In this document: piece by piece, positions 1 to 32,000 of the stretch
How positions within the stretch are numbered: position 1 is the first letter of the stretch
Layout of the letters: each line of letters opens with the position of its first letter
Position numbers and translations under genes: made by a program
The notes under the pieces: generated by a model
Told to the model about the DNA's origin: nothing
The model's database searches: none
The model's input: only the letters and a program-made list of their open reading frames with translations
Source of the DNA: Candidatus Saccharimonadota bacterium
Lineage (GTDB): Bacteria; Patescibacteriota; Gracilibacteria; Absconditabacterales; Absconditicoccaceae
NCBI GenBank assembly: GCA_030429145.1
Contig: JAUIDC010000001.1
Coordinates: 90,001 to 122,000, forward strand
Reading direction: 5' to 3'
Length of the DNA stretch: 32,000 bases

Positions 1-170
1 GATGGATTGGCGTCGGAGGTAGCAGGCGCTGATGATCATCAAGCAGTAGTTCGGGATGACGATCAAGTTCAAGCTCCTCAAGCAGTAGCAGCAGTTTTTC
101 ATGATGAGGTGGTTCTTCAGGTGGTGGATGAGCTGGAGATTAGATACAAAATATATTTTGTATACAACAT
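1..170 (-). CDS. Partial CDS (N-terminal part; the gene continues past the window start): short hydrophobic N-terminus followed by a Ser/Thr/Gly/Ala-rich low-complexity segment
   Basis: ATG at 170-168. The frame stays open to base 1 when TGA=Gly (7 in-frame TGA): MLYTKYILYLISSSSTTGRTTSSGKTAATAGGAGTGSSSRTTAGGSSAPATSDANP. The GC-richer stretch ends where this ORF starts. The opposite-strand frame (track ORF 7..210) is also open, so the strand call is uncertain. Confidence 0.3.
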
Positions 171-186
171 TTCGTTGTATTATAAT
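158..186 (+). promoter_or_regulatory. Candidate sigma70-like promoter for the pilin gene
   Basis: TTGTAT (158-163), a 17-nt spacer, then TATAAT (181-186), about 55 nt upstream of the ATG at 242. Confidence 0.35.
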
Positions 187-241
187 AAGAAATCTATACG
201 AATAGGTTGATATAAGGTTTAGTTGAGCTTCAAACACACAG

Positions 242-928
242 ATGAAACAAAAAAGAGTATTTTCTTTTACGTTGATAGAGATGCTGATAGTCATTGTGAT
301 TATCGGTATTTTGGCGGCTGCTCTCGTGCCGAGACTCGCGGACGTTCAGGGAAGAGCACGTAACGTGCAGAGAAAAGCAGATATCGCTACGCTTACCAAT
401 GGGATAAAGATCTACTACTCTGACTATGGGAATTATCCAAGAGGACTCGGACATATGGTGACGGGAAACATTATGACGTCACTACCAAAAGACCCTCAGA
501 TGTCTCAGAGACATCCTTGTTCTTGGTGGCCTGAAGGATGGTGAACTGGCGCACTTGCAGACTGATACTACTTCACTTCTGGATTTTACAATGACTCATA
601 TAATTGTGGTAGTGCGATTGAAAATTGTAGCTCTGCACACTACTGATATCTCTATATTAGTTGTGCAGCCAATCCGACCAACTGTAAATTTGCAGGAGTC
701 TGAGCTATGATGGAAAATGATGGCTCTATCAATTCATATGGCGGCACTGTGAGTACAGGCGCATATTATGCATGTAACCGAGGTAACAACTACGCAGAAC
801 GATGACGATACACTCCTTATGGAAAATACTATGCTCGACAACTTGTCATGGGTGAAATGGCATGAGGATTAAACAGTAAGGGGAAACTATTTCTTCGTGT
901 CTTTGTCAATGGAGATGTGAGGTATTAA
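242..928 (+). CDS. Type IV pilin-like protein (prepilin-type N-terminal cleavage/methylation domain) with a Cys/Tyr/Gly/Asn-rich C-terminal domain
   Basis: MKQKRVFS|FTLIEMLIVIVIIGILAAALVP is the class-III signal plus hydrophobic helix with Glu at +5. The track ORF 242..544 ends at a TGA. Reading TGA as Gly runs through 6 in-frame TGA to TAA at 926-928 (228 aa). Confidence 0.85.
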
Positions 929-955
929 AATATTTTACCGTACTGATATCATAAA

Positions 956-1501
956 ATGCCAAACATAATCCCTAACTATTTTCTCTCTACATTACAATCT
1001 CGCTTTGAAAAACACATGCATCGTCACAAAGGTATGGCGTGGAAGAAAGTGCAGGCGAAGTTAGAGACAAATAGTAAAAAGCTTGAGACTCTTTTTGCCA
1101 TGGAAGAGACTGGTGGAGAACCAGATGTTATTGGGTACGACAAAAAGAGTGATGAGTATATTTTTTGTGACTGCTCTGCTGAGAGTCCGAAAGGACGTAG
1201 GAGTCTTTGCTATGATGAAGCTGCTCTCAAGTCAAGAAAAGAACACAAGCCCAAAGACAGCGCTCTGAATATGGCAAAAAAAATGTGAATTGAGATCTTA
1301 GATGAAGAACAATACAGATACTTACAGGAACTCTGAGAGTTTGATCTGAAAACATCGAGTTGGATCAAAACCCCTGCTGAAATAAGAAAGCTTGGATGAG
1401 CAATTTTCTGTGATCGTCGTTATGACACAGTTTTCACCTATCACAACGGCGCAGAGTCTTACTATGCTTCTAGAGGATTTCGCGGCATAGTGAGAATATA
1501 G
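956..1501 (+). CDS. DUF4256 family protein
   Basis: RFEKHMHRHKGMAWKKVQAKLE...TGGEPDVIGYDKKSDEYIFCDCSAESPKGRRSLCYD...KTSSWIKTPAEIRKLGGAIFCDRRYDTVFTYHNGAESYYASRGFRG matches my recollection of DUF4256. The three in-frame TGA read as Gly (MGIE, LGEF, KLGGA). TAG stop at 1499-1501. Confidence 0.8.
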
Positions 1502-1531
1502 ATTGAAACAATTTACTTATGAGATAGCTCC

Positions 1532-1882
1532 ATGCAAAACACCAAAATCTTTACGATGCCATTTGCCAAAGTCTATCCGATGTATATCCAGAAGGCAGAA
1601 AAGAAAGGACGTACTAAAGACGAAGTCGATATCATTATTTGTTGGCTAACAGGATACACCAAGAAACAACTTGAGAAACAAATCAAACAACAAAATGATT
1701 TTCAAACTTTCTTTGCCGAAGCACCATCACTGAATCCAAATGTTTCAAAAATTACTGGCGTCATTTGTGGTTATCGCGTAGAGGATATACAAGATCCACT
1801 GATGCAAAAAATTCGTTATTTAGATAAGCTTATTGACGAGTTAGCTAAGTGAAAAGCGATGGAAAAAATTTTGAGAGAATAG
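1532..1882 (+). CDS. DUF2200 family protein
   Basis: [37 protein letters not shown]...[12 protein letters not shown]-[TGA=G]-KAMEKILRE. The family C-terminus LAKGKAMEKIL is recovered only if TGA=Gly. TAG stop at 1880-1882. Confidence 0.8.
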
Positions 1883-1898
1883 ATATGCTCCATTGATA

Positions 1899-2420
1899 CT
1901 ATCTATGTTTTCCCCACTCACGATGAATCAATGCCTCTAGCTCTTTAAAGTTTATTTTCAAAGCCCCAGAGGTCATGGTAAGTGGAGATCCACACATCTC
2001 ATAGTTTTGTTTCATGATATATTTAGTAACCGCTCCTTTGACACGAGAGAGATATTTAGTAGGATTATCTGTATGTAAGATAAGAAATTTTGTAGATGAT
2101 ATTTTTCCTGTTTCTATGTGAGTAATATCCTTCCACTCTATGAGTCATAGTTTTATAGGACCTGAATTATCAACGATGCCATTTTCATCTATGATCAAGC
2201 CAGGCCTCCTATCGATAAGTTTTCTGAGGGCAAGAAGTGAAAAGACGAAGAAAATCACAACGCATATCAGCAATACAAACCTAACAACTTCAGCATCTAC
2301 ATAGGGAAATGGGGCAGACATTTCCATGACTACAACCCCTACTATGGCGATGATAACAGACGCTACAAATGCAAATAGACTCTTTCTTTTGCTCAATGAA
2401 ATTTCAATCTTTTTAGTCAT
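1899..2420 (-). CDS. Small membrane protein: two N-terminal TM helices plus a PH-like C-terminal domain (resembles the STM3941 family)
   Basis: MTKKIEISLSKRKSLFAFVASVIIAIVGVVVM...VVRFVLLICVVIFFVFSLLAL...GLIIDENGIVDNSGPIKL-G-LIEWKDITHIETGK.... Continues through TGA at 2145-2147 to TAG at 1899-1901. I prefer the internal ATG at 2420 over the track start at 2480. Confidence 0.6.
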
Positions 2421-2513
2421 GCTGGTCTTTAATCTGTAGTAAAATATTAGTCTAATAAAGACAGTGTAGCAAAAAAGCATCGTATTGAAAGTAATTTGCT
2501 TGGAGATTGCGGG

Positions 2514-2546
2514 ACAGTTTTACAACAGTTTTACAACAGTTTTATA
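2514..2546. repeat. Three tandem 11-bp direct repeats (acagttttaca x2, then acagttttata) in a divergent intergenic region
   Basis: Read directly: 2514-2524, 2525-2535, 2536-2546. They lie between the minus-strand gene start (2420) and the plus-strand gene start (2631). Confidence 0.85.
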
Positions 2547-2630
2547 GGCAATAAGCCAGCTTCACACAATGCAAATGGAACTGAATATAGACTCCTTGAA
2601 AAGATAGTTCATTTCTCTATACTGCGTGAG

Positions 2631-3020
2631 ATGAACTACATCAAAAATCTTCTAGCTGGTATGATACTATTCGTCTATGCTTTTTGAGCATCGACTCTTT
2701 CTCACATGATCGCAATGGATCATGAGAGTGGGAAACAAACTGTGCAGTGTCACACCCCTGCCCATGACAAGGTAGATACTGACAGGCAGTGTATGCAAGT
2801 ATGCGATTACATAGAAGAAAATAAATTATCGATTACTGCTAACAAACCCATATCGAAAAAAATACATATTCCACTATTTTCTTTTGACCCACCCTCATAC
2901 CACTCTCTCGAAAACATCATTAAACTAGGACTACTTGATACAGACACCTGATACACGATGGAATTCTACTCTCCAAATCCACCACTCTCCCACATTTTCT
3001 CTACGGTACTTATCATATAG
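2631..3020 (+). CDS. Hypothetical secreted protein with a His/Cys/Met-rich mature N-terminus
   Basis: MNYIKNLLAGMILFVYAFGAS is a signal-peptide-like N-terminus, followed by TLSHMIAMDHESGKQTVQCHTPAHDKVDTDRQCMQVCDY. Joins track ORFs 2496..2687 and 2706..2951 through two TGA. TAG stop at 3018-3020. The start choice is uncertain. Confidence 0.45.
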
Positions 3021-3070
3021 GAGGCTGCATAATACTATAAATATATCATTTTTATATATTATTTTTCGTC

Positions 3071-3649
3071 ATGCAGAAAAAAACTCTTATCATAATGTGA
3101 ATACTCGCTTCTAGTCTCTTACTTGCTGGATGTAGTAGCAAGGCAGCTACCAAAACTGAGGATGTAAAAGCAACTCAAGAAGATTCCCATATGTCTCAAC
3201 TTATGAGCAGTCAGAACATTAGCGAAGAGATGTTTCTCAGAAATATGATCCCACATCACCAAGAGGCTATCTATACTGCTGGTATCGTTGTCAAAAACAG
3301 CACAAATCCTGAAATGATTAAACTTACGCAAAACATCATTGATGCTCAGACCAAAGAAGTTGCTATGATGCAAGGGCGATTGGATGAACGATACTCATGA
3401 GGTACAGCACCTATCGTTTATGAAAAGATGATGCCAGCACTGGAAAACTTCACTGGAGACCAACTTGATACAGCTTTCCTGCACGGTATGATCATGCATC
3501 ACATGGGAGCTATTCATATGGCACAAGGAGTACTCCAAGTATCTCCTAGAACAGAAGTAGATGCCTTGGCTCAAAATATTATCATTAACCAATCTGCCGA
3601 AATTAAACTCATGCAGCAGATATGGTGAGATATTAGAAATAAACAGTAA
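3071..3649 (+). CDS. DUF305 family lipoprotein (metal/copper-associated family)
   Basis: MQKKTLIIMGILASSLLLAGC has a lipobox (LAGC). There are two DUF305-type repeats, with MFLRNMIPHHQEAI and FLHGMIMHHMGAIHMA. Joins track ORFs 3191..3400 and 3428..3628 via TGA. TAA stop at 3647-3649. Confidence 0.8.
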
Positions 3650-3653
3650 AAAA

Positions 3654-3682
3654 GAACCTGTCGTAAGACAGGTTTTTCTTTT
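3654..3682. terminator. Rho-independent terminator hairpin between convergent genes
   Basis: gaacctgtc-gtaa-gacaggttt (9-bp stem) followed by tttttctttt. It overlaps the stop codon of the minus-strand gene. Confidence 0.6.
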
Positions 3683-4439
3683 ATGTAAACATGAGGAAAA
3701 GCATAGGGATTCACAATATAACCATGAAAAGATCCTCTATAAGCGTGATAGTAGTCATGGGTAGTTTGAAGTAGGTTCCCAGACAAGCGCATTGTATTTT
3801 ATTTCCTTTTTTAAGTTGTTTGTATACCCCTATCGCTCCAATGATCATGATGATTACCATGAATATATTTGCAATTGCAGAAAGAGAGAAATCATGAGAA
3901 AGGATAAATATCAGCCCAAGAGCTATTTCGATGAATGGATAGAAGAACCCATAATTATATCGCTTCTGGGCTATGAGATCATACATGCTGTACGCCTCCA
4001 CAAATCACCTGAGATCTATGAGTTTCATTAAGCCGAAAACGATAAACCAGAAACCCATCAGATGAGCGATAATTTTAGACAACCCATATGAATCATTCCA
4101 ACACTGTGCCACAAAAGTAAGGAGAAATACGAGAGCAATAATACATATAAGGGGAAGGAAGTTTTTCCATGTATACTTTTCTGGTAGCTCCTTAGAAAAG
4201 GTTGGAGCTTTTTGCTCTGTCGTTCATGGTGTATAATTTTCTAACCTATAGTCACCAATAGTCTCAAGCACTTGATTCATTTCTTCTAGCTGTATATGTT
4301 GGTTCATTGTAACTTCTGCGGTAGCGTTCGTCCTATCTATCACCACCTCATCGACATGGTCATGACCCTGCAACGCTTCAGTTATCTTGGCTGCACAAGA
4401 ATCGCAATGCATGCCAACAACTTTATATGTGTGTTTCAT
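3681..4439 (-). CDS. Fusion protein: N-terminal heavy-metal-associated (HMA) domain plus a MauE/DoxX-like polytopic membrane domain
   Basis: MKHTYKVVGMHCDSCAAKITEAL carries the MxCxxC metal-binding motif. TGA at 4224-4226 links it in-frame to a 4-TM region (FLPLICIIALVFLL..., GFWFIVFGLMKL, FFYPFIEIALGLIFIL, IFMVIIMIIGAIGVY...CACLG). Further TGA at 4005 and 3711. TAA stop at 3681-3683. Confidence 0.75.
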
Positions 4440-4469
4440 AATCGTCTAGGTTACTAACTAAATATACCC

Positions 4470-5006
4470 TTATAGTTTCCTTAGCATTAAATACTGAATA
4501 TGATGCTGGTGAAATCACATTGGTGGGTGCTGATCATCAACAACCTCATACTTACTATACTCTATAGAACAATATTTATCAATAACAGCTAATTCCTCTT
4601 CATCATATAAGTTAGTATCTTTCATGGTCTCGTCTTCCTTACGAAAGTAGTTCATGACAATAGTCCCCTTTTCATTTAACATATTACTCAGCAGTTCGAA
4701 AAGCTTACCTTGTACATACTCTGGTTTAAGAAAGTTTATGGCATTAAACATCATGATAAGGTCATATTTTTTAGTGTTCTCCTGCAAATATTCATGAATC
4801 ATTTTTTCATGAAAACTTATATTAGGATGTTGTTTGAGATGAGATGGGAACTGCCATAATTTCATTTTATTAGCATCAACTGCATCTACTTTACAACCAT
4901 AACTGGCACATAACAAGCTATCTTGTCCTCTGCCCGCTCACAGATCTAGCACAGTAGAAACCTTATGACCTTGTAGAGCTTTTACTATTAGTTCTGATTG
5001 ATTCAT
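4470..5006 (-). CDS. Class I SAM-dependent methyltransferase
   Basis: MNQSELIVKALQGHKVSTVLDLGAGRGQDSLLCASYGCKVDAVD contains motif I (VLDLGxGxG, with one Gly encoded by TGA at 4938-4940). The C-terminus extends through TGA at 4515 to TAA at 4470-4472. Confidence 0.8.
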
Positions 5007-5241
5007 ACTATAACCATTAGAAGTAAATTAATCTATTCTACTAGAATCAAAAGTCGTTGCAACAAACAAAAAAATAGCTAATTTTAGCTATCCTAAGCCA
5101 TTTTTGGAGGCAAAGAGTTTATTTCTGAACTATTTAATATCACAGAAAGAGAATTCAATGAGGAAATGCTGAAACTTTACCACTTTGGCTTAAGTTTGGC
5201 AAAAGCAGGCAATCTAAAAAAATACCACAAGTACTCCTCTT

Positions 5242-5267
5242 TTCTCTCACATGATAGTATATAAACA
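5242..5267. repeat. Copy 1 of a perfect 26-bp direct repeat, tctctcacatgatagtatataaacaa
   Basis: Identical 26-mer at 11742-11767. Both copies lie in AT-rich intergenic DNA. Confidence 0.9.
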
Positions 5268-5366
5268 ATATATAGCTAGATTAATAGTATTTAAATTTAG
5301 TTATATATTTACATTGCAATAGTAGAATAATTTCTATATATGGGAAATACACTAAATTTGTAGAAT

Positions 5367-5591
5367 ATGCATCCAAGTTATCCAGCTCCCAATGGCGCAT
5401 GTGTCAACAATGGGAACTTTAAAGGGCATGACTACTACTTATATGATGAAAATCCTTTTCCTTCTACTACAGAACCATCAGAAGCAGAAAGGAAGGAAGA
5501 TAATCGTTTTTATCTGAAAGTAGGGTTAATTGTACTAGGGGTAATGCTTGCAATAGGCAGTATAATTGCCATAGCATTCCCTCTCTCGTAA
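5367..5591 (+). CDS. Small hypothetical protein with a C-terminal TM anchor
   Basis: MHPSYPAPNGACVNNGNFKGHDYYLYDENPF...FYLKVGLIVLGVMLAIGSIIAIAFPLS. TAA stop, followed by a strong hairpin terminator. Confidence 0.45.
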   Translation: MHPSYPAPNGACVNNGNFKGHDYYLYDENPFPSTTEPSEAERKEDNRFYLKVGLIVLGVMLAIGSIIAIAFPLS

Positions 5592-5610
5592 TTGTATTAT
5601 TGTGGTATTT

Positions 5611-5639
5611 AAAAGCCTACCGTATCTGGTAGGCTTTTA
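5611..5639. terminator. Bidirectional rho-independent terminator between convergent genes
   Basis: aaa-agcctacc-gtatct-ggtaggct-ttt: an 8-bp GC-containing stem flanked by an A-run and a T-run. Confidence 0.7.
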
Positions 5640-5649
5640 GCGTATGTTA

Positions 5650-6690
5650 TTATTTACATGCATTTTCAATAATTGAAAATTTCTTGTTTTTACAATCTAA
5701 TTCGGCTTCAACTCATAAAGGCAGAACAAACATAGGGTCTGTATGTCAAAAGTCCATATTGGTAATTATAGGTAACTTATTAAGTCATAATTCTTTATTA
5801 ATAATCTTTATCAATTGCTCATCATAGTTTCATTGAATATTTGTTGCATAGTCCATTTGAGCTCTTCCTAGAAGAATACCTTTAATTACATGTAAGATAC
5901 CTTGTGAGCCTAAGTTTCTTATAATTCTTTCAAAGTGTGTATCTGACATTTTCTCTTCTGAAGGCTCGAGAAAAAGTATCTTATCTTTCCATTCTTCTAC
6001 AGAAGGTCGGATAGATGTTCATATCATGAAAGGGAATACGTCGATACATCCTCATAGCAGTTTCCCCGTTACTATACCCTCTCCCTGTAACCATCTCCAA
6101 TTAGAAGCCGGAAGAAGGTTTCTTTTCTTGTTTTGATTTTCTGGATTGTTCCATGGAAGAAATTCATTCGTCCATCATTCTTTATTTGGGGCAATTTCTC
6201 CTATAACCTCTGAAGAAAAAATAGTTTTATCGACTGCATCTACCATATATGGGAATAATCATCCATTTTCACCAAACCCCGCCATAATACTCGGTCCATA
6301 GAAGGATACAACACCAGCTTTATAGCAAATAAAGTGACTAATAGTAGTATCAGAGTATCCCACAAATACTTTAGGGTTATTTCTTATAACATCAAAATCT
6401 ATGTATGGAAGTATTCTTATTGATTCTTCTCATCAGATTGTAGAAAATATACCTTTAATGGTCGGGTCTTTAAAAGCATCCATTAAATCTTTAGCTCTTT
6501 CTTCTGGATGCGCATATACCCAATTTGGGTCTTGCATAGTATTATTCATTTCTACTACTTCAACTCAGAATTGCTCTGTTAATTGCTTTTTACCAACCAT
6601 ATATCTGTCTGGCACTGCTCATGGACCACCCCAAGAAAGAGATACTGTTGCTACCCTATCTCCTTTTTTTAAATGTTCAGGTTTTATCAT
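5650..6690 (-). CDS. S66 family serine peptidase (LD-carboxypeptidase / MccF-like), 346 aa
   Basis: MIKPEHLKKGDRVATVSLSWGG..EERAKDLMDAFKDPTIKGIFSTIGGEESIRILPYID...NPKVFVGYSDTTISH (nucleophile Ser in GYSD)...LGGCIDVFPFMIGT...ILFLEPSEE...ITNMDFGHTDPMFVLPLG (His). 9 in-frame TGA, mostly at family Gly positions. The ATG at 6690 overlaps the stop of the upstream gene. TAA stop at 5650-5652. Confidence 0.85.
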
Positions 6691-7946
6691 TCTTTCTTTT
6701 TAGCATTTAAAAAATTAGTTATTGTACTCATTTTCTTATCTACATTATAAGTACTATTGAATTTACATCAATACTGATGAATAGCTCTATAATCAACTTC
6801 TATATTTAGATGATTTGCTAGATTTTTAATACTTTCGTCAGAATTCTCAACAACTTTTCCATGTTTCTCAGAGATAATTTGTGAACTTGCGGACCCGACA
6901 TCAGTTGCAAACACATAACATCAGAAATATAATGCTTCCAAAACAACGCGACAATAGGCTTCTGACCTTGAAGGAATTATGACATAAGCACATTTAACAT
7001 AGATATCTTGTAATTCTTCAATTGGGAGATAGCCCAAAAAAAACACATTTTTATATAATTTCAATTCTTGTACTAAAATTTCAACTTTTTCATCCAATCA
7101 TAAGGATGACCCACATATATAGAAATTAAACTTGTTATCCTTTTCATTTAAGGTTTTTACCAGTTCTGCAAATCTATCAAATCATTTCTCATATGATAAC
7201 CTTCAGACATACAAGATATTATTAGTGTTTTTAGAAGACAATTCATCTGTATTCAAGGGTGGAAGAGAAAGGTCATTATTAATCTCAATAGCTGAACTAT
7301 TAACCAATAACGTGTCTTCTAATATTATCTTATTCTTACAAATAACTAAGTCTGAGTATTGTTTCGTTTCTAAATCTTTTTGCAGAATAACCTTACTATG
7401 AGGCAATTTGAATGTTTCAATTGACTGTAGTTCTTTTTCATTTACATGAATAGTGGAAACTAGTGGTGTTTTAAAGTAATCAGCAAGCATTCTACTTGCA
7501 TCTATAGTAAACCAAGATGTAGGAGTATGAATAAAGTCAAAAGAAATTACAGACAATCATTGTTTGCGTCTTTCAGAGTTAACTTGGGCTATCTCTAATA
7601 AAACATGTTGGAAAAGATTTTGATTATATGCATATAATATCTGTTCTGCTTCAGCATCTGTGCGAGCTTCTACAAAAGCATCATAAAAATCTTTATCAGA
7701 TGAACCAACTGCTCTTTTGATAGTATAATTATATCCATCAAACGATATAGATTGATTATTATACCAGTTACTAGCGTGAACTAATATTTTACATCATTTA
7801 TTGAACGCATAAATATCTTCTTGAGTTGTACTATGACCCGTTCATCGCATATTTTTATTGTTTTTAGAAATTTGAGGATATGGAGATTTTTCCTCTAGCA
7901 GACAATAATCGAATGTTACGTTAATATAATTATACATTATATACAT
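6684..7946 (-). CDS. GT-B fold glycosyltransferase (GT4-like)
   Basis: N-domain FDFIHTPTSWFTIDASRMLADYFKTPLVSTIHV. C-domain GRLSYEKGFDRFAELV...FNFYICGSS...VFFLGYLP..LQDIYVKCAYVIIPSRSEAYCRVVLEALYFGCYVFATDVGS. Several TGA encode Gly. Start is ATG 7946 (or 7937), overlapping the stop of the upstream gene. TAA stop at 6684-6686. Confidence 0.8.
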
Positions 7947-9159
7947 TCGCAAGTAAATCCGTTCCCATTCCTCCAACAATCATTTTCTCTTTCTTATCTG
8001 ACAACAATCTTGCTGACCAATCGACTATTCCTCCATCAAATACATCACACACATCTCCCCTTTCATTTTTTAGAAATCAACTAAATGCTAAGCCCTTATA
8101 ATGACCAACTCACCACATTCTTCCTAAATCAATGGAAATATTTAAATTCAAATCTTTATAAACCTCCTCTAAACTCTGTAGGTGATTTAATATTTTACCT
8201 ATATACTCCATATTAAAATCTATATTATTTTGCTGTAAGATTTCACTCAACTCAGCAATGTCCTTTCATTTGAGTTTACCAGTCAAACCTAGATACTCAT
8301 CTAATTGAGGCTCTTGTGCGAACCCATGCTTAGTTCTATAATCTAATTGATATTTTCTAAACTGATGAGCTTGATTTGCTCATTCTTCTAATGTAGTAAG
8401 TCATTCTTTTTCTTTAAAAAGATATGGAAGTATATCTAAATCAGAGATAGTGACATCTAAAGAGGTAAAGTTTATCTGTCCATCATTTTTTAGATGTTTT
8501 AAAATAGTAAGGTATTTATTTAATAAATCGTATGTGTGTTTTTTTTCAAATCAATAACCTGGCTGAGACCTTCACGCATAACAATTCGCCATTACTTGGA
8601 AATGAGCTTTAGGTTTATGATAAGCATCATTTGCTCAATGAAATGACTGTGTTCTTAAACAAGTTAAAAAACTAGCTAATTTTATAGTTTCATTGTTTTT
8701 TTCTTTCTTTCTCATAACAGAAGCTTCTAAAGCTAACCCCATTGAACCATCTGAGGTAATATCATATCCTCTTATTGTTGTTAATGCTCTTTTCTGACTA
8801 ACATTATTAAGATAGTGCGCTAGTCAAAAAGGGAATACAGGAGAAAGACGAATAAAATCTCGTTCCGGCATATGTTTAAGGATAGTGTTTTCTATATTAT
8901 GCAGTCATCTAATATTTGAAGTGCTTGCTTTAGGAAATCTACTTAATTCATATTGTCAAAGAATAGCTTGAGCATCTGTATTTATACTTCTATTTTCATA
9001 TACATCCAGTAATAGAGAAATTAATGTCTGAGTAGGCAATTGAGCAAGCTTATCTATAATTTCTGTATCCTCTCAAAATGCCTCAACTATCTGCTGAGCA
9101 ACTTTATCTTTTTTAACCTTTCTAGGGGTCTTTTCTCAGTGACTTGGGAGTTTTTCCAT
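7930..9159 (-). CDS. Hypothetical 409-aa protein with a class II aminoacyl-tRNA-synthetase-like (HisRS/HisZ-like) C-terminal signature
   Basis: Continuous frame with 13 in-frame TGA and no TAA/TAG. IDLGRMWGVGHYKGLAFSGFLKNERGDVCDVFDGGIVDWSARLL....MIVGGMGTDLL resembles the LDYYTG-x-xFE ... GGRYD ... GxGxGxxRL region of class IIa enzymes. A possible degenerate motif 2 is LRTQSF...AHFQVMANCYAG. The family call is tentative. Confidence 0.55.
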
Positions 9160-9183
9160 AGTTTATATCTAGTTGCTAAATAA

Positions 9184-9996
9184 TTATGCAGAGAATAGTG
9201 ACCATTGCTCATTCACTGATTTCTTTCTAAAAATAAGCAAACTTGCTCCTAAATACTTATGGTTTTCTGTAAAGAGAGACATTATTCGGAATAGTTTGTA
9301 TTCGGCAGCTTTTTTTTCATCTGCAGATAATTCACTTAATTCAGGTCTGTTAACCATATATCTACAATACTCTAATAGTTTTTTATGGTCTACATGTGCA
9401 TATTCTCCTTCGTATTTATGAAAAAGTTTTAATCCCTGCTCTTCATATGTATCTACCCGGTAATCTATGCCCCACTTTTGAATATTTAAATTCATTAGAT
9501 TATTCATTTCATCTATAATATATTGTGGAGCATCTTTCTTATAATACATCACTACATCTGCTACGAAGCCATCATCCTTACAAACTCTTACCATTTCTGC
9601 AATAGCTTTCTTCTTATCCGGTACAAAAGCTACTCCCCCCGCACTAAATACTAAATTAAATTCAGCATCTGAGAAATCTAAAGATTGAGCGTTCATTACT
9701 TTGTAGCTTACTTGCTCACTCATTTCCTCTTTTGCTGTCAATTCGGTTGCAGTAGTGACCATATTCTCATTAATATCAATACCTATCCCCTTTGCACCTG
9801 TTAACTTAGCTACTTCTCTAGTGCTTGAGCCTGTATTACAAGCTATATGGAGAAATTTTGCATCTGAATGCAAAAATACATTTTTTATCATCTCGGTAAG
9901 CATTTTTTCACCTCCAGGCGCTCTATTAGTCTCTTTAAGAAAAGCCATAAAATCTACATAAGGCATAGTAATGATTTTTTCTACTGCGTTCTGCAT
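9184..9996 (-). CDS. SAM-dependent methyltransferase (270 aa)
   Basis: Intact standard-code ORF. FLHIACNTGSSTREVAKLTGAKGIGIDINENMV (motif I-like) and LVFSAGGVAFVPDKKKAIAEMVRVCKDDGFV (post-II/III). A 5-nt gap to the upstream gene and 24 nt to the downstream gene. Confidence 0.75.
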   Translation of the reverse strand: MQNAVEKIITMPYVDFMAFLKETNRAPGGEKMLTEMIKNVFLHSDAKFLHIACNTGSSTREVAKLTGAKGIGIDINENMVTTATELTAKEEMSEQVSYKVMNAQSLDFSDAEFNLVFSAGGVAFVPDKKKAIAEMVRVCKDDGFVADVVMYYKKDAPQYIIDEMNNLMNLNIQKWGIDYRVDTYEEQGLKLFHKYEGEYAHVDHKKLLEYCRYMVNRPELSELSADEKKAAEYKLFRIMSLFTENHKYLGASLLIFRKKSVNEQWSLFSA

Positions 9997-10001
9997 AAAT
10001 G

Positions 10002-11150
10002 TTAGGGATTAGGGATTAAATGTGTTCTTGGGAATATAGTAGCATGAGTTATCATGGGTTGGTTAGTTAACCAATGCATCAGCCTTTGTCGTCCTACTCC
10101 AAATCCACTCGTAGTCGCATAATTTATTCCATCTCTGGATGAGAGATATGGCAGATAATCTTCTTGAGGCAGATTAAAGATATTTGCTTTTTGTAAGAGT
10201 ACTTCCTTATTTCTTATTCTTTGACCGCTACCAATCACTTCTCTATATCCATGTAATATCATGTCTGCATTTTTAGCTAAAGGATGTCCTTCTATTTCCT
10301 CATCAGCAACATCATGATAGAAGGGAATTTGAAGCATAGGAAAGCTATGAACAATATAATTCCCCCTTAAAATTTCTCCTAATCTTATTTCTTCCCATGA
10401 ACCAAAGTTTTTTAATGAAAACTCCTTGTAAACTTCATCCTTCGTATCATCATATAGGAGATTCAATGCCTCTCTTAAAGATAGCCTTACCATGTTTTTG
10501 TTAATAATATCTTTTTTTTCTTGTAATTGTTCATCAGTAAGAAAGAACTGCAAATCCTCTTGGTTATGTTCCATCACATAACCAATAATAAACTTAAAAA
10601 GGTCTGAAAATATTCAAATATTTTCCTCAAAATTTACCTTCCCTTCAAACTCAATATGCTGAAATTCCGTCAAATGAGAAAAATCAGATTTTTCTTTCCT
10701 AAAACTATTATATATACTGAATACCTCATCTATATTCGCTTCACAGAGAGCTAGTTCTAGATATAGCTGAGAACTTTCTGAGAGAAATATTCTTTTATTG
10801 CTTTCAAACCATTGAGGTATTTCAATAGGCAAGGCATCTGTAGTGTAATTCAATGTTTGTCCTGCATAGACTTCTCATGGTGAAGAAATCATAAGTGTAG
10901 TTATAGGAACATTACACCACTGAGCTTTTCTGTTTATAAAGAAAGTAGTTGTAGCTTGAAAAATTGCATTGTCTAACCTCGCAAGATGATTGAGCATTTG
11001 CACTCTTTTTTCTGAAGAGTTATCTATGGGCTGAATATCTTGGAAGGAAGCAAACTGGATATTTTCTATAGGTGCAAAAATTTTATTTCAACTATAAGAT
11101 ATAGTTTTATTATTATCCAAGTTCGCTTTATAAGGCATACATATTCACAT
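10002..11150 (-). CDS. Class IIb aminoacyl-tRNA synthetase catalytic-core paralog (AsnRS/AspRS/AsnA-like) without a recognisable anticodon-binding domain
   Basis: Motif 1 region FFINRKAQWCNVPITTLMISSPGE. Motif 2 SFRKEKSDFSHLTEFQHIEFEG. Motif 3 TSGFGVGRQRLMHWLTNQPMITHATIFPR. Joins three track ORFs through TGA at 10614 and 10875 (plus others). Start is ATG 11150 or 11138. TAA stop at 10002-10004. Confidence 0.8.
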
Positions 11151-11161
11151 AAGAAATAAAT

Positions 11162-11617
11162 TTATTTTTTATGCTGACGTATTTTACTGGCTAACTCCTC
11201 TAATTCCTCATCCGATTTCTCATAACCTAGAATGGTACTAATATACCCTCTATATTCAGGGAAAAACACTCTTTCCTCTGAACCCATAGGAGTAAATTTC
11301 TCCGTTAATCCATGGAGTGGATAAAGCTTCATATGAGCATGATTAATACCCATTCCTTCCATTACCATTGCCACCCTCTTTACATCTAATGCTTCTTGTA
11401 ATAGCTCTGCAACTTTTTTAGTTGACGATAAATATGCCATATAATCCTTTTCTGGCATATCAAACACATGTGAATCATGGTGCTCCCTAGAAAGCACCAA
11501 AGCCATGCCTTCTGTATTAGGAAATTTGTCTAAAATTGCTACTACATTTTCATCCTCATAGATTTTAGCACCATATTTCTTTCCATCTACTATATCACAA
11601 AAAAGACAGTTTTTCAT
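11162..11617 (-). CDS. HIT (histidine triad) family hydrolase
   Basis: MKNCLFCDIVDGKKYGAKIYEDENVVAILDKFPNTEGMALVLSREH...GMGINHAHMKLYPLH. CxxC-like N-terminus plus a HxHx(K) triad-like motif. First gene of the operon. Confidence 0.75.
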   Translation of the reverse strand: MKNCLFCDIVDGKKYGAKIYEDENVVAILDKFPNTEGMALVLSREHHDSHVFDMPEKDYMAYLSSTKKVAELLQEALDVKRVAMVMEGMGINHAHMKLYPLHGLTEKFTPMGSEERVFFPEYRGYISTILGYEKSDEELEELASKIRQHKK

Positions 11618-11741
11618 CGCAATAAGAAGAAATAATTGGCTTTATAATAAGTGATACGACATCATTTACAAATCCAAAAAAGAATTTATGATAAGTATTG
11701 GTTATCAGGAAAATTCTCAAAAAAACTTATATATAAGTTAG

Positions 11742-11767
11742 TCTCTCACATGATAGTATATAAACAA
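11742..11767. repeat. Copy 2 of the perfect 26-bp direct repeat, tctctcacatgatagtatataaacaa
   Basis: Identical to 5242-5267 and exactly 6500 bp away. It lies 125 nt upstream (minus sense) of the HIT gene start. Confidence 0.9.
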
Positions 11768-11787
11768 ATTAGTATATATACTATTTC

Positions 11788-12450
11788 TTAAACTAAGAAT
11801 GAATTAGCAATTCTTTCTAATGCCTCATTATCAACTTTAGTTATTTTATGTAATTCACTATCATCTAAATTAGCTAATATTTGTTCTGCAAGAGCTCATT
11901 TATCTCTTAATCTTAAATCTGCTTTAAATTCAACATCTAATTCCTCATTTTCTATATATTTATCCATTTGACTTAGCATGCCTTTATTCAGTTTATTTAA
12001 CTTTATTAATGTTTCATAATTTAGCTTATAGTGAGACTTATGTAGTAAGTATATAAAATCAGGGTCTAATAAATCTTTTCCACCTTTGTATTTTTCTATA
12101 GTATTCATTAGTGCTCTATATTTCCCGGTTAACTTACCTTTACATTGTGGACATGCATATACATCATAGAAATCCTTTATGCTTCCTACTTCTTCGTTAA
12201 AAAGTATGTTAAAAAATCTTGAGGTAAGAGTGAAAAAGTAAATATGAGTTTCATCTATACTTACTATAAGCCACATGTGTCATTTGTCTCAAATGGCATT
12301 CGCAATATCTGGGTTTCCTCCCCTATTAATAAATTCTTGGGTACTCATACCATTTTTTAGAAAAACCCTATATATCTTTCCAACTTCAAAAATATCTACA
12401 GTCGACTTTGGCTTTAATCAAGAAAGTAAGTTTTCAAAAGGCTTATCCAT
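11788..12450 (-). CDS. Hypothetical 220-aa protein, candidate toxin partner of the adjacent Panacea-domain antitoxin
   Basis: MDKPFENLLSGLKPKSTVDIFEVGKIYRVFLKNG...GDKGHMWLIVSIDETHIYFFTLTS...CPQCKG...LHKSHYKLNY.... Extends track ORF 11896..12276 on both sides via TGA. The ATG at 12450 lies 11 nt after the stop of the upstream gene. The N-terminal pattern only weakly recalls PemK/MazF-type barrels. Confidence 0.55.
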
Positions 12451-12461
12451 TATTGTTTTAT

Positions 12462-12995
12462 TTAAATACTGAGATTATCTGCAAATCAGAAATAAATAGG
12501 TCTAAACATTTCTGTATTCAGATATCATGTTTCCTTGTGAGACTTATCTACAATCTCTTTAGTCCCTAACCTACCCAATTTATCTTTTACTTCCTCTACA
12601 ATAGAAATTTCTTTTTCGGATAAATGTTCTGCAAGGTTAATGGATTGCTTACATATAATTGCATATTTAATATATCATTCTTTCGTTTTCTTCTTATCGA
12701 TGCCTAAATAAGAACTATATAACTCATATTTCTTTTGCTCATCTTCATCTTCGATATCTGTTAATGAAACTCCTACTTTTTCAGTAATAATAAAGTCTAT
12801 TCTAGATTTAATAGATAGCGGAACGGGACCATAAGGTAATTTATAATAAATTTCTCCTGTAATAGAGACTTCTGTGCGTTTATAAAAAAGGAAATCAATA
12901 TAAAATAGTAATTTATATAATTTGGTTTGATATAAATCAGACAAATTCTCTGCTAAGTAGCAGATGATTGCTAAGTCTTTAGAAATCTCTCCCAT
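12462..12995 (-). CDS. Panacea (DUF4065, SocA/GepA-like) domain protein; probable antitoxin
   Basis: MGEISKDLAIICYLAENLSDLYQTKLYKLLFYIDFLFYKRTEVSITGEIYYKLPYGPVP matches the T-KL-KLLYY...G.P......Y....GPV signature of DUF4065. Continues through TGA at 12675 to TAA at 12462-12464. Confidence 0.7.
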
Positions 12996-13167
12996 GTATT
13001 AAGCCTAATATTTGAAAATAAATTTTTATTGGCTTTGCTTAAAGTAAAAATAAGTTAGATATTCAGTCGCGGAATGCAAGATAAACTTCATAAGCAATAT
13101 GGTATGGATTTTAAGAATAATTTTATATAAAATCATATAAATTTTAAATAAATCATTTTAGATAAAA

Positions 13168-13647
13168 ATGGAAGCATTAATAAGTGCTCTCACATGATGA
13201 TTAATAGGCTCTTTGGTGATTTATCACTTCACGCTTAAGAAAGACAGATTTTTAAATTTACAGCAAAAAGGAGAGCAATTACTACAATATATATACGAAT
13301 ACCAAGACATCCTAATGCTTGTAGATAGGGAACGCGAGAAGTTGGATGATATTAAGGATGACATTGTAAGTATAGAAGAAAAACGAGATAAAGCATATAA
13401 AGAATATAATTTGATTAATGACAGCAAACAACGTTTAAGGGAAAAAATATGGACGTTAATTAATATATACTTCCCGAGTTTAGCAGATGATTTTAGGGAG
13501 TATACTCATATTGAACTATCTCATACTCCGGATAAAGAAAAAAACGTCCAAACGATGCACTCAAGAGAAAATAAATTATCAGATATATCTCATAAATTAA
13601 TCAAGATAATCAATAAGGAAAGAGTATTTGGGATATGGAAAATTTAA
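13168..13647 (+). CDS. N-terminally membrane-anchored coiled-coil protein (159 aa)
   Basis: With ATG 13168 and two TGA=Gly, the N-terminus reads MEALISALTGGLIGSLVIYHF (TM-like). The rest is Lys/Glu/Asp-rich and heptad-like (REREKLDDIKDDIVSIEEKRDKAYKEY). Its 3' end overlaps the KAP gene start by 13 nt. Confidence 0.55.
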
Positions 13648-15980
13648 ATGAAACAATTATTACATATCTTATTATCATGCAGTATATCCCTGACAATCCT
13701 TTAGACAGCTATCAATATGACGAATTAAGAAGAGAGAACTTCATTAATTCACTTCTAAAGCTCATACAATATGGATGAAATGCACAAGACAATAAAAGCT
13801 CTGTTGTTTTAGGAATTGAATGAAAATGGGGAGATGGCAAGACTACTATTTTGAAATTTCTAGAAGAAAAATTAGAAGAGGAAGATACCATAGAAGTAAT
13901 GTGGTTCGAGCCATGGCTTTACAATAAAGATGTTGATATACATACTAAGTTTTTTGATGAATTAGCAAGTACATTATGAAGTAGTAAAAAAATAAAACTT
14001 GATGAAACACAAATACGTCAAATTGAACAATATAGCAAAATAATTTGACCTTTTCAGGACCCCACATGGGATACTGTAAAAGGCAAGGTTGGGAACTATC
14101 TAGTAGACGGGTTTATCACTATAGGCGTATTTGCCTGTACGGTCGCAACAAATATCACTTGGAAAGCAGTGTCATTTATATTAACATTTTTAATAACCTC
14201 TCGAAGAAAAATTATTTCTACTCGAGTAAATATTAAAATAACTAGAATTTTGAAAAATAAGGTAGATTTAGAACAACAGAGAGACAATATTTCTCATATT
14301 CTTTCATCTAAAGAAAAGAAATTAATCGTTATAATTGATGATATTGATAGGTTAGAAAGTGAACAATTAAAAGTTATTCTACAAATTGTCAAATCAAGCG
14401 CGAACTTTCCAAATGTCATATATATATTAAGTTATGATAGAGAAATTGTAGAAAATGTAATAAGTAATTTATATGGAAAAGAGAACAATTATCTTGATAA
14501 AATTATCCAGTTACCTGTCTCTCTTCCTCTTGTAAGAGAAGAAATAATAACAGAAATCTTGGATAAACACTTAGAACAATTTCTAGAATATATAAAATCT
14601 TTTTGACGAAAGACTTTAACGAAAGAAGAGACTAGTGAGCTAACAAATTTATTTGTAAAGGGCTATAAATTTTTCTTTAAAAACATTAGAGACATTAAAA
14701 AATACATTAACTTACTATATGTAGATTTTCTTACATTACAAAGTAAATACTCGTGACCGGAAATAAATATAATCGATTTTTTAATTATAGAAGCTTTTAA
14801 ACTATTTACCAAGCCTCTTTTCTATTTTCTATACTATCAAAAGAACAACTTGTTTTCATATAGAGGTAAAGATGACGCCCTAACCCCTCTACAAGAAATT
14901 TTTGATGATTTTTTAAAAAATAGAAATTTATTAGAATACAAAGAACTTCTATATGAACTGTTCCCTCAATTTAATAAACGCAACTATGGCATTGAAACAA
15001 CTGAAGAAATACAAAATAGAGTTTGCTCAAAAAAAAGTTTCCATAAGTATTTTGAGTTAGACATATTTTGAACTCCAAATAGTGAGTTTATAGAATTTAG
15101 GGAAAGAATAAAAAAATGACAAATGTCCCAAGCAATTAAAATATTTAAAAAAGTTGAAAATGAGGGATGAGCCTATGAGTTTATTGATAGAATTGGGAAA
15201 GTACTACTAATTGACAATAAAGAAACGCTCTCAGAAGTCGAAATAGTGGCTTTATTGCTTTTTTTAATCAACAATGAAAAAAATATAGATTTCAAACCTC
15301 TTGGTTTGTTTGACAGCTTGTATGGACCAGAAGTTATAATAATGAGAAGTATCTATCAATCCATGCTTAGATATTATGATAACAAAGATATCTTTCTCGA
15401 AATAATGTATGCTCTTATAGAAGGTGCAGATGATATTTGGCAAGTATGCAGATACTTTCGCAATCATTTACGAGATGAAAAAAATGAGGAAAGAACAAAA
15501 ATCGAAGATATTAAGTTACAAGAAAGATTGGGGGATGACATCAATTCTATATTAGATAAAATCAATCTTAAGATTAAAAACCTTCTTAAGAGTGGGAAAA
15601 TATTAGACCAAATCTCTCGAAGATTTATTTTATACTTCTATGCAACAATTTCTGGAAAACAGAAACAAGTACTTAATCGGGTAAAGAATATTTCACAAAA
15701 TATAACTACACTAAATAAATTTTATAAATCATATTTTACTAAATCCCACTCTCAAACAATGCCAATGTTTAGCTGAGACAAGATGGGACCTTTAAAAGAA
15801 AAAATATCCTTTGATATCAAAGGGTTAACAGAATGGCGCAAGTTATGAAAAATAGAAAAAGACCTTTCGAAATTATATTCTCATAATTTACTTACTGAAC
15901 ATGAATTTCAACTTGCTCAAAAAACTATTGAAGCATTTAAGAACAACAAAGAATATGATGATGATAATTATGATGATTAG
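13635..15980 (+). CDS. KAP family P-loop NTPase (781 aa) with two TM helices inserted in the NTPase domain
   Basis: Walker A VVLGIEGKWGDGKTTIL (first Gly = TGA at 13821-13823). Inserted TM pair LVDGFITIGVFACTVATNITWKAVSFILTFLITS. Walker B/KAP signature LIVIIDDIDRLESEQLKVILQIVK...NVIYILSYDREIV. Joins four track ORFs in one frame. TAG stop at 15978-15980. Confidence 0.85.
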
Positions 15981-16260
15981 ACTGCAAAACATAATTATAT
16001 AAAAAACAAAAGTAAAGCCAGTTCACAAGCCATATTACTCAATACCTCAAATCTTAAAATAATCAGTTTCGCAGTTTTTTAATATATTCTATTAAATAAT
16101 TAAAATATAAGGTCATAAAAGCATGTCATTATTTGGGCTTTTTCTTATATCTACAATTATAAATATCCATTTTCTTACAAATTTTTCTTATACTTTGTCT
16201 AAAAGTTGTATAGTATAGATTTTGGTTTGATTTTGGCTTACAAAACCTTACTTTCCTTAG

Positions 16261-16392
16261 TGCGACACTCTTATATTTATACCACACTATCCTTGAATAA
16301 TAAAAGGACGGTTTGCGATTTTCTCCGCTTACTGTCCTCACGGGCGTGTGGTGTATAAGGGTGTCGCAACCTGAGAGGTCGTAAGCCGTCCC
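16261..16392 (+). ncRNA. Unassigned GC-rich structured element (long imperfect hairpin with a competing downstream pairing); strand and function unknown
   Basis: gtgcgacact/cttata/ccacac (16261-16288) pairs with gtgtgg/tataag/ggtgtcgcaac (16347-16371). Inner hairpin aggacggt (16306-16313) / actgtcct (16332-16339). Alternatively, ggacggtttgcg (16307-16318) pairs with cgtaagccgtcc (16381-16392). It sits in a 450-nt non-coding gap upstream of the 16434/16563 CDS. Confidence 0.4.
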
Positions 16393-16562
16393 TATATTAT
16401 CATCATAGTGCTTATGACTGAAGGTTAAATGACATGCCTTCTTTTTTATTTTTTAGAAAAAGCACTATGTGGACATATAGCTTAGGATTGTGGGCATTAC
16501 TCACCTTTCTTTTATTAATGATTTGGAGTTTCCCTACCGGAGAAAAAGGATTGAGAGAGCCT

Positions 16563-17309
16563 ATGAAGTTAAAAGAGAATTTAAGAAACCGAAAGAAAAA
16601 CTGGATAAGAACTTTTCTTTCTATCATACTACTCCTCTCTCTTTGAAAAACTGTAATTTGACTAACTGCTAAATCTATAAACGACACTTATCATTCTATA
16701 GCCAGTAGTTTTTATTCTAATCCTATAATTACCATACATAACCTATCTGGTGATAAAATCAACTTATGAACTGATAATATTTTTCAAATTTTACTTACTG
16801 TTAATCACACCTCGACAGTTCTAATAAATAACAACTCTATTCCCCTATCTACTTGATTAATAATTTATACGGGAGATGCCTATTGATATACATGAATGAA
16901 CTTAGATATTATTGCAAAAAATAAATATAAACACACCGAAACACAAGTTCTCATCATGAGAAATTTTACGCAGAAAGAGATAGAAGAACAAAAGGTGAGA
17001 TTGGCTCAGCAACAGAAAGATGAAGCAGAAAGACAAGCTACCTTAGCACAAAGGGAAAAAATAAGAGCAAGCTTAGAAACCAAGTATAAAAATCTCTTCA
17101 CGAGAGGTTTATATCAATATGAGATAGAAGACAAATTATTTGATATGGGCTTTAAACAGACATCACAATGATACGGAGAAGCTCCTGATGGCTCTACCCA
17201 AGTTATTACTTACTATTGAAAAGATGAAGAAGGTTTCTTTATAGTTATTTCTCTTCAAGCTGGTTATTCCTCAAGTAAGTATTGGTATACTGTAGAAGTA
17301 AAAGAATAA
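16563..17309 (+). CDS. Hypothetical secreted/membrane-anchored protein (alternative start 16434)
   Basis: One frame is open 16434-17309 under code 25, joining track ORFs 16434..16646 and 16896..17171. MKLKENLRNRKKNWIRTFLSIILLLSLGKTVIG is signal/anchor-like. This is followed by a beta-rich segment, a charged coiled-coil (QKVRLAQQQKDEAERQATLAQREK) and a C-terminal YWYTVEVKE. TAA stop at 17307-17309. Confidence 0.5.
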
Positions 17310-17427
17310 AACTCTTGACATATTTACCTCTGAGACAAAAATGTCATTGAAAATGAAACGCCCCAAATATAAATAGATGTCATTCATATTTTAATAATAA
17401 TGAATGACCCTTATTCAACCCGCCGAT

Positions 17428-17607
17428 ATGGCAATGGTTGAGCTCGCTAGGGATAAGTTGTGAGATGTGATTAAAGATAAAAATGATATGGAGGTAGTAG
17501 AGTTCATTAACCAATGTAGAAGAATGGCAAATTTTGCTATTGATTGCGCAGAGCAGAAATTAGAAACTGGTTTATTATCTCAATCACAATCATGACTGGA
17601 GAATTAG
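17428..17607 (+). CDS. Small ORF (59 aa) overlapping the recombinase start; possible accessory/directionality factor
   Basis: MAMVELARDKLGDVIKDKNDMEVVEFINQCRRMANFAIDCAEQKLETGLLSQSQSGLEN (2 TGA=Gly). It overlaps the ATG at 17592 by 16 nt. No recognisable motif. Confidence 0.25.
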
Positions 17608-19199
17608 CAGTAGTATATAGCAGAATATCCTCAACAACACAAGAAAGCTGAGGTGGATTAAATAGTCAGGCTGTCGCATGTAGGCAATATTGTGACCATC
17701 ACAAATATGAAGTAATCAAAGAATTTAAGGATGTCATTTCGGGAGGAGAAGAAAATAGACCCGGGCTGAATGAACTCTTGAATTTTATAGATGAATACAA
17801 TAGGTCTCATAGCAAAAAAATTACTATTTTTGTTACCCATAGTGTTAATAGAATAGCAAGAAGCTTTGAAGTACATTTAAGTCTAACGACTAAACTACGC
17901 GTAAAAGGCATCAGAATTGAAACTGTAGAAATGAAGTTTGAAGAGACCCCTATCTGAAAACTCATAGAATGAATAATGGCATTACAATCTGAGTACTTCA
18001 GAAATGAGAATACAGAAAGAGTAATTTCCAGACAAGAAGCAAGATTATTGGATGGCTACCGGTCATTCGATTATCCTATTGGCTATGTAACAACTAATGC
18101 TCCAGCTGGAGGCAAATTACTTATTCCAGATGAGCCCAATGCATCTATCATAAAAGAAGCCCTTGAAGGTTATGCCTTTGGAAGATTTAATAGCATCTCA
18201 GAAGTCACAGAATTTTTGACAAAGAGAAATTTAGATTTAAGCAGGACTTCTAAGAAAAGGAAGAAAGATAGCAATATTATTCACAATTCTCTTACTGCAA
18301 GAATATTAAAACAAATACTTTATACGGGTTATATTCAATATCATAAAACCACATATAATAAAAAAGGATTAATCAAAAAACAGTGGAACATTCCTTTAAG
18401 AAAAGGCAAACATGAGTGAATAATTGATTTATCCACTTATTATACTATTCAAGAAAAACTAATTGGAAAAAGACCTTACGAAAAAGATATAAAGAAACAA
18501 AATAATGATTTCCCATTAAGGTGATACTTAGTATGTGATTGTTGCAACTTAAAATTTAGTTCCGGTCTTTCAAGAAGCGGAAGCAAGAAGCAAATACCCT
18601 ATTATCAATATAATAAAATCTGCCAAAACAAAGGAAAATCAATTAATGCAAACCACCTACACCATGAATTTGAGCATCTCATTAAAAGTCTAAAGCCAGA
18701 TAATAATTTCTTAGATTTTATGAAAATAATTATTCAATCAGAATACGAAAAGAGAAATAAAGATAAAACCATTAGTAAACAGCAATTACAAAGAAAACTT
18801 AGAGAATTAGATAAAGAAATAGATAATCTCATTAAAACCTTAGCTACAACAAACCTTCCTTTAACTAAGCAGAGAATAAGCCATAAGATTGAAGAAGCAG
18901 AGATGAAAAAACTACAAATGGAAGACGAAATTAATTGAACATCCGGCGATACGCTTCCTAAACAAGTTATTGATATAGCATGCTCAGTATTAGAAGACCC
19001 TTATTATATACGAGAGGGTGGATATATAGAGCAGAAACAAGCTTTAATAAATATTTTGTTCAGTAAAAAAATTCCAATCAATAAATCGACTGGAACTTTC
19101 TGAACACTGCCATTAAACAGTTTCTACCTATACTCTTTTAACAATTCAAAGTCTAAATTACAAACATCTGGAGGTGACGAGAGTCGAACTCGTGTCTAG
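17592..19199 (+). CDS. Large serine recombinase (integrase), 535 aa
   Basis: Resolvase-type catalytic N-terminus AVVYSRISSTTQESGGGLNSQ...PGLNELL...IFVTHSVNRIARS. Recombinase domain ...YTGYIQYH.... Zn-ribbon-like CDCCNLKF...YYQYNKIC, then a coiled-coil tail (LQRKLRELDKEIDNLIKTL). Joins track ORFs 17976..18419 and 18720..18938 via TGA. TAG stop at 19197-19199, inside ssrA (antisense). Confidence 0.85.
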
Positions 19200-19516
19200 A
19201 AGTCATGAATAAAGCCTTACTACCATCATAGTCAGTATATTATTCCACAAGGGCTATCCTTGGCCTACGGACAGGCATGATACTTTAAGGGTTGGGTTGG
19301 CACAAGGCCAATTTCCTGCTCAAGCGCCTTGAGTCTAGCAGGAGTCGGGTCTCAAGGTTAAGGCGTTAACTAGGCAGCGTATGCGTAGTTGAACGCAGCA
19401 AGTCTCATGTTAGAGTTTGCATTTTGTGGGTGAACGATTCTTTTATCCTCGGTACGCTCATCGAGCAATGGCTAGATTTAGTCATGGTGTACTCCTATCA
19501 AAACCAGCACACCCCC
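19169..19516 (-). ncRNA. ssrA: tmRNA (SsrA), about 348 nt, CCA not encoded
   Basis: 5' GGGGGTGTGCTGGTTTTGATAGG... and 3' ...ACGAG-TTCGACT-CTCGT-CACCTCC-A. The acceptor stem GGGGGTG/CACCTCC has the G3:U70 alanine identity pair, and there is a T-arm with a TTCGAnT loop. The tag ORF resumes at GCA (19420): ANSNMRLAAFNYAYAA, then TAG (to 19370). Confidence 0.85.
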
Positions 19517-19525
19517 TTGTCATTG

Positions 19526-19531
19526 ATTATA
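19526..19531 (-). promoter_or_regulatory. Candidate -10 box for ssrA
   Basis: TATAAT on the minus strand, 10 nt upstream of the predicted tmRNA 5' G. Confidence 0.3.
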
Positions 19532-19568
19532 ACTATTTTTGATACATTTTCCATACCATATACAACTA

Positions 19569-19886
19569 TCACGCAAGAGCAAGTTCCTTGACTCTCTTAG
19601 GAATTTGAGCTAATTTTTTGCTTTCTTCTTTGTCGAGACTTAATTGATAAGTGTCATACATTTGCTGAAGCCCAAGCCATAGTTCGGAAGATGTACCGAA
19701 TGCCGCTCCGATACGAGCAGCGATCCTTGGAGTGACATTTCTGCGCTCTCTCAAAATATTATTCACTTCCGACTTATCTATGCCCAAAATATCAGCAAAT
19801 TGTTTTTGCGACCACCCTCTTACTGCTATTTCCTCACGAATATATTCACCGGGATGAAAAGCCATTGGCACTCTACTAGTAGACAT
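19569..19886 (-). CDS. higA: HigA-family antitoxin (Xre-type HTH)
   Basis: HPGEYIREEIAVRGWSQKQFADILGIDKSEVNNILRERRNVTPRIAARIGAAFGTSSELWLGLQQMYD is the classic HigA/VapI HTH pattern. Intact standard-code ORF. Confidence 0.85.
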   Translation of the reverse strand: MSTSRVPMAFHPGEYIREEIAVRGWSQKQFADILGIDKSEVNNILRERRNVTPRIAARIGAAFGTSSELWLGLQQMYDTYQLSLDKEESKKLAQIPKRVKELALA

Positions 19887-19912
19887 TGTCAGGATAATAA
19901 ATTGTTAAAAAA

Positions 19913-20209
19913 TTACTGATAATGATTATTAATTTCTATTATTCATACGACATGTATTTCTTTCGTTTGGTCTAGCGTAAAGATCAATCTTCGAGATCTA
20001 TTTAATCTTATACTCCATTGTCCTTTGCGATCAGCAGCAAGTCTTTCACAATGCAACCCACCAATAGCATGTAGATCACTTATATTATACGCTTTCATAA
20101 GAAAGTTTACTCGCTTAATGTAACTCCTGACTATATCGGGATGAAATCTTTTAGAGTATCACTCTCTATAAAGCTCTTCCAGTTTTTGGTCCAGAAAAAC
20201 GACCTGCAT
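19913..20209 (-). CDS. higB: HigB-type toxin (RelE/ParE superfamily, 'killer protein')
   Basis: MQVVFLDQKLEELYREGYSKRFHPDIVRSYIKRVNFLMKAYNISDLHAIGGLHCERLAADRKGQWSIRLNRSRRLIFTLDQTKEIHVVGIIEINNHYQ (2 TGA=Gly). The LHxExL..DRKGQWSIRxN..xRLxF pattern is typical of HigB. It lies 26 nt upstream of higA. Confidence 0.8.
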
Positions 20210-20377
20210 AGGCGTCTATTTTTGTTTATAAAATATTTTTTGTTTTTGAGCTTGTTGAAGCTTGTGCCACTCACTTTATGCAGTAGTTATAAAAAATCAA
20301 GAAAAGTTGAGTATTTTGAAAACTTTTTATCATTTTTTGATAAAATAAAAACTCGCCATCAAAGCGAATCTACAATC

Positions 20378-20459
20378 TACCAGGGATGGGACTCGAACCC
20401 ACACATCTTGCGACATACGCACCTGAAGCGTACGTGTCTACCAGTTCCACCACCCTGGC
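20378..20459 (-). tRNA. tRNA-Leu (anticodon CAG), long variable arm, CCA not encoded
   Basis: GCCAGGG-TGGTGGAACTGGTAGACAC-G-TACGC-TTCAGGT-GCGTA-TGTCGCAAGATGT-GTGGG-TTCGAGT-CCCAT-CCCTGGT-A. The cloverleaf was folded by hand (82 nt). Confidence 0.85.
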
Positions 20460-20571
20460 GTGGAGCAAACTATAAAGATCTGCTGTGGATTTTACAATAA
20501 TAATGGGTACAAAAACAACTATTGACTTATGCTGTTTTGCAAATATAATTGTCACACTAAATCAAACTGAT

Positions 20572-20757
20572 ATGAACAACCAAAAAAACACAAAGGGCGA
20601 AATCGAGTTTGCAAATGAAGAAAGAAAGCATTATGAACGTAAGTCTTTCATTGAGCTATTGTTTGTACTATTCATAGTCTTCTGGTTCTTCCTTGCTCTT
20701 ACTGGACATATCCAAGTTCCGGATAGTCAAACGACACATTGTACTCAATCAAAATAA
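20572..20757 (+). CDS. Small hypothetical membrane protein (61 aa)
   Basis: MNNQKNTKGEIEFANEERKHYERKSFIELLFVLFIVFWFFLALTGHIQ... has one TM helix. TAA stop, followed by a hairpin terminator. Confidence 0.4.
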   Translation: MNNQKNTKGEIEFANEERKHYERKSFIELLFVLFIVFWFFLALTGHIQVPDSQTTHCTQSK

Positions 20758-20780
20758 AATGAGGTTTGTCCTTGTTTTAC

Positions 20781-20810
20781 ATGCCACTCTGTCTCAGAGG
20801 GCATTTTTTT
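20781..20810. terminator. Rho-independent terminator shared by convergent genes
   Basis: atgcc(a)ctctg-tct-cagagggcat followed by ttttttt. It overlaps the stop of the pseudouridine synthase gene. Confidence 0.6.
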
Positions 20811-21729
20811 ATCGCCACTTATCAAGCTGAAGGTCTATCTTCTCTCCTTCTAGATCACGAAAAGCTAATCTATATGCTTGTAGGTGCATAGATACTGATT
20901 CATCAGTTCCATATAAGTAATCCCCTACTATCGGTAGTCCGTGCTCAGAGAGATGGTAACGGATCTGGTGGGTACGACCTGTGAGTATCTCTACTTCAAG
21001 GTCCGCTTTCTTTTTATCGGCACTCATCTCATAATGAGTGATCTTTGTTATCCCCAATTTTGGCTCATAGTGTGGCACTTTTGGTTTCACCATCTCAGAG
21101 ATGATATGTGGCAGTGTTATATCAGAAAGAAACTGTTCTCACTCTTTGGTCACGTAGGCTAAGGCGCGATAGTACTTTTTCAGCGGTACTTTTTCTTTTT
21201 CCTCAATAGAGGTTGCCATCGACTTCCCCTGAAAGAGTTTCTTAAAGTACGACAGTCACTCCTCTGTCTTCGCGACTATCATTAGTCCATCAGTTTCTTT
21301 GTCCAATCTATGCAATAACCCCGCACGTATGAAATTACCCATGGAAGGAATCTCTTTGTAACGGTGATAGAGGGCTCCAACTACTGATGGATGCTCCACT
21401 CCTCGCACAGAGTTTGGATGTGAGAGTATCCCAGCTTTTTTATGCACTACTACATAGTCATCTTTTTCTAAGATAATAGGGAGTTCTATCTGGGGTGAGG
21501 TTGCAAGCACCGAAGCTTCAAGGTATCTCTCAGGATGCGTAATATCTATCACATCGCCTGATTTCAGCTGCTGTGATTTCTTTTTGAGTGGCACACCATT
21601 GATCAATACATCACCGCGAGCCATGAGACGATGAAAAAAATTACGCGTATAGCCATGTACGCGTACTAAAAACGTGTCCACACGTTCTCCATCTCACTCA
21701 TAAGTAAATTTATGTTCGTGTTGGTTCAT
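20809..21729 (-). CDS. RluA-family (RluD/RluC-like) pseudouridine synthase with an N-terminal S4 domain
   Basis: GERVDTFLV..YTRNFFHRLMARGDVLINGV (S4). HRLDKETDGLMIVAK (catalytic Asp motif). LTGRTHQIRYHL. Joins track ORFs 21256..21681 and 20809..21093 via TGA at 21256 and 21139. ATG at 21729. Confidence 0.85.
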
Positions 21730-21836
21730 CGAGGAAAGTATAGGGATTTAGAGGGTATTTGAAAGCCATATATAAGTTATCATTTTTTGAAAAGAATAGT
21801 TGCAAAGAGGTTTGATATTCCGTATATGTTGAAGTA

Positions 21837-22844
21837 ATGTATTTACCTTTTTCCCACGAGCACATGAGATTATTGCATATACTCTTTCTCCTGGTTGGTG
21901 TACAGTTGATGATCAACGGTGTATTCTTTAGTTCATCTTTATTGACGGCTGTAGGTGCTGCACTGCTCTGTCTGTTTATTTTACTTGCAGTGAAAAGAGG
22001 TGCACGTACCAATGGTCATAGTGAACTTTGACCTACCTATCACCAAATAGGTGAAAATGGACGTCATGAGACCTATTTTGCGCCGCTAGCGCTCATCGCA
22101 TTGATTGGTGGTGCTCTAGCCTATCTCTTCCTTCCTCTCGAAAATGTCTATGAGAGAACTGCCGTGACGCTGGCAGGAACAGGACTCCTCTATCTTCTAT
22201 TGGCGACATTTGCTCATGGGTTTCGTCTGACTATGAAAAATATCCTTGGTGTGCTCTTTTCTGGACTACTACTTCTTGGAGTGGGTGCATCGGTTGCTAT
22301 GCGATGGACACCTCTCAAAGATGGCGCTGCTGATTTGTGGCAAAAAGTCTCTATAATGAGTGGAGAAAACAACAATAGTGAAACCAATACCATGACCGGC
22401 GAGATGCTGAGTGGTGACATCCTCACATGAACTGACATGCCTATGGCTGATACAGGACTGGTTGACACTGAAACGAATATTCCCCTCAATGGAAGCGGAG
22501 ATATCGCACTTACATACGGACAGCTTGTACCATATATTGCACAAAAATACAATCTTAATGCTGATGGACAACCGGATCCAACTTTCACGTATATCCCACA
22601 AAACGACGAAAGATACAAGGCCTTTAAAGCTGCATATTACAATAGATTCTTCGGACGAACGGTCAATCCTGATAAGGAGGTAAGCTGTGACAATTACATC
22701 GTGTTCATTGGACTTGCAGAACAATGGCCTGTTAGTTATAATGCAAGCAATGTCTATGAGGTATTTCGGGCAGAAGCAGAGAGAAGATGAATCCTCTATG
22801 GATGTAAAAGAGGAAATTATGTAAAGCGAGCTAACTTATATTAA
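21837..22844 (+). CDS. Hypothetical polytopic membrane protein with a soluble C-terminal domain (335 aa)
   Basis: Three track ORFs (21837, 22101, 22437) share one frame and are joined by TGA. TM segments include LLHILFLLVGVQLMINGVFF, LTAVGAALLCLFILLAV, LIALIGGALAYLFL, LAGTGLLYLLLATFA and VLFSGLLLLGVGASVAM. TAA stop at 22842-22844. Confidence 0.65.
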
Positions 22845-22874
22845 ACATATTTTAACTTTGTAAACTCTACTTTG

Positions 22875-23771
22875 ATGGCAGACAATGCACAAAACACTGA
22901 TAATGCTGCAAACCCTCAAAAGAAAGGAGGTTTATTTGGTAAGATCGGTGGTTGGTTTAAAAACACTGTAGGCAAAGGATTTGACTCTATCACACCTAAA
23001 GTAACAGCTGTTGCCGGTAAGGTGTGAGACAAACTAGAAAGCACTGCAGACAAAATCACTGAAAAGATTCCTGGTGGTGATAAATTTAAGGAAAGCGCAA
23101 GCAATGCAATTGAAAAATGAGTGAATACCATAGGAAATGAGACAAAAGAGCTTGTAGAAAAAGGAAAAGGGTACGTCAACAAGAAGACTGATCAAGCACA
23201 AGAAGGGGCTGAAGAAAAGACTGGATCTCTCCTTGGTGACATCACCGACAGAATCCAAAAAACAGCTGAAGGTGGTGTAAGCAGTGTCACTGGAGTGGTT
23301 GGTAAAGCAGGAGATGCACTTGGTAGCTGAGTAAATATGGCTCAAGATGCAGCAAAGCAAGGTGTAGATGCTGCTCAACAGGGTGTCAAGCAGGTGCAAG
23401 ACACTGCAACAAATGTTGCTCAAGAAGCTCAGAAGCAGGCTACAAATGTCGCTGATCAGGTACAAGAAAAAGCAACTGACGCAGTCAATAAGGTACAAGA
23501 TACGACTGAAAAAGCTGTAGAAACAGCGCAAAACAAAGTAGAAGATACTGCCAACGCAGTACAGGAAAAAGTTGAGCAGACTGCCGAGAAAGCAGAGGCA
23601 AAAGCGGAAGAAGTAAAAGATAATATAGAGAATAAAGCTACTGAGATGAAAGAAACCGTCGAAGAGAAAGTAGAAGACACAAAAGAAAAAGTAGAAGAAG
23701 CTGGTGAGGCTGTAAAAGACGCTGCCCCAGAGGCTCCTGCAACAGACAGCGCTGAGGAGAAAAAAGAGTAA
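22875..23771 (+). CDS. LEA-like / apolipoprotein-like repeat protein (298 aa, Ala/Lys/Glu/Gln/Thr-rich, about 11-residue periodicity)
   Basis: MADNAQNTDNAANPQKKGGLFGKIGGWFKNTVGKGFD..., then repeats such as KQVQDTATNVAQEAQKQATNVADQVQEKATDAVNKVQDTTEKAVETAQNKVEDTANAVQEKVEQTAEKAE. Joins three track ORFs via TGA. TAA stop at 23769-23771. Confidence 0.7.
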
Positions 23772-23799
23772 CCAATTTGTTATCAGTATATGCAGAAAA

Positions 23800-23827
23800 C
23801 TGCCTGGACGATCCATGCAGTTTTTTC
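23800..23827 (+). terminator. Rho-independent terminator
   Basis: ctgcctgga-cga-tccatgcag (8 of 9 pairs) followed by tttttt. Confidence 0.6.
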
Positions 23828-23853
23828 TCAAACAAAAAAAGCCTTCCCGCTAT

Positions 23854-23974
23854 GACAAGAATCAGGGTGAAAGTGATGGTAGGCTCGTACGTTCAACAGA
23901 GTACGATTAATGCACCAACGCACTGGTACACGTCCTCGAAGGGAGGACCCTAGTCATCAGCCCCGATCCTTGTC
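23854..23974. ncRNA. Unassigned GC-rich structured RNA candidate (multi-helix junction closed by a 10-bp helix)
   Basis: gacaagaatc (23854-23863) pairs with gatccttgtc (23965-23974). Internal hairpins: tcgtac/gtacga (about 23884-23905) and gtcctc-gaagg-gaggac (about 23931-23947). GC is far above the flanks. Strand and class are unresolved. Confidence 0.4.
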
Positions 23975-24145
23975 TATAGGAGGAAAGCCAATCTGTTGCT
24001 GGATTTGAAAGATCATTAGTTCATCGCAACAACATTATTTTATACAGAAATAGTTTTTTGTCAAATTTTATGTCACTTTTTTTGCTAAATAATCGTTTCA
24101 CATATATAATAGATGTGTTCCTATTTATAGAAACGATTGAATGCC

Positions 24146-24634
24146 ATGAGTGTGACAATTGATCTAAAACCAGATTCTCGCAAAGAAAGTCCTTTCTCTA
24201 CGGATGAGCAGAGATATTATACGTTACGCGAAAATACGTATAAGATATGTACTGCTCAAAAGATGGACGAGGGCGTTGCTGACGGTCTTATGAGATTTCT
24301 CTCATACCGTTACAATTTTCTAATGCATGACAATCAGGTAGCCCAGGCCCATGAACTCCTTAGTGATTACGAAGATATGCTCAATAAGTTCAAATACATC
24401 TCTGATAAGAAGTTTCTTAAAAAGGTTGATGACACCCTTGCAAAATGGATTTCAAGCATTGATGCTGTCTACAAGAAAACAGAAAACTTTGAGCAATACC
24501 TTGAAGGTATGCAAAAAATGTTCAATGCCGTATTTGGTTACATGGATAAACCGCTTGTACAAACCATGTATATTGAGAAAATGAAAGCGGAATTGGCACA
24601 AAACTTTGAAGAAAACAACCCTGTGGCGGCATAG
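24146..24634 (+). CDS. Hypothetical protein (162 aa)
   Basis: Standard-code ORF. I prefer ATG 24146 over the TTG at 24137. MSVTIDLKPDSRKESPFSTDEQRYYTLRENTYKICTAQKMDEG.... TAG stop. No motif recognised. Confidence 0.55.
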   Translation: MSVTIDLKPDSRKESPFSTDEQRYYTLRENTYKICTAQKMDEGVADGLMRFLSYRYNFLMHDNQVAQAHELLSDYEDMLNKFKYISDKKFLKKVDDTLAKWISSIDAVYKKTENFEQYLEGMQKMFNAVFGYMDKPLVQTMYIEKMKAELAQNFEENNPVAA

Positions 24635-24722
24635 TAGAAATTTGACAAAAATGATAAAGAGGAATATAATTACAGAAGTAATATAATAAAATTCCCAATT
24701 ATTTACACTCTACATCTGTCTC

Positions 24723-25304
24723 ATGAACAATACACTTTCTCAAGCCCAAGAGAGTCAAACTACTAAATGGTCTCCAGAACAACTGGATACTATTCACGGG
24801 ATGCTCAATGAGTACTCGCAAAGAACTCTGCCCCTTCAAAAGAAAATATCTGAGCTAGGAAAAACTCATGAAAAAATGATAAAGACGGGTGGTACTGGAG
24901 AGTATGCATGAGAATGGAATGATATCATGCATATGTACTTTCATGGGAAAAGACTTAGTGGACTAGAAAACGAAGAGCAGATTCCAAGCATTGACTATCT
25001 ACAACAACAGATTGATCTCAGCTTCCATGAGTATGAACAAGCAGTAAAAAGCTTTGATATACTAACTCAAAAGATGGTAGACTCTCCTATAAAGAAGGGA
25101 GCTAGAACCGCCATTAAATTTGATATTATAGATGGTATAGAAGAAATCAGGAGTGCGAAGGATTCGGATGAGAAAACAGCCCTTATAGACAAATTATTTC
25201 ATACGCTCTTCAGTAAGCACGTACTATCACCAGGACAACATAAGCTGATTACACATACAAAGGACAACATTATCAAAAACTTTAATAAAGAAAAAGAGGA
25301 CTAA
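24723..25304 (+). CDS. Hypothetical protein (193 aa)
   Basis: Track ORFs 24723..24911 and 24927..25304 are in the same frame, joined by TGA at 24909-24911. The TAA stop lies in the terminator loop. Confidence 0.55.
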
Positions 25305-25317
25305 CATCCTCTTTTTT
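25294..25317. terminator. Bidirectional terminator hairpin between convergent genes
   Basis: aagagga-ctaaca-tcctctt followed by a T-run, with an A-run upstream. Confidence 0.6.
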
Positions 25318-25324
25318 CTTATCT

Positions 25325-25909
25325 TTACTGCCCTACTATCACCTTCGCAGCCTTGATGACTCTTGTTGTCTCACCTTGTTGGATCATATACCCTGGTTCA
25401 TACTCCTTGATGATTTTTCCTTTCATCTTTTCATCGTCTGTTGGTTCTACACCAAGTGGTTCATGTAGTTCGCTATCTGGCTCCTCGCCTATGGTAGCGA
25501 TTTTTTGTATACCAAGAGCATTGAGGGATTTCATGACATTTTCATAGACGATCTTTACGCCGTCTGCCCATTTATTTTCATGTAGCTCTTCTGGCATATT
25601 ATTAACTGAATAAGAAAGCTGATTGATCAGTGGCAGTATCTTCTCCATCACAGCTACCAGTGAGGTTGTCTTCGATTCTTTCGCTTCCTGCTCTACTCTA
25701 CGCTGAAAGGTATCAAAATCACGTTTTAACATCACATAATCATACTGCGCTTTCTTCGCAACTTCTTCCATATTTTTCACCTGCGCCTGCAATTCTTCCA
25801 CTGAAACATCTCCAGTAGCACTATCGTTCTGCTGGACTATCTGTTCCTCAGTTTCTTCTGGCATATTTTCCATATTATTGTCTTCTACCTGCTTATTTTC
25901 GTCTGTCAT
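25325..25909 (-). CDS. grpE: Nucleotide exchange factor GrpE
   Basis: Acidic N-terminus, a long helix (LQAQVKNMEEVAKKAQYDYVMLKRDFDTFQRRVEQE) and a C-terminal beta domain (HEPLG...IIKEYEPGYMIQQGETTRVIKAAKVIV), typical of GrpE. Confidence 0.85.
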   Translation of the reverse strand: MTDENKQVEDNNMENMPEETEEQIVQQNDSATGDVSVEELQAQVKNMEEVAKKAQYDYVMLKRDFDTFQRRVEQEAKESKTTSLVAVMEKILPLINQLSYSVNNMPEELHENKWADGVKIVYENVMKSLNALGIQKIATIGEEPDSELHEPLGVEPTDDEKMKGKIIKEYEPGYMIQQGETTRVIKAAKVIVGQ

Positions 25910-26019
25910 ATGCTATTTTGTATAAGATAAATGACGAATTCCATCATATGTATTTTAGGTTCAAAAACAACCCGACAACATGAAAGTGTCAGTAAAATCA
26001 ACTCCACTGACATTTAAGT

Positions 26020-28812
26020 TTACGTAGCTTTTTTATTGTCTTTCTTCTTTGATTGAGCTTGCATCTTATCCTTTTTAGTCTGCTCTTTTCTTTCATTTTC
26101 TTTCTGTTTTCTGATGAGATCTACACCTAGCACTCTTTCTAACTTATTTTTTCTTCTTGTATAGTTCAGCTTATAGTGCGACTTCTTATGCAATTCAATG
26201 TCTTTCCTTATGTTATCTATGTCATCCGTTTGAATCAGACCATGTTTCACACCAATTTTAGCAAATTTTACAAGAGTATCTACAGGGATATCATCTAGTT
26301 TATTGCTGAAGTAAAATCTAATATCTCTCGACTGCCAAAAATAGTGAGTATGAAGAACATTCAGAAGATCAAAGATCGTGTAGATAGTCCACTTCTTTTT
26401 TAATTTTTCTATGAAGTTTTTATATATCACATCATCTGCAGCTTCCTTTCCATACATATATCTCAAAAATGCTCTTCTGAACTCATCTCCATAGATGTAT
26501 CCGGCATAGATTCCCATCTCTTTTGCAATAGTTCTCTGTCTCACCTCTTGAAGCTTATGAACGATGGTCTGTCGGTTTTTACGAGGGAACGCCTGTTCAA
26601 CAGTAGTGATACCGATCTTTTGCAAGTGCTTATGAAAGTAATCTTTTAGACTATCAAAGTTACAATACTCTGCCAGATATGCGACTATTTTCTCCTTTTT
26701 CACACCATGTGGAAATACAGGCAATCCTTGAGATTTTCTTATGTTATTTATCAGATCAAATATCTGGTTAAGTTTTTCTTCTCATTCCAGCAATAACTTT
26801 ACAGGGTTTGTAGTTCCCAGGAATTGTTTGATCTGTCTTTGTATATTCACACCCAATCTTTGCGTGAGTTCTACAAAGCTCCTCTCTTCCCAAATATCTT
26901 CTTCGTGTTTTACACTCCACACAAGAAAACTTGCCGGATTTCCCTCCAACCACGGATTACTAAAGTAATCATAGAGGGTTACTATGGAGTGAGGTTTAAT
27001 AGTTTTTTTCACAATATCATTGTACATTTTATTGAACTGCTGTTGGCTCATGGCTGGATAGCTCATGAACTCTGCAACAGCGTTGAGTCATGCTAGACTT
27101 CTCACTGACAACATCTGGTCAATTTTTTGGAACTTAGAACCACGAAATCTATCGGCTGCCTTAGAACGAATCAGATCTTTATCACATACTAGTAGCTCTT
27201 CTAGTGAAGAGATTTTCTCTTGTTCGAAGAACTCTTTAATATCTGTAAAATGCACTGTCGCATTTGGATAGTGCTGAGCAAGATACGAACTATCCACCTC
27301 ATCGCAGAGAAACATATCTTCAAGTGAGTTCGGAAGTTCATCTATAGGGTCATCTTTTGTCGGGATATATTGTTTTCTTTTCTTTCACATTCACTTAGGT
27401 CATACTGGGAGACGTCATTTTTTGGGCACAGTTAACACCCATTTATCAGGCTCAATAATACGAGTATTGTCTGTACTTTTACGAATAATTTCTTTCAACT
27501 GTTCATCGCTATAAGTGCTATATTTAGATCTATTTCTTACATTTTTAAAAATCTCTTCAACATCTTCTTCTCTCATCGTCCTCATAATTCTTCCATTGCC
27601 CTGCGTTTTGAACACGGGATCATTGCTTGCATTAAACCTTGCCGCACATCTTAGTGGACGGCAATCACTCCCCTGCACTCACATTTTTACATTTACTACA
27701 ACATCAATTTCATCATTGTATATCATTTTCGAAATCTCAGCATCAGACACCTGGGTTTCACTCGTCTGAATCATAGTCCTTATACCATGTACTTCTCTTG
27801 CATATCTCTCTATATCTTTCGCTTCTTTTATGGTAGTACAGAAAAACTTACCAGGGAAGTAGACATGTTTCTTCAATAGCTCTGCATATTTATCTACAAC
27901 GACCTCTCTTATAGGTCTTCATGTACTATCAATAAATTTTCATGAGGACTCTATCTCATGAACAGACGGTTTCTTTTCGATTCCTCCCCTGATAGGAAGA
28001 TATGCCTTGCCGACACCATCAAATCATGGACGAATAAGGATCTCGTCTTCAAAGCACTCCTGAAGCTTGATACTGATAATTTCGTGATAGCTATCTTTAA
28101 GAGATTTCTTTCTTCTATCCGGTGTCGCCGTTAGAAGAATATGCATCTTTCCATAAGGGTTTCCATGTTCTCTATCCATAAAATATTCCTTCATAGCTTT
28201 TCACACATTTCCCATAGTTTCATGAGCCTCATCACTTATGTATACCTTAGCGATGTGATTCAATTGGTCTAAAAGATCCGGAGAGTTCTTAAATAGTGAC
28301 TTCAATGATGCATAGGTTGATCACACGACAGGATTGTCTATGAGCTTCTCTTTAATCTCTTCCAAAATATGCTCCAGCGTTTCTTTGGCCGTACAATTTC
28401 AAAGTTTTTTGAATGTATGCTCTGTTTCATCATACTCCATGGATGGAATAGAAAAAATAGCCTCATTCTCATATCAGGTTTCCACCAATTGTGTTAAATT
28501 CTGCGCAGTCAAATCAACAGTCGGAGCTTTCAATACAGCAGCCAACTGCAAAGCATACAGTATTTCCGTAAAAAAGAGTGTTTTCCCTGTTCCGGTAGGG
28601 AGTTTAATATATCATTCATCTATTCACATGAAAAGCATCCTGAGCAAGGCCACATGGGTCTTTTGCTGTACTCTTCTAAGTTTTTCTGTGTCGACTTTAT
28701 AGAGCAAGTCGTGTATGACTCACGATTCAAGAAAATTATGCAACGTCTGTTCACGAAGTTCAGTAGTAGTTATATCTTCTTCTCTTGCTTCTGATCTATT
28801 ATTTCTTGCCAT
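26020..28812 (-). CDS. SF2 DEAH-box helicase (ResIII/DEAD-like core) with a C-terminal extension of about 450 aa of unknown function (930 aa)
   Basis: Six or more track ORFs share one frame, joined by TGA. Motif I KLPTGTGKT, motif II YISDEAH, motif III LLTATPD, motif VI TQGNGRIMR. The C-terminal half has no recognised domain and ends in a Lys-rich tail. ATG at 28812. TAA stop at 26020-26022. Confidence 0.8.
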
Positions 28813-28923
28813 GTTAGGTAGGGCGAGATTAAGATGCATATTTTATCAATATATCTTTTTATGTCAAGAAAAGAGAGCTTGGTGCTCTCCCTCTTGTTTT
28901 GTTTGCATAGATTGGCTCTGTAA

Positions 28924-31900
28924 TTAATTTTTCACTCTCCACCCCTGCGCTAACAATGGCTCTGCTTTTTTGTATTTCATCTCTTCTTCTTTGCCATCAG
29001 GGCTGATAACAGTCACAAGGTCATTTCTTCCGTATTTCTTCTCAGTATGTTGTATAGGAGCTTGCTGTTTTGGCATCTCTACTACTTCGACACCGTCGTC
29101 CTGTGCAAAGGCATTTGCGTATTGTTGTTGCTTAGCCTGTGTCGCATTTTGTGGCATCGGCTGAGCACGTCTTGCATTTGGCGTAAACTCAGGAACATCT
29201 TGCGATGCCTCATGCAGTCTTTCAAGCATCTGATCATTTTGCTGATCTTGCGTCCTGATCATGGCCTGTGTTTCTGGTCCGCGGAAGTCACTACGGAAGA
29301 CAACAGCTATAGTTTCCTGTTTGATGTTGAACATCAGCTGCTGAAATTTCTCAAATGCTTCCTTCTTATAAATAACCAATGGGTCTTGCTGTGCATAACC
29401 ATAGAGTCCAACCTTATCACGCAAGTATTGCATGTCATCAATATGCTGAATCCAATATTTATCAATCATCGCTAGATAGATCATACGAAGCGTTGCATCC
29501 ATCGCACGAGGATCAATACCTGCAATTTTTCTATCAAAGTACGTCTCAAACGAGTCAATAAGCTGTCCTTTCAGGTCTTTAATCGCACGTACTTTTTCTG
29601 TATTGATAGGCAATGTATCAAAGCCAAAGTCCTGCTTGATTGTCTCGACAACCTCCTTGAGATCCATCTGTGCATTCTCGTATTTCTTCACAATACCTTC
29701 CACCACATCTTCGATGAAGGCCCTAATCTCAGCTATAGTTGAGGTCGTTGACTGCTTCGTCTCTACAGCGATATAAGGAAGGATTTCTGGCTCTTGTGCT
29801 GCACAGATATGCTCTTCTTTGGCATCAATCATTATTGGTTCCACATTGAGTTGCTCTGCTAAGTGTTTACCTGCTCTTGGTGGAACATCGGTATCATTTT
29901 TATCTTGAATAACAACTATCTCATCGGCAAGAGATTGCATCTTTGCAAAATCAAATTTCCAATCAAACGTTTGGAAAAATGGTACAATCTCTCCATCTAC
30001 CATGTCAGGTCACGTAAATCCTGACAACAACACTAGTTTCCTAATCTTCACACCCTTTCTCTCCAATGCTTTCATGGCCACTACTGCTCCAAGCGAATGT
30101 CACACAAGGATAGTATTTACATTGAATTTTGCATTGTCGACGATAAATGAGATTTGTTCTTCCACATTTGGTTCGTCAGGATTTGGTAGTGGTGGATTGA
30201 GTACGATACCACCTTTCGCTTCAAGTTCCTTCTTGAGCCATGGAATAAAGTTTGCGTCCGGTCTTCACTCAAAACCGTGAAGTATCATATAGTTAGGAGT
30301 TTTTTCTTCGAGTTCAAGCATCTCATCACGCTTGGTGTAGATACGCTGTCTTTGTTTATTGATCACCGAATCGTAGTCGAAGAGATGTTTACGGATAGAA
30401 AAGTTCCATCCCTCCATCTGTTTCTGCGCACGGATAATTGATGATGAAAACTGTTTCTGTGTCAGTTCAAGATTTTCCAATTCCTCTCTTGAAAGAAGCA
30501 TACCTGCAACGGATTGGATTCTCTCACCTCCCATCTTACGCATGATCTCATCATCAAGCGCTACGTAGAAGACTGACATACCTGGATCTCCCTGACGTCA
30601 TGCACGACCTCTGAGCTGATTGTCGATACGACGTGATTCGTGTTTTTCCGTACCGAGGATAAACAATCCGTAATGAAGATTTTTTGACACTAGCCCTTCC
30701 GTATTTCCATCAGCAGCTTTCACGTGAATTTTTGCAAACCACTGTGTTGGGATTTTTTTCGCTTTATTAAATGAGATCTCTATGTGCTTACCTGCTACAT
30801 TGAGGATTCCCTGCTCTGCCGTACGAATCTGCTCATCGCTGAGACCCCACGTCTGTTTCATCGCTTCGATGGTAAAATCGAACTCTCTTTCAGAAAAGAC
30901 AGTTGCCTTTACGTCGTGCGGAGCGACCTTGCCAAATGTATTTCATTGTAGTGTTTGGTCTATCCATTTGATATAGTTTGTAGCAATTTTCTCATTGAGT
31001 CACTTCTCAAGCTTGATGTCGGTACCACGTCATGCCATATTGGTTGCAACGACTACAGAACCAGACTTTCCAGCATTTGAGACGATCTCAGCCTCTTTCT
31101 CATGAAACTTTGCATTGAGTACGTAGTGCTGTACTTGGATTTTACGTAGGATCTCCGATACGAGCTCCGAAGTATGGATGCTCGACGTACCAATAAGGAT
31201 AGGCACTCCTGCATCATGGTAGAACTTGATCGCGTCTACGACCGCCTTCCACTTTGCATTTTGATTGAAGTAGACCTTATCATGCCAGTCTGCACGGATG
31301 ATTGGTCTGTTCGTCGGGATACTCAACACCTCAAGATCATAGATCTTTTCAAACTCTTCACCTTCAGTCGTCGCAGTACCTGTCATACCTGCCAGCTTAT
31401 TATACTGCTTGAAAAAATTCTGGTAGGTGATCGTTGCGAGAGTTTGCGACTCGCGCTGGATGGTCACACCCTCTTTTGCTTCTATAGCCTGATGGAGCCC
31501 CTCAGAATAACGACGTCATGGCATCGTACGTCCTGTGTGTTCATCTACAATCAGGATCTCACCATCATGCACAATATAGTCCTTATTGTTATGATAACAC
31601 GCCTGTGCCTTCAACGCATTTTCTATATGATGAATCTCATCAAAACCAAAATCTTTATACAAATTTTCTACTCCAAGGGTCTTCTCCAATTTCTCGATAC
31701 CCTGCCCACTGAGGGTCACATTTTTATTCTTCTCATCGATATAGTAGTCGCCATCTTCTACCTGTTCATCCTCTTTCTTTAACACCTCGGCTAAGAAACC
31801 TTTTGGTGTTTTCTTTTTTTGCGAACATGGCGTCAGTGTACGAACGATCTTTGAGTAGTAGTCATACTTCTCTGTCGGATCAGCCGAAGGCTGCGAGATG

Positions 31901-32000
31901 ATCAATGGCGTTCTCGCCTCATCGATCAAAATAGAGTCGACTTCGTCGACGATAGCAAAATTGAGCGGACGCCGTGTCACATTACGCTCAGAAAGCGAGC
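28924..32000 (-). CDS. secA: Preprotein translocase ATPase SecA (5'-truncated by the window end) carrying an internal alpha/beta-hydrolase domain insertion
   Basis: Five track ORFs are in one frame. DEHTGRTMP-[TGA]-RR, ATNMA-[TGA]-[18 protein letters not shown]-[TGA]-RQGD and [17 protein letters not shown] are canonical SecA blocks. TAA stop at 28924-28926. Confidence 0.9.
29770..30291 (-). other. In-frame serine-hydrolase (YdeN/RBBP9-like alpha/beta-hydrolase) domain inserted in the SecA helical scaffold/wing region
   Basis: [41 protein letters not shown]...[16 protein letters not shown] (GxSxG)...[12 protein letters not shown] (Asp)...AKEEHI (His). Flanked by the SecA blocks [16 protein letters not shown] and [13 protein letters not shown]. 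Confidence 0.7.

Follow-up and report, generated by a model that had tools for sequence, protein, structure and literature searches.

A six-gene, minus-strand operon was identified in a tiny UGA-recoded (Gracilibacteria-type) bacterium, whose conserved core, consisting of an AsnRS-like enzyme, a SAM-dependent methyltransferase (MTase) and an MccF-clade S66 peptidase, is homologous, gene for gene, to AgnA, AgnB1 and AgnC5 of the gene cluster for the 'Trojan-horse' antibiotic agrocin 84. These evidences suggest that the operon is a horizontally mobile cassette for the biosynthesis of, and the self-protection against, a small aminoacyl-nucleotide, most likely an N-acyl-phosphoramidate, although the chemistry is inferred and no product is known. 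To our knowledge, within the literature we could search, such a cassette has not been described in the CPR bacteria.

Organization of the six-gene cassette

The analysis was performed on a window of 32,000 nt (contig JAUIDC010000001.1, assembly GCA_030429145.1). With the standard genetic code the region breaks into short ORFs. On the contrary, treating UGA as a sense codon restored six long minus-strand ORFs and raised the coding density of the window from 0.64 to 0.93. UGA codons fall on conserved Gly positions, as in the case of S66 residues 86-87 (TIGGEES), which align to IGG in PDB 5f1y, and this fits code 25. The genes are separated by 11 (or 23, according to the start codon of the second gene), 5 and 24 nt, followed by overlaps of 17 and 7 nt, thus confirming the tight packing reported in the preliminary description. 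This arrangement is not due to chance, since the same six genes in the same order occur at 76% nucleotide identity in a relative.

The first gene (nt 11162–11617) codes for a 151 aa HIT-family hydrolase (PF01230, 41.7 bits; closest PDB match 1y23, E=7e-11), carrying a variant triad H-x-H-x-K instead of H-x-H-x-H and thus lacking the third histidine. The second ORF (nt 10002–11150) encodes a 382 aa AsnRS-like catalytic core, with translation probably starting at M5 (nt 11138) because homologues begin with MPYKA. Pfam assigned it to tRNA-synt_2 (95.9 bits), with no OB-fold anticodon-binding domain, and the protein aligned only to positions 125-446 of the NCBIfam asnS model, scoring 144 bits against a cutoff of 414. 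The best Foldseek hits were AsnRS structures (E=4e-19), motifs 2 and 3 are intact and all ATP-binding and Asn-recognition residues are conserved. The third gene (nt 9184–9996) codes for a 270 aa class I SAM-dependent methyltransferase of the AgnB1 type (Methyltransf_11/25).

The fourth gene (nt 7930–9159) encodes a 409 aa protein, here termed P409, showing only marginal sequence hits to HisZ/HisRS (E=1.9e-5 and 0.008). However, its AlphaFold model (pLDDT 84.9) matched HisZ/HisRS over about 350 residues, with HisZ 3od1 at E=9e-16 (prob 1.0). The preliminary description, which had noted a resemblance to the HisRS/HisZ motif-3 region at the C-terminus, therefore understates the similarity, as the whole protein is a HisRS-like class IIa catalytic domain, with no anticodon-binding domain and with a degenerate motif 3 where the arginine is absent (G-x-G-x-E-L). 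The P409 family includes 1,694 clusters at 50% identity and has no Pfam model. The fifth gene (nt 6684–7946, with an alternative TTG start at nt 7979) codes for a GT4 glycosyltransferase of about 420 aa (Glycos_transf_1, 101 bits). The last gene (nt 5650–6690) encodes a 346 aa S66 serine peptidase (Peptidase_S66 and S66C, 109 and 99 bits), in which the GYSD, E and GHTDP motifs are conserved. This protein groups with MccF-type enzymes and not with LdcA, as it scored 333 bits to B. anthracis BA3275 (PDB 5f1y), 129-147 bits to BaMccF and EcMccF and only 44 bits to LdcA 5z01, while the score against the NCBIfam LdcA model was 83 bits where the cutoff is 378.

Noteworthy, the cassette is bracketed by a perfect 26-nt direct repeat (TCTCTCACATGATAGTATATAAACAA), with the right copy (nt 11742–11767) located 125 nt upstream of the HIT start codon and the left copy (nt 5243–5268) 382 nt beyond the S66 stop codon. 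Two copies were found in the window whereas none was expected from 100 shuffles, and similarity ends sharply at the repeat edges. The bracketed segment of 6.5 kb holds only the six genes and one small ORF. A hairpin with a 14-bp stem (nt 5609–5640), found by a consensus scan only, lies between convergent genes just downstream of the S66 stop codon and looks like a terminator. Nucleotide similarity to the relative runs from the HIT start codon to within a few bases of the S66 stop codon. The cassette is located in a low-GC island (about 5–19 kb) that also carries a SocA/Panacea antitoxin (nt 12462–12995) and a KAP NTPase (nt 13635–15980), and one end of which is marked (nt 17544–19516) by a large serine recombinase (nt 17544–19199, plus strand) abutting and overlapping the 3' end of the tmRNA gene (nt 19169–19516, minus strand).

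Distribution of the core triad and homology with the agrocin 84 cluster

Only 32 Patescibacteria loci were recovered among 185,579 species representatives. AsnRS-like, MTase and S66 form a contiguous triad in 29 of these 32 loci, whereas the accessory slot is variable, being occupied by HisRS-like, AlaRS-like, ProRS-like or LysRS-like proteins or by an ATP-grasp enzyme. P409 was found with the triad in 12 loci and in the locus designated as L047. HIT and GT4 are lineage-specific add-ons and not part of the conserved system, being specific to this cassette and one 76%-identical relative; among the loci examined, HIT was adjacent to the triad only in the window and in loci L001–L004 and L026, and GT4 occurred within the cassette only in the window and in loci L001–L003. 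Unrelated glycosyltransferases were present in L047 and in the Exiguobacterium cluster described below.

The preliminary description did not recognize this gene combination as a described system, but a described relative does exist in the agrocin 84 (agn) cluster of pAgK84. Indeed, the AsnRS-like family HMM hit AgnA, annotated as the agrocin 84 synthetase, at E=2e-40. The MTase is 29.6% identical to AgnB1 over the full length (E=3e-44; HMM E=2e-71) and the S66 protein is 32.6% identical to AgnC5 (E=5e-53; HMM E=8e-95). The AsnRS active site is fully conserved in all 29 CPR proteins and, apart from two substitutions, in the 7 AgnA-type proteins. However, a rough NJ tree placed the CPR AsnRS-like clade next to archaeal canonical AsnRS, with the AgnA clade outside that pair, so that orthology of the adenylating enzyme with AgnA is not demonstrated and independent recruitment is possible. 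Moreover, about half of the CPR loci carry a second methyltransferase subtype (MTb) matching AgnB1 only weakly (E=1e-7 to 1e-12), and P409 has no counterpart in the agn or Xenorhabdus clusters and is unrelated to AgnC1 (hhalign probability 0.4%).

The same ordered triad was found on a Xenorhabdus bovienii megaplasmid (AsnRS-like family HMM E=3e-49), followed by a nucleoside phosphorylase, an extra leuS, another aaRS-related protein and an MFS pump, all flanked by recombinases. Related plasmid clusters, with accessory genes homologous to the CPR ones, were found in Exiguobacterium (AlaRS-related protein, MTase, AgnA-like, GT, ATP-grasp and a second AlaRS), Streptomyces (AgnA-like, MTase, molybdopterin oxidoreductase, class IIa aaRS-like protein, S66 and MFS), Bradyrhizobium (S66, AgnA-like, HAD and MTase) and Bacillus (MTase, AgnA-like and ATP-grasp, with ahcY nearby). 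The MTase family HMM scored 130-263 bits against every MTase that sits next to an AgnA-like gene in five other lineages. In these other places the module is often associated with resistant-target-like extra aaRS copies and efflux pumps.

Alternative interpretations

A resistance-only cassette, neutralizing aminoacyl-nucleotide antibiotics made by other organisms such as the host, is unlikely but could be envisaged, with S66 and HIT hydrolysing the drug, MTase and GT4 modifying it and the aaRS-like proteins binding or sequestering it. MccF and MccH/HIT are indeed the two known hydrolytic immunity classes and stand-alone MccF homologues confer resistance (PMC8323819); BA3275-type S66 genes occur alone in other bacteria, for example on a Spirosoma plasmid, and the cassette holds neither an exporter nor a precursor. 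On the contrary, the AsnRS-like enzyme keeps a complete catalytic site, which a decoy would not need, its homologue AgnA is required for antibiotic production (PMC8323819), and in other phyla the module sits with exporters and second aaRS copies, as is typical of producers.

Slightly less likely is a housekeeping role, with the AsnRS-like protein being the cell's AsnRS or an AsnA/AS-AR-type asparagine synthetase, S66 a murein LD-carboxypeptidase, and the clustering reflecting only genome compaction. In favour of this reading, AgnA-type proteins are annotated at NCBI as asparagine synthetase A, the Asn-recognition residues are intact, CPR homologues are strongly conserved (50-70% identity across more than 500 sequences) and in several CPR loci the triad lies among housekeeping genes such as dnaG, rpoD and aaRS genes. 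However, although we could not check whether the genome also holds canonical asnS or hisS genes, the AsnRS-like gene behaves as an accessory gene. The protein lacks the anticodon-binding domain and scores far below the equivalog cutoffs not only for asnS but also for AsnA (105 against 389), S66 is of the MccF type, the strict co-occurrence with an AgnB1-type MTase would be unexplained, homologous triads sit on plasmids in bacteria having a normal AsnRS, only 32 loci were recovered among the species representatives, and the cassette is repeat-bracketed and lies in a low-GC island.

An aminoacylated glycoconjugate or a modification of the cell envelope, analogous to mycothiol (GT4 MshA plus the CysRS-like ligase MshC), is also unlikely. 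In this case GT4 would build a sugar acceptor, the aaRS-like ligases would add amino acids and S66 would trim peptidoglycan-like peptides. GT4 does show weak MshA/BshA-type hits, and the mix of aaRS-like and ATP-grasp ligases resembles cross-bridge or peptide ligases. Nevertheless, GT4 is absent from almost all triad loci, the closest characterised relatives of the core belong to a nucleotide-antibiotic cluster, and no lipid-carrier, flippase or wall-synthesis genes are associated with it. Modification of a macromolecule, as by EpmA on EF-P or GluQRS on tRNA with the MTase as a second modification step, is very unlikely since, despite the known aminoacylation of EF-P by class II aaRS paralogues without an anticodon domain and a weak NCBIfam genX hit, no conserved linkage to efp or tRNA genes was found in 32 loci and neither S66, the variable ligases nor the homology to the agn cluster would be explained.

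Inferred pathway and putative function

The preliminary inference that the cassette may synthesise, tailor or neutralise an aminoacyl-adenylate-like compound, without being a canonical mcc cluster, is supported by the S66 clade, by the conserved gene order and by the accessory behaviour of the AsnRS-like gene. With moderate confidence, we propose that the product is an analogue of an aminoacyl-adenylate of the agrocin 84, processed microcin C or phosmidosine type. Every enzymatic step is inferred, and no exporter or obvious resistant full-length aaRS is present in the window cassette. AgnA has been proposed to make the phosphoramide bond (PMC8323819), even if the route of P-N bond installation in agrocin 84 is still unknown (PMC12596934). 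The AsnRS-like enzyme, unable to read a tRNA anticodon, would adenylate asparagine and, as in the chemistry performed by MccB on a C-terminal Asn, the side-chain amide nitrogen would end up bonded to the AMP phosphorus, giving an isoasparaginyl phosphoramidate. The methyltransferase would then alkylate this intermediate, most likely at the phosphate oxygen, as in the O-methyl group of phosmidosine or the MccD-installed group of microcin C; its role is however uncertain, as agrocin 84 itself has no O-methyl phosphate.

The S66 enzyme would perform the one reaction known for MccF, which cleaves Asp from processed microcin C (PMC8323819), by cutting the Asp carbonyl-N bond, thus either releasing a nucleoside 5'-phosphoramidate (P-NH2) as a building block or destroying toxic product as immunity. 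The variable second ligase, here P409, would re-acylate that NH2 with its own amino acid, as AcmF and SbzA, aaRS-like enzymes that aminoacylate an NH2 group, do on sulfamate and sulfonamide NH2 groups (PMC12945691). In this cassette GT4 would add a sugar, either as an uptake handle or as a pro-drug mask, and HIT, a phosphoramidase-type enzyme like MccH (PMC8323819), would provide additional immunity or salvage. Compounds of this type inhibit an aminoacyl-tRNA synthetase, and the acylation step assigned to P409 would set which synthetase is targeted. The cassette most likely makes, and protects its carrier against, a mimic of an activated amino acid that blocks protein synthesis.

Gene content and genomic setting of the cassette

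Under the standard bacterial code the region is a litter of short ORFs. When UGA is read as sense, six long minus-strand ORFs appear at exactly the coordinates of the preliminary description and coding density in the window rises from 0.64 to 0.93. UGA falls on conserved glycines, as for the two UGA codons at residues 86-87 of the S66 protein, which align with 'GG' in the closest solved homologue; the window therefore uses code 25, as in Gracilibacteria and Absconditabacteria. In transcription order, the genes code for a HIT protein (11617-11162), an AsnRS-like core (11150 or 11138 to 10002), a SAM methyltransferase (MTase, 9996-9184), a 409-aa protein here termed P409 (9159-7930), a GT4 glycosyltransferase (7946-6684) and an S66 peptidase (6690-5650), with gaps of 5-24 nt or overlaps of a few bases. 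Pfam and NCBIfam searches confirmed each domain call.

The AsnRS-like protein aligns only to the catalytic part of the asnS model (positions 125-446), with a score of 144 bits against a cutoff of 414. No OB-fold domain is present, no tRNA_anti-codon Pfam hit was obtained, and the structural model shows only two short hairpins before the core. The best AsnA model scores 104.9 bits against a cutoff of 389, whereas the best structural matches are AsnRS structures. Class II motifs 2 and 3 and the Asn-recognition Glu and Arg are kept, and the residues corresponding to R151, E153, E167, R311 and R356 are invariant in all 29 CPR sequences.

Sequence searches of P409 against the PDB gave nothing, or only E of about 0.3. 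On the contrary, a confident AlphaFold model (pLDDT 84.9) superposes on HisZ, HisRS and the GCN2 HisRS-like domain (Foldseek to HisZ 3od1, E=9e-16, TM 0.55-0.69). The motif-2 Arg and the R-x-x-G-x-G-[YH]-Y and D-G-G motifs are retained, but motif 3 reads G-x-G-x-E-L, thus lacking the arginine, and the protein ends at the catalytic domain without any anticodon-binding domain. The hisZ model scores 24 bits against a cutoff of 272.

The S66 protein is not an LdcA-type enzyme. It scores 333 bits to B. anthracis BA3275 ('MccC family'), 129-147 bits to the microcin C immunity peptidases BaMccF and EcMccF and 44 bits to LdcA 5z01, LdcA structures ranking last among the PDB hits; the score against the LdcA equivalog model is 83 bits, with a cutoff of 378. 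The catalytic Ser/His/Glu motifs are kept. The HIT protein (11162-11617) gave a Pfam HIT hit above the cutoff, although its motif reads H-A-H-M-K, with the third His replaced by Lys, and the protein has a C-terminal extension. Its closest relatives among the loci fetched are HIT genes of Aenigmatarchaeota (L034:8632-9093 and L037:4394-4894), that of L034 being convergent with a canonical AsnRS gene and overlapping its end. Comparison with the PADLOC models of anti-phage defence systems gave only generic domain-level hits, to the MTase domain of mad2 and to the ThsC HIT.

The cassette lies in a stretch of about 14 kb, from about 5 to 19 kb, of lower G+C (0.28-0.34, against 0.36-0.45 outside). 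Immediately upstream of the cassette are conflict-type genes, namely a SocA/Panacea-domain antitoxin (12462-12995) followed by an unannotated 220-aa protein (11788-12450), which may be its toxin partner, and a 781-aa KAP-family P-loop NTPase (13635-15980). At 17544-19516, the gene of a large serine recombinase overlaps by about 30 nt the 3' end of a tmRNA gene (tag peptide ANSNMRLAAFNYAYAA). Taken together, these features suggest an island integrated at ssrA, although no att-like copy of the tmRNA 3' end was found at the far boundary. Noteworthy, a perfect 26-nt direct repeat (5243-5268 and 11742-11767) brackets a 6.5-kb segment holding only the six genes and one small ORF (5367-5591, + strand), which encodes a 74-aa protein with a C-terminal transmembrane segment and of unknown function and is convergent with the operon and absent from the relative's flank. 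No such match is expected by chance and similarity stops abruptly at the repeat edges. The repeat is compatible with an att-type duplication, but no equivalent was found in the relative L001, and the 26-nt sequence is absent from all 45 other loci fetched. Elsewhere in the window, a SecA protein (28924-31980, - strand, with the N-terminus running off the window) has an unusual architecture, with a PF06821 Ser_hydrolase (YdeN/RBBP9-like alpha/beta hydrolase) domain inserted at about residues 564-728 of the partial protein, between the motor domains and the wing/scaffold domain.

Conservation in CPR bacteria and comparison with known clusters

The full six-gene cassette recurs, in the same order, in a related organism (loci L001-L004). 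DNA similarity between the two (76% over 6.0 kb) starts at the HIT start codon and ends within a few bases of the S66 stop codon, while the flanks are unrelated. A scan of 185,579 species-representative genomes with an AsnRS-like profile returned 32 bacterial-type loci and three archaeal canonical AsnRS genes. Only about ten of the bacterial loci are UGA-recoded and the rest use the standard code, so the family is not tied to the recoding. By using stop-to-stop ORFs, 29 of the 32 bacterial loci were found to carry AsnRS-like, MTase and S66 genes together, in most of them in exactly that order. Two of the exceptions are cut by contig ends, whereas in the third, L023, the AsnRS-like and S66 genes are adjacent but no MTase was detected.

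HIT and GT4 are peculiar to the window and its close relative, although a HIT gene also occurs in locus L026. A further slot is variable, being occupied by the P409 family in 12 loci, by a truncated AlaRS-core-like protein in 5 loci and by ATP-grasp ligases in 3 loci; divergent LysRS-like genes (218-243 bits against a cutoff of 468) lie beside the triad in 6 loci, one of them next to a better LysRS, and ProRS-like paralogues lie inside the cluster in 2 loci, beside a bona fide ProRS. In the Gracilibacteria MAG STA_89 (L008:11141-14899), an S-adenosylmethionine decarboxylase (TIGR03330, above its cutoff) lies between the AsnRS-like gene and the MTase, and a 652-aa CotS-like kinase/HD-domain fusion between the MTase and S66, which may hint at aminopropyl rather than methyl transfer in that variant.

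Word-indexed searches for P409 returned only 2 and then 4 proteins, whereas an exhaustive profile search revealed a large unnamed family with 1,694 clusters at 50% identity. A sampled long-form member again sits in a cluster of S66, AsnRS-like, MTase, S66 and P409. The family is nevertheless broader than this system, since a shorter form of about 320 aa (L048/L049) lies next to an M24 peptidase, an APH-type kinase and a B12-radical SAM enzyme with no triad present, and members also occur fused to a GNAT acetyltransferase (L050:745-2409, 554 aa).

The key links came from a search of annotated plasmids. On a megaplasmid of Xenorhabdus bovienii CS03, 'asparagine synthetase A' (the AsnRS-like hit), a class I SAM methyltransferase and an LD-carboxypeptidase (S66) follow one another in this order and precede a nucleoside phosphorylase, two VOC-family genes, an extra leuS, another aaRS-related protein and an MFS transporter, the region being flanked by recombinases. 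On pAgK84, the agrocin 84 plasmid of Rhizobium rhizogenes K84, agnA ('agrocin 84 synthetase') is followed by a SAM methyltransferase (agnB1) and the resistant LeuRS agnB2, and agnC5 is annotated 'MccF-like'. Direct comparison confirmed homology for the three core proteins, with 25.5% identity between the AsnRS-like protein and AgnA (blastp E=1e-19, family HMM 2e-40), 29.6% identity end to end between the MTase and AgnB1 (E=3e-44, HMM 2e-71, 232 bits) and 32.6% identity over 347 aa between S66 and AgnC5 (E=5e-53, HMM 8e-95). However, in a rough NJ tree the CPR AsnRS-like clade is sister to archaeal canonical AsnRS and the AgnA clade lies outside that pair, thus common descent of the two truncated enzyme groups as a single clade is not shown. 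A shared 'SSP' motif could not be taken as a synapomorphy of the CPR and AgnA types, as archaeal AsnRS has it too. In addition, about half of the CPR loci use a second methyltransferase subtype only weakly similar to AgnB1.

The agn cluster, which is mobile and whose product is an N-acyl-phosphoramidate nucleotide mimicking an aminoacyl-adenylate and carrying a sugar handle, has 17 genes. These include the resistant LeuRS AgnB2, the exporter AgnG, the ProRS-like AgnC1 and pentanamide-tailoring enzymes, none of which is present here, the window having instead the HisRS-fold (predicted) P409, a HIT hydrolase and a GT4, in a CPR host that uses code 25. Indeed, no full-length aaRS or transporter was found in the cassette or the surrounding island, although some other CPR loci carry divergent LysRS-like or ProRS-like second copies. 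P409 is unrelated to AgnC1 (hhalign probability 0.4%, no HMM hit).

AgnA-type genes on other plasmids show the same grammar, the AgnA-like gene and the MTase being always adjacent. In Exiguobacterium, sugar-nucleotide genes, an AlaRS-related truncated protein, MTase, AgnA-like gene, glycosyltransferase, ATP-grasp, a deoxynucleoside kinase and a second AlaRS were found; in Bradyrhizobium, S66, AgnA-like gene, HAD and MTase; in Bacillus pseudomycoides, MTase, AgnA-like gene and ATP-grasp, with ahcY nearby. The Streptomyces sp. NBC_01707 plasmid (L045, 7917-16059) holds MFS, AgnA-like gene, MTase, FAD/molybdopterin oxidoreductase, class IIa aaRS-like protein and S66, a set that might be what phosmidosine would require (8-oxoadenosine, a prolyl group and an O-methyl N-acyl phosphoramidate). 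The window-type MTase HMM hits every one of the adjacent methyltransferases at 130-263 bits, and the CPR AlaRS-like and ATP-grasp proteins match their Exiguobacterium and Bacillus counterparts. The Xenorhabdus and related plasmid clusters, none of which has been characterised, carry exporters and second full-length aaRS genes (LeuRS, AlaRS) that the window lacks, and none has a P409-family or a HIT gene. On Pantoea agglomerans plasmids (L038, 8665-11176), an AgnA-type AsnRS-like domain is fused to an N-terminal GNAT acetyltransferase and followed by an MFS transporter, which may be a minimal two-gene producer-plus-immunity unit, since MccE-type immunity is also a GNAT. On the contrary, a BA3275-type S66 gene on a Spirosoma plasmid stands alone, with no triad.

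The cassette may share its immunity logic with the microcin C system, where an MccF-type S66 peptidase and an MccH-type HIT hydrolase act on an aspartamidyl-adenylate phosphoramidate, a SAM-dependent enzyme decorates the phosphate and asparagine is the source of the P-N nitrogen (PMC8323819). However, there is no MccC pump, no ThiF domain in the six proteins or their neighbours and no MccA precursor peptide, as far as can be said without a systematic scan for very short Asn-terminal ORFs, and adenylation would be carried out by an aaRS-derived enzyme on a free amino acid, not on a ribosomal peptide. P409 and the CPR AlaRS-core-like proteins also fit the pattern of AcmF (ascamycin), a truncated and catalytically degenerate AlaRS-like protein, and SbzA (SB-203208), an IleRS-like protein, both of which transfer amino acids from aa-tRNA onto a sulfamate or sulfonamide -NH2 group to make aminoacyl-adenylate mimics (PMC12945691). 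Here, the ligase would be HisRS-derived and the acceptor would be a phosphoramidate.

Inferred pathway and alternative explanations

A 2021 review of Trojan-horse aaRS inhibitors considers the agrocin 84 pathway unknown, and reports that AgnA was proposed to form the phosphoramide bond because of its aaRS-type adenylation domain, that AgnB1 is one of three SAM enzymes in the cluster, that MccF cleaves aspartate from processed microcin C and that MccH, a HIT protein, cleaves its P-N bond (PMC8323819). Putting this together with the gene content of the cassette, we infer that the AsnRS-like enzyme, whose Asn and ATP site is intact in all 29 CPR proteins and, apart from two substitutions, in the 7 AgnA-type proteins, activates asparagine and that, as in MccB chemistry, the amide nitrogen becomes bonded to the AMP phosphate. 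The MTase would alkylate the intermediate, and the MccF-type peptidase would cleave the Asp-N bond, thus either liberating a nucleoside phosphoramidate for further use or detoxifying the product. The variable aaRS-like or ATP-grasp protein, here P409, would load its amino acid on that nitrogen and set the target specificity, with GT4 and HIT as tailoring and immunity add-ons.

These steps rest on homology, synteny and residue conservation, and all of the chemistry is inference. We consider it more likely than not that this is a biosynthesis-plus-immunity cassette for an aminoacyl-nucleotide of the agrocin / microcin C class, whereas the specific modular mechanism is less likely than not. A bolder hypothesis, possible but doubtful, is that the triad is a previously unrecognised, widely distributed module using asparagine as the nitrogen donor to make a nucleoside 5'-phosphoramidate, with the 'immunity' peptidase being actually biosynthetic and releasing the P-NH2 group. 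Interchangeable degenerate aaRS-like proteins (HisRS-, AlaRS-, ProRS- or LysRS-derived) or ATP-grasp ligases would then load different amino acids onto it, resulting in a modular natural platform for aminoacyl-adenylate mimics aimed at different synthetases, which episymbiotic or predatory CPR bacteria may use as a weapon against their hosts.

Among the alternatives, a resistance-only cassette is possible, but it does not explain a fully competent adenylating enzyme whose homologue is needed for antibiotic production. A housekeeping AsnRS or asparagine synthetase with a murein carboxypeptidase is judged unlikely, being disfavoured by the missing anticodon-binding domain, the sub-threshold scores, the MccF-clade placement, the MTase partner found in 29 of the 32 loci, the plasmid-borne homologues and the mobile setting, although the rest of the genome could not be inspected for canonical asnS or gatCAB. 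A mycothiol-like aminoacylation of a glycoconjugate would explain GT4 but not the core, and GT4 is absent from nearly all triad loci. A modification of the EF-P or tRNA type has no supporting linkage.

Novelty and significance for CPR bacteria

The preliminary description was correct in its observation, and its suggestion that the cassette may synthesise, tailor or neutralise an aminoacyl-adenylate-like compound is supported and made more specific. The gene combination, for which no described system had been recognised there, is however not without precedent, as its core is homologous to the AgnA/AgnB1/AgnC5 trio of the agrocin 84 cluster and uncharacterised relatives exist on plasmids of several phyla. 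In the literature we could search, no report was found of the trio as a conserved contiguous module, of its wide presence in CPR bacteria, in more than 500 AsnRS-like homologues, of the P409 partner family with its predicted HisRS fold, or of this particular variant carrying HIT and GT4 on a repeat-bracketed cassette in a code-25 genome. P409, for which no Pfam model exists, and the AgnB1-type methyltransferase are large unnamed families that now have a context.

As of 2025, the way the P-N bond of agrocin 84 is installed was still described as unknown (PMC12596934). The persistence of homologues of three agn genes as a contiguous module across at least six bacterial lineages, with a conserved AsnRS-type active site, points to asparagine as the likely nitrogen source. 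The interchangeable aaRS-like accessory proteins suggest a family of natural aminoacyl-adenylate mimics with different targets, of interest for antibiotic discovery and chemoenzymatic synthesis. CPR/Patescibacteria have minimal genomes and are usually considered almost devoid of specialised metabolism; a conserved, mobile cluster for a synthetase-targeting nucleotide antibiotic would give these episymbionts and predators a plausible chemical weapon or defence.

What the first reader, a model, noticed from the sequence alone, without database searches (positions are those of the whole stretch)
17592..19516. Large serine recombinase gene terminates inside (antisense to) the 3' end of ssrA: an island integrated at tmRNA by a serine rather than a tyrosine integrase
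The tmRNA gene (minus strand, 19516-19169) is complete, with a G3:U70 acceptor stem, a T-arm and the tag ANSNMRLAAFNYAYAA. The 535-aa serine recombinase ORF (plus strand) ends at TAG 19197-19199. Its last roughly 10 codons (..TSGGDESRTRV) are therefore the reverse complement of the tmRNA T-arm and acceptor 3' strand, a 31-nt overlap.

The DNA to the left is very AT-rich and carries TA/defence-type cargo. Islands at ssrA are well known, but they normally use tyrosine integrases and duplicate the ssrA 3' end. Here the recombinase is a large serine type, and its coding sequence runs across the likely crossover region. Excision would therefore change the integrase C-terminus, or the element itself supplies the functional ssrA 3' end.
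Basis: partly seen in the sequence, partly recalled or inferred. Interest (0 to 1): 0.7.

Follow-up and report, generated by a model that had tools for sequence, protein, structure and literature searches.

The report
Serine-integrase island split across ssrA end
A 14-kb mobile island sits at the very last bases of the tmRNA gene, put there by a large serine integrase whose own gene spans the attachment site, so integration cuts off and swaps the enzyme's tail; the same design recurs in relatives at tRNA and tmRNA genes across several bacterial phyla.

Summary
The 535-aa recombinase ORF exists only if TGA is read as Gly (code 25, Absconditabacteria/SR1).

The tmRNA gene (19169-19516, minus) is complete. 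The ORF (17592-19199, plus) reads 31 nt into its 3' end.

- **Boundaries.** The island is 14,064 bp, bounded by TGGAGG at 5105-5110 and 19169-19174.
- **Split gene.** There is no displaced ssrA fragment. The left end instead carries the displaced 3' end of the integrase gene. Joining 19170 to 5107 restores an in-frame 578-aa protein. Its extra tail is homologous to the C-termini of unsplit relatives.
- **Relatives.** The same split organisation occurs at five other Absconditabacterial ssrA loci, each with different cargo. It also occurs in distant relatives at tRNA genes in Proteobacteria.
- **Prevalence.** About 26 of 30 related recombinases in reference genomes read into a convergent tRNA or tmRNA gene.
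- **Site architecture.** The crossover maps to tDNA nucleotides 72-73. The T-loop GAAC lies 15 nt from it in attB and 20 nt in attP, the 5-bp offset typical of serine integrases.

The papers I could search say serine integrases are not known to target tRNA genes. I rate this a new variant of a known kind, of high interest.

The parts
5068..5091 (-). Terminator-like hairpin (AUAGCUA-AAAU-UAGCUAU) followed by U7 on the ssrA strand. Proposed to be the native ssrA terminator, now displaced 14 kb from the gene.
   Evidence: Sequence; fold gives a 7-9 bp stem, -10.2 kcal/mol overall, z only -1.1. Analogous hairpin plus T-run lies immediately host-side of attL in L001 and L002. The tool's own terminator scan needs at least 3 GC pairs and does not list it.
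5080..5104 (.). B arm: the host half-site of the original attB, i.e. DNA that lay just downstream of ssrA.
   Evidence: Position relative to the core. GC content shifts here.
5105..5110 (.). attL core TGGAGG; proposed crossover dinucleotide TG at 5105-5106.
   Evidence: It is the only TGGAGG upstream of ssrA on this strand that lies outside the integrase region. Joining here restores the integrase frame.
5107..5131 (+). P' arm of attP, with GAAC at 5127-5130, 20 nt after the central TG.
   Evidence: GAAC lies 20 nt from TG in 8 of 8 P' arms and in 3 of 3 unsplit attP forms. GAGTTTATTTCTGAAC is shared with L009 but read in a different frame there.
5105..5264 (+). Displaced 3' fragment of the integrase gene. 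It encodes ..GKEFISELFNITEREFNEEMLKLYHFGLSLAKAGNLKKYHKYSSFLSHDSI, with stop TAA at 5262-5264.
   Evidence: Homologous to the C-terminal tails of unsplit homologs P0014 (z 11.3, 0 of 2000 shuffles) and P0013 (z 9.4). It is 77% identical to the displaced fragment in L009 (E 1.6e-19). pN/pS is 0.17 against L009.
5650..11617 (-). Cargo operon: S66 LD-carboxypeptidase (5650-6690), GT4 glycosyltransferase (6684-7979), unknown 409-aa protein (7930-9159), SAM methyltransferase (9184-9996), class II aaRS-like protein (10002-11150), HIT protein (11162-11617).
   Evidence: Pfam searches. ORFs called with code 25.
11788..12995 (-). Cargo: unknown 220-aa protein (11788-12450) and SocA/Panacea-domain protein (12462-12995).
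   Evidence: Pfam PF13274, E 2.4e-18.
13168..17309 (+). Cargo: unknown 159-aa protein (13168-13647), PifA-like KAP-family P-loop NTPase (13635-15980), unknown ORF (16434-17309).
   Evidence: Pfam KAP_NTPase 1.3e-42. PADLOC PifA 2e-50.
17428..17607 (+). Small conserved ORF (59 aa) overlapping the integrase start. Candidate directionality factor or regulator.
   Evidence: No Pfam hit. Homologous small ORFs sit in the same position in L046/L009, L001 and L002 (z 13-18). L003, L004 and L045 carry an HTH_17 excisionase-type gene there instead.
17592..19199 (+). Large serine integrase gene, integrated form: 535 aa under code 25. The last 9-10 codons are encoded by ssrA antisense.
   Evidence: An AlphaFold model of the unsplit homolog P0014 matches the SPbeta, Bxb1, PhiC31 and LI integrase structures.
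19144..19168 (+). P arm of attP, lying inside the integrase 3' coding region.
   Evidence: Position relative to the core. TTTC/TTC sits near -24..-21, mirroring the GAAC of P' (read by eye).
19169..19174 (.). attR core TGGAGG. The central TG at 19169-19170 is the complement of tmRNA A73 and C72.
19171..19195 (.). B' arm: the ssrA acceptor 3' strand and T-arm. GAAC (antisense of G53-T54-Psi55-C56) lies at 19186-19189, 15 nt after the central TG.
   Evidence: Published 5-bp attB/attP offset in PMC3783163.
19169..19516 (-). ssrA (tmRNA) gene, intact. CCA is not encoded.

Best explanation
Window 5105-19174 is a 14,064-bp integrative genomic island. It was inserted by its own large serine integrase at the extreme 3' end of the host tmRNA gene.

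The element's attP lies inside the 3' part of the integrase gene. The crossover dinucleotide is TG on the integrase strand, which corresponds to tmRNA nucleotides C72-A73, inside a short shared core (TGGAGG here, TGGA across the subfamily). ssrA stays intact because only its last few nucleotides are exchanged, and they are exchanged for identical ones.

Integration splits the integrase gene. The body (17592-19170) stays next to ssrA, reads on into the antisense of the acceptor and T-arm, and picks up an arbitrary 9-residue tail and a stop codon. The last 50 or so codons, which encode a conserved C-terminal module, end up 14 kb away at the other end of the island (5107-5264). Excision would rejoin them into a 578-aa protein.

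The right-hand attB half-site is the tDNA acceptor and T-arm. Its invariant GT-Psi-C box (GAAC on this strand) sits 5 bp closer to the crossover than the matching GAAC in the element's P' arm. That is the arrangement expected for zinc-ribbon-domain motifs of serine integrases.

Shown in silico: the boundaries, the split gene, homology of the displaced fragment, the motif spacing and the recurrence in relatives. Inferred: that recombination actually occurs at TG, that the zinc-ribbon domain reads GAAC, and that the tail swap changes integrase activity.
For: 1. The tmRNA gene and the ORF overlap are confirmed.

2. Joining the integrase at the core to 5107 onward keeps the frame open for 50 more codons. 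The added peptide is homologous to the C-termini of unsplit homologs: P0014 z 11.3 and P0013 z 9.4, 0 of 2000 shuffles each.

3. Displaced tail fragments lie 8-14 kb upstream on the same strand in all five other ssrA-linked Absconditabacterial loci: L009/L046, L010, L003, L001, L002. Joining at TG gives in-frame open ORFs of 571-602 aa in 6 of 6 loci.

4. The window and L009 fragments differ by 10 synonymous and 7 non-synonymous changes, pN/pS 0.17.

5. GAAC lies 15 nt from TG in 8 of 8 B' arms and 20 nt from it in 8 of 8 P' arms and 3 of 3 unsplit attP forms. This includes two proteobacterial loci. It matches the published 5-bp shift of the zinc-ribbon motif between attP and attB (PMC3783163).

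6. The conserved P' DNA GAGTTTATTTCTGAAC is read in different frames in the window and in L009. It is therefore conserved as a DNA site, not as coding sequence.

7. A hairpin plus U-run on the ssrA strand lies just outside attL in the window, L001 and L002.

8. GC content drops from 0.38-0.40 in the flanks to 0.31 in the island.

9. Cargo differs at every locus. No tyrosine recombinase is present in the island.

10. About 26 of 30 homologs from several phyla read into a convergent tRNA or tmRNA gene. At least 90 of 115 database homologs have tDNA-antisense tails. The control is 0 of 68.

11. An AlphaFold model of the unsplit homolog P0014 has the full serine-integrase architecture up to about residue 504. 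The split point falls just after it. Foldseek matches SPbeta, Bxb1, PhiC31 and LI integrases at E 1e-21 to 1e-9.
Against: No empty attB and no circular junction from this species could be retrieved. The first metagenome scan found nothing, the second returned unrelated tmRNAs, and exact-protein look-ups failed. Excision is therefore inferred, not observed.

The shared core is only 6 nt. The terminator-like hairpin is not better than shuffled sequence (z -1.1) and the tool's terminator scan misses it.

The exact crossover dinucleotide is inferred from motif symmetry and from the 4-nt common core TGGA; GG or GA cannot be excluded.

The P arm mirror motif is only approximate and is shifted by 1 nt in the window.

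The C-terminal module is modelled with pLDDT below 50, so nothing structural can be said about it.

The island may be composite. A perfect 26-nt repeat at 5243-5268 and 11742-11767 is unexplained.

The status of the contigs that hold unsplit copies (L044, L045, L005, L019) is unknown: they could be circular, plasmid or chromosomal.
Confidence: 0.88

Rival explanations
1. The recombinase is a domesticated or decaying remnant that became fixed next to ssrA. The island no longer moves and the overlap has no present function.
For: No excised form or empty site was found for this species. Truncated remnants of the family do exist: the Tritonibacter locus L168 keeps only the C-terminal half of the gene. 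The tail in L005 looks decayed.
Against: The integrase ORF is intact, and so is the displaced fragment, which is open for 50 codons in 31% GC DNA. The fragment evolves under purifying selection (pN/pS 0.17), although it can only be part of the protein after excision. Six loci keep the frame across the join. Cargo and island length differ between close relatives that share the same ssrA. Unsplit copies exist.
Confidence: 0.07
2. This is a classical tDNA island: the crossover lies deeper inside ssrA, the element supplies a functional replacement 3' end, and a displaced ssrA fragment lies outside the window.
For: This is the rule for tyrosine-integrase islands (PMC4383910). The window reaches only 19 kb to the left.
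Against: No ssrA-like fragment was found in the window. The integrase frame is restored only by a join inside TGGA, in 6 of 6 loci. The displaced integrase fragment marks the far end at 5105. Relatives with different islands share the same host T-arm. Identity between the two ends stops after 4-6 nt.
Confidence: 0.03
3. The overlap is an accident of gene packing in a small genome. The recombinase acts elsewhere, for example as an invertase or resolvase, and some other mechanism brought in the AT-rich DNA.
For: The genome is compact and genes overlap often. Serine recombinases have many roles.
Against: Relatives show convergent read-through into tRNA or tmRNA genes in about 26 of 30 cases across phyla, against 0 of 68 control tmRNA genes. 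The motif spacing is constant. Displaced gene fragments mark the island ends.
Confidence: 0.02

Closest known systems
Large serine integrases of temperate phages and integrative elements (LI/A118, Bxb1, PhiC31, SPbeta SprA, TP901-1, CcrAB of SCCmec)
   Same: Domain architecture: resolvase catalytic domain, recombinase domain, zinc ribbon with coiled-coil. Short att sites with very little attP/attB identity. The outer half-site motif lies 5 bp closer to the centre in attB than in attP (PMC3783163). From my own knowledge, CcrAB also targets the 3' end of a conserved gene (rlmH/orfX) without inactivating it.
   Different: Characterised serine integrases target protein-coding genes or intergenic DNA, and their attP lies outside the integrase ORF. 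Here the target is the last nucleotides of a tRNA or tmRNA gene and attP lies inside the integrase ORF. The enzyme therefore exists in two C-terminal forms. Sequence identity to phage and plasmid integrases is at most 27%.
Tyrosine-integrase genomic islands in tRNA/tmRNA genes (Islander-type; e.g. CP4-57 at E. coli ssrA)
   Same: The same target class, the 3' part of tDNAs. The target gene stays functional, cargo is variable and includes defence genes, and tandem arrays occur (L009).
   Different: The recombinase family is unrelated. No long tDNA direct repeat is present, only 4-9 nt. The crossover is at nucleotides 72-73 rather than in the anticodon or T-loop sublocations. [quoted passage not shown] A 2026 survey still reports that serine-integrase proviruses prefer coding sequences (PMC13626063).
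Myxococcus phage Mx8 IntP/IntX and fusellovirus SSV1 integrase (attP inside the int gene)
   Same: attP lies within the integrase coding sequence. Integration gives the gene a new 3' end (Mx8) or partitions it (SSV) (PMC4383910; PMC6070905). From my own knowledge, Mx8 also integrates at the 3' end of a tRNA gene (tRNA-Asp).
   Different: Both are tyrosine recombinases with a different chemistry and site architecture. I found no serine integrase described with this organisation.

Membership tests
tmRNA (ssrA, Rfam RF00023) | Covariance-model match above the gathering score, with tRNA-like acceptor and T-arm and a tag reading frame | tested here: met
   70 bits against a gathering score of 47, full-length. 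ARAGORN finds the tag ANSNMRLAAFNYAYAA.
Large serine recombinase / integrase | N-terminal resolvase-type catalytic domain | tested here: met
   PF00239, E 4e-22, residues 6-150. A profile of the family matches the TP901-1 integrase catalytic domain 3bvp.
Large serine recombinase / integrase | C-terminal recombinase domain plus Cys4 zinc ribbon with inserted coiled-coil | tested here: met
   PF07508, E 5.8e-08. Invariant C315, C317, C318 and C344. PF13408 is recorded in more distant homologs. The AlphaFold model of homolog P0014 shows a beta ribbon plus long helices 358-438, and Foldseek matches SPbeta, Bxb1, PhiC31 and LI integrases. The structural test was run on the homolog, not on the window protein.
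Large serine recombinase / integrase | Short att sites with minimal identity between attP and attB around a 2-bp crossover | tested here: met
   attL and attR share 6 nt here and 4 nt (TGGA) across six loci. The dinucleotide itself is inferred.
Large serine recombinase / integrase | Outer (zinc-ribbon) motif 5 bp closer to the centre in attB than in attP half-sites | tested here: met
   GAAC lies at 15 nt in B' and at 20 nt in P' in 8 of 8 site pairs, and at 20 nt in 3 of 3 unsplit attP forms. Criterion taken from PMC3783163.
Large serine recombinase / integrase | Catalyses attP x attB recombination; excision needs a directionality factor | not testable with these tools
   Only a conserved small ORF (17428-17607) is available as a candidate factor.
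Islander-type tDNA genomic island | [quoted passage not shown] | tested here: met
Islander-type tDNA genomic island | Tyrosine-family integrase on board | tested here: not met
   No tyrosine recombinase domain appears in any island ORF searched. The only recombinase is serine-type.
Islander-type tDNA genomic island | Displaced tDNA 3' fragment forming a direct repeat at the far end | tested here: not met
   No ssrA fragment beyond the 6-nt core.
Mx8/SSV-type 'attP inside int' elements | Integration alters or splits the integrase ORF | tested here: met
   (in silico).
Mx8/SSV-type 'attP inside int' elements | Tyrosine recombinase | tested here: not met

The most novel reading that the evidence does not exclude
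This is one member of a large, phylum-spanning and so far undescribed clade of large serine integrases that specialise in tRNA and tmRNA genes.

Two things would follow. First, the zinc-ribbon domain reads the universal GT-Psi-C box at a fixed distance from nucleotides 72-73. That would explain why the clade has moved among at least nine tRNA species and tmRNA. Second, placing attP inside the gene makes the enzyme a sensor of its own state. The full-length form, with the conserved C-terminal module, can be made only from the excised circle. The integrated element makes a truncated form with a junk tail. This would give a built-in control of directionality or stability, possibly reinforced by ssrA or tRNA read-through transcription antisense to the integrase gene.
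Probability: 0.4. Interest if true: 0.88.

Novelty: new variant of a known kind. Interest (0 to 1): 0.82.

Why it matters
The accepted rule is that tRNA and tmRNA genes are targets of tyrosine integrases, while serine integrases hit coding sequences (PMC4383910, PMC5704250, PMC13626063). This locus and its relatives break that rule with one consistent and readable architecture.

**Biology.**
- It adds a second, mechanistically independent route by which tDNAs become island hot-spots, including in candidate-phyla-radiation bacteria with recoded genomes.
- It explains many odd recombinase C-termini in the databases, such as ..GFEP.., ..RFELPTP.. and ..SRTRV. These are antisense tRNA.
- It shows that island finders which look for a displaced tDNA fragment, or for a tyrosine integrase, will miss these elements.

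**Mechanism.** It offers a natural experiment on serine-integrase regulation, because there are two isoforms that depend on integration state.

**Technology.** Serine integrases need no host factors. A clade whose attB is built on the universally conserved T-arm could provide ready-made landing sites in almost any bacterium.

Tried and rejected
- **Displaced ssrA 3' fragment.** Short-word BLAST and a repeat search over the window found none.
- **Exact-sequence look-ups** of P0001 and of the adjacent HigA, to find conspecific contigs: nothing on record.
- **Metagenome scan for this species' ssrA 3' end:** 0 hits. A degenerate pattern returned 120 mostly unrelated tmRNA genes. They were useful only as a control: 0 of 68 have an adjacent homolog.
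- **Viral contig scan:** one distant 26% hit. Phage and plasmid collections held nothing above 27% identity. No sequenced phage or plasmid shows the attP form.
- **Tritonibacter chromid hit.** I followed it in the hope of finding a strain pair with and without the island. It is only a truncated remnant.
- **A second TGGAGG in L009 (5213).** It lies inside a 1253-aa ORF and is a chance match. The real attL is at about 3160.
- **Automated core finding by 14-mer identity** failed for four loci and was replaced by inspection.
- **PDB sequence searches** matched only the catalytic domain.
The unsplit homolog P0014 was modelled instead, but its tail has pLDDT below 50, so the module's structure and contacts remain unknown.
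- **Small ORF upstream of the integrase:** no Pfam family, and no similarity to the HTH_17 genes of the sister sub-clade.
- **Mageeney et al. 2020 (TIGER)** is not held in the library. I cannot exclude that serine-integrase islands in tDNAs are listed in that paper or in the TIGER database.
Full report
**1. What is at the coordinates**

ARAGORN finds a tmRNA gene at 19169-19516 on the minus strand, with tag ANSNMRLAAFNYAYAA. Rfam's tmRNA model matches 19166-19516 over its full length at 70 bits, against a gathering score of 47.

The recombinase ORF does not exist under the standard bacterial code. There the region falls into pieces of 59, 147 and 72 aa. The frame 17592-19199 is interrupted only by TGA. 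Read with TGA as Gly it gives a 535-aa protein with Pfam Resolvase (4e-22) and Recombinase (5.8e-08) domains.

The TGA positions align with Gly in homologs. NCBI translates the relative P0003 with Gly under 'Candidatus Absconditabacterales'. Host genes such as SecA and RluD also carry in-frame TGA. The window therefore comes from a code-25 Absconditabacterium (SR1).

The ORF stops at TAG 19197-19199, 31 nt inside ssrA. Its last residues, GGDESRTRV, are the antisense of the acceptor 3' strand and T-arm.

**2. The overlap is a family trait, not an accident**

The protein search returned about 20 Absconditabacterial homologs at 40-60% identity and hundreds at about 30%. Their C-termini look like antisense tRNA..LEMMGFEPMS....GDDGNRTRV..GGDGGSRTHV.

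Fetching their contigs confirmed it. L001, L002, L003, L009/L046 and L010 each have the ORF reading 32-65 nt into a convergent tmRNA gene. L004 reads 42 nt into tRNA-Ser.

A scan of one genome per GTDB species returned 35 loci. They come from Alpha- and Gammaproteobacteria, Saccharibacteria, Paceibacterota, Nomurabacteria and Verrucomicrobia. About 26 of the 30 that can be evaluated have the ORF reading 13-173 nt into a convergent tRNA gene (Ala, Val, Thr, Ser, Tyr, Leu, Arg or Met) or tmRNA gene.

Among 115 full-length database homologs, at least 90 carry recognisable tDNA-antisense tails. As a control, none of 68 unrelated metagenomic tmRNA genes with at least 1.7 kb of downstream DNA has such a neighbour.

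**3. Finding the other end of the island**

No second copy of the ssrA 3' end exists in the window.

A few homologs lack the tDNA-type tail: P0011, P0013, P0014, P0017, P0003/P0006 and L019. They diverge from the tDNA-linked ones exactly at the tDNA terminus, after ..LE, which is encoded by (C/T)TGGAG. This suggested that the crossover lies in TGGAG and that the unsplit proteins show what follows in attP.

TGGAGG occurs only once upstream of ssrA, on the same strand and outside the integrase region. That site is 5105-5110, in an intergenic gap at the GC-content step.

Joining the integrase through the core to 5111 onward keeps the frame open for 50 more codons, to TAA at 5262-5264. The result is a 578-aa protein whose new tail is KEFISELFNITEREFNEEMLKLYHFGLSLAKAGNLKKYHKYSSFLSHDSI. 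That tail is homologous to the C-termini of the unsplit homologs: P0014 z 11.3 and P0013 z 9.4, with 0 of 2000 shuffles reaching the score.

The island is therefore 14,064 bp. It is 30.8% GC, against 37.8% and 39.9% in the flanks.

**4. The same split in relatives**

A tblastn search with the tails finds a displaced fragment 8-14 kb upstream, on the same strand, in every other ssrA-linked locus:
- L009/L046 at 3158-3319 (77% identical to the window's fragment, E 1.6e-19)
- L010 at 1789-1929
- L003 at 3071-3211
- L001 at 2002-2106
- L002 at 676-855

Joining at the central TG gives open, in-frame ORFs of 571-602 aa in 6 of 6 loci. All end in the module [DE]-F-x-E-E-h-x-K-F-Y-Y-F-G-x-x-L-x-K-x-G-N-L..K-Y.

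The window and L009 fragments differ by 10 synonymous and 7 non-synonymous changes, pN/pS 0.17. The fragment is therefore maintained as coding sequence, even though it can only be translated as part of the integrase after excision.

In the distant clade, L022 (tRNA-Leu, Gammaproteobacteria) has a displaced tail 3.7 kb upstream (E 3e-4 against the P0051 tail). L017 (tRNA-Thr) has a weaker one at 5.1 kb.

Island lengths range from 3.7 to 14 kb, and cargo differs at every locus. L009 holds a tandem array: a second, 25%-identical serine integrase whose ORF runs across the attL core of the first island.

**5. Site anatomy**

The six Absconditabacterial attL/attR pairs share only TGGA; the window pair shares TGGAGG. 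In the proteobacterial loci, where CCA is encoded, the shared core is TGGTGC.

I anchored all sites on the TG that is the complement of tDNA nucleotides A73 and C72. With that anchor, GAAC lies 15 nt away in all 8 B' arms. There it is the antisense of G53-T54-Psi55-C56 of the T-loop. GAAC lies 20 nt away in all 8 P' arms and in 3 of 3 unsplit attP forms.

A 5-bp inward shift of the zinc-ribbon-domain motif in attB relative to attP is what the LI integrase structure and mutagenesis established for serine integrases (PMC3783163).

The window and L009 share GAGTTTATTTCTGAAC in the P' arm, but they read it in different frames. A 1-nt indel further on restores the common frame for the conserved module. 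This stretch is therefore conserved as DNA.

Where the discriminator is G (tRNA-Ser in L004, and the attP of L019), the central dinucleotide is CG instead of TG. This is my own reading of the sequences printed.

The P arm shows an approximate mirror (TTTC at -24..-21 in L003 and L009, shifted by 1 nt in the window). This too is read by eye.

Immediately host-side of attL there is a hairpin plus U7 on the ssrA strand (5068-5091). It is plausibly the native ssrA terminator, and similar hairpins sit in the same place in L001 and L002. On its own this is weak evidence: z is -1.1 and the tool's terminator scan does not list it.

**6. The protein**

An AlphaFold model of the unsplit homolog P0014 has mean pLDDT 78. 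It shows the catalytic domain, helix E, the recombinase domain, a zinc ribbon with a long coiled-coil (358-438) and a final helical and beta region ending near residue 504. The tail from 505 onward is below pLDDT 50.

Foldseek matches full-length SPbeta integrase complexes (E 1e-21), Bxb1, PhiC31 and LI integrase.

The split point thus falls just after the canonical fold. The integrated form keeps every standard domain and loses only the clade-specific C-terminal module.

A conserved small ORF (17428-17607) overlaps the integrase start. It recurs in L009, L001 and L002 (z 13-18). The sister sub-clade has an HTH_17 excisionase-type gene in that position. Either could be a directionality factor. 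This is inference.

**7. How it most likely works**

Shown in silico:
- attP lies inside the integrase gene.
- attB is the 3' terminus of ssrA.
- The two ends share 4-6 nt.
- Integration leaves ssrA intact, displaces its terminator and splits the integrase gene.
- Excision would restore a longer protein.

Inferred:
- The crossover is at TG.
- The zinc-ribbon domain reads GAAC.
- The C-terminal module matters for activity. This is supported only by its conservation.
- The truncated and full-length forms differ in activity, as reported for Mx8 IntP (PMC6070905).
- ssrA read-through may run antisense into the integrase gene.

**8. Comparison with what is known**

The enzyme is a member of the large serine integrases; every testable defining feature is met.

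The element works like a tDNA island but fails two defining features of the Islander class. It has no tyrosine integrase and no displaced tDNA fragment.

It works like Mx8 and SSV in having attP inside the integrase gene, but those are tyrosine recombinases.

[quoted passage not shown] Searches combining serine integrase or recombinase with tmRNA, tRNA or tDNA found no description of this organisation. The TIGER 2020 paper could not be read, so prior listing in that resource cannot be excluded.

**9. Verdict**

I rate it a new variant of a known kind, with interest 0.82. Confidence in the anatomy and integration model is 0.88. The functional meaning of the tail swap remains open.

Noticed in passing
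window 1-32000: The whole window uses TGA as a sense codon (Gly, code 25). Island and host genes all carry in-frame TGA. The public protein collection holds this integrase (P0001) translated with Trp at those positions, i.e. under code 4.
   Followed up: partly
window 5243-5268 and 11742-11767: A perfect 26-nt direct repeat, TCTCTCACATGATAGTATATAAACAA, with unrelated flanks. The first copy is the end of the displaced integrase fragment (..SFLSHDSI, stop). The second lies between the HIT gene and the next cargo gene. It may be the remnant of an older tandem-island junction, or a regulatory site. It has no match in any fetched locus.
   Followed up: partly
window 5650-11617 (minus strand): The cargo operon combines an S66 LD-carboxypeptidase, a GT4 glycosyltransferase, a methyltransferase, a class II aminoacyl-tRNA-synthetase-like protein and a HIT-family protein. 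From my own knowledge, S66 (MccF-like) and HIT proteins serve as immunity genes in clusters for aminoacyl-nucleotide antibiotics. An S66 homolog (55% identical) also lies near the integrase in L005/L006.
   Followed up: no
window 13635-15980: The KAP-family NTPase matches the PADLOC PifA model (E 2e-50) over nearly its full length. It is a candidate abortive-infection gene in a candidate-phyla-radiation bacterium.
   Followed up: partly
L009 1492-3216 and 3160-3165: Tandem array at ssrA. A second serine integrase (575 aa, 25% identical, with Resolvase and Zn_ribbon_recom domains) reads across the attL core of the first island. Serine integrases are not expected to use hybrid sites, so how such arrays form is unclear.
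   Followed up: partly
window 956-1501 vs L009 13048-13566: The homolog (70% identical) of a gene at the far left of the window lies directly beside tRNA-Leu in L009. The two genomes therefore differ by a rearrangement with one breakpoint next to the ssrA-higBA-tRNA-Leu block.
   Followed up: no
window 19566-20209: A HigB/HigA toxin-antitoxin pair lies on the host side of ssrA. It is conserved (73-84% identical) at the same place in L009, so it is not part of the island.
   Followed up: partly
L005/L006 10001-11662 and 18079-20928: This integrase copy has the attP-type junction (GAAC at 20 nt), but after ..LETIGAYLNTY its tail no longer matches the conserved module. No tmRNA gene is nearby. 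A second serine recombinase and a Rep_1 gene lie downstream. The status of this locus is unresolved; it could be a decayed tandem array or a plasmid.
   Followed up: partly
L168 20016-20804 (Tritonibacter mobilis p2, NZ_CP110385.1): A truncated family member, with only the C-terminal half left, whose ORF reads right through tRNA-Thr(GGT). It is a decayed island remnant in a cultured Roseobacter-group strain.
   Followed up: partly
proteins P0021-P0120: Many database 'recombinase family protein' entries end in peptides such as GFEPPTP, RFELPTPRFVVWCSIQLSY or RLELPRVLPHSDLNAARLPIPP. These are translated antisense tRNA rather than real protein sequence. They could be used to predict each element's target tRNA from the protein alone.
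   Followed up: no

Follow-up and report, generated by a model that had tools for sequence, protein, structure and literature searches.

A YdeN/RBBP9-type serine hydrolase domain inserted in frame into the SecA of a code-25 CPR bacterium

SecA is among the most intensively studied bacterial motors. The locus described here raises the question whether a complete enzyme can be embedded in it, as the original prediction had proposed from the DNA alone, and, if so, what such an enzyme might do there. In the literature on SecA insertions, serine hydrolases and YdeN/PF06821 we found no publication that describes a SecA with an enzyme embedded in it.

At one end of the window (the whole stretch of DNA that was analysed, 32,000 nucleotides), positions 28924-31998 of the minus strand form a single open reading frame when TAA and TAG alone are taken as stops. 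It is a partial secA coding sequence of 1024 codons plus stop in code 25, which extends past the window end, so that about 215 N-terminal codons lie outside the window. No TAA or TAG occurs in this frame over 3075 nt, which bears out the continuous frame of more than 3 kb that had been claimed. With code 11 the frame is broken into pieces, and across the whole window open reading frames of at least 150 aa amount to 9.5 kb under code 11, compared to 33.9 kb with TGA as a sense codon. All eight in-frame TGA codons of secA fall on positions where Gly is expected, among them the first Gly of the G-H-S-L-G nucleophile elbow, and in a codon alignment of five orthologs 13 of the 20 columns containing TGA had solely GGN codons in the other sequences. 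The greater part of secA lies in the window, and the gene comes from a CPR bacterium that uses code 25 (TGA=Gly) and is related to Absconditabacteria/Gracilibacteria.

Public code-11 annotations cut the secA gene into three to five "hypothetical proteins", which is what one would see if the architecture were an artefact, arising from a chimeric assembly, a wrong genetic code, or two to three separate genes read as one. The alignment of TGA with GGN in the orthologs and the frame free of TAA and TAG speak against this, as does the presence of the same junctions and the same in-frame architecture in independent NCBI, ENA and Logan assemblies. These include OZ246420.1, a complete chromosome of 1.107 Mb, in which the whole hydrolase and the C-terminal half of SecA are encoded by one code-11 open reading frame, P0179. 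We therefore regard an artefact as practically negligible.

That the host protein is SecA is clear from Pfam, where the partial protein matched SecA_DEAD, SecA_PP_bind, P-loop_SecA and SecA_SW. The motor is of the SecA type (PF21090, 227 bits; PF07517, 132.6 bits) and contains GRGTD and a further 21 residues of motif sequence; the preprotein cross-linking domain lies in NBD1 (PF01043, 127.7 bits, aa 76-173), and the helical scaffold, wing and two-helix finger were recognised in two stretches (PF07516, 160 bits). Solved SecAs were matched at E values of about 1e-130 (phmmer). Walker A (MKTGEGKTL) is carried by the full-length orthologs L001, L005 and L009; the corresponding region of our sequence lies past the window end. 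Compared with canonical SecA (E. coli 2FSF/2VDA, B. subtilis 1M6N, T. maritima 3DIN), DEAD motor, PPXD, NBD2, scaffold and wing could all be matched. In contrast to these proteins, the SecA of the window has an enzyme domain of 177 residues at about residue 665, a variable (VAR-type) insert in NBD2 (about 108 residues), and a tail without Zn-binding Cys/His.

The enzyme domain occupies 29764-30294 on the minus strand (aa 569-745, beginning with N-YMILHG), as supported by PF06821, the family profile, an ortholog model and the indel against insert-less relatives. The interval first proposed, 29770-30291, corresponds exactly to the 174 residues Y570-I743 of the partial protein. On its N-terminal side the domain is preceded by the C-terminal end of the long scaffold helix (30304-30378, minus strand, aa 541-565), which aligned to a 24-residue segment of E. 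coli SecA. On the other side, a polar return linker rich in Ser and Thr (29728-29763, minus strand, aa 746-757) leads into the first helix of the wing domain; this linker varies among orthologs and is predicted to be coil (256-265) followed by the HWD helix (266-288) in the model of P0179. The domain enters where the long scaffold helix ends, close to residue 665 of E. coli SecA and directly before the helical wing domain. In the P0179 AF2 model the scaffold helix (26-78) is followed by a strand (81-86), with the helix ending within two residues of hydrolase strand b1.

The region of insertion is 238-241 residues long in the window and 52-59 residues long in solved SecAs. When the module was deleted in silico, the protein became colinear with E. 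coli SecA 623-818 in a single gap-free alignment of 194 residues, as expected for an insertion and not for a split secA or a separate gene. The close relatives L006 and L007, which do not have the insert, contain a loop of 20-30 residues at this site that includes Gly and Pro and varies in length, and the hydrolase is a clean indel in comparison with them. Readings as a split gene or a chimera were ruled out by the junction sequences, the colinearity and the independent assemblies. An intein was also considered, since both are autonomous folds carried in frame in an essential protein. However, the junctions read EEKT|PNYMILHG and STIAE|IRAF, Pfam gave no Hint or intein match, the N-terminal Cys/Ser nucleophile and the C-terminal His-Asn-Cys/Ser/Thr are absent, and the site is a variable loop instead of a conserved motif. 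The intein reading was rejected.

The family assignment made from the sequence was confirmed at several levels. PF06821 (Ser_hydrolase) matched the insert alone with 37.3 bits (cutoff 22) over profile positions 1-157 of 172, and a family profile matched YdeN (1UXO) with E=2e-49 and RBBP9 with E=2e-31. The structural evidence comes from orthologs 68-70% identical to the window sequence (P0178 and P0179). In the AF2 model of P0179 (68% identical) the hydrolase has pLDDT values of 83-95; Foldseek superimposed this model on 1UXO with a TM score of 0.82 (rmsd 2.3 Å, 185 columns) and on RBBP9 with TM scores of 0.78-0.83. The top structural match of the shortened ortholog P0178 was again 1UXO. With a pTM of 0.48, the P0179 model covers the domain folds and not the geometry between domains. 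Thus, on the basis of an ortholog, the insert is predicted to form an alpha/beta lobe that folds on its own. It shares with B. subtilis YdeN the fold (in the ortholog model), the length class, the HG motif and the positions of G-x-S-x-G, Asp and His, but has E-E-H-I in place of G-H-F and a shorter C-terminal helix. In addition, YdeN and most PF06821 members exist as free proteins with a length of about 190 aa, whereas the domain described here is internal to SecA.

All hydrolase motifs quoted in the original prediction were found. The HG oxyanion-hole motif, His574-Gly575, follows strand b1 (30274-30279, minus strand) and is present in all embedded (40 of 40) and all short (24 of 24) family members. 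The nucleophile elbow G633-H-S635-L-G637 is encoded at 30088-30102 (minus strand), with the Ser635 codon at 30094-30096 and G633 encoded by TGA (30100-30102); G-H-S-x-G was invariant across 56 family sequences. The triad is completed by Asp702 in QDKND-T (29893-29895, minus strand) and His730 in KEEH-IC (29809-29811, minus strand). In the observable orthologs of the insert clade, Ser was kept in all 7 sequences and both Asp and His in all 9, and the signature E-E-H-[IF] at the catalytic His is common to the SecA insert and the LeuRS-embedded copies. Of the refuting observations that the original prediction had named, an assembly error or frameshift, a failed profile match and a poorly conserved triad, none was borne out. 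Human RBBP9 (2QS9, 7OEX) belongs to the same family and has its triad in the same register, Ser75/Asp138/His165 aligning with Ser635/Asp702/His730, although identity is only about 20-27%. RBBP9 is an aromatic aminopeptidase that takes off N-terminal residues and requires a free alpha-amine (PMC8866121). Of its amine-binding positions, Ser76 is replaced by Leu in the insert and the aromatic residue at Tyr99 is kept as Phe or Tyr. The column of Glu108 contains Glu in 7 of 8 insert-clade sequences and Val in the window, where a Glu lies two residues upstream; the loop is poorly aligned, so that this equivalence is uncertain and depends on the alignment. We infer that the hydrolase in SecA is catalytically active.

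A non-catalytic role might be imagined instead, in which the module offers a docking or dimerisation surface and compensates, for instance, for a degenerate C-terminal metal-binding domain. The C-terminal SEC-C motif of SecA is common, not universal. PF02810, the Zn-binding SEC-C motif, had no Pfam match in the window SecA, the tail of which is free of Cys, and the Zn-finger ligands are absent from every insert-bearing SecA C-terminus seen, while the insert-less relatives P0059, P0061, P0064, P0068 and P0076 retain CxCGSGKK[YF]KKC(HG). This coincidence would suit a module with a structural or regulatory task. However, HG motif, nucleophile elbow, Asp and His are all invariant, and pseudo-enzymes normally lose at least one catalytic element, which makes such a module quite improbable.

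A second insert had been noticed between GRGTD and HESRRID. Its location stood, while the extent given for it (30862-31020, about 115 aa) did not: the insert spans 125 residues at 30643-31017, from GRGTD (aa 323-327) to HESRRID (aa 453-459). Its core, a long VAR-type insert in NBD2, lies at 30676-30999 on the minus strand (about aa 334-441). A Pfam search with this insert gave no match, and it is the fastest-evolving region of the protein with 50-64% identity. It is also present in L006 and L007, which lack the hydrolase, and is distinct from the hydrolase insert and older than it. Large inserts known from SecA are the clade-specific and surface-exposed CSIs of 50 aa in Thermotogales/Aquificales and 76 aa in Thermales (PMC7023208). 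The VAR-type insert of the window is of the same kind as these lineage-specific CSIs and the VAR region of E. coli. The hydrolase insert differs from them: the CSIs, of 50-76 residues, lie within ATPase domains and do not constitute autonomous enzymes, whereas the hydrolase is a complete enzyme at the HSD/HWD junction.

How widespread the hydrolase insert might be had been left as a question. We found it at the same SecA site in about 13 independent lineages from NCBI, ENA and Logan assemblies, a number that is a lower bound, because the patterns used for the GTDB scan are clade-specific and would miss L009. The GTDB scan yielded one locus, and the JGI metagenome scan, with insert-specific patterns, no confirmed locus. 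In a neighbour-joining tree of 134 post-insert residues, calculated without support values, the insert-bearing SecAs form one clade with L006 as sister. The insert thus appears to have been gained once, in the ancestor of this clade, and to have been inherited vertically since then. The clade has diverged to about 65% identity with the triad intact throughout. For the insert pN was 0.19-0.25 and pS 0.74-0.81, and for HWD+IRA1 pN was 0.15-0.21; since synonymous sites are saturated (pS about 0.8), only the pN values, and not dN/dS, can be compared meaningfully between regions. These values suggest that purifying selection on the insert is as strong as on SecA's own wing domain.

The same domain was found embedded in frame in other essential CPR proteins, namely LeuRS, ValRS, AlaRS, UvrA, Der and TsaD. 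The hosts in the best 150 of 1891 representative matches comprised 48 LeuRS, three ValRS-like proteins, two AlaRS and one SecA, as well as UvrA, Der and TsaD. The SecA insert shares 42-49% identity with LeuRS-embedded copies, compared to 39% with the best full-length stand-alone enzyme. Within these best 150 of 1891 matches, the nearest relatives of the SecA insert are embedded copies and not free enzymes, and the top matches outside SecA are those in LeuRS. No connection to Sec genes was visible in the genomic neighbourhood of L008, the closest stand-alone homolog. HG, Ser and His are each retained by 40 of 40 embedded copies, and Asp or Glu by 36 of 40. Boundary motifs are also common to the hosts, with N-[FY]-[VI]-[LI]-L-H-G at the start, H-[FI]-x3-4-E-P-x-[ILV]-L at the end and acidic residues before the catalytic His. 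The window insert, starting with TPN-YMILHG, fits this pattern, and the same holds for the copies in LeuRS, AlaRS, Der and TsaD. Copies in the CPR proteins thus resemble the SecA insert in boundaries, intact triad and in-frame location in an essential host, but differ from it in host protein and insertion site; several different sites are used within LeuRS alone. CPR bacteria with a non-SecA host protein read the standard code (Uhrbacteria, Minisyncoccia, Patescibacteria group), in contrast to those with the SecA insert, which read code 25. By its motifs the SecA hydrolase belongs to an insertion-adapted subfamily, defined here, and because its embedded relatives share boundary motifs the domain looks like a portable insertion cassette. 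We found no publication on these hydrolase cassettes in the literature on LeuRS hydrolase/NUDIX insertions and CPR domain insertions.

LeuRS hosts additionally embed NUDIX, GNAT and even IS200 Y1 transposase domains.

A cassette with this distribution could be selfish or nearly neutral, spreading in frame into permissive loops of essential genes and persisting because precise excision is impossible and not because the cell benefits. The many unrelated essential hosts with several sites in LeuRS, the sharply conserved boundaries and the other domains embedded in LeuRS hosts would be compatible with this, and so would the GC3 of the insert, which is below that of the flanking secA in 4 of 4 lineages tested. 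However, the insert junctions showed neither mobility machinery nor repeats or splicing motifs, the catalytic residues, which a passenger would not need, are kept in SecA and aaRS copies, and the single ancient acquisition by SecA was followed by vertical descent with the same pN as in the host domain. We consider a purely selfish cassette improbable.

The reading that we find rather likely is that of an active hydrolase tethered to SecA as a cassette-type insert, with SecA as a permissive carrier. The HWD corner of SecA adjoins the PPXD corner, and the position of the HWD relative to the NBDs and to the membrane, with SecA lying parallel to the latter, has been described (PMC9926265). The hydrolase lobe would be located at the outer HWD corner, opposite the NBDs, so that the ATPase motor and SecY docking would probably be undisturbed, and it would be a catalytically active enzyme that stays attached to the translocase at all times. 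The presence of the same cassette in many unrelated essential proteins makes it most likely that SecA acts as a permissive, constitutively expressed carrier and that the chemistry of the enzyme is not part of translocation. RBBP9 suggests by analogy that the most probable reaction is cleavage of an aminoacyl or N-terminal residue, or else of a small ester. An additional aminoacyl-tRNA deacylase, helping the editing domain, fitted the LeuRS, ValRS and AlaRS hosts and was weakened by the UvrA, Der and TsaD hosts.

The view of SecA as a carrier is argued from the diversity of hosts; strong retention of the insert in SecA over long divergence would likewise agree with a function linked to SecA. 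The hydrolase could be specific for the translocon and act on SecA clients or surroundings, for instance by trimming or deacylating the cytosolic N-terminus of a preprotein in the PPXD/HWD groove, or by cleaving aminoacyl or acyl esters of membrane lipids near SecYEG. Its place at the HWD corner, next to the PPXD corner of a SecA parallel to the membrane, would allow this; RBBP9 removes N-terminal residues with a free alpha-amine, the triad-intact insert has been kept across the clade despite its divergence, and the loss of the Zn-finger Cys ligands in the same clade suggests remodelled handling of clients or partners. On the other hand, the same-boundary cassette is found in LeuRS, ValRS, AlaRS, UvrA, Der and TsaD, which have no substrate in common with SecA, the ortholog model gives no geometry that would place the active site near the clamp, and close relatives export proteins without the hydrolase. 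A SecA-specific function is weakened because the subfamily is repeatedly embedded in other essential CPR proteins, and we consider a translocon-specific enzyme rather unlikely.

It is a speculative possibility that the YdeN-like hydrolase is an unrecognised portable in-frame cassette that has repeatedly moved into permissive loops of nucleotide-using, essential CPR enzymes (LeuRS, ValRS, AlaRS, TsaD, Der, UvrA, SecA). It would either spread by a dedicated mechanism or provide its hosts with the same kind of quality control on site, for example by hydrolysing aminoacyl esters or N-terminal residues.

The tip of the scaffold helix accepts a whole folded domain, which is useful for engineering and for understanding HSD/HWD mechanics. 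Fusions such as the hydrolase-bearing SecA are hidden by code-11 annotation of TGA-recoded genomes and appear as "hypothetical proteins" in GenBank. By Rosetta-stone logic, the embedded copies tie the functionally obscure bacterial YdeN family to essential partners, namely editing aminoacyl-tRNA synthetases, TsaD, Der, UvrA and SecA, and thereby point to concrete candidate substrates. If the cassette does serve on-site quality control, SecA clients would be enzymatically processed at the translocon entrance.

The data show that secA carries an in-frame, vertically inherited and selectively maintained domain insertion with all catalytic features of the YdeN/RBBP9 serine hydrolases intact, and the original prediction of an intact-looking hydrolase inside a continuous frame is borne out. 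When only TAA and TAG are taken as stops, the secA frame on the minus strand (28924-31998) runs for 1024 codons plus stop and extends past the window end, so the claim of an open frame of more than 3 kb under code 25 is correct. With table 11, the region from 28 to 32 kb is a scatter of short ORFs, and over the whole window ORFs of at least 150 amino acids amount to 9.5 kb under code 11 versus 33.9 kb with TGA as sense. The eight in-frame TGAs in secA coincide with Gly positions: some belong to universal SecA motifs such as GRAG*RQGDPG, and one encodes the first Gly of the G-H-S-L-G elbow of the hydrolase. A codon alignment of five orthologs contained 20 columns with TGA, 13 of which have exclusively GGN codons in the other sequences. 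Since the TGAs sit at Gly positions and align with GGN, the source organism uses code 25. Gene calls made with code 11 (GenBank and Logan; relatives L001, L003, L005 and L009) break secA into three to five "hypothetical protein" fragments, for example KBC03_02800. This fragmentation keeps the fusion invisible in protein databases and probably explains why the architecture stayed unnoticed. An artefact as the source of the insert was excluded.

The Pfam search with the partial protein identified SecA_DEAD, SecA_PP_bind, P-loop_SecA and SecA_SW, and between two SecA_SW stretches a match to Ser_hydrolase (PF06821), which scores 37.3 bits for the insert alone and 33 bits in context (cutoff 22) and covers profile positions 1-157 of 172. 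The span originally given for the hydrolase, 29770-30291, is exactly Y570-I743. The alignment of solved SecAs covers residues 444-561/565 and picks up again near residue 803; at the insert site, T. thermophilus SecA has 59 residues versus 241 here and C. difficile SecA2 52 versus 238. After in silico deletion of the hydrolase, 194 residues align with E. coli SecA 623-818 as a single block without obvious gaps, as expected for a domain insertion and not for a split secA. This alignment puts the insertion point at about E. coli residue 665, which is the far end of the long scaffold helix and immediately ahead of the wing domain. When bound to SecYE, SecA is oriented parallel to the membrane; NBD1, NBD2, PPXD and the helical wing domain (HWD) make up its four corners, with the HWD opposite the NBDs (PMC9926265). 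In this arrangement, the hydrolase would be located at an outer, peripheral corner of SecA.

A profile of the insert and 55 homologs matches B. subtilis YdeN (1UXO) at E=2e-49 and human RBBP9 at E=2e-31. Across the hydrolase family G-H-S-x-G never varies, and conservation of the Asp and of the His reaches 90% or more. Aligned with YdeN and RBBP9, Ser635/Asp702/His730 of the insert fall on RBBP9 Ser75/Asp138/His165. Structures were predicted for two orthologs standing in for the window sequence. The model of P0178, which ends after the catalytic Asp, shows a b-a-b pattern beginning two residues past the scaffold helix, and YdeN is its top Foldseek match. P0179 is encoded on the 1.107-Mb chromosome OZ246420.1, where the whole hydrolase and the C-terminal half of SecA are free of TGA. 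Its model contains the scaffold helix (26-78), a strand (81-86), an alternating a/b domain, a helix (249-255), a coil (256-265) and then the wing helices, with pLDDT 83-95 in the hydrolase domain. Foldseek superposes it on 1UXO with TM 0.82 and rmsd 2.3 A over 185/186 residues, and on RBBP9 with TM 0.78-0.83.

The insert occupies the identical SecA site in about 13 lineages at <90% identity, the window included: L001/L002 (Logan), L003/L004 (GCA_040384245.1), L005 (GTDB representative JAGOPC01, "Patescibacteria group bacterium"), L009 (OZ246420.1) and the fragments P0001/P0178, P0177, P0002/P0071, P0060, P0079, P0080, P0084 and P0098/P0124. The nearest SecAs without it, L006 (GCA_021733565.1) and L007 (JGI 3300031711), are 83-85% identical in the helix preceding the site, likewise read TGA as sense and have Gly/Pro-rich loops of 20-30 residues there; next come P0059/P0119 (Candidatus Absconditabacterales) and Peribacteria. 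In a neighbour-joining tree of 134 post-insert residues, the insert-bearers form one clade with the insert-less L006 as sister, which indicates from sequence comparison that the insert was gained once, into an already existing variable loop. With pS at 0.74-0.81, synonymous sites have reached saturation; pN of the insert (0.19-0.25) equals that of HWD+IRA1 (0.15-0.21) and is below that of a second, variable insert (0.22-0.30), which indicates purifying selection on the hydrolase. Wherever observable, insert-bearing orthologs keep the predicted triad (Ser 7/7, Asp 9/9, His 9/9). This invariance fits poorly with a purely selfish cassette, which we consider very unlikely, and with a pseudo-enzyme scaffold, which seems even less probable. 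GC3 is lower in the insert (29728-30303) than in flanking secA in all four lineages tested (window, L001, L003, L005; in the window 0.34 versus 0.46 and 0.43), and this holds although the acquisition is ancient and synonymous sites are saturated.

The second insert, in NBD2, was also present as predicted, but the proposed coordinates 30862-31020 cover only part of the region (30676-30999, minus strand). Its about 108 variable residues have no Pfam match and evolve faster than any other part of the protein (50-64% identity). Relatives without the hydrolase share this insert, which is therefore older than the hydrolase insert. The C-terminal tail (28927-29040, minus strand) follows a Gln-rich linker and is a metal-binding domain that has degenerated, with GRNDPCPCGSGKKYKKCHG replaced and all Zn ligands gone; an ortholog model shows a small hairpin and a helix (pLDDT ~83). 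Every insert-bearing ortholog has this tail, and the Cys motif is kept in the insert-less P0059, P0061, P0064, P0068 and P0076.

Between secA and grpE (25325-25909) lies a ResIII/DEAD-box helicase-like gene of 939 aa (26020-28839, minus strand). It looks like a lineage-specific insertion, since in L001, L003 and L009 grpE follows secA after short ORFs alone. A low-GC stretch at ~11800-19520 (GC 0.28-0.31 versus 0.36-0.45 in the rest of the window) encodes a SocA/Panacea antitoxin-like protein (12462-12995), a KAP-family P-loop NTPase of 781 aa (13635-15980) and a large serine recombinase (17592-19199), whose end adjoins the tmRNA gene (19166-19516, tag ANSNMRLAAFNYAYAA); it is probably a mobile or defence island integrated at ssrA. 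A 382-aa class II aaRS-like catalytic core (PF00152; 9184-11617 region, minus strand) without anticodon-binding domain adjoins genes for a HIT-family protein, a methyltransferase and a GT1 glycosyltransferase, and may be an amino-acid ligase or EpmA/AsnA-like paralog and not a true tRNA synthetase.

Searching 1.84 billion cluster representatives by phmmer with the insert-bearing fragment P0001 yielded 1891 matches, the best 150 of which were classified by Pfam and blastp. Apart from the SecA ortholog P0179, which ranks first, the top matches (42-49% identical) are located inside long proteins; the best full-length stand-alone homolog reaches 39%. Hosts among these 150 were LeuRS (48), ValRS-like proteins (3), AlaRS (2), SecA (1), a UvrA-like protein (P0284), Der/EngA (P0271) and TsaD (P0248), besides a Peptidase_S51 fusion (P0239), a tandem hydrolase (P0181) and 83 short proteins without a host. 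Named host organisms belong to the CPR (Candidatus Uhrbacteria, Minisyncoccia, Patescibacteria group). The LeuRS copies occupy several distinct sites flanking the CP1 editing domain, and embedded NUDIX or GNAT domains frequently occur alongside them. CPR LeuRS hold up to three foreign in-frame domains around CP1, namely Ser_hydrolase (sometimes two copies), NUDIX and GNAT (P0188, P0215, P0218, P0222, P0225, P0232, P0233, P0235, P0241, P0254), and P0235 also contains an IS200-type Y1 transposase domain. Embedded copies retain the oxyanion-hole HG (40/40), Ser (40/40), Asp or Glu (36/40) and His (40/40). Across hosts the cassette starts with Asn and [FY]-[VI]-[LI]-L-H-G and ends with H-[FI]-x3-4-E-P-x-[ILV]-L, directly followed by host sequence. 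The catalytic His follows acidic residues (E-E-H-I-C in SecA and several LeuRS), whereas free enzymes show G-H-F ... E-L-P, and their C-terminal helix is longer. In a neighbour-joining tree without support values, the SecA inserts cluster with members embedded in LeuRS and a few short ones.

Large SecA inserts known so far comprise 50-76 residues, are non-enzymatic and decorate the ATPase domains (PMC7023208); the NBD2 insert is of the same kind, whereas the hydrolase is an enzyme domain. Our literature search found no description of a SecA or LeuRS with a PF06821 domain, in agreement with the initial claim for SecA. The multi-host cassette is a more novel lead than the SecA insert itself. To our knowledge, bacterial YdeN/RBBP9-family members are uncharacterised. 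RBBP9 acts as an aminopeptidase on aromatic N-terminal residues and requires a free alpha-amine (PMC8866121); by analogy the chemistry of the insert is probably that of its family. The hydrolase would be active and tethered to SecA by an N-terminal junction of 2-3 residues and a polar C-terminal linker of ~12 residues. A translocon-specific role, with client N-termini at the PPXD/HWD groove or aminoacylated/acylated lipids beside SecYEG as targets, appears rather unlikely. With one and the same cassette sitting in loops of at least seven unrelated essential proteins, it is most parsimonious to view SecA as a permissive, constitutively expressed carrier of the hydrolase.
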